A stretch of DNA of 64,000 bases from an uncultured Gemmatimonadales bacterium (lineage in GTDB: Bacteria > Gemmatimonadota > Gemmatimonadetes > Palauibacterales > Palauibacteraceae), in contig CAWANJ010000009.1 in the NCBI GenBank assembly GCA_963783385.1, positions 768,001 through 832,000 of the forward strand, read 5' to 3'. This document shows positions 1-64,000 of the stretch, in pieces. A program made the translations under genes and the position numbers. The notes beneath the pieces are model-generated. The model was not told the origin of the DNA and ran no database searches. It worked only from the letters and a program-made list of their open reading frames with translations. Positions within the stretch are counted from its first letter, which is position 1; the number at the start of each line of letters is the position of its first letter.

Positions 1-515
1 TGGTGCCCTCCGAAGGCGCCGGGGGCGAGGTCTACTACCGGAACGCGGGGCGACTGTCGCGCCGGGGCCTCGAGCTGCGGCTGGTCGCGCATCCGTTACC
101 GATCGCTCGGTTCGAGGCGGCCTATTCGCTCCAGGACCACCGCTACCTGGCGTTCGCCACACCCTCGGGCGACTTCGCCGGCGACCGCGAGCCCGGCGTT
201 CCGGGCCAGCGAGCCTACCTGTCCGCGAGCGCGGACCTTCCGGCCGGGGTCCGGCTGGAGGCGCGCGGCACCTGGGTGGACGCGTACTTCGTCGACGACG
301 CCAACGTCGCGCGCACGGACGCCTACCGGGTGGTGGAGCTCAGGGCCGAGGCGAACGAGATCCTAGGGAGATGGAGAGTCCACCCCTTCCTGGGAGTGGA
401 CAACCTTTTCGACGAGCGCTACGCCGGCTCGGTCGTGCCGAACGGCTTCGGCGGCCGGTACTACGAGCCCGCGCCGGGCCGCTCCGTCTATCTGGGACTC
501 GAGCTGGGGGGCTGA
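1..515 (+). CDS. TonB-dependent receptor, C-terminal part (5'-truncated by window edge)
   Basis: Beta-barrel C-terminus with GVDNLFDERY...PAPGRSVYLGL, typical of TBDRs. Confidence 0.85.
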   Translation, partial: VPSEGAGGEVYYRNAGRLSRRGLELRLVAHPLPIARFEAAYSLQDHRYLAFATPSGDFAGDREPGVPGQRAYLSASADLPAGVRLEARGTWVDAYFVDDANVARTDAYRVVELRAEANEILGRWRVHPFLGVDNLFDERYAGSVVPNGFGGRYYEPAPGRSVYLGLELGG

Positions 516-1186
516 TCGCCGCCCGGGGACTCCGCGGCGGCCGCGGGCCCCGAGGCCGCCGCCTCCGGCACGTCCACGCCCAGCCGGCGGAGGTCGCCCA
601 GCAGGTGCTCCTCGGTCTGGGGCCCCAGGTAGCGGCGGCGGATGACGCCGTCGGCGTCCACGAGCAGCGTGGTCGGAAAGCCCATGGTCTGGTAGTACCG
701 GACCGCGGTGCCCGTGTCGCCGAGCCAGATCGGATAGGTCATGCCGTGCGCCCGCGTCCAGGCTCGCACGCGCGCCGGCGTCCCCGAGTCAATGGCGAGC
801 CCGACCACCGTGGCGCCGTGCCCCTCGATTCGCCGCTGCAGCGCCTCCAGCCCCGGGATCTCCCGCCGGCAGGGCGGGCACCAGGTCCCCCAGAAGTTCA
901 GGACCACCACCCGGCCCCGGTAGTCGGCCAGGGACACCGTGTCCCCTCCCAGGGACCGGAAGGGCACGACCGGAGCGGGGATCTCCAGCCACGCGGACGA
1001 GGACGCCTCGCCGCGGCGGGCCGCGGGCGTGCGCGCCTCGGGCGGCAGCCCCGCCATGGCGCTGGTGTCGGCCGGCGCCGCGGACCCCGGGCCGTTGCGT
1101 GTCGTGAGCAGACCCCAGGCCACCGCCGCCCCGGCCAGCAGCACGACCGCCGTCCCGCCCAGCGCGGCGCGCGACGGGCGCCTCAC
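488..1186 (-). CDS. TlpA/ResA-like thiol-disulfide oxidoreductase (redoxin)
   Basis: N-terminal TM anchor, VVVLNFWGTWCPPCRREIP and FPTTLLVD; GTG start overlaps the upstream TGA (1183-1186). Confidence 0.9.
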   Translation of the reverse strand: MRRPSRAALGGTAVVLLAGAAVAWGLLTTRNGPGSAAPADTSAMAGLPPEARTPAARRGEASSSAWLEIPAPVVPFRSLGGDTVSLADYRGRVVVLNFWGTWCPPCRREIPGLEALQRRIEGHGATVVGLAIDSGTPARVRAWTRAHGMTYPIWLGDTGTAVRYYQTMGFPTTLLVDADGVIRRRYLGPQTEEHLLGDLRRLGVDVPEAAASGPAAAAESPGGDQPPSSSPR

Positions 1187-2756
1187 GTCTCCTCCTCCTC
1201 GCCCCAGCCTCCGCCCCCGGGCGTCTCGAGCCGCACGCGGTCTCCGGTTTGCACGTCCAGGGACACCTTGCCCGGGAGCTCTTCCTCGCGGCCGTCCCGG
1301 ACCAGGAGGTTGCGGCCCGCCGCGCCGGGGCCGCCCCCGGCCAGCCCGTAGGGCCGCAGCCGGCGGCGTTCTGTCAGCAGGGTCAGGCGGGCGGGCGCCC
1401 CGAGCTCGACCTCTCGCACCACCCCCTCACCGCCCGGCCAGCGGCCGCGACCGCCCGAGCCGCGCCGGACCTCGTAGCGCGTCACCCGGAACGGGTAGGC
1501 GTACTCCAGAGCTTCCACGGGCGTGTTCAGCGTATTCGTCATGTGCGTGTGCAGCGCGCTCGCTCCCGGGACGGACGCTCCCGCTCCCGCCCCGCCGGCC
1601 ACCGTCTCGTAGTAGGTAAACGGGAGGCCCGTCGCGGGGTCCCGGCCGCCCAGCACCAGGTTGTTCATGGTGCCCTGGCTGGCCGCCGGGATCCGGTCCG
1701 GGCACGCCCCTGCCAGTGCGCCCAGCAGCACGTCCACGATGCGCTGGGAGGTCTCGACGTTGCCCCCCGCCACCGGCGCCGGACGGCGCGCGTCCACCAG
1801 GGAGCCAGGCCGGGTGACGAGCTCGATCGGGGCCAGGCAGCCGCTGTTCGACGGCAGGTCGAGCCCGACCAGCGAACGGAACACGTAGTAGACGGCCGAG
1901 AGCGTGATGGCGCGCACCGCGTTGATGCCCGCCTCGCGCTGGTCGTCGGTGCCGGTGAAGTCCACCCGCACGGCGTCCCCCCGACCGTGATGGCCACCTC
2001 GATCCCCGCCGCGCCGCCGCCCCGTCCATCGTCCTCCATCTCATCCCGGAAGCGATAGATCCCGTCGGGAATCGAGGAGAGCAGCCGGCGGGTGGTACGC
2101 TCGGCGTAGGCGAGGAGCGCCTCCATGGCCTCGCCCACCGCGTCCGCCCCGTAGCGGTCGGCCAGGCCTCCCAGACGGTCGGCGCCGCGCTGCACGGCCG
2201 CCAGCTGCGCGTCCAGGTCCCCGGCGCGCTCCTCGGGCGTGCGCACGTTGGCCAGGATCAGGTCCCGGATCCCGGACAGGATCTTTCCGCCCGCCACCAG
2301 CCGGATCGGCGGGATCACGAGACCCTCCTGGTAGAGCTCCGTGGCCAGCGGCATCGAGCCCGGCGTCATCCCCCCCACGTCTGCGTGGTGCGCTCGGGCC
2401 GCGACGAAGCCGATCCGGGCTCCGCCGGGTCCGGTGAACACGGGGGCGACCAGGGTGATGTCCGGCAGGTGCGTGCCGCCCCGGAACGGGTCGTTGAGGA
2501 TGGCCACGTCCCCCGGTCCCAGCTCCAGCTCCTCGAGGCACGCCCGCACCGACAGGGGCATGGAGCCCAGGTGGACAGGGATGTGCTCCGCCTGAGCCAC
2601 CATGTCTCCCGCAGCACTGAAGATCGCGCAGGAGAAATCCTTGCGCTCCTTGATGTTGGGAGAGTACGACGAGCGCCTGAGCACGCCGCCCATCTCCTCC
2701 GCCACCGAGGCGAACAGGTGCTTGAAGATCTCGAGACGGACCGGGTCCACGCTCAC
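1183..2756 (-). CDS. Hydantoinase B/5-oxoprolinase subunit, split by a 1-nt frameshift at the C6 run 1977-1982
   Basis: DPVRLEIFKHLF..EEMG..RSSYSPNIKERKDFSCA, HIPVHLGSM and NDPFRGGTHLPD in one frame; VDFTGTD..ETSQRIVD..HTHMTNTLNTPVEALE..ETPGGGGWG in the next. Confidence 0.88.
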
Positions 2757-4849
2757 CTCTCGCCCTCCGTGCCAGTCACCTCCAAGACGATGTCCAGCCG
2801 AGCCGTCACCCTCGCCCCGTCTCCCCGGGCGAGGAACAGGGTGGTGTCGTCGCGGACGATCACGGCGGGACCCGTCAGCCAATGCCCGGGCCGGAGCGCC
2901 GACGCCCGGTAGAAGGGCACGGGCTCGACCCGGGCGCCGGCGGCGGCGACCAGGACGACCGGCCGCTCCCCGTCCAGCGCCGCGCCCGGATCGGGACCCG
3001 CCTGCTCCGCTTCCGGGAGCTCCGGCGGGCGCACCGGGAGGACGGCCCGCAGCCTGAGACCCACGATCTCGGTGGCCGCGCCGGCGTCCGCGTGCCCGTA
3101 CGCGTCGCGGTGCGCGGCGTGGAACGCGCCGGGAGGATCGTCGTCCAGCGGCACGTCGAGCTCCCAGGACTGGCCCCGATACCGCATCGCCAGGCTTGGC
3201 TCCAGACGCAGCCCGGAGGCGGGGCCCTCGCCCTCCATCTCCTCGCGCGCCCGGCGCTCGAGGGGAGCGAAGCCTTCCCGGAGTCGGTCGGCGCCCGTCG
3301 TGCCCGGGAGCATGACCGTGAGGCCGTAGTCCCGGGTGACGTCGGCGGCGAGCATGCCGTGCGCGGACAGCACGGAGGCCGTCCGGGGCACCAGGACGCG
3401 GCCGATCCCCAGCGCCCGGGCGAGAGCCGACGCGTGCAGCCCCCCCGCACCGCCGAAGGCGACGAGCGTGAAGTCGGCGGGATCGTGGCCGCGCTGCACC
3501 GAGATGACGCGGAGCGCCCGCTCCATGTGCGCGTTCGCCACGCGGACCACGCCCAGTGCCGCGGCCTGCTCGGGCGACAGGCCCGGGGGTGGCTCGAGGC
3601 CCGCCTGCTCCGCCAGCTCGCGGAGCGCGGCGCGGGCCGCCTCCTCGTCCAGCCGCATGGTCCCCCCCAGGAAGCCTTCCGGATCCATGCGCCCCAGGAC
3701 CAGGTTGGCGTCGGTGACCGTGGGCCGGTCGCCGCCCCGACCGTAGCACGCCGGTCCCGGGTCGGCCCCCGCGCTCTCGGGTCCCACGCGCAGCGCGCCC
3801 CCCACGTCCACGCGCGCGACCGACCCACCGCCCGAGCCGACCGAGTGGAGGTCCACCACCGCGACCCCGATCGGGAGACCGTCGATCGTCCCCTCCCGGG
3901 TCACGCGTGGACGTCCCTCGGCCAGGCAGACGTCGGTCGACGTCCCGCCCATGTCGAACCCAATGATCCGGTCCCAGCCGCAGGCCCCGGCGGCGTGCAG
4001 GGCGCCGACCACGCCGCCGGCGGGCCCCGAGAGCACGGCCCGCACGCCCTCGCGCCCGGCCGCTTCCAGCCCCACGCTCCCGCCGTTCGACTGCATCACC
4101 CGCCAGGCCGCTCGCGGCCCTTCCCGGGCCAGGCGTCCCAGGTAGCGGCCCAGCACCGGGGAGACGTAGGCGTTGATCGCGGTGGCGCTGGCGCGCTCGT
4201 ATTCCCGGAACTCCGGCAGCACATCGCACGACAGCGACACGGCGAGGCCCTCCTGCCGCAGCCGCTCGCCCAGGCGGCGCTCGTGCTCGGGGCGCAGGAA
4301 GGAGAACAGCAGGCACACCGCCACCGACTCGGCGCCCAATGCGTGGACCTCGGCCACCACCCGGTCGACCTCCGCATCCTCCAGCGGCCGGAGCACGCGC
4401 CCCCGGTGATCGACCCGCTCCTCCACCTCGAACGCCAGATCGGCCGGAACCAGAGGCCGCGGCTTGCGGGGCGTGAGATCGTAGAGCTCCGGGCGGGCCT
4501 GCCGCCCGATGGCCAGGAGGTCCCGGAAGCCGGCGGTGGCCACGAGCGCCGTCCGGGCCCCCTTGCGCTCGAGCACGGCGTTGGTGGCCACCGTGGACCC
4601 GTGCACGATCGACGGAAAGGGTCTGGCCTCGCTCGCCCCGGCCAGCACACGCCCCAGGCCCGCGAGCACCGCCCTGGCCGGGTCGTCCGGCGTGGACAGC
4701 ACCTTGAAGGTACGGAGGCCCGCGGCGCCGGGGACCGAGACCACGAAGTCCGTGAAAGTGCCGCCAATGTCGACGGCGACCCGCGTCGCGGGCGCCTCGG
4801 GGCGTCCTGCCTCCCGCGGCGCCGCCCCCTCCCCCGGCCGTCGCTTCAC
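2753..4849 (-). CDS. Hydantoinase A/5-oxoprolinase subunit (ATP-dependent)
   Basis: VDIGGTFTD, HGSTVATNAVLERKG, EYERASAT, SGPAGG, DMGGTSTD, GPESAGADPGPACYG, FGGAGGLHA; start GTG 4849 inferred. Confidence 0.92.
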   Translation of the reverse strand: MKRRPGEGAAPREAGRPEAPATRVAVDIGGTFTDFVVSVPGAAGLRTFKVLSTPDDPARAVLAGLGRVLAGASEARPFPSIVHGSTVATNAVLERKGARTALVATAGFRDLLAIGRQARPELYDLTPRKPRPLVPADLAFEVEERVDHRGRVLRPLEDAEVDRVVAEVHALGAESVAVCLLFSFLRPEHERRLGERLRQEGLAVSLSCDVLPEFREYERASATAINAYVSPVLGRYLGRLAREGPRAAWRVMQSNGGSVGLEAAGREGVRAVLSGPAGGVVGALHAAGACGWDRIIGFDMGGTSTDVCLAEGRPRVTREGTIDGLPIGVAVVDLHSVGSGGGSVARVDVGGALRVGPESAGADPGPACYGRGGDRPTVTDANLVLGRMDPEGFLGGTMRLDEEAARAALRELAEQAGLEPPPGLSPEQAAALGVVRVANAHMERALRVISVQRGHDPADFTLVAFGGAGGLHASALARALGIGRVLVPRTASVLSAHGMLAADVTRDYGLTVMLPGTTGADRLREGFAPLERRAREEMEGEGPASGLRLEPSLAMRYRGQSWELDVPLDDDPPGAFHAAHRDAYGHADAGAATEIVGLRLRAVLPVRPPELPEAEQAGPDPGAALDGERPVVLVAAAGARVEPVPFYRASALRPGHWLTGPAVIVRDDTTLFLARGDGARVTARLDIVLEVTGTEGER

Positions 4850-4862
4850 GCTCCCGCTCCCC

Positions 4863-6104
4863 CTACAACGCCGACAGGAGGGCGCGCAGTCCCAGGAGCG
4901 CCGCCACGCCGACCACGAGCCCGCCCGCCAGGTTGAGCCACGGTCCGTTTCGCCACCGTCCCATGCGCTTCCCGTCGTTGACGACGAGCAGGAGGAAGAG
5001 GGCCACCCCGGGCAGCAGGATCCCGTTGGCCACCTGCGCAAACAGGATGGCGGGAACCGGACGCACTCCGACTGCGGTGCACAGGGCGCCGGCCAGCAGC
5101 ACCGCCCCCCACACCATGCGGAAGCGGGGCGAGCGCAGGTCGGCCTTCCAGCCCAGGACGCCGCAGGCGGCCCACGCCGCCGCGAGGGGCGCCGTGATGG
5201 CCGAGGTGAGGCCGGCCGCCAGCAGCCCCGCGCCGAAGAAGGCTCGCGCCCACCCGCCCAGCAGCGGCTGGAGCTGGCGCGCCATGTCGGCGGCGTTCCG
5301 CACCTCGCCTCCCCCGGCCCCGGCCGCGGTGACTACGACGGCCATGCTCACCAGCCCCCCGAGGATGATCGCCACGGCCGAGTCGCGCCGGGCGGCCGGG
5401 AGGTCGGCCGCGCCGGACCAGCGCTGGCGCACCGCCGAGGCGTGCAGGAAGAGGTTGTAGGGGACGACCGTGGTGCCCACGAGCCCCACGGCCAGGAGCA
5501 GCGAGGCATTCGGCAGCGAGGGGACCACGAGCCCGCGCAGCAGCTCGGGAAGCGCGGGGAGGAACAGCGCCGCGGTGGCGAAGAACACCAGCCCCATGAC
5601 CGCCACCAGCACCGTGAGCCAGCGCTCCATGGCCCGGTAGCGCCCGGCCCACAGCAGAGCGCCGGCCGCGGCGGCGAGCCCCAGGCCCCAGGCACGCGCC
5701 GAGCCGCCGCCGAGCGCCTGCGCGCCCAGTGCGCCTCCCAGGAGGTTGCCCGTCTCGTAGGCGGCGTTGCCGATCACGATGGCCGAGAGGACGAGGCCGG
5801 CCGCCAGAACTCGCCCCGCGCCCGCGGCGAAGCGGGCGCGGACGGCCTCACCGAGTCCCTGCCCGGTGACGAGGCCCAGACGGGCCGCCATCTCCTGAAG
5901 GGCCAGCGTGGCCAGCACGGAGAACCCGAGCGCCCACAGGAGGCTCACCCCGGTACGCACCCCGGCGAGCGTGGCCGTGGTGACCGTGCCCGGCCCCAGG
6001 AAGGCGGCGGCGACCATGGCGCCCGGACCGCCACGCGAGCGGCGGCCGGAGGCGCGCCCGTCGCGCTCCGGTCCGGTAGGGCCTGCGATCGCCTCTCCCG
6101 GCAT
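4863..6104 (-). CDS. NRAMP-family (YcsG-like) transporter
   Basis: GPGAMVAAAFLGPGTVTT, LQEMAARLG, GNAAYETGN, GTTVVPYNLFLH; multiple TM helices; alternative start 6017. Confidence 0.85.
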   Translation of the reverse strand: MPGEAIAGPTGPERDGRASGRRSRGGPGAMVAAAFLGPGTVTTATLAGVRTGVSLLWALGFSVLATLALQEMAARLGLVTGQGLGEAVRARFAAGAGRVLAAGLVLSAIVIGNAAYETGNLLGGALGAQALGGGSARAWGLGLAAAAGALLWAGRYRAMERWLTVLVAVMGLVFFATAALFLPALPELLRGLVVPSLPNASLLLAVGLVGTTVVPYNLFLHASAVRQRWSGAADLPAARRDSAVAIILGGLVSMAVVVTAAGAGGGEVRNAADMARQLQPLLGGWARAFFGAGLLAAGLTSAITAPLAAAWAACGVLGWKADLRSPRFRMVWGAVLLAGALCTAVGVRPVPAILFAQVANGILLPGVALFLLLVVNDGKRMGRWRNGPWLNLAGGLVVGVAALLGLRALLSAL

Positions 6105-6339
6105 GCCGACCCCTCTCTCCGGCGGACCGACGACTTCCCTCCCCGGCCCCGCGCCCGCGCCGCCGGAAGCGGGCCGGGGTGGGCTTCACGACCCCGAAGA
6201 TGCCCGCGTCGCGAGGGATCCGCCACCGGCGGATCCCGGGCTCCCGCCCGGGACGGGGACCCGGCCGCCGCCGGGTCTTCGTGCATCGGCGGCTTGCCCC
6301 GGCCCGGGCTCCACCGTATCTCTCGTGCCGAAGACAGGC

Positions 6340-6511
6340 GGATGGAGTCTACCGGAAGCCGGTGTGAATCCGGCACGGCCCCGCCACTGTGAGAGGCCCG
6401 ACGCTCCCCCCGGGGGACGCGGAACGGCGCGCTCGACGAGCCACTGGGAGCTTCGAGAGGCTACCGGGAAGGCGAGCGCGACCGCCTCGAGTCAGGAGAC
6501 CGACTCCATCC
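6340..6511 (+). ncRNA. Cobalamin (B12) riboswitch aptamer
   Basis: GGAAGCCGGTGTGAATCCGGCACGGCCCCGCCACTGTGA, GCCACTGGG..CGGGAAGGC and B12-box AGTCAGGAGACC; closing helix GGATGGAGTC (6340-6349)/GACTCCATCC (6502-6511); lies upstream of btuCDB. Confidence 0.92.
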
Positions 6512-6563
6512 GTGCCCGAGGACTGCCCTTCGCGGGAAGGGTCGGGCGTGGCGCGTCGCGCTG

Positions 6564-6605
6564 CACCTCCCCCTCCCCGCCGGGCGCGACGCCTCCGTGG
6601 GGAGG
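6564..6605 (+). promoter_or_regulatory. Riboswitch expression platform: anti-SD CCTCCCC able to pair with SD GGGGAGG
   Basis: CCTCCCC at 6566-6572 and 6572-6578 is complementary to GGGGAGG at 6599-6605. Confidence 0.6.
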
Positions 6606-6612
6606 ACCTCCG

Positions 6613-7671
6613 ATTCGAGACACGACGTCAGCACGGCCGCGGCGCGAGGACACCCCACGGGGCGTCGCCGCGGGTCTCCGTCTCCTGGCCCTGTTCCTGG
6701 CGCTCCTGGCGTGCGTGGCCCTGGCCACGGCGATCGGAGCGGCCCCGCTCTCCCCGGATCGCGTGCTGGCCGCGCTGACCGGGGGCGGCGACGCCACGAC
6801 CCGCGGGATCGTGCTCGACCTCCGACTGCCGCGGGCCATCCAGGCCAGCCTCGTCGGGGGCGGCCTGGCCGTGGCCGGCGCCTCGTTCCAGGCCCTGCTG
6901 CGGAACCCGCTCGCCGAGCCCTACGTCCTCGGCGTGTCGGGGGGAGCCGCTCTCGGGGCCGTGGCCGCCCTCTCCCTGGGCTTCGCCGCCGCCGGCCCGT
7001 GGTCCCTGCCCCTGGCGGCGTTCGCGGGTGCCCTGCTCGCCGTCGGGGTCGTGCTCGTGGTGGCGGCGCGCACGAGACCCGCCCTGGACACGCGTGTGCT
7101 CCTCCTGGCCGGCGTGGTGGCCGGCGCCTTCTTCAACGCGCTCATCATGCTGTTCCTGAGCCTGGGCCGAACCGAGACCTTCCGCTCGGCGATCTTCTGG
7201 ATGATGGGGAGCCTGTCCGGGGCCGGCTGGGCCGACACCGGCCTGCTGGCGCTGTACGTGCTACCCGCCTGCGCCCTGCTGATGGCGCTGGCCCGCCCCC
7301 TCAACCTGCTGGCCGTGGGCGAGGAGACCGCCCTCTACCTGGGCACGCGGGTCGAGTGGACCAAGCGCGCCGTGTACCTGTCGACCTCCCTCCTGGTGGC
7401 GGCCACCGTCGCGGTCGCCGGTGCCATCGGATTCGTGGGGCTGATCGTACCCCACGCCATCCGTCTGGCCTGGGGGAGCGACCACCGCTTCGTGCTGCCG
7501 GCCTCGCTCCTGGCCGGAGGCGCGTTCCTGGTGCTCGCCGACGCGGCGGCTCGCACCGCGCTCGCCCCCAACGAGCTCCCGGTCGGCGTGGTCACGGCCA
7601 TCGTCGGAGTCCCGCTGTTCGTGGTCCTGCTGGTGCGCGACTCCGGCGGCGGCTCGGAGCGGATCGAGTGA
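6613..7671 (+). CDS. btuC: BtuC/FecCD-family ABC permease (cobalamin uptake); start codon uncertain (ATT 6613 proposed)
   Basis: LRLPRAI, FQALLRNPLAEPYVLGVSGGA, IGFVGLIVPH, ELPVGVVTA; downstream of B12 riboswitch. Confidence 0.88.
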   Translation: MRDTTSARPRREDTPRGVAAGLRLLALFLALLACVALATAIGAAPLSPDRVLAALTGGGDATTRGIVLDLRLPRAIQASLVGGGLAVAGASFQALLRNPLAEPYVLGVSGGAALGAVAALSLGFAAAGPWSLPLAAFAGALLAVGVVLVVAARTRPALDTRVLLLAGVVAGAFFNALIMLFLSLGRTETFRSAIFWMMGSLSGAGWADTGLLALYVLPACALLMALARPLNLLAVGEETALYLGTRVEWTKRAVYLSTSLLVAATVAVAGAIGFVGLIVPHAIRLAWGSDHRFVLPASLLAGGAFLVLADAAARTALAPNELPVGVVTAIVGVPLFVVLLVRDSGGGSERIE

Positions 7672-8519
7672 GCGGGGACGCGGTGTTCGAGGTGGAGGGC
7701 CTCGGCTTCCGCTACGGCGGCGCGAGACGCGAGGCCGTCTCGGGAGTCGGCTTCCGGGTGCATCCGGGCGAGCTGTTCGGGATCCTGGGGCCCAACGGGT
7801 CCGGCAAGTCGACCCTCCTCCGCCTGCTTCTCGGGATCCTGCCTTCCCGCTCGGGCGCCGTCCGGGTCCTCGGTCGGCCGCTGGCCTCGTGGAGCCGGCG
7901 GGAGCTGGCTCGCCGCGTGGGCGTCGTGCCCCAGCACGAGGAGGTGGCCTTCCCGCTCAGCGTGCGGGAGTTGGTCGCCATGGGGCGCTACCCCCATCTG
8001 GGTCCGTGGCGGTCCGAGACCTCCGAAGACAGGGAAGCGATCCGCCGCGCGCTGGGGCGCTGCGACCTGGAGGATGTCGCGGGGCGCCCCCTCTCCACCC
8101 TGTCGGGAGGGGAGCTCCAGCTGGCCCGGCTGGCCCGGGCCCTGGCCCAGGTGCCCGAGCTCCTGGTGCTCGACGAGCCCACCGCTTCGCTGGACCTCCG
8201 CCACGGGATGGAGATCTTCGGTCTGCTGCGCGATCTGGCGGGGCCGGACGGCACCACCGTGGTGCTCGTCACCCACGACCTCAACGCCGCGTCGCGCTTT
8301 GCCGACCGGCTGCTCCTGCTGGAGCGCGGCCGGCCGGCCGCCTGTGGGACGCCGCGTGAGGTGCTGGTCCGGGAGACGGTGGAGCGGGTGTACGGCTGGC
8401 CCGTCCGGGTGACACGGCACCCGGGACCCGGTCCGGACGAGGGCGCTCCCCAGGTCGTCCCTTTGGCTCCAGCCGCCGTGCACGCGGCCCACCCCTCACC
8501 TCGAGGCAGGCACGCATGA
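7668..8519 (+). CDS. btuD: ABC transporter ATP-binding protein (BtuD/FepC-like)
   Basis: GPNGSGKST, LSGGE, LVLDEPTASLD, VTHDLN; GTGA overlap with the permease stop. Confidence 0.9.
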   Translation: MSGDAVFEVEGLGFRYGGARREAVSGVGFRVHPGELFGILGPNGSGKSTLLRLLLGILPSRSGAVRVLGRPLASWSRRELARRVGVVPQHEEVAFPLSVRELVAMGRYPHLGPWRSETSEDREAIRRALGRCDLEDVAGRPLSTLSGGELQLARLARALAQVPELLVLDEPTASLDLRHGMEIFGLLRDLAGPDGTTVVLVTHDLNAASRFADRLLLLERGRPAACGTPREVLVRETVERVYGWPVRVTRHPGPGPDEGAPQVVPLAPAAVHAAHPSPRGRHA

Positions 8520-10597
8520 CCCGTCGTCCGGACGCAGCCATCCCGCGATCGTTCCCGGCCGCCGGTCTCCTCCTGGCCGCCGGTCTCCTACTGGCCTTCG
8601 CGCTCCTGGTGGGCGTGGCGCGGCCTGCCGCGGCGGCCGGACGCGGCGCGGCCCGGTTCCGGCGCGCCGACACCACGTCGGCCGACACGGCCTCGAGCCG
8701 GTCGGACACGGTCCATCTCCCCGGGCTCGTGGTGACGGCCTACCGGCTGCCTGTGCCGCGGGACGCCGTGGTGAGTGATGTCACGGTCCTCGACTCGGCC
8801 GCCATCCGCCGCAGCGGCGCCATCCACGTGCTCGACCTCCTGCGGCGGGTGCCGGCGGCCACCGTGGTGCAGGGCGGCTCCTGGGGCAGCCCCGCGTCCC
8901 TGTTCCTGCGGGGAGGGGAGAGCAACTACGTCAAGGTCCTGGTGGACGGCGTGCCGGTGAACCAGGCGGGGGGAGACTTCGACTTCTCCACCCTGACCAC
9001 GGCCGGAGTGCGGCGGATCGAGGTCGTCCGCGGGCCCACCAGCGTCCTGTACGGCTCGGACGCCGTGACCGGGGTGATCCAGATCTTCACGAAACGGGGG
9101 GAGGGTCCACCGCGGCTCACGGCGCGGGCGGGGGCGGGGACGTTCGGGAGTCTGGATGGCTCGGTGCACGTCGGGGGCGGGACGCGCGTCGTTCACTACG
9201 GCGCCTCGGTGAGCCGGTTCTCGACGGACGGCACCCTCCCCTTCAACGACGGTTACGGCAACACCACCGCCGCCGGCAGCATTCGCCTGCAGCCCGACTC
9301 CGGGACCCGGGCCACCCTCACCGGCCGCTACGAGGCGTTCACGGCCCACTTCCCGACCGACGGATCGGGACGGATCGTGGACCGGAACCAGTACCGCGAC
9401 GGCCGCAGCTTCGTGCTCGGCCTGTCGGCGACCCGCAGCCTGAGCGGGAAGGTGACCGCGCACCTCCAGGCTGGCACCCACGAGTCCTGGTCGGGGCTGC
9501 ACGACGCGCCCGACGGCCCGGCCGACACCTCGGGCTACTACGCGACGGCGAGCGCGGGCCGGCAGACCCGGCGGGACCTGGATGTTCGGGTGGATGTCCG
9601 GCCCGCGGAAGGGACTACGGTCACGGTCGGCGGCGCATGGGAGCACGAAGCCGGCCTGGACTCCAGCGTCTCCCGGTCCTCCTTCGGACCCTACGAGAGC
9701 CGGCTCGACGCGGGCCGGCACGACCTGGCCGGCTACCTCCAGGTGGTGAGTCGCCCCGTCGCCGGCCTGGCGCTCACGGCCGGCACACGCCTCGACGACG
9801 ACGCGACCTTCGGGCGTTTTGCCACGTGGCGCGCCGGCGCCGCGTATCGGTTCGCGACCGGGACACGGCTCCGGGTAGCGGCCGGCACGGGGTTCAAGGA
9901 GCCCACCTTCCTGGAGAACTTCGGAGGGGGCGGCATCCGCGGGAATCCGGCCCTTGCCCCCGAGCACAGCCGCAGCTGGGAGGTGGGCGTCCGTCAGCCG
10001 CTGGCCTCGGGCCGCCTCACGCTGCACGCCACCTGGTTCGACCAGCGCTTTCGCGACATCATCCAGTTCACCTTCTCGACGCCGACCCCCGACGCCGCCA
10101 ACTACCTCAACGTCCCGAGTGCGGTGGCGCGCGGGCTGGAGACGGGGTTCGAGCTGAGGCCGCTCCCGGACCTCGCCCTCCAGGGGAGCTACACCTACCT
10201 GGACACGAGGGCGCTCGACACCGGCTTCGACACCGGGCCCGAGGCGACCTTCGTGAGGGGTCGCCCCCTGCTCCGCCGACCGACGCATTCCGGGGCGCTG
10301 TCGGCGACCTGGTCGCCGAACGGGCGCGGATCCCTGACCCTGGGCCTCACGGGGGTGGGACCCCGGTGGGATCGCGACTTCTCGGCCGTTCCCGCGGCCC
10401 GGCTCGAGCTTTCCGGCTACCTGCGAACGGACCTGGCGGGGAGCTGGACCCTGGTGCGGACCGGACCGGGACGGCCGGGTCTCCAGGCCACGCTGCGGAT
10501 CGACAACCTGCTGGACCGCCGCTACCTGGAGGCCGTCGGGTATCCCGCCCGCGGTCGGACGATCTTCCTCGGGGCCCGGGCCGGCGTGGCCTTCTGA
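8516..10597 (+). CDS. btuB: TonB-dependent cobalamin receptor (BtuB-like)
   Basis: Signal peptide, plug motifs LRGGESNYVKVLVDGVPVN and RIEVVRGPTSVLYGSDAVTGVIQIFT, C-terminal NLLDRRY..GYPARGR..F; riboswitch context. Confidence 0.85.
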   Translation: MTRRPDAAIPRSFPAAGLLLAAGLLLAFALLVGVARPAAAAGRGAARFRRADTTSADTASSRSDTVHLPGLVVTAYRLPVPRDAVVSDVTVLDSAAIRRSGAIHVLDLLRRVPAATVVQGGSWGSPASLFLRGGESNYVKVLVDGVPVNQAGGDFDFSTLTTAGVRRIEVVRGPTSVLYGSDAVTGVIQIFTKRGEGPPRLTARAGAGTFGSLDGSVHVGGGTRVVHYGASVSRFSTDGTLPFNDGYGNTTAAGSIRLQPDSGTRATLTGRYEAFTAHFPTDGSGRIVDRNQYRDGRSFVLGLSATRSLSGKVTAHLQAGTHESWSGLHDAPDGPADTSGYYATASAGRQTRRDLDVRVDVRPAEGTTVTVGGAWEHEAGLDSSVSRSSFGPYESRLDAGRHDLAGYLQVVSRPVAGLALTAGTRLDDDATFGRFATWRAGAAYRFATGTRLRVAAGTGFKEPTFLENFGGGGIRGNPALAPEHSRSWEVGVRQPLASGRLTLHATWFDQRFRDIIQFTFSTPTPDAANYLNVPSAVARGLETGFELRPLPDLALQGSYTYLDTRALDTGFDTGPEATFVRGRPLLRRPTHSGALSATWSPNGRGSLTLGLTGVGPRWDRDFSAVPAARLELSGYLRTDLAGSWTLVRTGPGRPGLQATLRIDNLLDRRYLEAVGYPARGRTIFLGARAGVAF

Positions 10598-10607
10598 GCG
10601 GCCCCGA

Positions 10608-11888
10608 TCAGCCGGAGACGCGCTCCAGGCAGGCGCGGGCGCTGCGGGCCGGCTCCGAGTCCGGACCGAGGGCCTCCTCGAAGATGGTCACGGCGCGGTC
10701 GTAGGCGTCGATCGCCTCCGGGATCTGACCGAGGTCCTCGAGGTGCAGGCCGAGCCCGAGCAGCTTCTGGCCCACGCCGGGATGGCCGGCCCCGTAGCGA
10801 CGGATATCGGCCTCCAGGCTGTGCCGGTAAAGATCCGTCGCCTCCTCCGTCGAGCCCGTCTCCCGAAGCGCGTCGGCCAGGATCCAGGCCGCGCGGCTCA
10901 CGAGCTCGGGCTCGTCGCGCTCGTAGATCTCCTCGAGCGCCGCGGCGGCTCGGCTCACGGCCTCGTCGGCCTCTCCCTCGCCGAGGGCGAGCTCGGCCAG
11001 GGCCAGCCTGGCCTCTACGAGGAGGGGACGCGCGGCGGGTGACTCGGCCAATTTGGCGAGCTCCAGCGCGCGCACGAGCGCTTCGCGGGACCCGTCGGCA
11101 TCGCCGGCCTGGCGGAGAGTGCGGCCCACGTTGAGGAGAAAGACGGGGATCTGGGGTGCGCCCTCGGGGAGAGCCTCCTCGGCCAGCCTCAGCGCGCGCC
11201 GCGCCTCCTCCCGCGCGTCCTCCAGCCGGTCGAGCTCGACGAGGACCGCGGCATGCTCGTCAGCCAGCACGGCACGGATCGGTCCGTCCAGCAGCCCCCC
11301 TCCAGCCCCGCCTTCGGCGAGCGCGATGGCCCGCGCCAGGGCCCTGCGGGCCTGTTCCGGATCTCCCGAGAGGCCATGGAACGACCCGACGCGGCCGAGG
11401 AGATGCGCCGCGCGGGCCGTGGAGCTCCCGCCCCCCGTCACGTGCCCGGCGGCCGCCTCGATGGCGGGCGCCAGGGCTTCGCTTCGGCCCGTGTCCTCCG
11501 GCTGGCCGATTCGCTCCGGAAAGCCGCGGTCCAGGACGGACAGCGCCAGCCCCGCGAACCGGCTGCGCTCGACTCCGGTCATCGACTCCCGAACGGCGGA
11601 GCCGACCTCCGGCGGCACCCGCACCTCCGCGGCCTCGACCAGGACGAGATGCCGTCCGGCCAGCCTTCGAGCCGGGGCGTCGAGCGCCTCGGCGCCGGCC
11701 GCGGCCACGGCCGCGAGGGGCGGTGGCAGCAGGTCGTGACCCTCCGCGAACAGCCACAGCGGGACCGGACCGGCACCCATGAACGCCAGGATGGCCAGCA
11801 GCTGGCCGTCCTCGTCGGCAGCCTCGCTTCCGCCGGCCGGAGCCGTTCCCGCTCCGCCGCCCGGAGCATCCATCTCCGCGTCGCTCAT
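10608..11888 (-). CDS. Tetratricopeptide-repeat protein
   Basis: TPR-like helices (YGAGHPGVGQKLLGLG..EAIDAYDRAVTIFEEALGPD); ATG 11888 preceded by GGGAGG. Confidence 0.75.
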   Translation of the reverse strand: MSDAEMDAPGGGAGTAPAGGSEAADEDGQLLAILAFMGAGPVPLWLFAEGHDLLPPPLAAVAAAGAEALDAPARRLAGRHLVLVEAAEVRVPPEVGSAVRESMTGVERSRFAGLALSVLDRGFPERIGQPEDTGRSEALAPAIEAAAGHVTGGGSSTARAAHLLGRVGSFHGLSGDPEQARRALARAIALAEGGAGGGLLDGPIRAVLADEHAAVLVELDRLEDAREEARRALRLAEEALPEGAPQIPVFLLNVGRTLRQAGDADGSREALVRALELAKLAESPAARPLLVEARLALAELALGEGEADEAVSRAAAALEEIYERDEPELVSRAAWILADALRETGSTEEATDLYRHSLEADIRRYGAGHPGVGQKLLGLGLHLEDLGQIPEAIDAYDRAVTIFEEALGPDSEPARSARACLERVSG

Positions 11889-12004
11889 GCGCCTCCCTCG
11901 TGTTCGATTCCCCGCCGGGTTCATCCTCGCACGGCGCGCCTTCGGCCGCTAGCTTCCCGCCCGCCCGACCGCACGTCACGCCGCCGGTACCCCGACGAGG
12001 AAAC

Positions 12005-13042
12005 ATGAACGATCGACTGCTCCGGGCCCTCCGTCGCGAGCCCGTCGACCGGACGCCCGTTTGGTTCATGAGACAGGCCGGCCGCTCCCTACCGCGCTAC
12101 CGGCAGATCCGTGGAGAGCGCAGCATGGCGGACATCCTCCGCGACCCGCCCACCGCCGCCGACGTCACGGCTCTGCCGCTCGAGTACTACCCGGTGGACG
12201 CGGCGGTCCTGTTCGCCGACCTGTCCACGCCGTTCGAGGCGGCCGGGCTCCGGGTCCGTATGGTGGAGGGCGTGGGGCCGGTGGTGGACGACCCGATCGA
12301 GTCGCCCTCGGACATCGACCGCCTGCACGCGTTCGACGCCCGGGACGAGCTTGGCCACATCCTCGAGCAGATCCGCATCCTGGTGCCGAGGCTGGACGTC
12401 CCCGTGATCGGGTTCGTCGGAGCCCCGCTCACGCTGTGCTCCTACCTGATCCGCGGTCCGCGGTCGCGCAACCTCGAGGAGACGAAGGCCTTCCTGTGGA
12501 GCGAGCCGGCCGCCGCCGATCGCCTGCTCGCGTTCTGGGCCGAGCAGCTGGCCGGCTTCGCGGTGGCGCAGCACGAGGCAGGCGCCGCGGCCATCCAGGT
12601 GTTCGACTCCTGGGCCGGGGCGCTGGAGCCCGACCTGTACGCGTCCCGCGTCCTGCCCCATTCGCGGGCCCTGCTGGAGCGCCTTCGGGAGGCCGGGGTC
12701 CCCTCCATCCATTTCGCCACCGGCAACCCCCGTCTGCTGCCGCTCGTGGCCGCCGCGGGCGGCGACGCCCTCGGGGTGGACTGGCGTCTCCCGATCGACG
12801 AGGCGTGGGCCGTCGCCGGTCCCGCGCGGGCCGTGCAGGGCAACCTGGACCCGGCCGCCCTGCTGGCCGGGGAGGGCGTGGCCCGGGAGCGGACGCGCGA
12901 CGTGATGGAGCGCGTCGGCCGGCGTCCGGGACACATCTTCAACCTGGGGCATGGCATGCTGCCGGACACCGACCCGGCCGTCGCCCGGGCCGTCGTGGAC
13001 GAAGTCCACGCCTTCGAACCCGCGCCGCGCCCCCAAGTCTGA
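12005..13042 (+). CDS. hemE: Uroporphyrinogen decarboxylase
   Basis: PVWFMRQAGR, IGFVGAPLTL, IQVFDSWAG, QGNLDP, HIFNLGHG. Confidence 0.96.
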   Translation: MNDRLLRALRREPVDRTPVWFMRQAGRSLPRYRQIRGERSMADILRDPPTAADVTALPLEYYPVDAAVLFADLSTPFEAAGLRVRMVEGVGPVVDDPIESPSDIDRLHAFDARDELGHILEQIRILVPRLDVPVIGFVGAPLTLCSYLIRGPRSRNLEETKAFLWSEPAAADRLLAFWAEQLAGFAVAQHEAGAAAIQVFDSWAGALEPDLYASRVLPHSRALLERLREAGVPSIHFATGNPRLLPLVAAAGGDALGVDWRLPIDEAWAVAGPARAVQGNLDPAALLAGEGVARERTRDVMERVGRRPGHIFNLGHGMLPDTDPAVARAVVDEVHAFEPAPRPQV

Positions 13043-13069
13043 ACACTTCATAATAAACTGGAGATTGGC

Positions 13070-14137
13070 ATGCGTATCGGTGTGCTGCTGCTGAACTTCG
13101 GTGAGCCATCCACGGTGGAGGAGCAGGAGGTGCTCCCTTACCTCGAACGCATCTTCCTCGCCAACGCTTCCCTCGAGGCGGACGAGCGCGAGGTTCGCCG
13201 TCGCAGTCGAGAGCTGGCGGAGCGGAGGACGCCCGGGCTGATCGCCGAGTACCGGGCCATCGGAGGCTCGCCGCTGCGAGCCCAGGCGGAGGCGCAGGCC
13301 GAGGCGCTCGGGGAGGAGCTCCGGCGACGCGGCCACGACGCCGTGTCGCTGGTCGGCATGCAGTTCACCTCGCCCTCGATCGCCGACGCGGTGCAGCAAG
13401 CCATGGCGGCTGGCGCCGACCGGCTCGTGGGACTCCCCGTCTACCCGCTGTGCGGACGCTCGACCACGATCGCGGCGCTGGAGAGCCTGGCGGCCGCGGC
13501 CGGCAGGCTCGGCTGGGACGGCCCTCGGCTCGAGATCACCGGCTGGCACCGGCATCCCGACTACCTGGCGCTGCGAGCCGAGGCGATCAGGCGCTGCGCG
13601 CGCTCGGGCGGGATCGACCTGGCCGATCCCTCGGTACGGCTCGTGTTCTCGGCGCATGGCACCCCGCTCCGCTACCTAAATGACGGGACGCGCTACGACC
13701 TGTACGTGCGCGACTACTGCCGCGCGGTGGCCCGGCTCGCGGGAGCCAGCGACTGGCTACTCGGGTTCCAGAACCACGGAAACCGCTCCATTCCATGGAC
13801 GGAGCCCGAGATCGACCAGGTCGTGCGTGGTGTGGAGGCGGACACCATCGTGGTGGACGCTCCGAGCTTCATGCACGAGCAATCCGAGACGCTCTCGGAG
13901 CTCGACATCGAGTTGCGGGAGGTGGCCGAGACGGCGGGCGTGGCGTTCCACCGCGTGCCGGTCCCCCACGCCGACCCCCGCTTCCCCTCCCTGCTCTCCG
14001 ACCTGGTCGAGGCCGTCCTGGCGGACGGCGAGCTGCCCGCCGAGCTCGAAGCTCCGCGCCTCGGAGCGTGCCGCTGCCGGGGGGCGGACGGGGCGCGCTG
14101 CCTGAACGCCGACCTGGAGCGCGACACCGCCGCCTGA
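13070..14137 (+). CDS. hemH: Ferrochelatase (HemH/CpfC)
   Basis: GVLLLNFGEP, YRAIGGSPL, VFSAHGTP, WTEP, SFMHEQSETLSELDIE. Confidence 0.93.
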   Translation: MRIGVLLLNFGEPSTVEEQEVLPYLERIFLANASLEADEREVRRRSRELAERRTPGLIAEYRAIGGSPLRAQAEAQAEALGEELRRRGHDAVSLVGMQFTSPSIADAVQQAMAAGADRLVGLPVYPLCGRSTTIAALESLAAAAGRLGWDGPRLEITGWHRHPDYLALRAEAIRRCARSGGIDLADPSVRLVFSAHGTPLRYLNDGTRYDLYVRDYCRAVARLAGASDWLLGFQNHGNRSIPWTEPEIDQVVRGVEADTIVVDAPSFMHEQSETLSELDIELREVAETAGVAFHRVPVPHADPRFPSLLSDLVEAVLADGELPAELEAPRLGACRCRGADGARCLNADLERDTAA

Positions 14138-14146
14138 GCCGAGCCG

Positions 14147-15490
14147 CTACGAGGCGGCGGGCGCGAGCCGCTCGGCCAGGCGCGCGGCCTGGGAGAGCCG
14201 ACCGGGGATCCCGGGGCGCTCCGACCAGGCCGCACACACCGTGAGCCCCCGCGGAAGGTCGAGCGCGCCCGCGCCCTTCCACGTCCGGTCCCACGCGGGC
14301 ATCCACACCCGGCTGACCAGCATGGGCCGTGCCGGCTCGCCCGTGATGCGCGCGAACTCGTCCGCCGCCAGCGCGGCCGCCGCCTCCTCCTCCAGGTCGG
14401 CCACCTCCTCCCGTCCGGCCCCTCCCAGGAAGGCGGTGTACACCCCTTCCCGAGCCGCCCGCGCTTCCCGCTCGCGGGCCGGCGCCTCCGGGTCGGGCCC
14501 GAACGCCGGCGCGTTCCAGGTCAGGCCCCGCGTCGCCAGGTCCCGCTCGGCCAGGGACACCTGGCAGCCCAGCCCCGGCAGGACACGGTCGGCGAGCAGG
14601 TGGACGACGACCAGGCGGTTGTAGGTCAGGGCCCCAATGCGCCGCGCCGCCGCCGGCGCCACCTCCCGCAGCAGGGGCGCCGCCTCGGGCGCCGGCACGG
14701 TGATGGCGACGCGGTCCGCCCGCACCGCCCACGCGGAGGCGCCGCTCCCCCCGATCGTCACCCGCCAGCCTCCGTTCTCCCGCGCCAGGGCGGTCACGCG
14801 GGCCTGGAGCTTCACCCGGTCGCCGAGCGAGCGGGCCATGGCGCGCGGCAGCGCGGCCATCCCCTCCCGGAAGGTCGCCGGGGGCGGCACCTCGCCCCTT
14901 CGACGCGCCAGTCCGAGGACGGCCAGCCCCAGGCTCCGACCCACCCCGAACCGCCGGAGGACGTGACCGAGGGAGGCCTCCACGAGCATCTCGGCCGGGT
15001 TCGAGCCGTACAGGCCGCCATACAGGGGCCCGACCAGGTTCTCGTACGCCTCGCGGCCCAGCTTGCGGGTGAGGTAGTGGGCCACCGTCTCGCCGGGCCG
15101 GGCGCCCCCGGTGAGGGGCTCCGCCAGCAGCCGGAGCTTTCCGGCCGTGGACAGGAGGTCGGTGCGCAGCAGCCCCCGGGCGGAGAACGGGACCTCGCCG
15201 AGGCGTCCGTCCCGGTACACGAACAGCGGAAGCTCGCCGGGTGACAGGAGAAGCTCGTCTCCCAGCCCCAGCTCCTCGACCAGCTCGCCCACGGCGCCCG
15301 AGGGCCGGATACGCTGGGGTCCGAGCTCCAGGAGACGGCCCTCCCGCGCCTCGGTCCACGTGACCCCTCCGGGGCGGTCCGACGCTTCCAGGACGAGCAC
15401 GTCGGTACCGCGAGCGCCGAGGTCCCGGCCCAGGGCCAGGCCGCTGATGCCTCCTCCCACGATCGCGACGTCGGTCCGCACATCAGGCAT
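14147..15490 (-). CDS. hemY: HemY-type proto/coproporphyrinogen oxidase (FAD)
   Basis: IVGGGISGL Rossmann motif, LEASDRPGG, LELGP, GPLYGGLYG; next to hemE/hemH. Confidence 0.85.
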   Translation of the reverse strand: MPDVRTDVAIVGGGISGLALGRDLGARGTDVLVLEASDRPGGVTWTEAREGRLLELGPQRIRPSGAVGELVEELGLGDELLLSPGELPLFVYRDGRLGEVPFSARGLLRTDLLSTAGKLRLLAEPLTGGARPGETVAHYLTRKLGREAYENLVGPLYGGLYGSNPAEMLVEASLGHVLRRFGVGRSLGLAVLGLARRRGEVPPPATFREGMAALPRAMARSLGDRVKLQARVTALARENGGWRVTIGGSGASAWAVRADRVAITVPAPEAAPLLREVAPAAARRIGALTYNRLVVVHLLADRVLPGLGCQVSLAERDLATRGLTWNAPAFGPDPEAPAREREARAAREGVYTAFLGGAGREEVADLEEEAAAALAADEFARITGEPARPMLVSRVWMPAWDRTWKGAGALDLPRGLTVCAAWSERPGIPGRLSQAARLAERLAPAAS

Positions 15491-16745
15491 CGGCTCGATC
15501 ACCCCTCGTCTCCGGTGCGTATCGGTACACGATCCAGGCCGCGAGCAGCGCGAGGGCCGCTCCCAACAGGAAGGGCGACTCGAAGCTGACCAGGGCCAGC
15601 AGGCCCGCCAGCAGAGGGCCGAGCGCGATGCCGAGCCCGAAGCCCATGGTGAGGACGCTGAGCTGCCTCCCCTCGCCCCCCGCCGTGGACAGGTCTCCGG
15701 CCAGCGCGAAGGCCGGCGCCGCCACGGCCGCCGAGGCGAGCCCCTGGGCCAGCCGCACGCCGGTGAGCTGCAGGGTCGAGGCGGCCACGCCGAGGAGGGC
15801 CGTGGTCGGGGCCAGGAACAGGAGACCGATGATGATCAGGGGACGGCGCCCCAGTCGGTCCGAGAGCGATCCGAGGGGCACCTGGGAGAGGAGACGGCTC
15901 ACGGTGAGGGCGCTGAACGCCACGCCGAAGCCGACCGCGGACTGGTGCAGCCGCTGGTTGAAGGCGTTCTCGAGGGTCGACATCATCGCGATCGTGGCGG
16001 CCATCACGAACATGGCGCCTCCCAGCGACAGCAGGCCGGGGGACAGGAGCGCCGGGTCGAACACGCGGAACTCGCCTCCGGCCGCCTCGTCGCGCTCGGC
16101 CGGCGGGTCCTCCACCCACGCCTGGACCGCCACCAGCCCGGCCACGATGAACGCGGTACCTGTCAGGAAGGCGGCCGAGAATCCGAAGTGCACTTCGATG
16201 AGGCCGCCGATGAGCGGCCCGACGGCGAAGCCGACCATTCGAAACGTCGTGAACACGCCCATGGCGCCGCCGCGGGTCTTCGGCTCGGTGACCGCCGTCA
16301 TGATCGCCATCGAAGCGGGTATGGTCAGGGCGAAGCCGATCCCCTGGAAGGCGCGGATGATCAGGAGATCGCGGTAGCGTGTGGCCAGAACGAAGGCCGC
16401 GGTCGCGCAGGCCATCACCGCCAGCCCGATCTGGATGAACAGCTTGCGTCGGCCCGTCCGATCGCTGAGGGCGCCGGTGAGCGGCTGAGCGGCCGCGTTC
16501 ACCAGGCCGTAGAGCGCGATGAGGATCCCGACCAGGACCGACCGGGGCAACCGGAACCAGGGCGCCGGGAGCCGTGCCACGTACAGCGGGATGACGATGA
16601 TCAGGATGCTGTTCCCGATCCCGTCGCCCAGCCGGGCGACCGACAGGGCCAGGACGGCCCGGTTCGCCCCCAGCCGTATCCTCAGCCGCTCCAGCGCCCT
16701 CCTCGCGTCCGACACGGGCCCCGCGAAGCGCAAGGACTCTGCCAC
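15483..16745 (-). CDS. MFS transporter
   Basis: Motif A twice (GALSDRTGRRK, GSLSDRLGRR); multiple TM helices. Confidence 0.9.
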   Translation of the reverse strand: MAESLRFAGPVSDARRALERLRIRLGANRAVLALSVARLGDGIGNSILIIVIPLYVARLPAPWFRLPRSVLVGILIALYGLVNAAAQPLTGALSDRTGRRKLFIQIGLAVMACATAAFVLATRYRDLLIIRAFQGIGFALTIPASMAIMTAVTEPKTRGGAMGVFTTFRMVGFAVGPLIGGLIEVHFGFSAAFLTGTAFIVAGLVAVQAWVEDPPAERDEAAGGEFRVFDPALLSPGLLSLGGAMFVMAATIAMMSTLENAFNQRLHQSAVGFGVAFSALTVSRLLSQVPLGSLSDRLGRRPLIIIGLLFLAPTTALLGVAASTLQLTGVRLAQGLASAAVAAPAFALAGDLSTAGGEGRQLSVLTMGFGLGIALGPLLAGLLALVSFESPFLLGAALALLAAWIVYRYAPETRGDRADA

Positions 16746-16837
16746 GTTCGGGGGGACGCTGCCGGGCCCCGTGCGCGGCCGGGAGCCCGCGCGCCGGGGT
16801 CCCGACCGGGCCCGCGGACGAAGCGATCAGCCGCCGC

Positions 16838-17866
16838 TCACGTGCCGGACTCACCATCGACGTCCGGCTCGTCTTCGGCCACGCGGCGGCGGGCCCGACG
16901 GGCGAGCGCCTCCTTGTCCAGGTGGCGCTCGATCTCCTCGGCCGACCCGGCTCCCTCCCCCGCTGCACGGGACGGCTCCACGGCCCCCGCCGGCAGCTCC
17001 GGCGTGCTTCCCTCGGCCAGAGCCTTCGGGGAGGCCGCCTCCACCTGTCCCGGCGCGTCCGCGGCGCCGCCCTTCTCCGCCGACGTGCCGGCGGCCCCGG
17101 TCCGCTTCCCGAACAGGCCCTGCAGCGGTCCGGAGAACAGGTCGATCGGCAGCGGGAACAGCGTGGTGGAGTTGTTCTCCGCCGCGATCTCCGAGGCCGT
17201 CTGGAGGAAGCGCAGCTGAAGCGAAGCGGGCTCCTGGCTGAGCAGGCCCGCGGCGTCCCGGAGCTTGATGGCGGCCTGGAACTCGCCCTCGGCGCTGATG
17301 ACCTTGGCCCGCCGCTCCCGCTCGGCCTCCGCCTGCCGGGCCATGGCGCGCTTCATCTCCTGCGGCAGGTCCACGTCCTTGACCTCCACGCCGGTCACGT
17401 CGATGCCCCACGGATCCGTGCCCTCGTCGATGATGTCGCGCAGGATCTCGTTGAACCTCTCGCGCTCGGCCAGCAGGTGGTCGAGGTCCGCCTGACCGAT
17501 GACCGAGCGCAGCGTGGTCTGGGCCAGCTGCGAGGTCGCGAACAGGTAGTCCTCGATCTCGAGCACCGCCTTGAGCGGGTCCGCGACCTTGAAGTACAGG
17601 ACGGCGTTCACCTTGACGGACACGTTGTCCCGCGTGATCACGTCCTGCGGAGGGATGTCCATGGCGATGACGCGCAGGCTCACGCGCTCCATGCGCTCCA
17701 CCGCGAAGGGCACCATGAAGATCAGGCCGGGACCGCGCAGCGGTCGCACGCGTCCCAGGCGAAACACGACGGCTCGCTCGTACTCCTTGAGGACGCGCAG
17801 GCTCGTGGACACGGCCAGCGCGCCGCCGAAGGCGATGATCGCGTAGAGGATCTCCATGGAGTCCAT
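16838..17866 (-). CDS. SPFH/slipin (stomatin-like) protein with low-complexity C-terminal tail
   Basis: [53 protein letters not shown]. Confidence 0.92.
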
Positions 17867-18032
17867 CACCGGAGGTTGGGGGGCGCAGAGGCTCCTCGAC
17901 TCACCAACAGTAGCACGGGCGGGGATCGCTCCACAAAGAGGCGGCGCGGTGGCGGGGACGGCGGCGGTTCGACAAGCTACGTTCCGTTGCGACCGAAGCC
18001 CCTCACTTCGCACTCCCCGGAGGACGGACAGC

Positions 18033-20642
18033 TTGATCGGGCCAAGCGACGAGCGGAAGGAGCCGCGCGCCGAGCCGGAGGCCGGGCCCAAGGCCCAGCG
18101 GCGGCTCCTTCACCGCCTGCAGCCCGTCTTCGGACTTGCGCTCTTCTCCCTGGCCCTGTGGGTGCTGTACCGGGAGCTGCGTCACTACCGGCCCGGGGAC
18201 ATCGCCCGCAGCCTGGAGGCGCTGCCGTCGCTGCGCGTCATCATGGCCCTGGTGTTCACGGCCCTCAACTTCGTCCTGCTCAGCGTCTACGACTTCCTGG
18301 GAATACGATACGCCGGGAGGAAGCTGGCCTACCGGCGCGCCGCGGTGGCCTCCTTCATCGGCTTCGCGTTCAGCCAGAGCCTGGGGTTCCCCCTGCTCAC
18401 GGGCGCGCCGGCGCGCTACCGGCTGTACTCGTCGTGGGGACTGTCGGCCGTGGAGATCTCGCAGGTGATCGCGTTCTACTCGGTCACCTTCTGGCTCGGC
18501 GTCGGTATCATCGGCGGAGCCCTCCTGGTGGCCGGCCCCGGACTCCTCCCGCCTCCGCTCGGCGGCATGCTCGGCCCCGTCATCGGCGCGGTGGTGCTGC
18601 TGGTGGTCGCCGCCTACTTCGCCTGGACGGTGCGCGGGCGCCCGGTCCTGTCGGTGCGCGACTGGGAGTTCCCCCCGCCGTCGGCACGCCTGTCCGTGGC
18701 GCAGCTCCTCGTCTCCCCGCTGGACTGGTCGCTGGCCGCCGCCGTGCTGTGGGTCCTCCTGCCTGCGGGCCTCGGCCTATCGTACCCGGCGTTCCTGACC
18801 ATCTTCGTGGCGGCCCAGGTGGTGGGGCTGGTCAGCCACGTCCCCGGGGGGCTGGGCGTGTTCGAGGCCACCCTGATCCTCCTGCTCCCCGGTCACGGGC
18901 TCCACGCCTCGGTGCTGGGGGCGCTGGTGGCGTTTCGGGGCGTCTACTACCTCCTGCCCCTGCTGGTGGCGGCGGTGGTGTACGGCGGCCTCGAGCTGCG
19001 GACGCACCGGGCGTACGTCGCCCGCCTCGGGGGCATGGTGGGCCGCTGGACGCTCTCGTTGGCGCCCTACGTCCTGGCCGTCGCCACCTTCCTGGCCGGC
19101 ACGGTGCTCCTCCTGTCGGGGGCCACCCCCTCGGTCGTGGAGAGGATCGCCCGGCTCAGCCGGCTCCTCCCCCTGCCGCTGATCGAGGCCTCGCACTTCC
19201 TGGCCAGCGTGGCGGGGGCCGCGCTCCTCGTTCTCGGCTGGGGGCTGTGGCGGCGGCTCGACTCGGCCTGGCACCTCACCGTGCCCCTGCTGGTCGCCGG
19301 GATCGTGTTCTCCCTGCTCAAGGGGCTCGACTGGGAGGAAGCCAGCTTCCTGTTCGTGCTCCTGGCCGTCCTCGTTCCGGCCCGTGGCCGCTTTTACCGG
19401 GAGGGCTCGCTCCTCGGCGAGGCCTTCTCGCCCGGATGGATCGCGGCCGTCGGCATCGTCCTCCTCACATCGGTATGGTTGGGACTGTTCTCCTACCGGC
19501 ACCTGGAGTTCAGCGAGAGCCTATGGTGGCGATTCGCCCTGCGTGGCGACGCGCCCCGCTTCCTGCGCGCCACGGTGGGGGCGGTCGGCATCACCTTGAT
19601 CGTGGCCATCCTGAGGCTCGTGCGGCCGGCGAGCGCGCGACCGAGGCTACCCGACGCCGTGGAAATGGAGCGGGCCGCGGAGATCGTCGCCGCTTCGCCG
19701 GTCGCCGCCGCGAACCTGGCCTTTCTGGGGGACAAGGCGTTCCTGTTCAGCGAAACCGGAGACGCCTTCATCATGCACGGGGCCGAGGGCCGCAGCCGCG
19801 TCGCCCTCGGGGACCCGGTCGGTCCCGTGGAGCGATGGCCGGAGCTCGTGTGGCGATTTCGGGAGATGGCCGACCGCTTCGACGATTGGCCGGTGTTCTA
19901 CCAGATATCGGCCCGCCGACTGCCGCTCTACCTGGACATGGGCCTCACCCTCCTCAAGCTGGGCGAGGAGGCCCGCGTGCCGCTGGAGGACTTCTCCCTG
20001 GAGGGCGGCTCGCGGCGCGGCCTGCGGCGGACGATCGGCAAGGCGGAGAAGGAAGGCTGTTCCTTCGAGGTTCGGCCGGCGGCGGACGTTCCGGCGCTGC
20101 TCCCGGAGCTGCGCGAGGTCTCGGACGCATGGCTCGAGGGCAAGGCGACCCGGGAGAAGCGCTTCTCGATGGGACGTTTCGACGACGCGTACCTGACCCG
20201 TTTCCCGGCCGGTCTCGTCCGGCGCGAGGGACGCATCGTGGCGTTCTCGAACCTGTGGACATCGGCGGAGCGGTCCGAGATCTCGCCCGATCTCATGCGG
20301 CAGCTCCCCGACGCCCCGGCGAGCGTCATGGAGTACCTGTTCGTGGAGCTCATGCTGTGGAGCCGCGAAGAGGGCTATCGGTGGTTCGACCTGGGCATGG
20401 CGCCGCTCTCGGGCCTGGAGAATCGGCCGCTGGCTTCCGCCTGGAGCCGGATCGGCTCGCTCGTCTACCGGTTCGGCGACCATTTCTACAGCTTCCAGGG
20501 CCTCCGGCAGTACAAGGAGAAGTTCGGCCCGGTGTGGGAGCCGCGCTACCTGGCGTCCCCGGGCGGGTTCGCCCTGCCCCGGATCCTCACCAACGTCTCG
20601 AGCCTCGTGTCCGGAGGCCTGTCGGGGGCGTTCACCCGCTAG
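18033..20642 (+). CDS. mprF: Bifunctional lysylphosphatidylglycerol flippase/synthetase
   Basis: [78 protein letters not shown]; TTG start inferred. Confidence 0.93.
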
Positions 20643-20652
20643 GCTCGCCCCG

Positions 20653-22324
20653 TCACTTCTTCAGGACGTCCAGCAGGCCGCTCCTCAGCGACTTCCACAC
20701 ATACGCGAAGAAGGTCTCGTCCGGCGCCCTCGTGTGGTCCACCTCTCCCACGCGCGGATCGTGGTCCTCCGGTTCCGGGTTCGCGTGCCACACCCGGCGG
20801 TTGAGCACCGCGGTGCCGATCCGCTCGAGGAGGTCCGGCGAGCCCTCGCCCGGGCTGGCCTTCCGGAGCGACAGCTTCCGGTACAGCGCCCACACCCGGC
20901 CGGACGCTCGCCGACCGTCCAGTCGGACGTCGAAGCCGATCGTGTCGATCGTGCCATCCGTGACGCGGATCCCCGCCAGCGGGGTGGTGGTAGAGTCCAC
21001 AGCGGAGGCCGGCATGGAGCCCACGCCTCCGGTGAGCCGCGCCGCGAGGGAGTCGGCGGAGAGATCCGCTGCCAGCTCGGCGCGCACACGTCCCTTCCCG
21101 AGGAGCTCCGCCTGCATCCGCAGCACGGCCTGCCCGGAGCCGTTTCCGGCGGCTTCGGACCGAGCCCGGCGGAGGAGCCCGGCCTTCGCGTTGGACAGCC
21201 CCATCAGGCGGGCGCCGACCCGGTCGAAGCGTACGGACCCGCGAGGCTCCCCCGCCCGGCGGCGTCTCCGCGTAGATGACGGTCGCGCCCCGCACCATGC
21301 CGGTGTCGAGCGCCAGCGGCACCCCGACGCTCTCCACCCAGTTCCTCGGCGTGCCCGCGGGCGCCGAGTCCGCGGCGGCGGGCACGCTCTTGTCGTCCCA
21401 CACGAACAACCGCGCGGAATCGACGCCGAGGTAGCCGGCCATGAAGCCGTGTTTCGCCACCAGCCGGCCGAAGTCCACGTGCCGCAGGTGCAACCCTCCC
21501 GCCGCCAGGTCGACGTAGTCGCGACGGTGGCTGAGGCGAGCCCTGAATTCGGCGGGCTCGGCGGTGGGGTGCCAGTGGAGTTCGACGAGACTCAGGACCG
21601 AATCCCGGGTCGACAGGGCGAAGCTGTCCATCTCCAGAAGGTACAGCCCGTCCCGGGTCACGTGCCGGTAGCGCGGGAGCTCCACCCGTACGTCCCGGCT
21701 GAACAGCACTCGATCGCCCCCGGCCGGGCGGCCGGGCCCCGTGCGGAGATCCTCCAGGGTCACGCTCAGCCCCGGCACCGAGTCGGCGGTCGAGCCGTCG
21801 TCCTCGGCCAGCACGAGATCCGCGTGCGTCACCCGCACCCGACCGGCCTCGAGGGTCGGGAGCGCGTTCGCCAGGCGCTCCTCGGGCGGGACCTTCGAGC
21901 CGGCCCGCGACTCGGCGCGGGTGAGCGCGTGGGTGCGGACCCGCACGCTCGCGCTGTCGATGGCGAGCCCCGACATGGACAGAGATCGCCCCCGGAGCAG
22001 CGACAGGCGGTCCAGGCCCCGCATGCGGAGTCGAGCCACACGCACGTCCGGTCCCACGCCGCCCGGCTTCGACCCCGCCGTCACGCAATGCACCCGCAGG
22101 CCGTCGACCTCCAGCGAGCCACGCAGGAGGCTGAAGCCCACCTTTAGGATCCGGACCTCGAAGTGCGGGCCCAGGCGATGGCCCAGCCGGCCGGCGACGA
22201 ATTCCGCATCCACCACGTGGTGGGCCACCAGCTCGCCAGCGATCAGCGCCGACACCGCGGCCACCAGGGCCCAGGTGAGGGGCTTGCGCCACGATTCCGA
22301 GCCACTCCGCCGCTTCATCCTCAT
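20653..22324 (-). CDS. AsmA/DUF748-like envelope protein, 1-nt frameshift at C5 run 21249-21253
   Basis: N-terminal TM anchor and beta-rich body; C-terminal ..FFAYVWKSLRSGL lies in a different frame and joins if one base is removed. Confidence 0.55.
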
Positions 22325-22449
22325 CCCGCCCGTCCCCCTTGCCAGATCCGCACCGGCACGACCACGACCCGACCGGCCTCGACGCGCACGACTCCGAGGT
22401 CCAGCGAGCGTGGACGCGATCGTCCGGGCTCGAGGACCTCCAGACGGAG

Positions 22450-23822
22450 TCAATGTCCGCCCGCCGGCACCCGGACCCGCACGAGGCGCACCCGGGCGGG
22501 GAGGAGATCGAGCCCGCGCGTGTCCGCCTGCTCGAGGAGCGCGCTGGTCACGTTCGCCGCCAGGCCGACGACCTCGCCCAGTGTCTCGTCCTTCTTGGAG
22601 ACCGTCTTCTTCACGGCCTCCACCGCCACGCGCTTGGCCACGGCCCTCACCAGGGTGCGGGCGAGGATGCCGGGAGCCTGTCGGGCGAAGTCGCTGCGCA
22701 CCGCGGCCGACACGTCGGCCACTTCGTGCTCCGTCGTGATCAGAGAGTCCGAACCGAGGTCGGGAGCCAGGACGCGGATCCGTGCGTCGGGGACGCGGCC
22801 CGCCGCGTAGGTGGGCCAGGCCACCCGCAGGAGGTAGGGGTCCCCCCCTTCCCGTGTCCCGGGGCGAGCCCGTCCGAGACCGGCGCCAGGCCCAGGGACC
22901 GACGCGCCACCGCGTCGGCCACCGTCTCGCCGTGGCGGCGGTCGGAGACATCTCCGGAGGCCGCGCTGCGCAGCGCGGTCAGCTCGCCCGGCCACAGGAG
23001 GAGCGTCAGGGAGCGCTCGACGCGGTGCGCCACGAAGCCGCGCTCCACCAGCACGACCACGGTGCCCTCCCCGTCTCCCGGCCGCGCGCCCTCGCCCACG
23101 CCGGCCGACCTCGCCTCCGCGGCCGGTCCGGGCGCGGAGTCCCCGGCCCCGGCCGAATCCCCGGCCGCTCGCCGCGCCAGTCGATAGGAGACCGCCGCCT
23201 CCCCGGGCCGGCCGGCCGCCTCGAACACGCTGCCCGCGAAGGCGTGCATGGCCGCCGCCAGGCCCCGTTCCGCGGCATCCGGGCCCTCGTCCCCGGCCAG
23301 CGCCAGCCGCTGCTCGAGCCGGCGGGCCTCGACCGCCGCGTCCTCGTCGTCGCCCGTGGCCAGGTAGTCCAGAGCCCCGTAGTAGTGGAGGAAAAGGCGG
23401 TCCACGAACGGCGGATCGTAGGCGCGCGTCCTGTCCCCGGTGAAGAAGGAGAGCAGCGTCCGGCTCAGGCTGCGCGTGTAGCGGTCCTCGGCGAGCTGGC
23501 TCGCGGCGCCGAGCGCCACCCGGCTCCGGTCCGGCTGACCCGCATAGTGCGCCAGGATCCCCTCGTACTCCATGCGCAGGAGGTCGTCGCCGGCGTCGGC
23601 CCGTTCCGGGGTCGTCAACGCCAGGGCCGAATCGACGCGACCCGCCACCAGCTGGTCGCGGACGCTCTGGTCCCACCTCGACAGGCCGGAGGGAGCACGG
23701 TCGAAGGGGCGCAGCAGGGCCGCGCACCCGGACAGGACCAGGCAGGCGAGGAGGACCGGGAGCGCCACGCCGCCCCGGGCCCTCGCGGCGCGCCGGGGGC
23801 GGGGGCCGGGCCCGCCCGTCAC
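22450..23822 (-). CDS. COG3014-type TPR lipoprotein (LpoB-cluster partner), 1-nt frameshift at C7 run 22842-22848
   Basis: Lipobox VLSGC, EDAAVEARR, VVLVERGFVAHR; C-terminal LLEQADTRGLDLLPA in the shifted frame. Confidence 0.7.
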
Positions 23823-23829
23823 GGCCGGA

Positions 23830-24670
23830 CTACGGCGTCCGCTTCTCGAGGACGATGATCCGCTCGCGCGCCCGGGCGATGGCGTCGGCCATCTTCGCCG
23901 CCGCGTCGCCGCGCGCCTCGATCTTCTCGAGCTCGAGCTGGTGCAGGAAGAGCTTGTACTGGATCAGCGCCTCGATGGGGCGGAGCTGCTTGTCGAGCAC
24001 CGTGGCGATCCGGTAGTCGATCATCGGATCGTCGGGTCGGAGCACGTCGGCCCGGTCGTAGCGATTGAGGGCGCCGTCCAGGTCGCCGCTGGCCGCCAGG
24101 TCGTCCCCCTCGCGCAGGAGCTGCTCGGCCAGGGCATCGGCCCGACCGGCCGTGGTCGCGTCCGACGGGCTTGCTGACCAGCCGCACGCCGGTGGTCTCG
24201 TCGTAGGCGTAGCCGGCCACCCGGCCCCCGTCCAGCCGCACCATGGCCACGTCGGCCACGGCGTCGGAAGGGCCGTGGTCCAGCGAGCGCGGCATCAGCA
24301 CCACCGCCGGGCCCGAGCGCCGGATGCGCCAGGCGGCCGCGTCGGTGCGCGTTGCCGCCAGCACCTGGGCTTCGGACATGCCCAGCGCCAGCTCTCCGCG
24401 CACGAGAGCGTCACACACGTCGCCGGAGCAGGTGGCCAGCGCTTCGGCCCGGATCGAGTCAGCGCTCTCCCGCTCGGCCGCCATCCGCGCGCCCGCCTCC
24501 GGATCGGCCGCCTCCCGGCCCGACGGAACCTCGACCCGGTCCCCGTTCTCCATGATCGGCTGCTCGTGGACACGGTGCGTGGCGCACCCGGCCATCCACA
24601 GGGAGAACGCCACCCCGCCGGCGAGCGCGGCACGGGCGGCCCGCGACCCGGCTCGTCGCTGCACGGCCAC
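23830..24670 (-). CDS. Lipoprotein with C-terminal TPR, 1-nt frameshift near 24167-24169
   Basis: Lipobox MAGC, LGMSEAQVLAA; TPR-like EGDDLAASGDLDGALNRYDRADVLRPDDP continues in the shifted frame. Confidence 0.6.
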
Positions 24671-24711
24671 CCTGGATCGATCGGCTCTCCACGTTCATGG
24701 CGTCCCCCGCG

Positions 24712-25359
24712 TCAGAACCCGAACCGCTTGCGCTCAATGTACTTCTTGATGCGGTGTTGGCCCGTCCACACCTTCACGTTGGACTGCACGTCGATGAGGG
24801 TGGCGTCGACCTGGTAGTACACGATCTTCTCGCCGCCCTCCTCGTCCTCGATCGACTGGATCTGCCCCTGGAGCATGTAGTTGGCACCGAGCTCCTGGGC
24901 CATGCGCGCGCGCGTGTCGGCGCGGGCGTTGTCCTGCTGGTCCTTGCGCTCCGCGCGGACCTCCTGCCGCTCCTCGGGACTGGCGACGACCCGCACCTGG
25001 CCCGAGGAGACGAACGCCCGCTCGAGGTCGTTCACGAACGTCGAGACGGGAATGTGCTCGTAGCTGTCGTTGCGGAAGCCGCCCACGATGACGGTGGGCG
25101 GATTCCCGCCATGGTCGCTGGCGTAGCGCTCGGCCCATCCGTCGCCGAGGCTCTGCTCGATGAGCGCCTTCGCCACCAGGCGCGAGTCGGTGTCGTTCCA
25201 GCTTCCCGACAGGTCCGTCACCGAGTTCGGGTCAATGCGCGACACGTGCTTGGGGGCGCACCCGGGCAGGATGCCGATCAGCCCCGCCACCGCGAGGACG
25301 GTCATTCGACCGGCGATACTCCTCCGGTCGCCCACTCGAACCCGGTCCTGTCCGACCAT
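24712..25359 (-). CDS. lpoB: Penicillin-binding protein activator LpoB family lipoprotein
   Basis: Lipobox LPGC, TDLSGSWNDTDSRLVA, ELGANYML.G.I, YYQVDATLID..KVW. Confidence 0.85.
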   Translation of the reverse strand: MVGQDRVRVGDRRSIAGRMTVLAVAGLIGILPGCAPKHVSRIDPNSVTDLSGSWNDTDSRLVAKALIEQSLGDGWAERYASDHGGNPPTVIVGGFRNDSYEHIPVSTFVNDLERAFVSSGQVRVVASPEERQEVRAERKDQQDNARADTRARMAQELGANYMLQGQIQSIEDEEGGEKIVYYQVDATLIDVQSNVKVWTGQHRIKKYIERKRFGF

Positions 25360-25417
25360 GGCTCCCCTCCCGTTACAGGTTCGACCCATCCGTAAGACGA
25401 TCGTGGCGCGCGCGATG

Positions 25418-26071
25418 TCACCGCCGCTCGATCGCGAAGTCCGCCACCCGGACGTCCAGGTGGTGGTTGATGCGAAGTCCGACGATGCCGTCCGTCCGCA
25501 TCCCGTGCCCGCGGGCGAGGCCGGCCACCCGTGTCCCGTTCACGAGGAAGTGCACCGAGTCCGCGTCGGCGCGAACCTCGAGCGTGTTCGTGGCCGTCCC
25601 GTCCGCGTCCGCCGCCCGCACGGCCTCCGACGCCTGCCAGCCGCCCAGGAGGTCGTGCGTCTCGCCGCCCGCCCGGTGCTTGACCAGGAAGCGGCCGTCG
25701 CCCCGGACCAGGAAGTAGAGATAGTCCTGGTCGGCGCCGCCCAGGTCCCGTCCTCCCACGAGGAGGCCGTAGCCCTCCGGGTGGGAAGGCGCCCGGAGCT
25801 GGGCGAAGGTCGCCCGGGCGGCGAAGGATCCCGAAGCCGAGTCGGCCGGCCGCCAGAAGATGGCCGCGATCCGGGTGGTGACGTGCGCGCCCTCGCCCGA
25901 GGGTTCGAAACGGACGCCCTGGATGGAGGCGGACGGATCGTCGAGCCTGGCGCGCCACGCGGTGGACTCGGAGGCGTCGGGGGGCACGGGGACGGCCGCG
26001 GGCTGCTGGGCCAGGACGGCGACGGGCAGCGCCGACAGGAGCCATACGGCCGAAAGGGCACGCATCAGCAT
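25418..26071 (-). CDS. Secreted hypothetical protein (concanavalin/DUF1080-like beta-sandwich)
   Basis: Signal peptide AVLA-QQ; HPEGYGL..YLYFLVRGDG..NTLEV..FLVNG..GIVGLRINHHLDV. Confidence 0.6.
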   Translation of the reverse strand: MLMRALSAVWLLSALPVAVLAQQPAAVPVPPDASESTAWRARLDDPSASIQGVRFEPSGEGAHVTTRIAAIFWRPADSASGSFAARATFAQLRAPSHPEGYGLLVGGRDLGGADQDYLYFLVRGDGRFLVKHRAGGETHDLLGGWQASEAVRAADADGTATNTLEVRADADSVHFLVNGTRVAGLARGHGMRTDGIVGLRINHHLDVRVADFAIERR

Positions 26072-26284
26072 GGAAGCCTCCGGGAGCCGCGCAGGACTGG
26101 GGCGGGACGCACGCGTCACGGTCTGGACCGCGGGCCACCGTCACCCGCACGGCGGCAAGATAACGATTCGGGACCACGATCACACGCGGCGCTGGACCGC
26201 CGGCGCTCGCGCTCCGAGATTGAGCCTTCGACCGCAGGGGAGCTCGCGGCCGCACGGCCGCTCGATCTACCGGGAGGAAGTAGC

Positions 26285-27058
26285 ATGGGCCGTCTGGAAG
26301 GCAGCACGGTGCTCGTCACGGGAGCCAGTTCGGGGATCGGAGCGGCCTGCGCGCGCCGCTTCGCGGCGTCGGGAGCCCGGCTCGTCCTGTGGGCACGGCG
26401 GGAGGACCGGCTGCGGGAGCTCGCGTCCGAGCTCGAGGAGGCGTCCGGCTCGGCAGTCCGCCTGGCCGGCGTCGACGTGCGGGACCGCGACGCGGTCGAG
26501 GCGCGCGCCGAGGGACTCGCCCGGGACGGGGTGGTGCCTAGCGTCCTCGTCAACAACGCCGGGCTGGCGGCCGGGCTGGACCTCCTCCAGGAGGGCGATC
26601 CGGAGGACTGGGACCGGATGATCGACACCAACCTCAAGGGTCTGCTGTACGTGAGCCGCGCCCTCCTACCCGCGATGCTGGAGGCCGGCCGCGGACACGT
26701 GATCAACGTGGGCAGCACGGCCGGCCACCAGGTCTATCCGCGGGGCAACGTCTACAACGCGACCAAGTTCGGCGTCGGTGCCCTGACGGAGGGCCTCAAC
26801 CTGGACCTGGCGGGTACCCCCTTGCGGGCTTCGAGCGTCGACCCGGGCTTCGTCGAAACGGAGTTCTCCGTGGTGCGCTTCCACGGGGACCGTGAGCGGG
26901 CGGACTCCGTATACGAGGGCTTCCACCCGCTGTCGCCCGACGACGTGGCGGACGCCATCCACTACGTGGCCTCGGCCCCCGAGCACGTGAACGTGTTCCA
27001 GGTCATCCTCCTCCCCGCCGCCCAGCGCAACGCCTACGTGGTGGACCGGGAGGGCTGA
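26285..27058 (+). CDS. SDR oxidoreductase (YdfG-like)
   Basis: TGASSGIG, NNAG, YNATK, DPGFVETEFSVVRF; SD GGAGG upstream. Confidence 0.92.
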   Translation: MGRLEGSTVLVTGASSGIGAACARRFAASGARLVLWARREDRLRELASELEEASGSAVRLAGVDVRDRDAVEARAEGLARDGVVPSVLVNNAGLAAGLDLLQEGDPEDWDRMIDTNLKGLLYVSRALLPAMLEAGRGHVINVGSTAGHQVYPRGNVYNATKFGVGALTEGLNLDLAGTPLRASSVDPGFVETEFSVVRFHGDRERADSVYEGFHPLSPDDVADAIHYVASAPEHVNVFQVILLPAAQRNAYVVDREG

Positions 27059-27065
27059 GCCCGAC

Positions 27066-28572
27066 CTAGTTCGCCGGCACCGTTCGGCCGCGCGCCCAGC
27101 TCCGGAGGCTCTCCACCTTCTCGGCCATCACCCGGGACAGCGGACGCGTGCGGCGCACCTCCTCCAGGACCCGCGCGGTGGTGAGCGCGCCCCCTTCCGA
27201 GAAGGACGCGTACAGTCCCGCGACGATGGCCTGCTCGAGCTCGGAGCCGCTGAAGCCCTCGGTGGCTTCGGCGAGGGCGTCCAGGTCGAACGCCTCCGGG
27301 TCCCGATCCCGCCTGGCGAGGTGAAGGGCGAGGACCGCCCGCCGCGCCTCGCGGTCGGGGAGGTCCACGAAGAAGATCTCGTCGAACCGCCCCTTGCGGA
27401 GGAGCTCCGGCGGGAGCCGGGACACGTCGTTGGCGGTCGCCACCACGAACACGTCCCCCTGGCGATCCTGGAGCCACGCGAGAAAGCTCCCCAGCACGCG
27501 CATCGAGACCCCCCCGTCCCCCTCGCCAGCGGCGGAGAACGCCTTCTCGATCTCGTCGATCCACAGGACCACCGGAGCCAGCCGCTCGGCCATTTCGGTG
27601 GCGCGCCGGAAATTGCGCTCGGTCTCACCCACGAACTTGTTGTACAGTCGCGAGGGATCGAGCTTGAGGAGCGGCAGCGTCCACGAGCCCGCCACGGCTT
27701 TGGCGCTGAGGCTCTTGCCACAGCCCGGCACCCCGAGCAGGAGGATGCCGCGCGGGGCCGGGAGCCCGAAGGACCGCGCCCGGGCGGGATCGCGGAAGAA
27801 GGCCTTTCGCTCCTCGAGCCATGCCCGGAGAGCCGCGAGGTCCGCCACCTCGTCCAGCCCGGCGCCCGAGGGCCGATACTCGAGCAGCCCGTCCCGTTCG
27901 ACCAGGTCGCGCTTCGCCTCCAGCACCTCGTCCAGGTCGTCGGCGCCGAGGCGTCCGTCCTCGACCATCACCCGCGTGAGCACCTTCTCGGCTTCGAGCA
28001 GCGTGAGGCCGTGCAGTCGCTCCAGCAGCCGCCGTCCGGTCCTGGTCGCCGAGCTCGACCCGCACCCTCCCTCGCTCCCGAAGGTCGCGCACCAGCCGGT
28101 CCAGGAGGTCGGCGTACTCGGCCACCCCGGGCTCCGGGAGCCTCAGCCGGGCGGCCAGCGCCTTCACGGACTCCGGCAGCGCCAGGTTCCCGCCGGTCAG
28201 TACGAGGGCGCCCGCCAGATCCGCGTAGGAACGGGCGGCGTCGGCCAGCCTCTGCGCGACCACGTCGTCGTCCAGGTAGGAGGCCAGGCCGCGGAAGTGG
28301 TAGATGGCCGGGAAGCCCGAGGCCTCCACGTGGGCGAGGGCCCTGGAGGGGTCGGTCGACCCGTACACGGCGCCGTCCAGCCCGTCGCGGCGGAGGCCCT
28401 TGGTACGGGTCCACGTGAACAACGGCAGCTCCAGCGCGTCGGCCAGGTGACGGAGGAGCGAGCCGGCGCGGTCTTCCTCCTCCGTCTCGAGGACCACCAG
28501 GCCGTAGCGCGCCTTGAGCAAGAGCTCCAGGTCGGCCAGCGGATGCCCGGCGCCTCCGCTCGGGCCCGTCAC
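27066..28572 (-). CDS. AAA+ ATPase (Ycf46-like), 1-nt frameshift near 28030-28040
   Basis: N-terminal ETEEEDR..WTRTKGL; GVPGCGKS, LWIDEIEK, TAND, LPPELLRKGRFDEIFFVDLP, FSGSELEQ. Confidence 0.85.
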
Positions 28573-28700
28573 GGACGCGGCCCCGGCGCGAGGTGATCCC
28601 GGGTGGAGTCCTTCTTGCACCCGGCCCCTCGCGGGAGCGGAGGGCTCACGACGCCCCTTTGCCGCGATCCGGGACTCCTGCGCAGCGCGAGGCCGCCGTC

Positions 28701-29237
28701 ATGAACCTGCATGACATCTCTCCGGGTGAACGGGCTCCCGAGGTCGTCAACGTGATCGTCGAGATTCCGCGGGGCAGCCGCAACAAGGTGGAGTACGATC
28801 CCGACCTCGAGGCCTTCCGCCTCGACCGGGTCCTGTACGCGTCGGTCTATTACCCGGGAGACTACGGCTTCATCCCGGGGACCCTCGCTCCCGACGGGGA
28901 CCCCCTCGACGTGCTCGTCCTGGTCAGCGAGCCCACGTTCCCCGGCTGCGTGCTCCCCGCCCGCCCGCTCGGCGTGCTGGAGATGCGGGACGAGAAGGGC
29001 TCCGACGAGAAGGTGCTGGCCGTGCCCGTCCGCGATCCACGCTTCCGGGAAGCGGACGACCTGGCGGACCTGCCCGGCCATCTGCTCGAGGAGGTCGAGT
29101 ATTTCTTCGACATCTACAAGGAGCTCGAGGGCAAGGAGACGGTCACCGGGGGCTGGCTGGACGCCGGGCGGGCGCGCGACATCATCGCCCGCGACATGGC
29201 CACGTACCGGGAGCGCCACGCAGGCCGCGCCGGCTAG
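28701..29237 (+). CDS. ppa: Family I inorganic pyrophosphatase
   Basis: EIPRGSRNKVEYD, YPGDYGFIPGTL..DGDPLDVLV, DEKGSDEKVLAV, FFDIYKELEGK. Confidence 0.96.
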   Translation: MNLHDISPGERAPEVVNVIVEIPRGSRNKVEYDPDLEAFRLDRVLYASVYYPGDYGFIPGTLAPDGDPLDVLVLVSEPTFPGCVLPARPLGVLEMRDEKGSDEKVLAVPVRDPRFREADDLADLPGHLLEEVEYFFDIYKELEGKETVTGGWLDAGRARDIIARDMATYRERHAGRAG

Positions 29238-29240
29238 CCG

Positions 29241-30920
29241 TCAGCGCAGCGACCGCCGCGCCACGCGCGGCGCCTCGAGCGCACGCACCACGGGCAGCTC
29301 CACCACCCGGCCCGACCCGTACACCAGGCCCGAGAGCGCGCCCTCCTCGGTTCCGAGGAGCCGGTCGAAGGCGTTCCACCGGAACAGGCCGTAGCCCTCC
29401 GGCTCCAGCAGGGCGAACGCCAGCCGGCCCAGGGGCTGCGCGGTGCTCACGTAGTAGGCGCCGGCGGGCAGCGTGCGCAGCCGGCGCTCGTAGCGGCCCT
29501 CCACGTCCAGGAGCGCGTGGCCCTGGAAGCGACGATCCGCCCACCGCAGGCTGTCGGCCACGAAAACCTCGACCGTATCCGTCCATGGGGCCCGGAGCTC
29601 GGACACCGCCAGGCCGTGCAGCCTCAGGAGCCGCGCGGTCGCTCTCTCGGAGGCGGGGAGGAAGTAGCCGGCGGGCAGGCGCCGGGTGCGGGTGAACCCG
29701 AACCGGTCCAGGATCGGGAGCCGGACCGTCCGGAAGGAGCCGGTCGGCTCGAGCACGGGCCGGCCCCGCGCCGAGTCTCCCGTGGGGCGCATGACCTCCA
29801 GCCGCACCGGCTCCTCGCCCCGGCTGACGGGCTCGAACCGAACCCCGAGCTCGGGCCGTGACCGCGCGCCGGCTCCCTCGAGCGTCGTCTCCCGGTCCGC
29901 TTCGCGCTCGAGTCGCCGAATCTCCGTCGCGTGCTCGGCCGCGTAGCGGAGGATCTCCACGAGGAAGTCGTGGGAGACCCGCACGCGCGTGCGGAAGTCG
30001 GCGTGCGAGTAGGCCTCGCTGAGAATGGCCATGCGCCCGCGGAGCCCCACGTAGTTGGTACCGTACCAGGCCAGGGGCGCGTAGGTCGTCCACGCCTCGG
30101 GATGCAGGGGGTCGCGCACGTTGCCGTACACGAAGATGGGCTCGCCATGGTCCCGTCCCATGGCCCGGCGCACCGCGGGGAGGAGGGAGTCGCGCACGAA
30201 GCCCAGCGGCCCCGGAGGCGCGTCGGGCTGGAGCGGGGGCGAGTAGGTCAGCAGGTAGCCGTGGTGCGTCCCGTCGGTCGTGTGCAGGTCGACCATCAGC
30301 GCCGGATCCCAGCGGTCGTACACCCGGGCCAGGGAGGCCCGCGTCTCGGGAGCCTCCGCCTTGAGGTAGTCACGATTGAGATCGAGGTTGAGACCATCGG
30401 GCCTGAGTCCAACGCTGTCAGGGCCTTGCTGCTCCTGGCGATGGAGGGCTCCGGGTCCGAGCGCGTCGTTCCCGTCCGGGTTGTAGACCGGCGCCACCAG
30501 CACGACGAGCCGCTCCAGGAGCGCGCGGCGCGGGCCGGCCAGCTCCCGCAGGAGCTGCTGCACCGCCTCCTTCCCCTCGACCTCCCCACCGTGGATGTTC
30601 GCCTGCAGGTAGACCACGAGCTTGCCGGATGCCGCCGCCTCGGCCGGGGAGGTGACGGTCGGCTCGGAGGCCACGATGAACAGGATCGGCTTGCCGAGGG
30701 CGGACCGCCCCATGGTCTGGAGCTGGATGGGCGCCCCCTGCGCCTGGAGGCTGTCCAGGAAGGCCGCCACTTCGGCCGTGGTCGACGTGGCGGCGTAGGC
30801 GGTGCGCTCCGGCACCGTGGCGGGTGACGGCGCTCCCTGGGCACCGAGCGGCCCGGCGAGCGACGAGAGCAGCGCGGCCGCGAGCGCCGCGACGGCGCCG
30901 AGACGGGGTCCTCCGGGCAT
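29241..30920 (-). CDS. M14 zinc carboxypeptidase, secreted
   Basis: NIHGGEVEGKE, YNPDGN, DLNRD, DLHTTDG; signal peptide. Confidence 0.9.
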   Translation of the reverse strand: MPGGPRLGAVAALAAALLSSLAGPLGAQGAPSPATVPERTAYAATSTTAEVAAFLDSLQAQGAPIQLQTMGRSALGKPILFIVASEPTVTSPAEAAASGKLVVYLQANIHGGEVEGKEAVQQLLRELAGPRRALLERLVVLVAPVYNPDGNDALGPGALHRQEQQGPDSVGLRPDGLNLDLNRDYLKAEAPETRASLARVYDRWDPALMVDLHTTDGTHHGYLLTYSPPLQPDAPPGPLGFVRDSLLPAVRRAMGRDHGEPIFVYGNVRDPLHPEAWTTYAPLAWYGTNYVGLRGRMAILSEAYSHADFRTRVRVSHDFLVEILRYAAEHATEIRRLEREADRETTLEGAGARSRPELGVRFEPVSRGEEPVRLEVMRPTGDSARGRPVLEPTGSFRTVRLPILDRFGFTRTRRLPAGYFLPASERATARLLRLHGLAVSELRAPWTDTVEVFVADSLRWADRRFQGHALLDVEGRYERRLRTLPAGAYYVSTAQPLGRLAFALLEPEGYGLFRWNAFDRLLGTEEGALSGLVYGSGRVVELPVVRALEAPRVARRSLR

Positions 30921-31086
30921 GTGTCCCTCCCTCTCCGAGGACGGATCGCTCTCCCATGGACGGCGCCTCGCGCGCCCGACCCCAAAGGAGCGGCTCCCTG
31001 TCGGGCCGGCAAGCCGCCGGAACGTCCTATGCATGATTCTGCCACCGAGGCATCGCAGGACCGCAGTACAGTGGCAAGGAGGAATC

Positions 31087-31413
31087 ATGGCTAACGGTTG
31101 GATCATAGGAATCCTGGGAATCTGGCTGGTCATCACGCCCTTCCTCGGCTTCGCGAGCCTGGCGAACTCCTGGATCGATTGGGTCGTCGGCGTCGTCGTG
31201 GCGATCTTCGCCTTCACGATGACCCGCGAGAAGCCGGGCCAGGGCTGGTCGGCCGGCATCGTGTCCATCTGGCTGTTCATCGCGGGCTTCATCGGAGGTC
31301 TGGTGTCCGGCGCAGGGACATGGTGGAACGACATCCTGGTCGGCCTCGTGTTCATGGTGACCGGTTTCACGGCCCTGCCGGACGGTCACACCCGGCACCC
31401 GCAGACCGCGTGA
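31087..31413 (+). CDS. SPW-repeat small membrane protein
   Basis: LGIWLVITPF..WIDWVVG and SIWLFIAGF..WWNDILVG repeat pattern; SD AAGGAGG. Confidence 0.75.
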   Translation: MANGWIIGILGIWLVITPFLGFASLANSWIDWVVGVVVAIFAFTMTREKPGQGWSAGIVSIWLFIAGFIGGLVSGAGTWWNDILVGLVFMVTGFTALPDGHTRHPQTA

Positions 31414-31420
31414 GCATCGC

Positions 31421-32050
31421 GTGAGAGGCGGACGGACGAGAGTCGCCGCCTTCGTGCTCCCGCTGCTCGCACTGGCGGGAGTCACCGCCGCGGGCGGCCC
31501 CGACTCCGAGCCGGGGCCGCCCGTCGTGCACCCGACCGGTAGGGTGGACGCCCGCCTCGAATCCTCAGCGCTTTCGGAGAACGCCATGAGCCTCGACGTC
31601 GAGAGCCCCGCGTTCGGGCGGGGCGATCCGATTCCGACGCGCTACACGTGCGACGGCCAGGACGTGTCACCGCCGCTGCGCTGGTCCGGGGTCCCCGACT
31701 CCGCCGTCACGCTCGCCGTGCTGGCGGAGGATCCCGACGCGCCCCACGGACTCTGGGTCCACTGGGTGCTGTACGGTCTCGAGGCCAGCCGGAGCGGCCT
31801 CCCCGAGGGCGTGCCCACCCGCGAGGCCGTCCTGGACGGGGCCCTCCAGGGTCGGAACGACTTCCGGAAGATCGGCTACGGGGGACCGTGTCCGCCGGCC
31901 GGTCAACGTCATCGCTACTTCTTCCGGATCTACGCCCTGGATGCCCGGCCCGATCTCGGAGCCGCGGCGACCCGGTCGGAGCTCCTCGCCGCCATCGAGG
32001 GCCGGGTGGTGGCGCACGGTGAGCTGATGGGGACGTACCGCCGGCGGTAG
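31421..32050 (+). CDS. YbhB/YbcL (PEBP/Raf kinase inhibitor-like) protein
   Basis: YTCDGQDVSPPLRW, EDPDAP..WVHW, YGGPCPP..HRYFF. Confidence 0.92.
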   Translation: MRGGRTRVAAFVLPLLALAGVTAAGGPDSEPGPPVVHPTGRVDARLESSALSENAMSLDVESPAFGRGDPIPTRYTCDGQDVSPPLRWSGVPDSAVTLAVLAEDPDAPHGLWVHWVLYGLEASRSGLPEGVPTREAVLDGALQGRNDFRKIGYGGPCPPAGQRHRYFFRIYALDARPDLGAAATRSELLAAIEGRVVAHGELMGTYRRR

Positions 32051-32142
32051 ACGGCTCCTCGAACAGGAGCGGTCCCGGCCACTCGCGACCGGATCAGAAC
32101 GGCGGTGGACGACCTTCGCCAGCGGCCCTAGCTTGGATCGTG

Positions 32143-34020
32143 ATGGACGCCCACCGCCATGGCTCCCGCATCGCTCCACGCACGGCCACGGGTCTCCTGC
32201 TCGTCGCCGCTGTCCTCGGCGGCCGACCCTCCGGGCGTGAGTCGGCTCCAGGGCCCGCGCCCCCGGACCCCGCCGACTCCAGCGCGGTCGAAGCCGCCGC
32301 CCGCCGAGCCCAGGCTCGCTTCGAGCGCGACCGCCGGCGCAGGCTGCCCATCCAGCGCGTCGCCTACGGCCCGTGCCCCGAGCGGGTGGGTCGGTTCTGC
32401 CACTGGTTCGAGGACGACGGAGTGGAGCCCCGTCCCGAGCCGGCGTCCATCGGGCCCCTGCGGCTAGAGCTTCTCGCCCGGCTGGATTCCGCCTTCTCCC
32501 GTCTGCCCGGCTCCCGCTGGATCTCCGGCCAGCGGGTCCGCTACCGGATCGAGGCCGGCCGGCCCGCCGATGCCCTGGCCGCCGCCCGCGCCTGCCGCGC
32601 CTCCAGCGCATGGTGCTCGCGCCTGGCCGGGATGGCTCTGCACGCGCTGGGCCGGGAGCGGGAGGCGGAGGCGGCCTTCCGCTCGGCGCTCCGCGCCGAG
32701 ACGCCGGCCGAGCGCTGCAAGTCCGAGGACGTATCGGTCCTCCTCGAGGGTGAGGCCAGGTCCCACTACGAGCGGCTCTCCTGCCCCGGTGCCGGGCGCC
32801 GGGTGTTCGACCGGCGCTTCTGGTGGCTCGCCGACCCACTCTACCTGGAGCCCGGCAACGAGCGCTGGGTCGAGGACCAGGTCCGCCGAGTCACGAGTGC
32901 CCTCCAGGAGGAGGCGGCGTCGCCCTACGACGTGCGGTGGGGAGAAGACCTCACCGAGCTCACGCTGCGCTACGGGTGGCCCGCGTGGTGGGAACGGGTG
33001 CCCGAGGACCCGCTGCGTCCCGGCGACCTCGACAGCTGGATCGCGCACGACCCGCCACACGGACTATCCTTCCTTCCGAGCGTCGATCCCCTGACGCCGC
33101 CGGCCGAGCTCGCGCCCGGTGCGTGGCGCCTGGACGACGCCCGTCCGCGGACCACCTACGCCACGTCGTACGCGGACACCTTCGTGCGTCTGCCCGGCCG
33201 ACCGATCGTGTTCCGGCGCGCGGACTCCGTCCTCGTCATCGGGGCCTTCGCGCTCCCGGAGGGATCCCCGGCGGCAGGCGGGACTCGGCCGGCAGCCGCC
33301 CCCGGGCCGGCTCTCCTCCTCCTCGCGGGGGGCCCCGACGACATCTACGGGCGTGCGGAACGCGCGACGGCGGCCGGCCGTGGCGTGCTGGTCGCCAGGG
33401 CCCCGGCGCGAGGCCTCCTGGTCGCGATCGAGGTCCTGGACCGTCGGCGGCGAGTGGCCGCGCGCCTGCGCCGGGGCCTGCCCCTGCGGGCTCCGCCCGA
33501 CGGGACCCCGGCCATCTCGGGGCTGCTGGCCGGTCCGCCGATCGTGGACCGCGGCGCGGGGGCCGGGGCCTCGGGTCCGCTTCCCATCACCGGCGCTGAC
33601 CCCGTCGGCATGGCCACGGAGCTCCGCCTCGCGGGTCCGGGGCCCGCCGCGGCCCCGGTGGCGCGGCCGGGCCGGTCGGTCGAACTCTACTGGGAGCTGT
33701 ACGGGCTCCCTCCGCTCGGCACCGCGCTGGGGATCGAGGTCACCCTCCGCGAGGACGAGGCGAGGTCCTTCGATCCGGTTCGCCCGGCCCTCCCGTCCCG
33801 CACGCGGCCCCGGGTGCGGCTCGCGTGGACCGAGGTCCGTGGCGAGCGAGCGAGCGCCTACCCCCACCGGGTCACGCTCTCGTTGCCGACGTCCCTGAAG
33901 GCCGGCGTCTACGCCGTCGAGGTCCGCGTCTCGATCCCGGGCTGGACGGAGCTCGTGAGCCGGGCTCCCATCCTGGTGCGGGCGCCTCCGGCCACGGAAA
34001 CCGAAAAACTACATTCGTAG
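32143..34020 (+). CDS. Secreted hypothetical protein, GWxTD-like central region
   Basis: Signal peptide, TPR-like segment, RFWWLADPLYLEPGNER..RYGWP, C-terminal ELYWELYGL..GVYAVEV Ig-like part. Confidence 0.55.
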   Translation: MDAHRHGSRIAPRTATGLLLVAAVLGGRPSGRESAPGPAPPDPADSSAVEAAARRAQARFERDRRRRLPIQRVAYGPCPERVGRFCHWFEDDGVEPRPEPASIGPLRLELLARLDSAFSRLPGSRWISGQRVRYRIEAGRPADALAAARACRASSAWCSRLAGMALHALGREREAEAAFRSALRAETPAERCKSEDVSVLLEGEARSHYERLSCPGAGRRVFDRRFWWLADPLYLEPGNERWVEDQVRRVTSALQEEAASPYDVRWGEDLTELTLRYGWPAWWERVPEDPLRPGDLDSWIAHDPPHGLSFLPSVDPLTPPAELAPGAWRLDDARPRTTYATSYADTFVRLPGRPIVFRRADSVLVIGAFALPEGSPAAGGTRPAAAPGPALLLLAGGPDDIYGRAERATAAGRGVLVARAPARGLLVAIEVLDRRRRVAARLRRGLPLRAPPDGTPAISGLLAGPPIVDRGAGAGASGPLPITGADPVGMATELRLAGPGPAAAPVARPGRSVELYWELYGLPPLGTALGIEVTLREDEARSFDPVRPALPSRTRPRVRLAWTEVRGERASAYPHRVTLSLPTSLKAGVYAVEVRVSIPGWTELVSRAPILVRAPPATETEKLHS

Positions 34021-34056
34021 GCGATGGGTGGCGCGGAACGGAGATATCGATTAATT

Positions 34057-34085
34057 TTGACGTGGTGAATTTGGGGGTTCATGTT
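34057..34085 (+). promoter_or_regulatory. Putative sigma70 promoter
   Basis: TTGACG-17 nt-CATGTT in a locally AT-rich intergenic patch upstream of 34171. Confidence 0.4.
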
Positions 34086-34170
34086 CACGAACGGGTACGG
34101 GAACGGTGCGATTCTCGGAGGGTATGGCTGTGATGATGGAAAGCACGCGCAGGCTCCACGGGAGGGCACC

Positions 34171-35718
34171 ATGTTGAACCCGTCTCGACGCGGCCTGGTC
34201 GTGCGATCGATCGCCCTGGTCGCCGGAGGCCTCGTGTGTACGGCCCTCGCCCTGCCCTCGTCTCTGCACGCGCAGGCGGAGGGAGCCGCCGTTTCGAACC
34301 GGCTCCGGGTGCGCCTCGCCGCCACGGGGACCCGGGACTTCCTGGCCACCTACGCCCACGTCTCGGTGTCCGAGCCCGCCTACGTGGCGGTGTTCGAGAT
34401 CCACCCGGACGTCGGCGCCCTCATGGTCTACCCCGTCACGAACCCGCGCCGGCAGCGCCTGCAGCGCGCGGTCTCGTTCGACCTCACGGACCTGGTCCTG
34501 GACCAGTACCGCCGGGAGTTCCGACGGCTGTCGTTCGCGAGGTTCACGTATGCCTCGCACGTCCGGACGCGCGGCTACCTGGTGGCGATCGCCTCGCGGC
34601 GCCCCCTGAACACCAGCCTCCTCGCTTCGGGCCGCATCCTGGAGTACCCGGGCGGCGCGGCCGAGCCCTACGACATCGTGGACGAGCTCGTGTCGCTCCT
34701 CGTCCCGGCGCAGCCCGCCGGCGACTGGAGCTACGACATCTACGGCTTCTTCAACGACCAGGAGCCGGCACTCGCCTACCTGATGGCGCCCGGCTACTTC
34801 TATCCCGAGCGCTCCCTGTACGGCTACCCCGGGAGCTTCTGCTACGGCAGCGGCTTCGCCTTCTACTTCGGCCTCTATCCGGGCGCGTTCTACGGGCGGT
34901 GCGGCGCCAGAGCCTACGACTGGTTTTCGTGGTACGGCCCGGGCCTCGCCTACGGCGGCTGGCCCTGGGGCTGGGGCTACGGGCACGGCTGGGGTTACGG
35001 CCCCTCCTTCCCGCGCGGACAGCCCCGCACGGCGGGCCCCGTCGACACCCAGGGCATGACGCCCGGTACGCCGCGCGACCGTGATCGGCACATCGTGGTG
35101 GACGGTGGGCCCGGATCGGCCGTCGTGGCCGGCCGAGTGGCCGAGGGCCGGCACCAGCGAAAGGGCGTGACCGACTCCGGGAAGAAGTCGAGCGCCCGGA
35201 GCCCGGACCCGGTGGACGCGGCCGAGCGCTTCCGGGAGATCCTCGACCAGCTCGGGGACGCCCGCAGCACCGAGGCGATCGGTCCGGCCTTCGTGGTACA
35301 GAACGAGGCCGCCTTCGCCCGCGCGGGCCTGCGGGCGACGCCGCTCCTCGGCTACCGGATGCGGGCCCAGGCGCTCGAGGCCCAGAACCGTCTGGAGCAC
35401 CGGCTGCAGTCCATGGGCGTGCCCGCCGGCCAGGCGATGCAAGCCGCTGGACGGGCGGGCGGCGCGCCGAGGATCGGCTTTCGCGGACAGGCGGGCGCCA
35501 CGGTGATCCGGAGGTCCGCGCCGCCGCCTGCCTCCGCGGGTAGCGGCGGAGCCGCGGCGCACCGGCCCTCGGCCGTCCGGGGCGCGAGACGCGTGCAGCG
35601 GGTTCACGTGTCACGTCCGGCGTCGCCGAGGCCGCGCGCGGTGTCGAGGCCGGCTCCTCGGGCGCCACGCCCGCATGGGGGCAGCTCCAGCCACGGTGGA
35701 GGGCACGGACAGCTCTAG
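34171..35718 (+). CDS. Exported protein: DUF4384-like domain, Tyr/Gly-rich middle, Arg/Pro-rich tail
   Basis: SRRGLV twin-Arg-like signal; SEPAYVAVFEI..GALMVYP..GYLVAIASRRPL; SD GGAGG upstream. Confidence 0.55.
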   Translation: MLNPSRRGLVVRSIALVAGGLVCTALALPSSLHAQAEGAAVSNRLRVRLAATGTRDFLATYAHVSVSEPAYVAVFEIHPDVGALMVYPVTNPRRQRLQRAVSFDLTDLVLDQYRREFRRLSFARFTYASHVRTRGYLVAIASRRPLNTSLLASGRILEYPGGAAEPYDIVDELVSLLVPAQPAGDWSYDIYGFFNDQEPALAYLMAPGYFYPERSLYGYPGSFCYGSGFAFYFGLYPGAFYGRCGARAYDWFSWYGPGLAYGGWPWGWGYGHGWGYGPSFPRGQPRTAGPVDTQGMTPGTPRDRDRHIVVDGGPGSAVVAGRVAEGRHQRKGVTDSGKKSSARSPDPVDAAERFREILDQLGDARSTEAIGPAFVVQNEAAFARAGLRATPLLGYRMRAQALEAQNRLEHRLQSMGVPAGQAMQAAGRAGGAPRIGFRGQAGATVIRRSAPPPASAGSGGAAAHRPSAVRGARRVQRVHVSRPASPRPRAVSRPAPRAPRPHGGSSSHGGGHGQL

Positions 35719-36818
35719 CCCGGGGACCGCACCATCCTCCCCCCCGCCTCTCCAGCCGGTGAGTCGCGGCGCGTCTCGCCGTGCTGGAGGATCCACAGGT
35801 GCCCTGGCGGCTCGGCCGCATCCCACGCCGCCCGTAGTCGCCGCGGCGGCTCCTCCATCGGCTCGTCGGTGAGCCGGAAGGTGCCCCAGTGCATCGGCAC
35901 CATGGCGCCGGCTTCCGCGTCCCTTCCCAGGTTCAGGTCGCGCCAGGCCTGCACAGCCTCCTCGGGGCTCATGTGCACGGGGCGCATGAACCAGCGAGGC
36001 TCGTAGGCCCCGATCGGGAGCAGGGCCGCGTCGAAAGGCCCGAGCCGCCCGCCGATCGCGCCGAACTCGGGGTGGTAGCCCGTATCGCCGGCGAAGAACA
36101 CCCGCCTTCCCCCCGCCTCCACGCTCCAGCCGCACCACAGCCTCCGGTTGCGGTCGAAGAGGCCACGCGAGGCGAAGTGGCGTGCCGGCGTGCAGGTGAC
36201 CCGGACCGGGGCGCCTCGCACCTCCTGCTGGACGTCCTCCCACCAGTCCAGCTCTCGCGCTCCCTCGACCCCCCAGCGCGACACGAGCTCGGCCAAGCCG
36301 ACGGGCACGATCCAGCGCGCCGCCGGCTGCAGGCGAACCAGGCGCCGGACGGTGTCGGCGTCCAGGTGGTCGTAGTGGTCGTGGGAGACGAGGACCAGGT
36401 CCAGCGGAGGCAGCTCGGACAGATCGAGGGGCGGGGGCACCCAGCGCACGGGCCCGGCGAATCCGACCGGCGAGGCTCGACGGCTCCAGATGGGATCGGT
36501 GAGCACGTTGACGGGCCCGAGCTGGAGCAAGGCGCTGGCGTGCCCCAGCCAGGTCACCGCCAGCTCGCCGTCCGCCGCCCGAGGACGGGCCGGCGTCGGA
36601 CCGGTCGTGGGGAACAGGTCCGGGTCGCGGCGCTCGAACAACGCCTCCAGCTTTCGCCGGGAGAAGCTCCAGCGGAGAAACTGGAGTAGGCCGTGACGGA
36701 GATCACCCGGCCACGGGTTGCGGAACCGTCCGTCGGAGCGCCGGTGCAGCGACCCGGGCGGGGGCACTTCGGCGCCGGCGCCGGCCGGGGGCGCGTCGCG
36801 TCCGCGGGGCGGATTCAT
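35715..36818 (-). CDS. MBL-fold metallo-hydrolase (NAPE-PLD/RomA-like)
   Basis: FRNPW, TWLGHAS, SHDHYDHLD, FAGDTGY, PIGAYEPRWFM, PMHWGTF. Confidence 0.92.
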   Translation of the reverse strand: MNPPRGRDAPPAGAGAEVPPPGSLHRRSDGRFRNPWPGDLRHGLLQFLRWSFSRRKLEALFERRDPDLFPTTGPTPARPRAADGELAVTWLGHASALLQLGPVNVLTDPIWSRRASPVGFAGPVRWVPPPLDLSELPPLDLVLVSHDHYDHLDADTVRRLVRLQPAARWIVPVGLAELVSRWGVEGARELDWWEDVQQEVRGAPVRVTCTPARHFASRGLFDRNRRLWCGWSVEAGGRRVFFAGDTGYHPEFGAIGGRLGPFDAALLPIGAYEPRWFMRPVHMSPEEAVQAWRDLNLGRDAEAGAMVPMHWGTFRLTDEPMEEPPRRLRAAWDAAEPPGHLWILQHGETRRDSPAGEAGGRMVRSPG

Positions 36819-36987
36819 GGGATCCAATGTGGAGCCGGTGCGGGCGCCGCGATACCCGACCGGGGGCGGGGCACCTCGAACGCGGAACGGACGTTGCCCA
36901 TACGGGTCCCTATACGGGTATGCTCGCCATGGAGATGGGCCGGGACGGACGCGGGCGAGCCGGAAATCCGACGTGAGGCGGTGGAGC

Positions 36988-39900
36988 ATGGCGGCAGGCA
37001 GGCGACGCTGGATGGCGCTGGTGATCGCGGTTGTGGCGGCGGCCCTCTTCTCTCCGGTCGGCGCCCGCGCCCAGTACTTCGGCCGCAACCAGGTCCGATA
37101 CAAGTCGTTCGAGTTCCGGGTGCTCGCCACCGAGCACTTCGACATCTACTACTACCCGGGCGAGGAGCAGCTGGCCGAGAACACGGGCCGCATGGCCGAG
37201 CGCTGGTACTCGCGCCTGTCGCGGCTCATGGACGACGACCTCAACGGACGCCAGCCCCTCATCATGTACGCCACGCGCCAGGCGTACGACCAGACCAACA
37301 TCGCCAACGTGGCCGGGAGCGAGGGCGTCACCGAGCCCTTCCGCCGGCGGGTGGTCCTGTTCTCCCAGGGCCCGCTGGCCGCCACCGACCACGTGATCGG
37401 CCACGAGCTCGTCCACGCCTTCCAGTACGACATCTCGGGCATCGACCCCACCACGCCCCTGTACGGGGCTCCCTCCATGAACGGCCTGCCCTCCTGGATG
37501 ATCGAGGGCATGGCGGAGTACCTGTCCAAGGGGCCCAACGACCCGCTGACCGCGACGTGGGTGAGGGACGCGCTCCGCAGCAAGGACGTGAAGCTCCCGA
37601 ACCTCCGCGACCTCGAGAATCCCCGGTACTTCCCGTACCGCTGGGGCCAGGCGCTGTGGGCCTACATCGGCGGGGTGTGGGGCGACAGCACGGTCCAGCG
37701 CATCTACAGGACCGCGCTGCGCACGGGCCGGGCCGGGCCGGCCATCCAGGTGGTGACCGGGTTGCCGGCCGACACCGTGATCCAGCGCTGGCACGACGCC
37801 ATCCAGCGGGAATGGGGTCCCCTCGTCGACCAGACCAAGCAGCCGGACGCGTTCGGCAAGCGGATCATCGAGGGTTCGAAAGACGTGATGTACAACGTGG
37901 GTCCGTCCGTGAGCCCCGACGGCAAGCGGGTGGCCTACCTCTCCACCAAGAGCCGGTTCTCGATGGACCTGTACCTGGCCGACGCGAACACCGGCCAGGT
38001 GATCCGCCAGGTCACCAAGACCGCGTTCGACCCGCACTTCGGGAACCTGGAGTCGGAGAGCTCGGCGGGCGCCTGGGCGCCGGACAACCGGCGCTTCGCG
38101 CTGGCCGCCGTGTCCGGCGATCAGCCGGTCATCGCCATCTACGACATGGACACGGGCAGCAAGGTCAAGGAGCTGCCCATGAAGGACCTGGGCCAGGTGT
38201 ACAACCCGACCTGGTCGCCCGACGGACGGCGAATCGCGTTCGTGGCCATGAAGGGCGGCCTCCTGGACCTGTACGTCGTCGACGTGGACTCGGGCGCGGT
38301 CACCCGGCTCACCCACGACGAGTTCACCGAGCTCGAGCCGGACTGGTCCCCCGACGGAAGCCGCATCGCCTACGTCACCGACCGGTTCGGGGCCAACATG
38401 GGCGACCTGCACATGGGGCACTACCGGCTGGCTTCCGTGGACACGACCGGCGGCGACATCCGGGCCCTGCCGTCCTTCGACAGCGCCACCAACATCAACC
38501 CGACCTGGGCGCCGGACGGGAAGACCGTGTACTTCGTGGCCGATCCCACGGGCATCCCCGACATCTACCGGGCCGACGTGGCCGCGGGCCAGATCCGGCG
38601 CGTGACCAACGTGCTGGGAGGCATCGGTGGGATCACCGAGCTGAGCCCCGCGATGTCCGTGTCCTCGCAGACCGGCGCCGTCGTGTTCAGCGCCTTCGTG
38701 AACGGCTCGTTCAGCGTCTACCGGATCGACGATCCCAAGGTGCTGGCCGGGACGGCCGACACGACGACGACGTTCGCCGACGCCGGGGCGCTGCCACCCC
38801 CCGATCGCGCCAGCTCGGAGGTCGCGACGCTGCTCGGGAACCCGCGGCTCGGCCTTCCGGACGCCGCCACCTTCCAGCGTCACGACTACAACGCGGCCCT
38901 CGGCCTGGACTACATCTCCCAACCCTCGCTCGGGGCCGGGATCAGCTCGTTCGGGAGCTACGTCGGGGGAGGCGCGGCGCTCCTGTGGGGCGACATGCTG
39001 GGGAACCACTCCCTCATCACCCAGCTCCAGCTCCAGATCGTCAACGGGAACGTCCTCAACGGCATCGGCGCGGTCGCCACCTACGTCAACCGGACGCACC
39101 GGCTGAACTGGGGCATCCAGGCGGGACAGATCCCGCAGTTCTCGCAGTACTACGGAGGGAGCGGCTGCGGGACGCAGAACGGGCGGCTGGTGTGCGCGGA
39201 CGTGATCTACGACTTCTGGCAGACGAACCGGCGGGCCCTGGGCATGGCCATCTACCCGCTCAGCTCGGTCATGAGGCTGGAGTTCCAGGGCGGGATCGAG
39301 CAGATCGGCTTCCACGCGGAGACCGAGACCCAGATCTTCGACTACATCACGGGTCAGCAGCTCAGCAACAACAGGGTCAACGCGGCGGCCTGCTCCGACA
39401 CCACGTCCTTCCTGACCAGCTTCTGCGAGCCCGGCTCCCTCACCGAGGGAACGGCCTCGGCCGCGCTCGTCTACGACAACTCGATCTCCGGCCCGACGGG
39501 GCCGATCCTCGGCCACCGGTTCCGCATCGAGGCCGATCCGTCGGCCGGGACCCTGAACTACGTCTCCGCGCTGGCCGACTTCCGCGAGTACGTCATGCCC
39601 TTCTGGCCGGTGACGCTCGCGGGCCGGGTCATGCAGTACGGCCGCTACGGGAGCGGGGCCGGGGACGACCGCCTCGGCATCCTGTTCCTGGGCTACCCGA
39701 CCCTGGTGCGCGGCTACAACTACAGGTCGTTCAGCACGGCCAACTGCGACCCGACCCAGCCGATCTCCCAGTGCTCGGAGATCAGGGTGTACAACGAGCT
39801 GTTCGGCAGCCGCATGGCGGTGGCCAACGCGGAGCTGCGCATCCCGCTCACCGGGCCGATCGGGGTGTTCCACACGGGCTCGCTGGTGCCGCCCGTCGAC

Positions 39901-40119
39901 CTGTTCGGGTTCGTGGACGGTGGCGTGGCCTGGGGCCGTAACCCGGTCACGGCCAGCGACCAGAACTTCAACCTGAACCGGTACGGCGTGTCGAGCGCGG
40001 GTTTCGGCGGGAGGCTGAACCTGTTCGGCTTCGCGGTGGCGGACGTCTACTGGGTGAAGCCGTTCCAGAGGCCCGGCAAGGGCGGTTACGTGGGCTTCGA
40101 CCTGTCGCCCGCGTTCTGA
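36988..40119 (+). CDS. Zinc peptidase (HExxH) + TolB/PD40 beta-propeller + Omp85/BamA-like barrel protein
   Basis: QYFGRNQVRY, HELVH..EGMAEY, repeated (W)SPDG/WAPD motifs, LVRGY, NAELRIP, FVDGGVAW, terminal Phe. Confidence 0.8.
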   Translation: MAAGRRRWMALVIAVVAAALFSPVGARAQYFGRNQVRYKSFEFRVLATEHFDIYYYPGEEQLAENTGRMAERWYSRLSRLMDDDLNGRQPLIMYATRQAYDQTNIANVAGSEGVTEPFRRRVVLFSQGPLAATDHVIGHELVHAFQYDISGIDPTTPLYGAPSMNGLPSWMIEGMAEYLSKGPNDPLTATWVRDALRSKDVKLPNLRDLENPRYFPYRWGQALWAYIGGVWGDSTVQRIYRTALRTGRAGPAIQVVTGLPADTVIQRWHDAIQREWGPLVDQTKQPDAFGKRIIEGSKDVMYNVGPSVSPDGKRVAYLSTKSRFSMDLYLADANTGQVIRQVTKTAFDPHFGNLESESSAGAWAPDNRRFALAAVSGDQPVIAIYDMDTGSKVKELPMKDLGQVYNPTWSPDGRRIAFVAMKGGLLDLYVVDVDSGAVTRLTHDEFTELEPDWSPDGSRIAYVTDRFGANMGDLHMGHYRLASVDTTGGDIRALPSFDSATNINPTWAPDGKTVYFVADPTGIPDIYRADVAAGQIRRVTNVLGGIGGITELSPAMSVSSQTGAVVFSAFVNGSFSVYRIDDPKVLAGTADTTTTFADAGALPPPDRASSEVATLLGNPRLGLPDAATFQRHDYNAALGLDYISQPSLGAGISSFGSYVGGGAALLWGDMLGNHSLITQLQLQIVNGNVLNGIGAVATYVNRTHRLNWGIQAGQIPQFSQYYGGSGCGTQNGRLVCADVIYDFWQTNRRALGMAIYPLSSVMRLEFQGGIEQIGFHAETETQIFDYITGQQLSNNRVNAAACSDTTSFLTSFCEPGSLTEGTASAALVYDNSISGPTGPILGHRFRIEADPSAGTLNYVSALADFREYVMPFWPVTLAGRVMQYGRYGSGAGDDRLGILFLGYPTLVRGYNYRSFSTANCDPTQPISQCSEIRVYNELFGSRMAVANAELRIPLTGPIGVFHTGSLVPPVDLFGFVDGGVAWGRNPVTASDQNFNLNRYGVSSAGFGGRLNLFGFAVADVYWVKPFQRPGKGGYVGFDLSPAF

Positions 40120-40385
40120 GGCCCTGACGGCGCGGGATCGCCGGGGCGCCGGTCGTGCGCCCCGGCCTCCCTCAACACCTCGGTCACTTCACGCCCCTCG
40201 ACCGCGACCTTCCGGTGGAGGTCCCAGACGAGCCACGTCCGGGCGTCGTTCAGATGCGCCTGGAGCTGCGCCTGGTTCTCCTCGTCCCGGAGGGCCGGGT
40301 CGGCGGCCAGGCGCTCGAGCTCCCCGATCCAGTCCGTGATCTCGTCGGCGGGGCTGAACCGCCCCACCGGCGGCTGCAGGTTCAC
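40086..40385 (-). CDS. Hypothetical 99-aa protein
   Basis: GTG overlaps the TGA of the M1 peptidase (GTGA); helical, protein-like composition. Confidence 0.55.
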
Positions 40386-42502
40386 GACCCGCCCGTCCAG
40401 CGGTCGTTGTCCGGCCGCACGTCGGGCAGCCGGTGGTCCGGGTCGAGGGCCACCGAGACCAGGGGCCGCGTGGAGGCGTAGCGGAAGGTGTACGTCCCGC
40501 CGGTCTCCCAGATCTCGACCGGCAGCCGCACCGTGCCGGTCGCCCCTCCCTCCTGCTCCACCCGGACCGTGGTCGGCATCGGCAGTCGGCCCAGGTTGGC
40601 GATCGTGATCAGCGAGCCCTTCGAGGGGTCCCCGTCCACGTAAGCGATTTTCCGCACCGCCTGGTCCAGGCGCCAGTCCCGCAGGAACCACCCCTTCCAG
40701 AACCAGCCCAGGTCCTCCCCGGCCACGTCGTCGATGGTGCGGAAGAAGTCGGCGGGCTGCGGGTGCCTGTAGGCCCACCGGCGGATGTACGCTCGGAAGG
40801 CCCGGTCGAAGCGGTCGGGGCCCAGGATGTACTCCCGCAGCAGTACGAGGCCCAGCGCCGGCTTGTAGTAGGAGACAGGGTGGCGGTAGGCGCCCGCGAC
40901 CGCGTCCGCCCTCGAGTCGATGGGCGGGGCGTTCGGATCGAGGAGGAGCGGTACGATCTCGCGGGCCGGGTCGCCTCCCTTCGGGGCGTACTCCCCGTCG
41001 CGCTTGGGCGCATACTCGCCCCCGTTGAACGCGTCCGAGGCGTAGATGTCGATGAAGGTGTTGAATCCCTCGTCCATCCAGGCGTGACGGCGCTCGTCCG
41101 ATCCGACGACCATCGGGAACCACTCGTGCCCGAATTCGTGCGCGGTGACGCCCCACAGCCCCTTCCCCCTGGCCCGCGCGCTGCAGAACACGATGCCCGG
41201 GTACTCCATGCCGCCCACCGGGCCACCCACGTTGACGGCGGTGGGATAGGGATAGGGATACCAGTGCTTGGAGAAGATCTGGATGGCCCCCTTCGTATAC
41301 TCCGTGGACCGCCCCCAGGCCGAGTCCCCCGCCGCCTCCTGCGGGTAGGCCGACATGGCCAGGGCGTGCCGCCCGCCGGGCAGGTCGATGCGGGCCGCAT
41401 CCCAGATGAAGGCCGGGGAGGCCGCGAACGCCACGTCGCGGGTATGGTCCATGTGGAAGTGCCACGTCAGCGGCCCGCTCCCGGAGGGTCGCGTGGCGGG
41501 CTGCCCGACCTCGCTCGCGCTCCGGATGAACACGGTCCTTTCGCTGCCGCGGGCCTCTTCCAGCCGCTGGCGCTGCCGTGCCGTGAGGACTCCGTCCGGG
41601 TTCAGCAGGCGGCCGGAGCCCACCACCAGGTAGCTCCTCGGTACCTGGACCGAGTAGTCGATGTCGCCGTAGTCCAGGTAGAACTCGCCCGTGCCCAGGA
41701 AGGGCAGCGTGTTCCACCCGCGCACGTCATCGTACACGGCCATGCGCGGGTACCACTGCGCCAGGTCGAACAGGGGGCCCGCCTTCGTGTCCATCCAGCC
41801 CGTCCGGCCCCGCCCCCCGGCCGGGATCACGAACGAGTAACCGATCTCGATCTGCACCCGGCCTCCGCCCGGGGCGAGGGCCCGCGCCAGCGGAACCTGC
41901 ATGCGCGTTCCCACGATGTGCACGTCCGGATGCTCGCGGCGGTCGCCCTGGACGACCACGACCGAATCGATGCGGTAGCCCTCCGCGTCCGGGCCGGGAG
42001 CCGGCTGGTCCGCCGTGCCCTCGCCGGGGACCAGCGCCCCACCCCGGGCGCCCGCCGCGCGCTCCGAGCGGGAGCCCGGCCGCCGGATGTTCTGGTCGAG
42101 CTGCAGCCACACGAAGCCCAGCGAGTCGGGGCTGGCGTTCGTGTAGGTGATCATCTCGTGGCCCGCGAGCCGGTGCGCGTCCGGCTCGAGGCGGGCCTCG
42201 ATGCGATAATCCGCCCTGTTGGACCAGTAGGAGGGACCGGGGGCGCCGTTCGCGCTGCGGGTCGGCGTGGAGGGAGAGGAGAGGAAGCCGTTGTCGAACG
42301 CGGCGTGCGCGTCGTAGGGCCCGATGGTCGCCGTCGTGTCCGCTTCGGTCACCTCCCCCCGGCCCGAGACCCCGCCCGGCTCCGCAACGGCTCCGCGCGG
42401 CATCGCGAGCGACGCGATCCCGACCAGGAGCGGCAGGGCCCGGAGCCGCCCCCGTGGCCCGGCGGCGAAGGGGCGGCGAACGGATTCGAGTGTGGACTGC
42501 AT
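40382..42502 (-). CDS. M1 family aminopeptidase
   Basis: [38 protein letters not shown]. Confidence 0.93.
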
Positions 42503-42809
42503 GGCTGTCGTCTCCCGGCTGCGGCTCCGACCACCGGCGCCCCGCGCGTCGGCTCGCCGAAGCTAGGGCGCCGACACCGCCCGGCCAAGCGGGGGTGGCC
42601 CCGGCGCCGCGGACTCACCCGGTAATCAATGCGCACGCGCCACACATCGGGGGGCGCTCCGCGACGACCCTCCGCGTAGCGATCGGGGCAATGTCTTGCT
42701 CACCAAGGAGCTACGGAAGCGGAGCTCGGCCAGGATCCGGGCACGACGCTTGACCTGTCGGGGAGGCGGCATGTGCGAACGCCCCACGGGCCAAACCGGG
42801 AGGCACAGG

Positions 42810-42992
42810 ATGGACGTTCTGGCGTCTACACCACGCGAGCACGAGGAGTGGATCGTGGCCGAACTGACCACGGGACGGATTCGGCTGCGGCTGCGGGACG
42901 GCGGCGAGAGCCTCCGGCTGAACCGCGCCGGCACCCCGGCCGACCTCAAGCCGGGCGACGTCGTGAGACTGCCGGCCCGCGACCAAGCCTGA
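42810..42992 (+). CDS. Small hypothetical protein (60 aa)
   Basis: ATG with GGAGG upstream; beta-rich, ends DLKPGDVVRL. Confidence 0.45.
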   Translation: MDVLASTPREHEEWIVAELTTGRIRLRLRDGGESLRLNRAGTPADLKPGDVVRLPARDQA

Positions 42993-42994
42993 GC

Positions 42995-43043
42995 GGCCGG
43001 TCCGCCGGCGGCTCCGGGAGGCCGCCGCCGGCCGGACCGGCCC
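42995..43043. terminator. GC-rich stem-loop between convergent genes
   Basis: GCCGGTCCG-CCGGCGGC ... GCCGCCGG-C-CGGACCGGC inverted repeat; no U-tract. Confidence 0.4.
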
Positions 43044-43046
43044 GGT

Positions 43047-43463
43047 TCAGCGAATGAGCAGCACGGGGGTCTGGGCCAGGATCGCGACTTTGTGGCTGAG
43101 GGTGCCCAGGTTGCGGGTGGGTTCGTCCAGGTCCTGGCGGTGGGAGCTGAGCACGATGAGGTCAATGTCCTGCTCGGCCGCGTACTCCACGATCCCCCGG
43201 GCCCGCTCCCCGTACACCACCTGCTGGCGGTGCTCAAGTCCCGCTTCCTGCAGCGGCCGGCTCATGGCCTCCATCGCCGTTGCGGCCCGCGCCTCGAGCT
43301 CCCCGTAGAAGTCCTCGAGCTCCTCGAACGGCAGATCGAGGGGCTCGATCACGTGGATGAGCGTCACCAGGGCCCCACCCCACTCGGCCAGCTCGCGCGC
43401 CCATTCCACGGCGCGACGGTTCTTGTCGGTCAGGTCCACCGGAACCAGGATGCGCTGGAACAT
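43047..43463 (-). CDS. Universal stress protein
   Basis: MFQRILVPVD, IDLIVLSSH, LGTLSHKV..PVLLIR. Confidence 0.92.
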   Translation of the reverse strand: MFQRILVPVDLTDKNRRAVEWARELAEWGGALVTLIHVIEPLDLPFEELEDFYGELEARAATAMEAMSRPLQEAGLEHRQQVVYGERARGIVEYAAEQDIDLIVLSSHRQDLDEPTRNLGTLSHKVAILAQTPVLLIR

Positions 43464-43466
43464 CGG

Positions 43467-43703
43467 TCAGCGGACCTGGCCGCTCGGCGACGTTCGGTCC
43501 CCTCCGGACGTGTCGACGCCCAGCAGAGCGTAGGCGGGGCAGAAGCGCAGGACCCCCGTCAGGAGCAGGACGCCTCCTACGATCCAGGCGGCGACGGCCC
43601 ATCCCGACCTCGCCACTCCGAACAGCGCCGCGGCCACGAACACGAGCCCGATCACGACGCGGAAGGTGGCGTCTCCGCGGCCCACGTTGCTGCTGGTCGA
43701 CAT
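43467..43703 (-). CDS. DUF2892 (YgaP-like) membrane protein
   Basis: NVG..D..FR..IG ... LLTG..RFCPAYALLGVDT. Confidence 0.88.
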   Translation of the reverse strand: MSTSSNVGRGDATFRVVIGLVFVAAALFGVARSGWAVAAWIVGGVLLLTGVLRFCPAYALLGVDTSGGDRTSPSGQVR

Positions 43704-43827
43704 GTCGGCCTCCTCTGAGGATACGGGGCCAATGTCGAGCCGGGCCGGCATCGGCGCTGTCGGGAGGTTCCACTGCCGTCCGGTGGGAGGCTCGCGGAGG
43801 CCGGTGTAGGGAATCTCCCGCGCCACG

Positions 43828-44655
43828 TCACGTCTCGGAGCGGCCGGTGAGGTACAGGCGCAGCTTGCCGAGCGCCGTGTCCGACGTGAGCTCGACCACC
43901 GTACGCGCCGCATCGTCGGTCACGTACACGCGCGCCTTGCGCCCGGGCCCGAACAGGCCCGTCCCGGGGATGACGACCGACAGGGCGACGACCGGGAAGG
44001 TCCCGGCCGGCGTGCGCAGGCTCTTCCGTCCGAGGACGCGTATGTGGACGGGATTGTCCGTGGCCTGGAAGAACCGCGGGATCCGGTAGTCGCCACCCGG
44101 CGCGAGCCGGAGGGTGCGGGGAAGGAAGAGGACGCCGAGCTCGTCCAGCGGGTCCGCCGGCATGACGCCGCTCGGACGCTCCTCGGGAGCCTCGCTGGGG
44201 GGCGAGCCGGGCAGCGGCGTGATCCGGTAGTGCCCGTCCGCGCCGTGCAGCTCGATGCGCAGGGCCTCGGTGTCCGGGCCTTCGTGCAGCCGTCGGTCGG
44301 AGCGGATCGTGTGCAGGGGGCCGGGAGCGATCCAGCTCACCAGGCTGTCGTCCAGGGTCAGGAACAGCGCTCCGCCGGTGACCTTGAGGGCGACCCGGTA
44401 GGCCTCGACGTTCTCGATCGGCTCGGTGTCCTCGACCGTCAGCACGGCGTGGCCCGCGTGGATGGGGCCCAGGGAGAGGCCGTACTCGAGCCGCTCGCCG
44501 GTGCGGAGGAGCGAGCCGTTCGCGAGGTCCCGCGCCGGCGCCGCCTTCGAAGGCCCGGCGGCCACGCCCCGGTGTCGCGGTGCGGCGGAGACGAGAGTCA
44601 GGGCTCCTGCGAGAACGATCGCGGTCCGCCGGTACGACCCGGGCCAGTCCCCCAT
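43828..44655 (-). CDS. DUF3108 domain protein
   Basis: GERLEY, DPLDEL, LRTPAGTF, VYVTDDAART..GKLRLYL. Confidence 0.8.
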   Translation of the reverse strand: MGDWPGSYRRTAIVLAGALTLVSAAPRHRGVAAGPSKAAPARDLANGSLLRTGERLEYGLSLGPIHAGHAVLTVEDTEPIENVEAYRVALKVTGGALFLTLDDSLVSWIAPGPLHTIRSDRRLHEGPDTEALRIELHGADGHYRITPLPGSPPSEAPEERPSGVMPADPLDELGVLFLPRTLRLAPGGDYRIPRFFQATDNPVHIRVLGRKSLRTPAGTFPVVALSVVIPGTGLFGPGRKARVYVTDDAARTVVELTSDTALGKLRLYLTGRSET

Positions 44656-44840
44656 TCGGCACGCCTCCTCGACAACGGGTCCGTGCGCCGCACCCACGGT
44701 GGCACACACTTCGCTGCCATACACCCCCGGGGTGCGGATGGCTCCCGCAGGTCCCGAACGGCCCCGAGGATCCCGCCAACGCGGGGCGCTCGTGTCGCCC
44801 GGCGTGGGCCCCCGGGATGCCCCAGGAAGGAGGGACACGC

Positions 44841-45224
44841 ATGAACGTCCTCGTCGTGTTGGAGCCGGATCCGGACGCCGGCGCCGCAGACGATGCGCTG
44901 GCGCCGCTCGACTGGGTCCTCCAGCGAGCCCGGCGGGCCTCGGACCGGATCACCGTCCTGCTGGTCGGCCTGACCACGGGAGCGCCGGCCGAGGCCCTCG
45001 AGGAGCGCGCCACTGGCCGGCTGGGCTCCTGGCAGGGCATCGGGCACGTGCGACGCCTGCCCGGGGAGCCGCGCCGCGAGATCCTGCGCGTGCTCGGCCA
45101 CGAGCCCTGGGACGAGCTCGTCGTCTCCGGAGGGACGCGCACCCCGGCGGGCAAGCTCCGGCCGGGCGGTCTGGCCGAGTACCTCCTGCTCAACGCCCCC
45201 GTGACCCTGACCCTCGTCCGGTGA
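44841..45224 (+). CDS. Short universal-stress-protein-like protein
   Basis: GEPRREIL..DELVVSGGTRTPAGKLRPGGLAEYLLLNAPVTLTLVR; SD GGAGG. Confidence 0.75.
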   Translation: MNVLVVLEPDPDAGAADDALAPLDWVLQRARRASDRITVLLVGLTTGAPAEALEERATGRLGSWQGIGHVRRLPGEPRREILRVLGHEPWDELVVSGGTRTPAGKLRPGGLAEYLLLNAPVTLTLVR

Positions 45225-45727
45225 GTGCGGTGAGCTCGGCGCCCGAGATCCTCCCGCTCCCCCCGTTCGGGCTCCGGGACGCGCTCGGGCGGCCCGTCCT
45301 CATGCGGCCCGCCGGGGAGGACGTGGACGCGCTGGTGGCCTTCTACGAGCGCTTCGATCCGGCCGATCGCGCCCAGGGGCTGCCCCCCACCGGGTCCGCA
45401 CGGATCCGGCCGTGGCTCGAGGTGCTCGCCGAGGGGCCCGGCGTCGTTGCGTGGCACGAGGACGACGCCGTCGGTCACGCGGCCCTCGTCCCCGACGGTG
45501 CGGGAGCGCACGAGCTCGTGGTGTTCGTGCTGCAGGGCTTCCGGGGCACGGGCATCGGCACCTCTCTCGTGCGAGCCCTCCTCGGGTTGGGGCGGGCGCG
45601 CGGCGTGATCCGCGTATGGCTCACGGTCCAGCGCTGGAACCACGCCGCCATCGCGGTCTACCGCAAGACGGGCTTCGAACGAGAGGGCGAGGAGGGGCTC
45701 GAGATCATCATGTCGCGCTCCCTCTGA
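45221..45727 (+). CDS. GNAT N-acetyltransferase
   Basis: FVLQGFRGTGIG acetyl-CoA motif, WNHAAIAVYRKTGF; GTGA overlap with the USP gene. Confidence 0.9.
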   Translation: MSAVSSAPEILPLPPFGLRDALGRPVLMRPAGEDVDALVAFYERFDPADRAQGLPPTGSARIRPWLEVLAEGPGVVAWHEDDAVGHAALVPDGAGAHELVVFVLQGFRGTGIGTSLVRALLGLGRARGVIRVWLTVQRWNHAAIAVYRKTGFEREGEEGLEIIMSRSL

Positions 45728-45752
45728 CGTCCGGCGACGAGGACGGATCCCC

Positions 45753-46037
45753 GTGAACCGCCCGGTGCCGCGCACGCTCACCCTTCCCTATCGTCACACG
45801 CAGCCGGGCTAAGTGTCGGCGGTCGGCTTCCTGCTCGGATTCCTCGGCATCGGCACGATCGAGCTCCGGACCAGCCGGGACGCCTGCATCGTCCGCAATC
45901 CGTGCTACTACGGCTGGGGCATCCACCTGAGCCTCGACGGGTGGATCTACAACGTCTCGGGCAGGTGGGCCGTGCGACTTGAGACGGACTCCGCTTGCGC
46001 CGCGTCTTGCACTCGAAGGTGGGAACCCCCAGCTTGA
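45753..46037 (+). pseudogene. Degraded membrane/hypothetical gene with in-frame TAA at 45810
   Basis: YRHTQPG* then in frame ..IVRNPCYYGWGIHLSLDGWIYNVSG..AV; the C-terminus decays. Confidence 0.5.
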
Positions 46038-46123
46038 GCCGGTCAGGTCTCGGAATCGGGACGACGGCGACCCCGTCGGTCCCGCAGCGGAGCGACACTT
46101 CCCGACAGGGGTGAATCGGGCGC

Positions 46124-47197
46124 ATGGCGAGCTCGCCCCAACGCGTAGCGCTGGAGATCAATCCCGCCTCGCGCTTCGACGTCATCGACGTCGCGGCGCT
46201 CGTGCGAGCGCGGGACGAGGACTTCTTCCGGGCCTTTCCCCTCAGCCTGTGGTGCTCGATGCACACCACCGCGGGCTACCTGGAGCAGCGGCTGTGTGCG
46301 CGCCTCGGCAACAGCGAGCGTCGCGTGGGCAGGCTCGTGGGGCTGTTCCGTCGCCTGTTCCCGCACGACGCGGGCTATCACCACGACCAGCTCGAGCTCC
46401 GAGACGAGCTGACCGAGGCCGAGCGCGCGCAGGAGCCGGTCAACGCGGACTCGCACCTCACCTTCATGAGTGCGGGCCTCACCAACTGCGTGACCTACCG
46501 CCACGAGCCCGCCTCGCCGATCTACTTCATCGACCTGGACGGCGTGAACGAGCACTTCCGCCGGGTGCGCCGCACGACGGTGGTGGGCTACCGCGAGGAG
46601 ACGGAGGTGTACCGGGGCACCGTCGCCATCCCGGCCACCGCCGAGCACCCGGTCGACTCCTTCAACCTCAAGGCGCCGGGCTTCGGTCTGTATCAGCACA
46701 TCGAGGAAGTGCTGGCCGAGCGCGGCGTGCGGACGGGTCGGGTCGACCTCCGGCTGGCGCCCTCGGAGCAGCACGCCGGCCTCACGGTGAACGAGGCGGA
46801 GACGCTGCTCATGCGCAACGACCTCCCGGAAGCTCTGCGCGACCCGCTGCGCTACGTGCTGCGGCACGGCCGCCGTCTGCTGCGGCACCCCGCCACGATT
46901 CCGGGCAAGACACGCGAGTACGCCGTGTACGATCTCGTCCATCTCTACAACGAGGTCATGGACGTGCTCGGCGTGGGCCGCGCCGTGGCCGACCGGATCC
47001 TGTCGCGCCTCGCCGCTCCCGCGTGGAGGCTGTTCCGGCTCAAGCGGCAGGTGAGCTTTCCTGTGATCGACGGCGCCGGCGGGGACGCGCCCGGCCGGAT
47101 CATCCAGGGCCGCTACCAGAGCCCCATCCTCATCCAGCACCGCCCGGCGGAGGGCGGAGTCCGGCGCCTCGAGGTGGCCGTGTGGCGCTTCGAGTAG
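46124..47197 (+). CDS. Tandem YjbQ/UPF0047-like domain protein
   Basis: HTTAG, YHHD, NADSHL, IYFIDLDG..RR in the first half; HAGLTVNE..DL and GRYQSPILIQ..RRL in the second. Confidence 0.6.
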   Translation: MASSPQRVALEINPASRFDVIDVAALVRARDEDFFRAFPLSLWCSMHTTAGYLEQRLCARLGNSERRVGRLVGLFRRLFPHDAGYHHDQLELRDELTEAERAQEPVNADSHLTFMSAGLTNCVTYRHEPASPIYFIDLDGVNEHFRRVRRTTVVGYREETEVYRGTVAIPATAEHPVDSFNLKAPGFGLYQHIEEVLAERGVRTGRVDLRLAPSEQHAGLTVNEAETLLMRNDLPEALRDPLRYVLRHGRRLLRHPATIPGKTREYAVYDLVHLYNEVMDVLGVGRAVADRILSRLAAPAWRLFRLKRQVSFPVIDGAGGDAPGRIIQGRYQSPILIQHRPAEGGVRRLEVAVWRFE

Positions 47198-47386
47198 GCG
47201 CGACGTCCACGTCGCCGGAAAATCCCTGAGGAACCTCCTTCCCCCGTCCCGAGAGCGCACGCCGCCGTGCCGGCGGCCCTCCTCCCCGGCGGCCGCTTGA
47301 ACTCCGGACGTGCCTTCCGCAGACTGCCGGGCCAGGGTGCCCCGCGGCCCGCTCGGGGACACCGCGACCCGTGCAGACGGACCCCC

Positions 47387-48859
47387 ATGTCGGACGCCGA
47401 AGCGCTGATCGACCGTATCCGCCGGCTCGAGCGCGAAGCCCGGCCGCTCGAGCCCGGCGCCGCGGACCGGCGTGCCATCCGGGACGCGGTCGTGCAGCAC
47501 GCCGAGGCGTTCCTCGAGCGGCTGCCCGAGGCTCCGGCCTTCGAGGTGCGCGCGGACGCGGCGCGGGCGCTGGCGCGCCGCGTCCCGTCCGAGGGCCCCG
47601 CACCGCTCGACGAGCTCCTGGCGCTGTTCCGGTCGGCGGTGGAGGACACGGGCCTCAAGCCGTCTTCGCCCGGCCACCTCGCCTACATTCCGGGTGGCGG
47701 CCTGTACGCGTCCTCCCTGGGGGACTACCTGGCGGCGGTGACCGACGAGTACGCGGGCATCCGGTTCGCGGGCCCGGGGGCGGTCGAGATGGAGAACGTG
47801 CTCCTGCGCTGGATGGCCGGCCTGGTGGGCTACCCGGAGGACGCCGCCGGCAACCTGACCTCGGGGGGCAGCATCGCCAACCTGGTGGCCGTGGTGGCGG
47901 CGCGGGAGGCCCACGGGCTCCGGGCCGCCGATGTCCCCGGCGCGGTCGTGTATCTCACGGACCAGGCCCATCACTCCCTGGACAAGGCGCTGCGGATCGC
48001 CGGCCTGGGCGAGGCGCCGCGCCGTCGCATCGCCACGGACGAGCGGCAGCGCATGGACCCGGACGCGCTCCAGCACTCGATCGACCGGGATCGCGCCGCC
48101 GGTCTGAGGCCGTGGCTCGTGCTCGCCTCCGCCGGCACGACGGACGTGGGGGCGATCGATCCGCTGGAGGCGATCGGCCGGGTGGCCCGCTCCCGGGGGC
48201 TGTGGTATCACGTGGACGCGGCCTACGGCGGGTTTTTCGCGTTGTGCCCCGAGGTGCGGGGGCGGCTGCAGGGCATCGAGGCATCGGACTCGGTCGTGAT
48301 GGATCCCCACAAGGGGCTGTTCCTCCCCTACGGCCTCGGCGCCGTCCTGGTGAAGGACCGGGCCGCCCTGCACCGCGCGCACCGCTACAGCGCCGACTAC
48401 ATGCAGGATGCCGTGGATCCCGGAGCCGAGGTGCCCGACTCCCCCGCCGAGCTCTCGCCCGAGCTCACCAAGCACTTCCGGGGCCCCCGGCTGTGGCTGC
48501 CCCTCCTCCTGTACGGCGTGGGTCCGTTCCGGGCGTGCCTCGAGGAGAAGCTCCTGCTGGCGCGCTACTTCCACGAGCGCGTGCGAGACCTGGGGTTCGA
48601 GGTCGGCCCCGAGCCTCAGCTGAGCGTGGCCACCTTCCGCTGGGTCCCGGCCTCCGGGGACCCGGACGCCTTCAACCGGGCGCTGGTGCGCGCCATCCAC
48701 GAAGACGGCCGGGTGTTTCTTTCGTCTACACGTGTAGACGGTCGCTTCGTTCTGCGCCTGGCGGCGCTGACCTTCCGCACGCACCTGGACACGATCGACC
48801 TGTCGCTGCGGATCCTCGCGGAGAAGGTGGCGGAGCTCGAGGGGGAAGCCGGAGCCTGA
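47387..48859 (+). CDS. Group II PLP-dependent (aromatic amino acid-like) decarboxylase
   Basis: LAYIPGGG, TSGGSIAN, QAHHS, AGTTDVGAIDPL, HVDAAYGG, DPHK (PLP lysine). Confidence 0.92.
   Translation: MSDAEALIDRIRRLEREARPLEPGAADRRAIRDAVVQHAEAFLERLPEAPAFEVRADAARALARRVPSEGPAPLDELLALFRSAVEDTGLKPSSPGHLAYIPGGGLYASSLGDYLAAVTDEYAGIRFAGPGAVEMENVLLRWMAGLVGYPEDAAGNLTSGGSIANLVAVVAAREAHGLRAADVPGAVVYLTDQAHHSLDKALRIAGLGEAPRRRIATDERQRMDPDALQHSIDRDRAAGLRPWLVLASAGTTDVGAIDPLEAIGRVARSRGLWYHVDAAYGGFFALCPEVRGRLQGIEASDSVVMDPHKGLFLPYGLGAVLVKDRAALHRAHRYSADYMQDAVDPGAEVPDSPAELSPELTKHFRGPRLWLPLLLYGVGPFRACLEEKLLLARYFHERVRDLGFEVGPEPQLSVATFRWVPASGDPDAFNRALVRAIHEDGRVFLSSTRVDGRFVLRLAALTFRTHLDTIDLSLRILAEKVAELEGEAGA
48723..48740. 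repeat. Perfect 18-bp palindrome CGTCTACACGTGTAGACG inside the decarboxylase CDS
   Basis: Self-complementary; lies in a run of A/T-ending codons atypical for this DNA. Confidence 0.7.
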
Positions 48860-48883
48860 GCTCCGGCTTCGAGCCTCCGGCGA

Positions 48884-49780
48884 TCAGCGCCCCTCGAAGC
48901 GGGCGTCCCGCTTCTCGAAGAACGCCGCCAGCCCCTCGGAGAAGTTGGGCTCGTCCGCGATGCGCGCGAGCTCCTCGAGCTCGCGGTCCAGGTGGTAATC
49001 CAGCCGGTCCACGCCGTCGGCCTGGTGGATGAGCGCCTTGGCCACCGCGTAGGCGCGGGTGGGCCCGGCGGCGAGGCGTTCCGCCACCCCATCCACGCGC
49101 CCCTCGCACTCCGCGTCGGGGAACACATCCGTGAGGAGCCCCGCCTCGAGCGCCTGTCGGGCGCCGAGTCGGGGGTTCAGGAGGACCAGCTCGAGCGCCT
49201 TCCGGAGTCCGACCAGCCGCGGAAGGAAGAAGGTCGAGCTCTCGGCGCCCGTCAGGCCGGTCTTGGGATACGCCCACTCGAAGGTGGACCGCTCGGACGC
49301 GAACACCAGGTCGCACGACATCGCGAGCCCGAAGCCTCCGGCCGCGGCCACGCCGTCCACGGCGGCCACGAACGGCTTGGGAGCCCGCTTGATCTCCGAG
49401 ATGGTGCTGTGCAGGTACTCGAGGATCTCCTTGAAGCTCTCGCCGTAGCCGGACGCGGGGCCGTGTCCGTCGGGCTGCAGGTAGCCGAAGTCCCGCTCCT
49501 CCCCGCGCTGCCGCACGTACTTGAGGTCGGCGCCGCTGCAGAACACGCCGTTCGTGCCGCGGAGGACCACGCAGCGGACCTCCTCGTCCCGGGCCATCTG
49601 CAGCCCGGCCTTCCGGAGGTCGCGGGCGGTCTCCACGTCCAGCGAGTTGAAGCGCTCCGGCCGGTGGATCGTGATGACGCCCACCGCGCCCCGGCGTTCC
49701 ACCCGGATCGGCCCCTGGGGCTGCGCCTCGCCCGCCGGCCGCTCCTTCGCGGGCGCCGAACCGACCTCCCCCGGGCTCAC
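48884..49780 (-). CDS. Crotonase-fold (enoyl-CoA hydratase-like) protein; candidate HypX C-domain equivalent (formyl-CoA decarbonylase)
   Basis: FCSGADL, AAAGGFGLAMSCD, AYPKTGLTGAESSTFFLPRLVG; last gene of the hyp operon, GTGA-coupled to the formyltransferase. Confidence 0.85.
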   Translation of the reverse strand: MSPGEVGSAPAKERPAGEAQPQGPIRVERRGAVGVITIHRPERFNSLDVETARDLRKAGLQMARDEEVRCVVLRGTNGVFCSGADLKYVRQRGEERDFGYLQPDGHGPASGYGESFKEILEYLHSTISEIKRAPKPFVAAVDGVAAAGGFGLAMSCDLVFASERSTFEWAYPKTGLTGAESSTFFLPRLVGLRKALELVLLNPRLGARQALEAGLLTDVFPDAECEGRVDGVAERLAAGPTRAYAVAKALIHQADGVDRLDYHLDRELEELARIADEPNFSEGLAAFFEKRDARFEGR

Positions 49781-50688
49781 CGGACCGCGACCCCGGTTGC
49801 GCTCCCCAGGATGGACGCGATCCACGCCTCCGTGACCACCGGAGCCCGGCCCGCGGCGTCGGTGTCGGCGAGCGACGCCGGGCCGGGGCGACCGTCCACG
49901 ACGAAACCATCGTCGGCGAGCTCGACCGCGCCGCGCGCGAACAGCTCGGCGGCGCGCACCATCATGGGACCCCAGGCCGTCTCCATCATCCAGCCCCTGT
50001 GCGCGTACGCATACGCCCGAACCACGTCCTCGGCGCCCCGGTGCGCCACTTCGGCCACCAGCGAGTGCACCGGATAGGGGCCGCTCACCAGGAGCGGGGG
50101 CCCGGCATCCAGCTCCTCCGTCGCCAGGTGGAGCGTGGTGCGGGTCTCGGGCTCCCCGGCCAGGATGGCGTCCCTGGTGGCGTGGAGGCCGTGGTAGCGC
50201 GGTCGCCCCGCCGCGTCGCGTAGTCGGAGGTCGGCGTCGTGCACGTTGAGGATCCTCCCCGCGAACGCCTCGAGGAGCACCGGGCTCGCCACGAGGAGGT
50301 AGCCGCACAGGAGGACCAGGTCGGGCCGGAAGGGCTCCAGGATCGCCAGGGTCGCCCGGTCGTACGCCGGCCGCGCCGACCGGTCACCCACCGACGTGCC
50401 GCGCCCCGCGCAGAACTCCGCCACGTCGTGGACGCTCACCGGCACTCCGGCGCCCACCGCGATCTCGAGTCCGCGGCAGCCCCGGTGGCTGGCCACCACC
50501 GTCACCACCTCGAAGCCGGTGTCAAGCTCCATCGACGCGCGCAGGAGGTCCCCCAGCCCCGGGGTCCGATGCGAAGTGAGGACCGCCACCCGCAGGCGCC
50601 GCGGACGAGGCTCGCCCCACGTTCGCCCGCCACCCGACTGCACCCGACGCCGCACCGCCGCCCGCAGCGTCCCCATCGCGAAGCTCAT
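49777..50688 (-). CDS. N10-formyl-THF-dependent formyltransferase; candidate HypX N-domain equivalent
   Basis: PDLVLLCGYL, ILNVH, Y.GL.A.RDAI..GE, TLH..TEELDAGP; SD AGGAGG, start 17 bp after the hypE stop. Confidence 0.85.
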   Translation of the reverse strand: MSFAMGTLRAAVRRRVQSGGGRTWGEPRPRRLRVAVLTSHRTPGLGDLLRASMELDTGFEVVTVVASHRGCRGLEIAVGAGVPVSVHDVAEFCAGRGTSVGDRSARPAYDRATLAILEPFRPDLVLLCGYLLVASPVLLEAFAGRILNVHDADLRLRDAAGRPRYHGLHATRDAILAGEPETRTTLHLATEELDAGPPLLVSGPYPVHSLVAEVAHRGAEDVVRAYAYAHRGWMMETAWGPMMVRAAELFARGAVELADDGFVVDGRPGPASLADTDAAGRAPVVTEAWIASILGSATGVAVR

Positions 50689-50705
50689 CTATGCCTCCTG
50701 TCCGA

Positions 50706-51797
50706 TCAGCAGATCCGTGGAAGTGGCTCACCGACCGGCTCCGTGAGGAGCCGGCGTCCGAGGCCCGTGTCGAGGACCACCCGCCCGGGGTGGTCGGCGG
50801 CACAGATACCGATCACGGCGGCGTCGCGGCCCAGGGGATGGGCGCGCAGGGCCGCCAGCACGTCCTCCACCCGCTCGGGCCGGACGCCCATGAGCGCCTT
50901 GCCCTCGTTGGCGATGTGGAAGGGGTCCAGGCCCAGCATCTCCGCGGCCGCTCGCACCGAGTGGCGGACGGGCACCACCGGCTCATCGATCACGATGCTG
51001 ACGCGACTCTTGTCCGCCATCTCGTGGAGCGCGCTCGCCACCCCGCCCCGGGTCGGGTCCTTGAGGGCCACCACCTCGGCCCCGCCGGCCTGGAGCGCCG
51101 CGCGCACCAGCCCGTTGATCGGAGCGACGTCGGAGAGGAGCTCCTCGTCGAACTCCAGCTCGTGGCGCCGCGCCATGAGCGAGATCCCGTGGTCCCCCAC
51201 GGTGCCGGTGACCACGATGCGGTCCCCGGGCTGCAGGCCCGCATCGATCACCACCCTCGACGTGATCGCGACCCCCGCGGTGTTGAGGACGAGACCATCC
51301 ACCTCGCCCCGGGGCATGACCTTGGTGTCGCCGGTGATCACGGTCGTGCCCGCCTCGCGGCAGGTCTCGAGCATGGAGAGCTGGATCGCCTCGAGCTCCG
51401 TTCGGCGGAATCCCTCCTCGACGACCACGGCGCAGGTGAGGCCCAGGGGCTCCGTGGCCCCCATCATGGCCAGGTCGTTGACCGTGCCGGCCACGGCCAG
51501 GCGACCGATGTCGCCCCCGGGGAAGCGGATGGGGTGGACCACGTGGGAGTCGGTGGTCACCACCAGCCAGCGCCCGTCCGGCAGGGGAAGCGCCGCCCCG
51601 TCGTCCATCTGGGCGAGCCCGATGCCCTCCATGGGCGTCTCGGCGTAGCCCGCCGCCAGCGTCTCCTCGATGAGGAGGCGCATGGGCACGCCGCCCGCGC
51701 CGTGCTTGAGGGTCACGAGCTCGTCGGGCCGGGCCGACCTCCGGGACGTCGGCCGGGGGATCGTGGTGCCGCTCGCCTGCTGCTCCATGGGAGTCAC
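50706..51797 (-). CDS. hypE: Carbamoyl dehydratase HypE
   Basis: HGAGG, DSHVVHPIRFPGGDIGRLAVAGTVNDL, GDTKV, KDPTRGG, ANEGK, C-terminal PRIC. Confidence 0.96.
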   Translation of the reverse strand: MTPMEQQASGTTIPRPTSRRSARPDELVTLKHGAGGVPMRLLIEETLAAGYAETPMEGIGLAQMDDGAALPLPDGRWLVVTTDSHVVHPIRFPGGDIGRLAVAGTVNDLAMMGATEPLGLTCAVVVEEGFRRTELEAIQLSMLETCREAGTTVITGDTKVMPRGEVDGLVLNTAGVAITSRVVIDAGLQPGDRIVVTGTVGDHGISLMARRHELEFDEELLSDVAPINGLVRAALQAGGAEVVALKDPTRGGVASALHEMADKSRVSIVIDEPVVPVRHSVRAAAEMLGLDPFHIANEGKALMGVRPERVEDVLAALRAHPLGRDAAVIGICAADHPGRVVLDTGLGRRLLTEPVGEPLPRIC

Positions 51798-51801
51798 CGT
51801 C

Positions 51802-52965
51802 TCACAGGTCCGGGTGTCCGCCGTACTGGTGCCAGATCCGGCACGTACCCTCCGTGCTCACCATGCAGGCGCCCACCGGCGCGTCGGGAGCGCATTCTTT
51901 ACCGAACAGGGGGCAGTCCACGGGCGAGGCGATGCCGGCCATGATGTCTCCGCAGATGCACACCTGGGTGAGCTGCGAAGGAGCATAGTCCCACAACCGC
52001 CGCACGTCGATGTCGAAGCGCCGCCTCGCGTCCACGTGCGCGAACTCGTCGCGAAGGCGGAGGTTGCCGTTGGGAACGTGTGCGATGCCGCGCCACCGTC
52101 CGCCCGTGGTCCGGAACACGCGCCACAGCTGGTCCTGGGCGTTTCGGTTCCCCTCGCGGGTCACGCAGCGGGGGAAGGTGTTCACGACCCGGGGCGTGCC
52201 GTCCCGGATGAGCTCGGTGAGCGTCAGGAGCCCCGCCAAAATGTCCAGCGGCTCGAAGCCCGCCACCACCACGGGAAGGCCGTGGCGCTCCACGAAGCGC
52301 TCGAAGATCGCCCAGCCGGTGATCGTGGCGGCGTGGCCGGCGGCCAGGAAGCCCTCGACGCGGGCGCCCGGCATCTCGGCCACGATCTCCATGACCGGCG
52401 GGATGTACTTGTGCGCCGACAGCACCGAGAAGTTCGGGGGCGGGTCCCCCAGGACGACCGCGGCCGTGGCCACGGCCGTCGTCTCGAAGCCGCTGGCGAA
52501 GAACACGACCTCCTCGTCGGTGTCCCGCGCCAGCTCCGCAGCCTGCGTGGCGCTGTACACGACGTCCACATGGGCCCCCCTCGCCTGCGCATCGGAGAGC
52601 GACCCGGCCGAGCCCGGTACCTTGAGCATGTCCCCGTAGGAGGCGATCCTCACGCCGTCCTGCGCGAGGGCGACCGCCTCGTCCACTTCGGGCACGTCGG
52701 TCACGCACACGGGGCAGCCCGGCCCCATGATCACGTCCAGGCTCCGCGGGATCAGTGTCCTCAGGCCGAACTTCGCGATCGACTGCTCGTGGCTCCCGCA
52801 CACGTGCATCACCGAGACGGGCGCCCGGCCCACCTGGCCACACACACGGTCGATGGCGGCGGCCAGCGCCCGGGCCCGACCCGGATCCCGGAAACGAAGC
52901 TCGGCCGCCTCGCCCGCCAGCGCCGTGCCGGCGGCCGGGCTCCCGCCGTCCGACGACGCACTCAC
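51802..52965 (-). CDS. hypD: Hydrogenase maturation scaffold HypD
   Basis: MHVCGSH, GPGCPVC, GFETT, C-x14-C-x6-C region and GACMVSTEGTC. Confidence 0.96.
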   Translation of the reverse strand: MSASSDGGSPAAGTALAGEAAELRFRDPGRARALAAAIDRVCGQVGRAPVSVMHVCGSHEQSIAKFGLRTLIPRSLDVIMGPGCPVCVTDVPEVDEAVALAQDGVRIASYGDMLKVPGSAGSLSDAQARGAHVDVVYSATQAAELARDTDEEVVFFASGFETTAVATAAVVLGDPPPNFSVLSAHKYIPPVMEIVAEMPGARVEGFLAAGHAATITGWAIFERFVERHGLPVVVAGFEPLDILAGLLTLTELIRDGTPRVVNTFPRCVTREGNRNAQDQLWRVFRTTGGRWRGIAHVPNGNLRLRDEFAHVDARRRFDIDVRRLWDYAPSQLTQVCICGDIMAGIASPVDCPLFGKECAPDAPVGACMVSTEGTCRIWHQYGGHPDL

Positions 52966-53282
52966 AATCCCTCCTCCGCGGTCATCGCGCCCCCGAGTCC
53001 CACGCCGCGCCCCCGGGCCGCCTCGATCTCGCCCCGCACGTCGCCGGCCATCATGTCGTCGGCGGCCTCTTCGAGCAGCATCTCGTACAGGGCGAGCGTT
53101 TCGCCGATCTCCTCGGCCGGGATCTTCCGGATCGCGAAGCCCACGTGGTTGAGGATGTAGTCGCCGGGCCCGACCGGCTCGTCGACCACGTCGAGCCGCG
53201 TCTCGCGGTGCACGCCGAAGAAATCCACGATGGCCACCTGGCCATCGACCTCCAGCACCTTTCCGGGCACTCCCAGACACAT
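52962..53282 (-). CDS. hypC: Hydrogenase chaperone HypC
   Basis: MCLGVPG, GDYILNHVGFAI; acidic C-terminal extension. Confidence 0.95.
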   Translation of the reverse strand: MCLGVPGKVLEVDGQVAIVDFFGVHRETRLDVVDEPVGPGDYILNHVGFAIRKIPAEEIGETLALYEMLLEEAADDMMAGDVRGEIEAARGRGVGLGGAMTAEEGL

Positions 53283-53283
53283 G

Positions 53284-55248
53284 TCAGGCCTCCTCGGTTC
53301 GCGCCAGGCGGGCGGCGCCGACCACGGCCTGCCCGTAGCTGATGGCGCCGTCGTTGGGTGGCAACCGTCGCGGTCGCAGCACCCGCACACCCCGGCTCCT
53401 GAGACGCCTGGCCAGCGACACCAGCAGCCGGGCGTTCTGGAACATGTCTCCCGCCAGCGCGACCATCTCGATCCGGTGCTCCGCGCACACCGCGCCCACG
53501 AGGTCGGCCGTGGCCTCGGCGACGCTCTCGTGGAACGCGGCGGCCAGCCGACCGACGTCTTCGCCCCGGCCGCGTCCCCGAGCCAGCGCCTCCAGCAGGG
53601 GTCGGGGATCCAGGGTCCACGGCTCGGCCGTCCGCCTGGAGCGGGGGAACGGAAGGGGCGCCGCCCCGCGATCTCCGGCCAGCGTCTCGAGGAGCAGCGA
53701 GGCCTCGCCCTCGTACCGCTCGAAACGGAGATCGGCCAGGACCGCCGCGGCCGCGCCGAACAGCCCGTCCATGGAGGAGCGGGCGGGGACGCCGAGGTCC
53801 GTCACGTCGAGCGGCCCGGCGTCGGTGACGGGCTCGCAGCGCACGTGCGCGACGCCCTCGAACGAGGTCGGATCCGCCACCAGCACCCTGGCGCCGCGCG
53901 CTCCGTTCTCGTCGGACCCGTGGCCCTCGTAGACCACGCCCACCACCCGTCCCAGGACACCGTGCTCGCCGGCCACGGCGGCCACGTGCGCGTGGTCGTG
54001 GTGCACGGACAGCTCCGTCCGCACCCCCAAACCGCGGGCCAGGCGCCGCGCCAGGCGTCCGGCGTCCGCGTCGTGCACGACGACCTCCGGGGTCACCCCG
54101 TGGAGGCGCTCGAAATGCTCGAGCGTGCTGTGGAAGTGGTCCAACGTCCCCAGCTCCTCCAGGTCTCCGAGTCGCGGGCTGGGGTACGCCAGACCCTGCC
54201 TGGCGAGCGCGAAGGTCGTCTCGAGCCGCGAGCCGAGCGCCAGCAGGGGAACCGGGGTCGCGACGGGGAGCGGCACGGCTTCGGGGACCCAGCCCCGGGC
54301 ACGGCGGAGGAGCACGGCCGAGCCCTCGACCACCCGGGCGACGCTGTCGTCGCACCGGGCCGCGATGTCACGGTCGTGCAGGAGGAAGGCATCGGCCGCG
54401 TGCCCCAGACGCTCGAAGCTCTCGCGAATGCCGGCGACCAGCGGCTCGCCATCCACCCTCCCGCTCGTCAGGACGAGCGGCCGGTCCGTCCGCTGCACCA
54501 GGAGCCGGCGGAGCGCCGTGTCGGCGACCAGGATCCCGACCGTGTCGAGTCCGGGAGCCAGCGACGGCGCGAGCCCCGCATCCCGCCTTCGGCGCAGGAG
54601 GAGCATGGGCCGCCTCGGCGCTTCGAGGTGGCGCGCCTCCTCCTCCGACACGTGCGCCAGCCGGCGCGCCTCCTCCAGGTCGCGGACCATGACGCCGAGC
54701 GGCTTGGCCTCCCGACCGGTGCGCCGCCGGACCCGGGCCACGGCTTCCTCCTGCGTCGCGTCGACGACGAGGTGCACCCCGCCCGAGCCACGGACCGCGA
54801 CGATGTCGCCGTCCAGGAGACGCCGGGCCGCTTCCCCGATCGCCTCGTCCCCCGAAGCCATCTCCACGCCCGAAGGGTCGGCCAGCCAGGCGCGTGGCCC
54901 GCAGGAGGGGCAGGCGTTCGTCTGGGATCCTTCCCGCCGGTCCCCCGGCGTAAGGACCTCGCGCTCGCACTCGGGACACATGTCGAACGCCCGCATGCTC
55001 GTCCGGGCGCGGGCGTAGGGGACGCTCTCGATGATCGAGTAGCGCGGTCCGCACGATGCGCAGGTCGTGAAGGGGTAGCCCGGACGGCGGCTGTCCGGGT
55101 CCTCGATCTCCGCGTTGCAGGTCGGGCACGTCGCCACGTCCGCGGGCACCACCGGCTCCCGGGCGTGGCGGGTCCGGCCGCGCGGAGCGGTACGCGCCCC
55201 TCCTCCGCGGGTGCGGCCGCCCGCCGGGTCCGCCCGGGAGGTGGGCAT
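53284..55248 (-). CDS. hypF: Divergent carbamoyltransferase HypF (no acylphosphatase domain, 654 aa)
   Basis: Two zinc fingers (CPTC..CASC; CPEC..CPSCGP), DDSV, RRARG, HHDHAH, PPNDGAISYGQ. Confidence 0.88.
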   Translation of the reverse strand: MPTSRADPAGGRTRGGGARTAPRGRTRHAREPVVPADVATCPTCNAEIEDPDSRRPGYPFTTCASCGPRYSIIESVPYARARTSMRAFDMCPECEREVLTPGDRREGSQTNACPSCGPRAWLADPSGVEMASGDEAIGEAARRLLDGDIVAVRGSGGVHLVVDATQEEAVARVRRRTGREAKPLGVMVRDLEEARRLAHVSEEEARHLEAPRRPMLLLRRRRDAGLAPSLAPGLDTVGILVADTALRRLLVQRTDRPLVLTSGRVDGEPLVAGIRESFERLGHAADAFLLHDRDIAARCDDSVARVVEGSAVLLRRARGWVPEAVPLPVATPVPLLALGSRLETTFALARQGLAYPSPRLGDLEELGTLDHFHSTLEHFERLHGVTPEVVVHDADAGRLARRLARGLGVRTELSVHHDHAHVAAVAGEHGVLGRVVGVVYEGHGSDENGARGARVLVADPTSFEGVAHVRCEPVTDAGPLDVTDLGVPARSSMDGLFGAAAAVLADLRFERYEGEASLLLETLAGDRGAAPLPFPRSRRTAEPWTLDPRPLLEALARGRGRGEDVGRLAAAFHESVAEATADLVGAVCAEHRIEMVALAGDMFQNARLLVSLARRLRSRGVRVLRPRRLPPNDGAISYGQAVVGAARLARTEEA

Positions 55249-55919
55249 CAGGTGGCCACCGTCGAGGGGATCCGGGACTCCAGGAAGGAAGTCCACTCCT
55301 CCAGCCCCTCGCCCGTGCGGGCCGAGGTCAGGAAGAAGCGGAGGTCCGGATTCACCGCGCGCGCGAACGCGACGGCGCGGTCCACGTCGAAGTCCAGGTG
55401 AGGCAGCAGGTCGATCTTGTTGAGGACCGCGTAACGGGCCATGCGGAACATCTTCGGATACTTCACGGGCTTGTCCTCGCCCTCGGTCACCGAGAACACC
55501 ACCACCTTGGCGGACTCGCCCAGGTCCCAGCTGGCCGGACACACAAGGTTGCCGACGTTCTCCACGAACAGCAGGTCGGTGTCGTCCAGGTCGATGGCCT
55601 CGAGTGCCGAGGTCACCTGCCGGGCGTCCAGGTGGCACGCGCCGTTGGTCACCACCGCCTGGACCAGCCGGTCCGTGTGGGCCGCCAGGCGATCCGCGTC
55701 GTTCTGTGTCTGTACGTCCCCGGTCACCACCGCGATGCGCAGTCGGTCCCCGAGCCGCTCCAGGGTACGCTCCAGGAGGAGCGTCTTACCCGAGCCCGGA
55801 GAGGAGACGAGGTTGAAGGACGGCACGCCCGCCGCCGCCAGCCGCGCGCGCACGGCGGCCGCCAGCTCATCGTTTCGGGTCATGACCCTCTCACGTACGT
55901 CGATCGTCCGGACCGTCAT
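55248..55919 (-). CDS. hypB: Nickel-insertion GTPase HypB
   Basis: SSPGSGKT, GACHLDA, ENVGNLVCP, EGEDKP.KYP, NKIDL. Confidence 0.96.
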   Translation of the reverse strand: MTVRTIDVRERVMTRNDELAAAVRARLAAAGVPSFNLVSSPGSGKTLLLERTLERLGDRLRIAVVTGDVQTQNDADRLAAHTDRLVQAVVTNGACHLDARQVTSALEAIDLDDTDLLFVENVGNLVCPASWDLGESAKVVVFSVTEGEDKPVKYPKMFRMARYAVLNKIDLLPHLDFDVDRAVAFARAVNPDLRFFLTSARTGEGLEEWTSFLESRIPSTVAT

Positions 55920-56160
55920 CCTCCACCTCCAGGTACTTGACCCTGAACACGTCCCCCGGAGCTGGCTCGATGACCGGCCGAGCCGCCCCGAAGGGCGGGC
56001 TCCCGAGGAGCGCCTCCAGGCAGAATTCCAGGTTCGACCGCTCGACGCCGGCGTCATCGCCGACCTCGAGGGCGACCACCCTAACGTCCCCCAGGCGTGC
56101 CGTTCCCACGTGCTCCTCGGTGATCCGGCAGATCTCGAGGGCCAGGCTCATCTCGTGCAC
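55891..56160 (-). CDS. hypA: Miniature HypA lacking the zinc-binding domain (89 aa)
   Basis: (M)HEMSLA, LEVG..AGVE..NLEFC, C-terminal FRVKYLEVE; no CxxC motifs. Confidence 0.85.
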   Translation of the reverse strand: MHEMSLALEICRITEEHVGTARLGDVRVVALEVGDDAGVERSNLEFCLEALLGSPPFGAARPVIEPAPGDVFRVKYLEVEDDGPDDRRT

Positions 56161-56167
56161 GGGATGG

Positions 56168-56737
56168 TCAGCCCGCGCGCACGCGCTCCGCACGCTCGGG
56201 CGTCCGGTCGTCGGACGTGATCCGCACCGCCCGGTGCCCCCAGGAGCGCAGGGTGGCGACCGCCGCCGCCACGAGGGTGGGAAGGGTGTCCCGCACGATC
56301 GGACTGAGCTCGGGCGCCATCTCGATGCGCTCGGGCTGCAGGCCGATCGCCACGGTGTCGGCCGGGAGGCGACCCCGGAACTCGGCCAGCGCCAGCACCT
56401 CCCGCAGGTCGATCTGGTGGGGGGAGACCTTGGTGAACAGGTACCGCGGCAGCTCCTCGCCCCGGAGGACCACGAGGCTCCCGGCCGGGCGCCCGGCGTG
56501 GATCGCATCCAGGAGGAGCAATCGCTCCGCGTCCTCGATCAGGCCGAGGAGGTTCATGCCCCAGGTGCCGCCGTCCACGAGCTCGACCGGCGGGGAGAAG
56601 CTCCAGCCGGAGCGCAGCGCCTCGAGCGCCTCGAGCCCGACGCCATCGTCCGCCATGAGGGGAGTGCCGAGCCCCAGGACGAGGGTGCCGGAGGGCGCCC
56701 GGGGCGACCGCGCGCCCCGGGCCGCGGACTCACTCAT
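56168..56737 (-). CDS. Hydrogenase maturation endopeptidase (HyaD/HybD family)
   Basis: LGLGTPLMADDGVG, DGGT.G, LLDA, SPHQ. Confidence 0.92.
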   Translation of the reverse strand: MSESAARGARSPRAPSGTLVLGLGTPLMADDGVGLEALEALRSGWSFSPPVELVDGGTWGMNLLGLIEDAERLLLLDAIHAGRPAGSLVVLRGEELPRYLFTKVSPHQIDLREVLALAEFRGRLPADTVAIGLQPERIEMAPELSPIVRDTLPTLVAAAVATLRSWGHRAVRITSDDRTPERAERVRAG

Positions 56738-57503
56738 CCTCGAACTCCAGGTCCTCGCGGACGAACTTCCCGCCGCTCACGATGGAGGACAGGGAGCCGT
56801 CCAGCTCCGTCACGTCGGCCCGGATGGCCAGGTAGACGTGGATCGGGAAGAAGATGATGAAGAACCAGGTCATGACGTGGTGCCAGAAGCGCACCCCCTG
56901 CACGCCACCCAGCAGGTCGCGCACCCAGCCGAACGCCTCGTAGAAGAAGCCCTCCGGATTGGCGAGCCCGTACAGCGCGAAGCCCGTCACCACCATGAAG
57001 GCTCCCACCAGGTAGACGAGCGTGTAGCTCAGCTGCTGGAGGGGGTTGTGCCCCAGATAGTGCGGGGCGCGCTCGGGCCGGATCATGAGGTACTTCTTGA
57101 CCATGCGCCACAGGTTGCCCACATCCCGGCCACGCAGCGGGAAGAGCGCCGGCAGGCGCTCGAACTTGTTCCCCGCGAACAGCCAGTAGAGCCGGACGAT
57201 GCCGGTGGCCACGAACACGCCCGCCGCCGCGAAGTGCAGGAAGCGCATCCATCCCATGGCGTAGGACGTGGCGTTGCCCGTCCCCCCGGTCATGAAGTAG
57301 GGCCGGCCGATGTAGAAGCCGGTGGCCGCCAGGACGACGATGGCACCGAAGGCCAGCCAGTGCATGGCCCGAATGGGCCAGTGCCACAGGTAGACCCAGC
57401 GGTAGCCGTGGACGGCGGGCCGGGGTCGCTCGCCGAGCGCCGCCCGGTCCCGCGTCTCCCTGGAGACGGCTTCCGCGCCGCCTCCCCCCGGCCCCGCGTT
57501 CAT
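56730..57503 (-). CDS. [NiFe]-hydrogenase b-type cytochrome subunit (HyaC/HupC-type)
   Basis: W.WPIRAMHW, TGFYIG.P, RFLHF, GHNPLQQL.Y, WHH..W.....HVY. Confidence 0.93.
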   Translation of the reverse strand: MNAGPGGGGAEAVSRETRDRAALGERPRPAVHGYRWVYLWHWPIRAMHWLAFGAIVVLAATGFYIGRPYFMTGGTGNATSYAMGWMRFLHFAAAGVFVATGIVRLYWLFAGNKFERLPALFPLRGRDVGNLWRMVKKYLMIRPERAPHYLGHNPLQQLSYTLVYLVGAFMVVTGFALYGLANPEGFFYEAFGWVRDLLGGVQGVRFWHHVMTWFFIIFFPIHVYLAIRADVTELDGSLSSIVSGGKFVREDLEFEDE

Positions 57504-59224
57504 CCCTGCACCTTCACGGTGGTGACCAGGTCTCCCTCGGCATCCAGGACGTGCACCCCGCAGGCCATGCAGGGGTCGAAGGAGTGGATGGTCCGCAGGA
57601 TCTCGATGGGCTGGTCCGGTTTGACCAGCGGGTGGTTGTCCACCAGCGAGGCCTCGTAAGGCCCCTTCTGGCCCTTCGCGTCCCGCGGCGAGCAGTTCCA
57701 GGTGCTCGGCACCACGCACTGGTAGCGGGAGATCTGGCCGTTGTGGATCTCGACCCAGTGGCCCAGGGCGCCGCGCGCCGCGTCCAGGTACCCGTAGCCG
57801 CGCGCCGTGGCGGGCCACGTGGACGGATCCCACTTCTGGTCGTTGAAGGTGGCCACGTCGCCGTTCTTGATGCGGGACACGAGGTCCCCGTACCAGTCCT
57901 CCATCTTGCGGGCTATGAGGACAGTCTCGATCGCTCGAGCCGCCGTACGACCCAGGGTCGAGAACAGCGCCGAGGGGCCCACCTGGAGCTTGCCCAGGGC
58001 TTCTCCGACCAGGCCCTTCACGCCCTCGTGGCCGGCCGCGTACGCCACCAGCATCCGCGCCAGCGGGCCCACCTCCATGGGCTTCCCGTCGTAGCGCGGG
58101 GCCTTCATCCAGGTGTACTTCTCCTGGTCCTGGATGAATGTCCAGGGGGGCTTGGGACCGGTGTAGTTGGGCACGGTCTGCCCTTCGTACGGATGGAGAC
58201 CCTCCTCCGGCGCGCCCTGGTACTCGTACCAGGAGTGCATGACCTCCTCGCGCACCTTGGCCTCGTCGTAGGGGACCACCTTCGTCAGGTCGTTGTCGAG
58301 GATGATCCCGCGCGGGAAGTAGAGGTGCTCGATGTCCCGGAAGTCGCTCCCCGCGGCCGGGAACATTCCCACCGCCAGGTAGTTGGGGACGCCGCCGCCG
58401 ATCGACGCCCAGTCCTTGTAGAAGCCGGCGATGGCCAGGAGGTCCGGCCAGTACACCTGCTCCACGAACACGCGGGCCTTGTCGATCAGCGCCTTGATGT
58501 CGCTCAGTCGCTCGGCGTTGATCGTCCCGGTGTCGTTCACGTTGATGGCCGACGCCATCCCGCCCACCAGGAAGTTGGGGTGCGGGTTCTTGCCGCCGAA
58601 GATCGTGTGCAGCCTGATCACGTCGCGCTGCCAGTCCAGCGCCTCCAGGTAGTGCGACACGGCGATCAGGTTCACCTCGGGCGGCAGCTTGTAGGCCGGG
58701 TGGCCCCAGTAGCCATTGGTGAAGATCCCGAGCTGCCCGGAGCTCACGAACTTCTGGAGCTTCTCCTGGACGGCCTTGAAGTAGGCCCCCGAGTTGTTGG
58801 GCCACGGGGACAGGCTGCGGGCGATCTGCCCGGCCCTGTCGGGATCGGCCTTCAGCGCGCTCACCACGTCGACCCAGTCGAGCGCGTGCAGGTGGTAGAA
58901 GTGGATGACGTGGTCCTGCACGGTCTGCATGCCGTGCACGAGGTTGCGGATGATCGTGGCGTTGGGCGGGATCGTGATGTCGAGCGCGTCCTCGACGGCC
59001 CGGCACGACGCGATGGCGTGCACCACGGTGCACACGCCGCAGATCCGCTGGGTGAAGGCCCAGGCATCGCGCGGATCGCGCCCGTTCATGATGATCTCGA
59101 TCCCGCGGAACTGCGTGGAGGATGCCCACGCGTCCGCGATCTTGCCGTTCTCGGCCTGCACCTCGATGCGCAGGTGGCCCTCGATCCGCGTGATCGGGTC
59201 GACGACGACCTTAGTCCTGGCCAT
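57500..59224 (-). CDS. Group 1 [NiFe]-hydrogenase large subunit
   Basis: DPITRIEGH, L1 QRICGVCTVVH, GGKNPHPN, L2 SFDPCMACGVH plus cleavable C-terminal tail. Confidence 0.97.
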   Translation of the reverse strand: MARTKVVVDPITRIEGHLRIEVQAENGKIADAWASSTQFRGIEIIMNGRDPRDAWAFTQRICGVCTVVHAIASCRAVEDALDITIPPNATIIRNLVHGMQTVQDHVIHFYHLHALDWVDVVSALKADPDRAGQIARSLSPWPNNSGAYFKAVQEKLQKFVSSGQLGIFTNGYWGHPAYKLPPEVNLIAVSHYLEALDWQRDVIRLHTIFGGKNPHPNFLVGGMASAINVNDTGTINAERLSDIKALIDKARVFVEQVYWPDLLAIAGFYKDWASIGGGVPNYLAVGMFPAAGSDFRDIEHLYFPRGIILDNDLTKVVPYDEAKVREEVMHSWYEYQGAPEEGLHPYEGQTVPNYTGPKPPWTFIQDQEKYTWMKAPRYDGKPMEVGPLARMLVAYAAGHEGVKGLVGEALGKLQVGPSALFSTLGRTAARAIETVLIARKMEDWYGDLVSRIKNGDVATFNDQKWDPSTWPATARGYGYLDAARGALGHWVEIHNGQISRYQCVVPSTWNCSPRDAKGQKGPYEASLVDNHPLVKPDQPIEILRTIHSFDPCMACGVHVLDAEGDLVTTVKVQG

Positions 59225-60383
59225 GACGATCCTCCTCGTGGCTGGCAGAACCGCCGTCCGGCTCGCCGCCGCCCGAACCCGACGCGCCCTCCGTCCGATG
59301 CCGCATCCGGTTCACACCCGTAACGACCGCGTGCGCCGCCACGCCGGCCGTGGCCCCGACCGCGAGAGCGGCGCCGATCGTGTCGGCCGTGCTCTCGATG
59401 CCGAAGCCCGAGACCTTGGGCATCCGCTGGTAGAAGGGGGTCATGGTGTCCCAGAACATCCGCTCGGTGCAGCCCAGGCAGGGGTGCCCCGCCCCGATCG
59501 GCCAGCTCGTCTCGCCGTTCCACTGGAAGATCGGGCACGGTGAGAAGGTCGCCGGTCCCTTGCAGCCTACCTCGTACAGGCACCATGCCTTGCGCGCGGC
59601 CTCGTCGTCGAACGTCTTGACGAACTGGCCGGCGTCGAAGTTGGCGCGACGCGAGCACTGGTCGTGGATCCTGGCGCCGTAGGCGAACAGGGGCCGGTGG
59701 TCGTAGTCGACGTCCGGCAGCCGCCCGAAGGTCAGGTAGTGGACGACGGTGGCGGTGATCGTGTCGGCGATCGGTGGGCAGCCGGCGATGTTCACGACCG
59801 GCTTGTCCTTGACGATCTGGTCGACGCCCACCGCCCGGGTCGGGTTCGGGGCCGCGGCCTGTACGCTCCCGAAGTGCGCGCACGCCCCGACGGCCAGTAC
59901 GGCGGCGGCGCCGGCGGCGCCCTCCTCCAGGATGTCGCGCGCCGTGCGGCCGCCGATCATGGTGTAAATGCCGTCCTCGGCCAGGGGCACGGAGCCCGTC
60001 ACGATGAGCACGTACTCGCCGTGGTGGTCCTTCATCGCCTGCTGCAGCGCGCTCTCGGCCGCCGAGCCCGCCGCCGCCTGGAGGTTCTCCTGGTAGTCCA
60101 GGGAGATGAGGTCGAGGACGAGATCGCCGATCGTCGGATGGGACGTGCGGAGCGTGGACTCGGTGCACCCCGTGCACTCCTGCAGGGAGAGCCAGATCAC
60201 GCTCGGCCGCTGGAGCTGCTCCAGGGCCCTGGCGATCTTCGGCGTGAGCAGGCTGCTCAGGCCGAGCATGGCGCCCATCTCGCCGCAGAACTGGAGGAAG
60301 TCTCGGCGGCTGACGCCACGGCTGTGGAGATGCTCGCCGAGGGTCGCGCCGGGCTCCCAGGGATCGGTCAACGGAAAGTACAT
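59211..60383 (-). CDS. Group 1 [NiFe]-hydrogenase small subunit, Tat-exported with C-terminal TM anchor
   Basis: SRRDFLQFC, ECTGCTES, GAC, GCPP, HDQC..CLY..GCKGP, GHPCLGC. Confidence 0.97.
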   Translation of the reverse strand: MYFPLTDPWEPGATLGEHLHSRGVSRRDFLQFCGEMGAMLGLSSLLTPKIARALEQLQRPSVIWLSLQECTGCTESTLRTSHPTIGDLVLDLISLDYQENLQAAAGSAAESALQQAMKDHHGEYVLIVTGSVPLAEDGIYTMIGGRTARDILEEGAAGAAAVLAVGACAHFGSVQAAAPNPTRAVGVDQIVKDKPVVNIAGCPPIADTITATVVHYLTFGRLPDVDYDHRPLFAYGARIHDQCSRRANFDAGQFVKTFDDEAARKAWCLYEVGCKGPATFSPCPIFQWNGETSWPIGAGHPCLGCTERMFWDTMTPFYQRMPKVSGFGIESTADTIGAALAVGATAGVAAHAVVTGVNRMRHRTEGASGSGGGEPDGGSASHEEDRHGQD

Positions 60384-60755
60384 CGACCACCTCCCGGATC
60401 GTGAGCAGCCGCCGCGCCCGCTCGATCCGTCACGGATCGTGGACTCGGTCGGCTCGGAAGTACGGGCCGGTCGCGCACGCCGGCCCGCTTGTCGGGCTTG
60501 CTCATCATGCTACTCGGCCGCCAGGGAGCCGTCTGTCGGGAGGAGCGTGGCCCTTCCTGTAAGTGAGGCGTGCGCAGCCGTGTGGGGAGATCCCCCACCG
60601 CGGGCCGGACCGCCGGGCGGCGGGATGTCACCACACGCCAGAGCGTGCAACTCCCGACAGACGGCCGGTCTGGCCCTGCGTATTGGTTCAGGTGCCGCGA
60701 GCCGCCCCCGGCTCGCGGCGAGCCTTCCGTGCCGTGCCCCAGCCGAGGACGGACC

Positions 60756-61136
60756 GTGAGCGCACTCGAAGTGTCCGGCGATGCCACGTCCGTAAGGGAG
60801 ACTCCGCCCGCGGGAGCCCTGCAGCGCCTGCTGGAGGTCGAGCAGGAGGCGGAGGAGGCCCTCGTCCGGGCTCAGACCCAGGCGCGGGAGCTGGTGGCAG
60901 CGGCACGCGAACGAGCGCTCGCCTCGGAGGAGGAGGCGCGCCACGACGTGGCTCGCGCCGGCCAGCGGATCGAGCGGGAGATCCACGCCTGGCGTGACGA
61001 GCGACTGGCGGCCCTGCAGGCCCAATCGGAGGGCGCGGCGCGCGCCTACGAAGAGGCCGCCTCCGCGCGTATCGGAGAGCTCGCGCGCGTCGTGGTCGAC
61101 GAGATCCTCGCCTTCGACGAGGCCGGCCGGCCATGA
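60756..61136 (+). CDS. V/A-type ATPase peripheral stalk subunit G/H
   Basis: Coiled-coil, Glu/Ala/Arg-rich; first gene before subunit I; ATGA overlap. Confidence 0.7.
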   Translation: MSALEVSGDATSVRETPPAGALQRLLEVEQEAEEALVRAQTQARELVAAARERALASEEEARHDVARAGQRIEREIHAWRDERLAALQAQSEGAARAYEEAASARIGELARVVVDEILAFDEAGRP

Positions 61137-63046
61137 TCGTCTCCATGACGCGGGTGCGGATCCTGGGACCGCGCGAGCGTCTCGAGGCCGTACTCGGGGA
61201 GCTGCAGGACATGGAGGTCCTGCACGTGGCCCCGCCGGTGACCCTGACCCCTCCCGGGGGCGCCCCTTCCGCGGAAGTGCCGGAGGCGGAGCGGAGCGTG
61301 GCCGCCACCCGGAAGCGCATCGAGGCGATCGGCTGGCTCCTGGAGCGGCTTCCCACCACGGACGGCCGCGGCCGAGCCCGCGGCGGCCTGCCCGACCGGG
61401 AGGAGGTGCTCGACGACCTCCTCTCCCGCCTCCACCGCGTGGTCGCGGCGCTCGGCCAGCAGCAGGAGGGACGGAGCCGCGAGCGCGCCCGGATGGCGCG
61501 CATGCGGGAGCTGCTCGAGACGTTCCGCGGTCTGGACACGCTGCGCGGCCGCTCCGGGGCGACCCACCCCTACTTCCTGATCGTCGAGACCCCGGACGGG
61601 AGCGCCGTGCAGGAGCTCCGGGAGGGGCTGGCCCGGCTCCTGGACGGCGGCTTCGAGCTGCTCGAGGGACCGCCGAGCGACGGCGAGACGCCGGCCGTGC
61701 TCCTGGTGCCCGGTGATCGCACCGAGGAGGTGGAGCGACTCCTGGCGGGCGCCGGGATCCAGGAGCTGCCGCTCACCGCCGGCGGAGCGGATGCGACGAG
61801 CTCCCCGGACGAACGGCTCGAAGCCCTCGACGCGCGCCTCGTCACGCTCAGGCGTCGCCTCCACCGGCTGGGACGCCGATACCGCGCCCCCCTGGAAGAC
61901 TGCCTGCAGGCCGAGCACGACCGCCTCCTCGCCCTGGAAACCCGAGCCGGCGCCGCCACCAGCCGGCACGCGTTCGTGCTGCAGGGCTTCGTGCCCGAGG
62001 ACGCCGTGCGCAGGCTCGAGAGTCGTCTCCACGAGCGCGTCGGGCCCACCGTCGTGGTGGAGCGCCAGGGCCGGGAGGAATGGCAGGGGGAGCTGGCGCC
62101 CGTCGTCCTCCACAATCCACGGCTCTTCCGGCCCTTCGAGGCCATCACGCGCACCCTGCCCCTGCCCCGCTACGGCAGCATCGACCCGACGCCCTTCGTG
62201 GCCGTGTTCTTCCCGATGTTCTTCGGCGTCATCGTGGGCGACGTGGCCTACGGGGCCGCCATCGCCGCTCTGGCCCTGCTCCTGCGCCGCAGCTCGGCGC
62301 CGGACAGCCTGCGGCGTAGCATCGCCGAGATCGCCGGGGCGTGCGCCGCGTTCACGATCGTGTTCGGCTTCCTGTATGGCGAGTTCGCGGGCGACCTGGG
62401 TCGACGCCTGTTCGGCCTCCACCCCCTCCTCCTGGACCGGGAGGAGGCCCTGGTGCCCTTCCTGGCGCTCGCCATCGCGCTGGGTTTCGTGCAGGTCGTG
62501 CTCGGCCTGTTCCTGGGAGCCATCTCCTCCTTCCGGGGTCACCGCCGGGAGTCGCTCGGCCGCGGCCTCTCGGCCCTCATGCTCATCCTGGTGGCCCTGG
62601 CGCTGCTGGCCGCCGTGGAGGTCCTCCCGCACGGCTTCTTCACCCCGGCGATCGTGGCGCTCCTGGTGGCCTTTCCGGTCCTCGTGATCCTGGAGGGGTT
62701 CCTGGCTCCCATCGAGCTCCTGTCGACGCTGGGCAACATCCTTTCCTACGCTCGTATCATGGCCGTCGGGACGGCATCGGTGATGATGGCCGTGGTGGCC
62801 AACCGCCTGGCGGGCGCGGTGGGAGGTGTGCTCGTGGGCGTCCTGTTCGGCCTCATCTTCCACGTGGTGAACTTCGGGCTGGCGCTGTTCGGCCCCACCA
62901 TCCACGGCCTGCGGCTCCACTACGTCGAGTTCTTCGGCAAGTTCTTCAGCCCGGGCGGAACCCAGTACCGGCCCTTCGGGCACTGGCGACCGGAGCCCGG
63001 CCCTCCATCCAACCCCAGCGCGGCGAACGCCGCGAGGAGTGATTGA
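61133..63046 (+). CDS. ntpI: V/A-type ATP synthase subunit I (a)
   Basis: LQGFVP, PRYGSIDPTP, FFGVIVGD.AYG, GNILSYARI, HGLRLHYVEFFGKF. Confidence 0.95.
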   Translation: MIVSMTRVRILGPRERLEAVLGELQDMEVLHVAPPVTLTPPGGAPSAEVPEAERSVAATRKRIEAIGWLLERLPTTDGRGRARGGLPDREEVLDDLLSRLHRVVAALGQQQEGRSRERARMARMRELLETFRGLDTLRGRSGATHPYFLIVETPDGSAVQELREGLARLLDGGFELLEGPPSDGETPAVLLVPGDRTEEVERLLAGAGIQELPLTAGGADATSSPDERLEALDARLVTLRRRLHRLGRRYRAPLEDCLQAEHDRLLALETRAGAATSRHAFVLQGFVPEDAVRRLESRLHERVGPTVVVERQGREEWQGELAPVVLHNPRLFRPFEAITRTLPLPRYGSIDPTPFVAVFFPMFFGVIVGDVAYGAAIAALALLLRRSSAPDSLRRSIAEIAGACAAFTIVFGFLYGEFAGDLGRRLFGLHPLLLDREEALVPFLALAIALGFVQVVLGLFLGAISSFRGHRRESLGRGLSALMLILVALALLAAVEVLPHGFFTPAIVALLVAFPVLVILEGFLAPIELLSTLGNILSYARIMAVGTASVMMAVVANRLAGAVGGVLVGVLFGLIFHVVNFGLALFGPTIHGLRLHYVEFFGKFFSPGGTQYRPFGHWRPEPGPPSNPSAANAARSD

Positions 63047-63050
63047 GTCG

Positions 63051-63272
63051 ATGGACATGTTCTGGCTCACCCTGAGCGCCGCCCTGGCGATCGCCGTCCC
63101 TGCGCTGGCCACGGCCTGGGCCCAGTCCCGGATCGGGTCCTCGGCCGCCGCCACGCTGGCCGAGAAGCCCGAGCTGAGCACCACCGTGATCCTCATGATC
63201 GCCATCCCCGAGACGATGGTGATCCTCGGCTTCGTGGTCGCCCTCATGATCCTCCTCCAGGGCGGCGCCTGA
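63051..63272 (+). CDS. ntpK: V/A-type ATP synthase subunit K (c), single hairpin
   Basis: AQSRIGS..AEKPE..AIPETMVILGF with the ion-binding Glu. Confidence 0.93.
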   Translation: MDMFWLTLSAALAIAVPALATAWAQSRIGSSAAATLAEKPELSTTVILMIAIPETMVILGFVVALMILLQGGA

Positions 63273-63282
63273 GGCCGCGGAC

Positions 63283-63927
63283 ATGAGCCTGGACGCCCTG
63301 CTGGACGCCGTCGAGCGTCGCGGCCGCCAGGAGGTCGAGCGCGTGCTCGATCAGGCCAGGGTCGAGGCGGCCGCCCTCGAGCGTGCCGCCGAGTCTCGCG
63401 TCATGGAGCGCCGCGCGGCCGCCCTCCGCGAGCTCGAGGCGCGCGTCCGAGGGGAAGCGGAGGCCCGGCTGGCCGCGGCTCGCCGGGAGGCCAGAGCCCG
63501 GGTGCTGCGCTCGCGCGAGCGGCTGCTGGAGGCCGTGTTCGAGGCGGTGGTGCGGGAGCTGCCCGACGCCGCCGCGTCCGAGCGGTACCGGAGCGCGCTT
63601 CCCGATCTCCTGGTCGAAGCCCAGCGCTGCGTGGACGCGCGCGGGGCCACGCTCGAGTGCGCCGCGCCGCTGCGCGAGGAGGTGCGGGAGATCCTGGACG
63701 CTCCGGCCGACGGCGGCGCGGGTCCGCGGGATATCGTGGTCCGGCCGTGTCCGGAGGCGGCCACGGGCATCCGGCTCGTGTCGGCGGACGGTCGAGTCGT
63801 CGTGGATGCCACGCTGACCGCCCGTCTGGGGCGGCTCCGGCCGCGACTCGCCATCATCGTGCTTGCCGCTCTCGGTCCCGGGGCCATGGCCTCCGTGACC
63901 CCGTCCGGAACGGGAGACCGACCGTGA
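63283..63927 (+). CDS. ntpE: V/A-type ATP synthase subunit E
   Basis: MSLDALL.. coiled coil, G..L.SADGRVVVDATL.ARL. Confidence 0.85.
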   Translation: MSLDALLDAVERRGRQEVERVLDQARVEAAALERAAESRVMERRAAALRELEARVRGEAEARLAAARREARARVLRSRERLLEAVFEAVVRELPDAAASERYRSALPDLLVEAQRCVDARGATLECAAPLREEVREILDAPADGGAGPRDIVVRPCPEAATGIRLVSADGRVVVDATLTARLGRLRPRLAIIVLAALGPGAMASVTPSGTGDRP

Positions 63928-64000
63928 GCGGGTGGTGGGGCGACGTGAACGCCCGGGCTCGGGGACTGGGCACCGGCCTTCCCTCCGCCGCCGACCTGAC
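63924..64000 (+). CDS. V/A-type ATP synthase subunit C (d/AC39), N-terminus truncated by window edge
   Basis: GTGA overlap; WGDVNARARGL resembles the subunit C NARVRG motif; operon order I-K-E-C. Confidence 0.6.
   Translation, partial: MSGWWGDVNARARGLGTGLPSAADL

Follow-up and report, generated by a model that had tools for sequence, protein, structure and literature searches.

What is the role of a gene pair that closes a hydrogenase maturation operon and encodes a formyltransferase (FT) followed by a crotonase-fold protein (ECH)? Such a pair ends a 12-gene hydrogenase/hyp operon on the minus strand of the window, the 64,000-nucleotide stretch of DNA from an uncultured Gemmatimonadales bacterium that was analyzed here. 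HypX (HoxX) combines a formyltransferase domain (N-terminal) and a crotonase domain (C-terminal) in a single chain and is, to our knowledge, the only enzyme shown to make the CO ligand. In Cupriavidus necator, HypX is the formyl-THF decarbonylase of aerobic [NiFe]-hydrogenase maturation, with the formyltransferase unit preceding the crotonase-fold unit as in the present pair. A 2025 review (PMC12134894) counts the origin of this ligand among the chief unsolved problems of how [NiFe] hydrogenases mature. The original prediction described the pair as a candidate split HypX. The operon consists of the following genes and signals:

59211-60383, minus strand: hydrogenase small subunit (NCBIfam match), with the motif ECTGCTES
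57500-59224, minus strand: hydrogenase large subunit (NCBIfam match; closest solved structure 3myr, E 2.6e-225)
56730-57500, minus strand: hydrogenase cytochrome b (NCBIfam match)
56168-56737, minus strand: hydrogenase maturation protease (Pfam match)
55891 to about 56160, minus strand: hypA (Pfam match)
55248-56057, start uncertain, minus strand: hypB (Pfam match)
53284-55638, minus strand: hypF (Pfam match)
52962-53282, minus strand: hypC (HupF_HypC, 2.6e-23)
51802 to about 52960, start approximate, minus strand: hypD (Pfam HypD, 9.3e-123)
50706-51797, minus strand: hypE, directly upstream of FT-ECH (Pfam AIRS, 5e-22; AIRS_C, 1.5e-30)
50706-50708, minus strand: stop codon TGA of hypE, read from the sequence
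50694-50699, minus strand: Shine-Dalgarno-like AGGAGG, 5 nt 5′ of the FT start, within the 17-nt gap between hypE and FT
50686-50688, minus strand: start codon ATG of FT, read from the sequence
49777-50688, minus strand: FT, PurN-like formyltransferase of 303 aa from a distinct subfamily linked to hyp genes
49777-49780, minus strand: GTGA overlap of the FT stop codon TGA and the ECH start codon GTG, read from the sequence
48884-49780, minus strand: ECH, crotonase-fold protein of 298 aa whose Tyr/Glu motif is of the HypX type

The structural genes (56730-60383) encode a group-1 membrane-bound [NiFe] hydrogenase, and the hypE reading frame is 43-54% identical to annotated hypE genes (tblastn). 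The small subunit carries the motif ECTGCTES at its proximal cluster, which we take to be the standard type and not the six-cysteine O2-tolerant type. Since the six-cysteine motif is absent, the link of the FT-ECH module to O2 is indirect, and the module, unlike HypX, accompanies a hydrogenase with the standard proximal-cluster motif in its small subunit. A haem-copper oxidase (COX1, 550 bits), counted here as aerobic capacity, is encoded in the genome of the window. The original prediction had placed FT 17 nt behind hypE with AGGAGG in the gap and had coupled it through GTGA to the crotonase, and this arrangement is reproduced in full. The same 4-nt overlap of FT and ECH is found in L001, a locus of a different assembly. 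Conservation is poor over the first 24 residues of ECH, and its exact start is therefore putative. A scan of positions 48700-51000 found neither terminators nor promoters.

Two adjacent reading frames in the order of the HypX domains could be one fused gene divided by an assembly error or a frameshift. As had been pointed out earlier, no stop codon interrupts the ECH frame upstream as far as 50308, and the protein database contains a few long "fused" calls (P0106, P0107, P0108, and P0111). However, the upstream extension of the ECH frame reads as Arg/Gly/Pro-rich out-of-frame text, and all four database calls are frameshifted, being mosaics of family sequence and Arg/Ala/Pro-rich out-of-frame text. 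Contigs from four other runs span the stretch, several of them bridging the junction, and contain no indel in 48800-50800, the point on which the original prediction had asked for a check. Unlike the single polypeptide of HypX, two ORFs are present here and in 75/75 related loci, with FT ending in its own stop codon in every FT-ECH pair, and a search for longer FT relatives returned weak PurN-PurH fusions only. It is thus scarcely credible that the division into two genes is an artefact.

Relatives of FT are encoded at 80 genome-contig loci from Gemmatimonadota, Acidobacteriota, one Nitrospiria MAG, one Actinomycetes MAG, and one archaeon. Three of these loci stop at a contig edge, which leaves 77 assessable for ECH, and ECH lies directly 3′ of FT in 75 of them; FT stands without ECH at the other two (L022 and L061). 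The gene preceding FT is hypE in 71 loci and hypD in five, the latter with the order hypD-FT-ECH-hypE, and hyp linkage is found in 76 of the 78 loci assessable for it. All of these loci may stem from one ancestral cluster, and the 75 loci are not independent of one another.

HypD was detected in 98 of 251 Gemmatimonadota genomes, and an ECH orthologue in 11; these 11 coincide exactly with the genomes that score 404-421 bits for HypD. The counts used are those for ECH; a scan of the same 251 genomes with the FT profile, where scoring covered 10 of the roughly 54 candidates in each genome, gave at least three genomes. In Acidobacteriota (n = 201), ECH occurs in nine genomes. HypD was detected in 102 of the 201, these nine included, and in each of the nine a single contig carries ECH and hypD no more than 3 kb apart. 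The ECH orthologue adjoins hypD in all 20 ECH-bearing genomes of the two phylum samples. FT-ECH is a real, conserved two-gene module linked to hyp genes. Neither HypX nor the module is present in 87/98 Gemmatimonadota and 92/102 Acidobacteriota with hyp genes; therefore, the module is not generally required. No prior description of this two-gene module was found in the searchable literature.

These synteny counts contradict the reading suggested by automated annotation, in which a housekeeping PurN and a crotonase of fatty-acid or phenylacetate metabolism lie beside the hyp operon by chance. Relatives of FT are named "phosphoribosylglycinamide formyltransferase" by such annotation, and the best NCBIfam matches of the two proteins are PurN and PaaG-like models. 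Against this, both scores fall far below the cut-offs, and the features of the two proteins described below, including the replaced substrate loop of FT and the missing glutamates of ECH, are not those of the housekeeping enzymes. A chance neighborhood of this kind is extremely improbable.

By sequence and predicted fold, FT is a PurN-type formyltransferase. It matches Formyl_trans_N (6.4e-21) in Pfam and gives no match to Formyl_trans_C, in agreement with the earlier statement that a formyltransferase C-terminal domain is not evident. It scores 82.8 bits on the PurN model TIGR00639 (cut-off 150.1) and 20.5 bits on fmt. The AlphaFold model of FT (pLDDT 88.8) is nearest in fold to PurN, followed by PurU and then ArnA (Foldseek), with the PurN structures 1cde, 3auf, and 4zyv as the best PDB matches (TM-score on target about 0.82). 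With PurN, FT shares the fold, the N10-formyl-THF-type binding core, and the N-x-H...D catalytic residues, for which the intact NVH and DAG motifs had already been noted:

50245-50247, minus strand: catalytic N148 of FT, in the NVH motif
50239-50241, minus strand: catalytic H150 of FT, in the NVH motif
50107-50109, minus strand: catalytic D194 of FT, in the LDAGP motif

Across 45 FT family sequences, no variation occurs at H150 or D194, and N148 is kept in at least 90%. A His and an Asp, His74 and Asp109, are likewise the formyl-transfer catalytic residues given for Aquifex aeolicus HypX in its structural description (PMC6802093); for Asp80, no FT counterpart was assigned. Judged by its sequence, FT is nevertheless distinct from housekeeping PurN. 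Its score lies under the PurN cut-off, and it carries three family-specific insertions of 11 residues, 8 residues, and 10 residues, the last of these in the final helix. The loop S-G-x-G-[ST]-N of four PurN sequences, whose G-x-G-[ST]-N is presumably GAR-binding, is replaced by S-H-R-T-P-G in FT (S-x-R-[AT]-P-G in the family). A conserved C-terminal helix, AYAYAHREWMM..WGPL, is particular to the FT family. The subfamily comprises about 80 proteins at E ≤ 1.8e-31, followed by a gap before true PurN proteins appear from 5e-15. Furthermore, FT is encoded beside hyp genes, and its genome contains Fmt as well as another PurN-like gene.

ECH belongs to the crotonase superfamily by both its Pfam domain (ECH_1, 3.3e-46) and its predicted fold (AlphaFold model with pLDDT 85.2; TM-score on target up to 0.95 to 4lk5 and 3p5m). 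Overall, its sequence and model place it nearer to ordinary PaaG-like crotonases (1,2-epoxyphenylacetyl-CoA isomerase; oxepin-CoA hydrolase, alternative type), which provide its best sequence and fold matches, than to HypX. The best PDB match is 2ej5 (2.7e-40; phmmer), and HypX is absent both among the 60 PDB phmmer matches listed for ECH and among the Foldseek matches listed for its model. All NCBIfam crotonase models score ECH under their cut-offs, with 157.6 vs 345.15 for PaaG (TIGR02280) and 169.6 vs 300 for oxepin-CoA hydrolase, alternative type (NF046063). ECH also differs from the PaaG-like enzymes in its strict hyp linkage and in having no paa genes nearby. Enoyl-CoA hydratase proper uses two catalytic glutamates, in G-G-x-E and P-E. 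When ECH is aligned to a canonical paralogue of its own genome (GGGCEL...GQPEINLG), Gly151 and Tyr171 occupy these positions, which bears out the earlier claim that both hydratase glutamates are lost. A Tyr at the second of these positions is shared with PaaG-like crotonases. The latter, however, have a catalytic Asp in "P-D", whereas ECH reads "G-A-E", which places its carboxylate one residue further on, like that of HypX. The two residues of interest in ECH had been located by codon in the original prediction and are Tyr171 and Glu180:

49268-49270, minus strand: codon of ECH Tyr171
49241-49243, minus strand: codon of ECH Glu180

Both are invariant in 71/71 ECH family members and lie in a motif, Y-x3-G-L-x-G-[AS]-E, that is the decarbonylation motif of HypX. 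In BLASTP and hhalign alignments, which compare the proteins at the sequence level only, they align to Tyr439 and Glu449 of C. necator HypX. The HypX motif given in the original prediction is that of real HypX sequences. Mutation of either Tyr439 or Glu449 is reported to lead to a HypX-minus phenotype (PMC6802093). Of the six HypX sequences compared, which represent four phyla, four have exactly the Tyr-to-Glu spacing of ECH. ECH is 30% identical to residues 337-510 of C. necator HypX (E 2e-12; BLASTP), and the ECH family aligns to HypX with an hhalign probability of 97.5%. Tyr alone is not diagnostic because 69 of the 150 nearest representatives pair it with Gly at the Glu position. Glu at position 180 is missing from 9/9 crotonase paralogues of the window's genome and, besides family-like sequences, occurs in one other protein only among the best 150 representatives from a library of 1.84 billion proteins. 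On a HypX C-domain profile, the ECH family scores slightly higher (67-85 bits) than generic single-domain crotonases (60-79 bits).

The pair lies in a hyp cluster beside hypE, and hypX itself directly follows hypE in Cupriavidus, Rhizobium, and Sulfurimonas. No full-length HypX match was obtained in the window's genome, where the best matches are Fmt (2.5e-9) and the crotonase half only, in ECH (2.3e-8), nor in the 48 module-bearing genomes (best partial match 2.3e-14) or the 251 Gemmatimonadota. As a control, the C. necator HypX query retrieved full-length HypX proteins from Proteobacteria, Actinomycetota, Cyanobacteriota, and Campylobacterota, with E-values between 2e-58 and 5e-178, and true orthologues across phyla reach 2e-58 or better with at least 81% of the query covered. 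One Acidobacteriota genome (G308) encodes full-length HypX (1.9e-176) and has no ECH orthologue, and the module and HypX never occur together in any genome searched. The two genes co-occur beside hyp genes in genomes where no fused HypX was found, the distribution that the original prediction had asked to be checked.

The explanation that best accommodates these results, and the one considered probable, is a non-orthologous two-protein analogue of HypX that would convert N10-formyl-THF via formyl-CoA to CO. FT and ECH would form a dedicated accessory module belonging to a single hyp-operon lineage, and these operons would mature a Tat-exported, cytochrome-b-linked group-1 [NiFe] hydrogenase. 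First, FT, with its Asn-x-His...Asp site and remodelled acceptor site, would move the formyl group of N10-formyl-tetrahydrofolate to the CoA thiol. The crotonase would then bind formyl-CoA, and Tyr171 and Glu180 would decarbonylate it to CO and CoA. Finally, the Fe(CN)2CO unit assembled on HypCD would take up this CO as its carbonyl ligand. If the pair operates by this mechanism, the module would therefore be a functional analogue of HypX in two polypeptides. The CoA acceptor, the formyl-CoA intermediate, the CO product, and any complex between FT and ECH are postulated. The structure of A. aeolicus HypX is described in PMC6802093. As a difference from HypX, a CoA tunnel running unbroken within one molecule is not to be presumed for the module.

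A hydrogenase-maturation module with other chemistry, in which the likeness to HypX is only partial, is unlikely but would account for several of the same observations. For instance, FT may formylate a pantetheine arm, an amine, or a Hyp protein, and the crotonase may use another acyl-CoA. The acceptor site of FT is remodelled with nothing pointing to CoA, the crotonase is nearest overall to PaaG-like isomerases and hydrolases, many of which have the Tyr, and FT occurs without the crotonase at two loci. On the other hand, a formyl-THF-type transferase and a CoA-ester enzyme with the HypX-specific Glu, together in the slot of hypX, are what the HypX route predicts. In addition, no further step of maturation is known to require a formyl donor, a point that rests in part on the 2025 review (PMC12134894).

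If the two-protein analogue of HypX is confirmed, formyl transfer and decarbonylation would be separable and each open to study alone. The essential feature of HypX would be the Tyr/Glu crotonase site, while the type of formyltransferase and the fusion would be replaceable. The annotations "PurN" and "enoyl-CoA hydratase" would be corrected for these genes. The pair could also serve as a compact set of genes for hydrogenase production in aerobic hosts and as a marker for H2-oxidising Gemmatimonadota and Acidobacteriota in salt-marsh, sediment, and soil metagenomes.

How such a module arose is a separate matter. Fission of a canonical hypX, with both halves orthologous to HypX domains, would explain the order of formyltransferase and crotonase, the operon position, and the Tyr/Glu motif common to ECH and HypX. 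It is contradicted for the FT half. The N-domain of HypX is Fmt-like (fmt, 49.9 bits) and of the Fmt/FDH type with a Formyl_trans_C match, whereas FT is PurN-type, follows the fold order PurN, PurU, ArnA, and has its own conserved C-terminal helix instead. The FT family aligns to HypX with an hhalign probability of just 21%, and the best match to HypX-N in the window's genome is Fmt, not FT. The match of the crotonase half is also far weaker than those of HypX orthologues, and ECH, at about 30% identity to HypX-C, is globally nearer to PaaG-like enzymes. Fission is thus very unlikely. Of the designation "split HypX", the conserved unfused two-gene unit stands and the origin from hypX does not; the remark that neither half looks like canonical HypX and the alternative of a convergent system proved right. 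For the two-protein analogue, the formyltransferase would have been recruited from the PurN branch, whereas HypX draws on the Fmt/FDH branch. It is tentatively suggested that a route from the one-carbon pool to the CO ligand came together on at least two occasions, with one decarbonylase and two formyltransferases (a separate PurN-type and a fused Fmt-type enzyme). The two-gene form could be the older, unfused state of the pathway. On this tentative reading, enzymatic synthesis of the CO ligand would be extended to Gemmatimonadota, Acidobacteriota, and Nitrospirota.

A crotonase tree of 49 rows was built from 11 of the 71 family members, six HypX C-domains, 19 of about 120 generic crotonases, four divergent "near" sequences, and the nine paralogues of the window's genome. 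The HypX C-domains, the ECH family, and the "near" sequences fall on one side of a branch with 100/95 support, outside the clade of generic and own-genome crotonases, a placement that would also be expected from fission. HypX joins at a trifurcation with a branch length of 2.5, so its sisterhood with the ECH family is undecided and the tree is not counted as strong evidence. Among the "near" sequences, P0201 and P0222 are partly frameshifted members of the ECH family, and the divergent relative P0195 finds matches of only 24-30% identity in metagenome contigs.

The window carries a tightly packed cluster of 12 hydrogenase and hyp genes on the minus strand, of which the last two encode a PurN-like formyltransferase (FT) and a crotonase-fold protein (ECH). 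The original prediction that this FT-ECH module closes the hyp operon is borne out by the coordinates, the start/stop overlap, and the Pfam matches. A 17-nt gap containing AGGAGG separates the hypE stop codon from FT, and the GTG start codon of ECH overlaps the FT stop codon as GTGA.

Genes of the cluster and the gene converging on it
59211-60383, minus, hydrogenase small subunit
57500-59224, minus, hydrogenase large subunit
56730-57500, minus, b-type cytochrome
56168-56737, minus, maturation protease
between the protease and hypF, minus, hypA, then hypB
53284-55638, minus, hypF
52962-53282, minus, hypC
between hypC and hypE, minus, hypD
50706-51797, minus, hypE
49777-50688, minus, FT, 303 aa
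48884-49780, minus, ECH, 298 aa
47267-48859, plus, PLP-dependent decarboxylase (Pyridoxal_deC, 1.7e-54), converging on the operon

The large subunit is nearest to the Allochromatium vinosum enzyme (3myr, 2.6e-225), followed by Salmonella Hyd-5 and E. coli Hyd-1. The small subunit contains the motif ECTGCTES, the usual four-cysteine pattern of the proximal cluster, as opposed to the six-cysteine pattern of O2-tolerant enzymes. Since the PLP-dependent decarboxylase gene is found at the same place only in the closest relatives (loci L001 and L003), it is not part of the FT-ECH module. An inverted repeat, GCCGGAGC-TCAG-GCTCCGGC, lies at 48848-48867 between the convergent ends of this gene and ECH; it has no T-run and was not called by the terminator scan. 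Upstream of the small subunit, minus-strand ORFs of 283, 733, and 251 aa at 60688-63999 have no Pfam match and may be spurious or unknown genes, the DNA being G+C-rich. A second NiFeSe_Hases match, beyond the window (G000:C9:442129-443268, in the window's genome), is partial: within a 547-aa frame it takes in just the two termini of the profile, and it may represent a NuoD-like protein or a different hydrogenase group.

The interval 48800-50800 was compared with Logan contigs from four additional runs, which belong to four studies of salt-marsh and sediment metagenomes. Two contigs cover the whole interval, with 2 and 6 substitutions, and others bridge the FT-ECH junction. Neither insertions nor deletions were reported in this interval, and the junction indel considered in the original prediction is absent from these contigs. 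Four "long" FT-ECH database proteins were rejected as real fusions, as they combine stretches of family sequence and of Arg/Ala/Pro-rich text and are thus frameshifted gene calls, and a search for longer FT relatives returned just weak PurN-PurH fusions. Given the indel-free contigs and the frameshifted "long" proteins, an assembly artefact is rejected as the source of the two-gene arrangement.

A search of 5.8 billion proteins returned approximately 80 FT relatives at E <= 1.8e-31, followed by a gap to true PurN at 5e-15 and weaker. Scanning one genome per species yielded 80 loci from Gemmatimonadota, Acidobacteriota (Vicinamibacteria and Thermoanaerobaculia), one Nitrospiria, one Actinomycetes, and one Halodesulfurarchaeum MAG. 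With the window's own proteins as tblastn queries, ECH was located immediately 3′ of FT in 75 of the 80 loci; in three, the contig ends within 87 nt past FT and ECH could not be assessed, and two have FT without a crotonase partner. In one of these (L022:6935-9104), FT follows hypF and precedes a 421-aa ORF without a Pfam match; in the other (L061:3373-5174, the Halodesulfurarchaeum MAG), FT adjoins a DUF169 gene, with no hyp context. Immediately 5′ of FT lies hypE (71/80 loci) or hypD (5/80, in the order hypD-FT-ECH-hypE), and FT is at the contig start in two loci. In each of the 75 pairs a separate stop codon ends FT, and the FT and ECH frames differ in 74 of them. Identity across loci is 61-84% for ECH and 35-59% for FT. 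A hydrogenase large subunit matching that of the window at E <= 1e-30 is present in 45 of the 48 genomes picked as carriers, often on the contig that carries the module, with identities of 45-97% in 44 carriers and 36-46% in the carrier G035.

The only Pfam match of FT is Formyl_trans_N (6.4e-21), and NCBIfam models rank it as PurN (82.8 bits, cut-off 150.1) ahead of PurU (28.9-34.9) and fmt (20.5). By sequence, PurN enzymes are its nearest relatives among solved structures (1.1e-16), and the nearest folds to its AlphaFold model (pLDDT 88.8) are PurN (1cde, 3auf, 4zyv), then PurU, then ArnA; HypX is absent from the PDB matches listed. In an alignment of five family members with four PurN sequences, N148, H150, and D194 are retained, and the loop S-G-x-G-[ST]-N, the GAR phosphate loop of PurN, is replaced by S-x-R-[AT]-P-G. 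The family also has insertions of 11 residues near residue 95, 8 residues after the catalytic His, and 10 residues in a conserved C-terminal helix (AYAYAHREWMM..WGPL), which is followed by short strands. The loop replacement and insertions argue for a formyl acceptor other than that of PurN. With these changes, and with two further Formyl_trans_N genes in the genome (a 244-aa PurN-like and a 368-aa Fmt), FT was rejected as the cell's own PurN. The HypX reference was the 597-aa protein of C. necator, encoded on pHG1 with hypX directly 3′ of hypE. FT matches it by BLASTP at only E 0.088, and the FT family profile at 21% probability. The formyltransferase half of HypX (HypX-N) is hit by the models fmt (at 49.9 bits) and Formyl_trans_C, and its best match in the window's genome is the Fmt gene, not FT. 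Thus, FT and HypX-N are not orthologous.

ECH matches Pfam ECH_1 (3.3e-46), with "oxepin-CoA hydrolase, alternative type" (169.6 bits, cut-off 300) and PaaG (157.6, cut-off 345) as its best NCBIfam models. The structures nearest its model (pLDDT 85.2) are ordinary crotonases such as 4lk5, 3p5m, and PaaG 3hrx, and the PDB matches listed do not include HypX. BLASTP aligns ECH with C. necator HypX across 193 residues (30% identity, E 2e-12), placing Tyr171 on Tyr439 and Glu180 on Glu449, and hhalign gives 97.5% probability in the same register. One study reports that C. necator mutants in Tyr439 or Glu449 are HypX-minus and that the structure of Aquifex HypX has the counterparts of these residues, Tyr416 and Glu426, close to the CoA thiol (PMC6802093). 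All 71 ECH family sequences of at least 230 residues (70 from the loci and the window's own) have both Tyr171 and Glu180, and neither residue occurs in the nine other crotonase paralogues of the window's genome. The pattern Y-x3-G-(N)-L-x-G-S-E is found in all six HypX sequences, from four phyla, and in the four without the additional Asn the Tyr-Glu spacing is identical to that of the ECH family (AYKPMGLTGSE in Nocardia HypX vs AYPKTGLTGAE in the window). Among the best 150 representatives that a profile search drew from 1.84 billion proteins, 26 have Tyr and Glu, every one family-like, 69 have Tyr and Gly, following the A-Y-x3-G-L-x-P-D-G pattern usual in PaaG-like enzymes, and an unrelated 1038-aa protein has Phe and Glu. 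The Tyr was thus inherited from the wider PaaG-like group; the Glu, one position past the Asp of the PaaG-like P-D, is, judging by these 150, held in common with HypX alone.

Beyond this motif, overall similarity does not single out HypX as a relative of ECH. A profile of the crotonase half (HypX-C) scores the ECH family at 67-85 bits vs 60-79 for generic single-domain crotonases, and the two scorers above that range are tandem ECH-ECH proteins. The ECH family profile scores six HypX sequences at 38.6-62.2 bits; C. necator HypX gives 55.2 vs 47.9 with Pfam ECH_1 and 37.6 with the best NCBIfam crotonase model. Tandem ECH-ECH proteins (database proteins P0194, 552 aa, and P0241, 469 aa) are among the nearest relatives of this profile. 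In the tree, a 100/95 branch sets generic and own-genome crotonases apart from HypX-C, the ECH family, and four divergent relatives, with HypX attached at a trifurcation by a long branch, which is compatible with, but not decisive for, common ancestry of HypX-C and the ECH family. ECH and HypX-C are related as expected within the superfamily, with the Tyr/Glu motif as one striking common detail.

Among 251 Gemmatimonadota, 98 have HypD, 11 an ECH orthologue, and none full-length HypX (best 5 candidates per genome scored); among 201 Acidobacteriota the counts are 102, 9, and 1. The single HypX (G308, 56% identity, E 1.9e-176) is in a genome with HypD and no ECH. The HypX query is sensitive across phyla, and no full-length match was found in the window's genome (92% complete) or, with all candidates scored, in the 48 carriers. 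All 20 ECH carriers of the two phylum samples have hyp genes beside the module, and in the nine from Acidobacteriota hypD is on the same contig within 3 kb of ECH. Gemmatimonadota have two HypD types whose Pfam scores are well separated, one at 473-523 bits (87 genomes) and one at 404-421 (11 genomes), and the ECH carriers are exactly the 11 with the lower-scoring type. Acidobacteriota HypD is less cleanly separated, with carriers at 405-451 bits and some non-carriers at 430-446. Module and HypX never occurred in one genome among the samples searched, though mutual exclusion rests on little because HypX was found just once. Most hyp-bearing genomes of both phyla have neither.

The FT-ECH module is very probably a genuine hydrogenase-maturation accessory, and we lean, with less assurance, toward its making CO by the HypX route. 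FT would form formyl-CoA from N10-formyl-THF and CoA, ECH would decarbonylate it via Tyr171 and Glu180, and the CO would pass to the iron on HypCD. In HypX, CoA passes between sites within one chain; FT and ECH might do the same as a complex of two proteins. The window's genome encodes haem-copper oxidases, so an O2-compatible CO source would be useful, an argument made for HypX in passages of a 2025 review that give HypX as the sole CO-forming maturase known and mention no two-gene form (PMC12134894). In the searchable literature, mostly non-subscription papers, no description of such a form was found, the HypX papers there treating the fused protein. What would be new is a HypX-like function in a different architecture and with a different formyltransferase lineage. 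The original reading as a split two-gene HypX holds for a hyp-linked, non-fused, probably CO-forming pair and fails for a split of canonical hypX, FT being PurN-type and HypX-N Fmt-type.

The C. necator HypX search also matched a Mesorhizobium huakuii plasmid (NZ_CP050299.1, H51) and plasmid NZ_CP080523.1 (H64). One plasmid record has two annotated features over a canonical hypX region, "enoyl-CoA hydratase-related protein" and "formyltransferase family protein," and in another record the match is limited to the N-terminal 37%; canonical hypX may here have undergone a genuine fission or have decayed.
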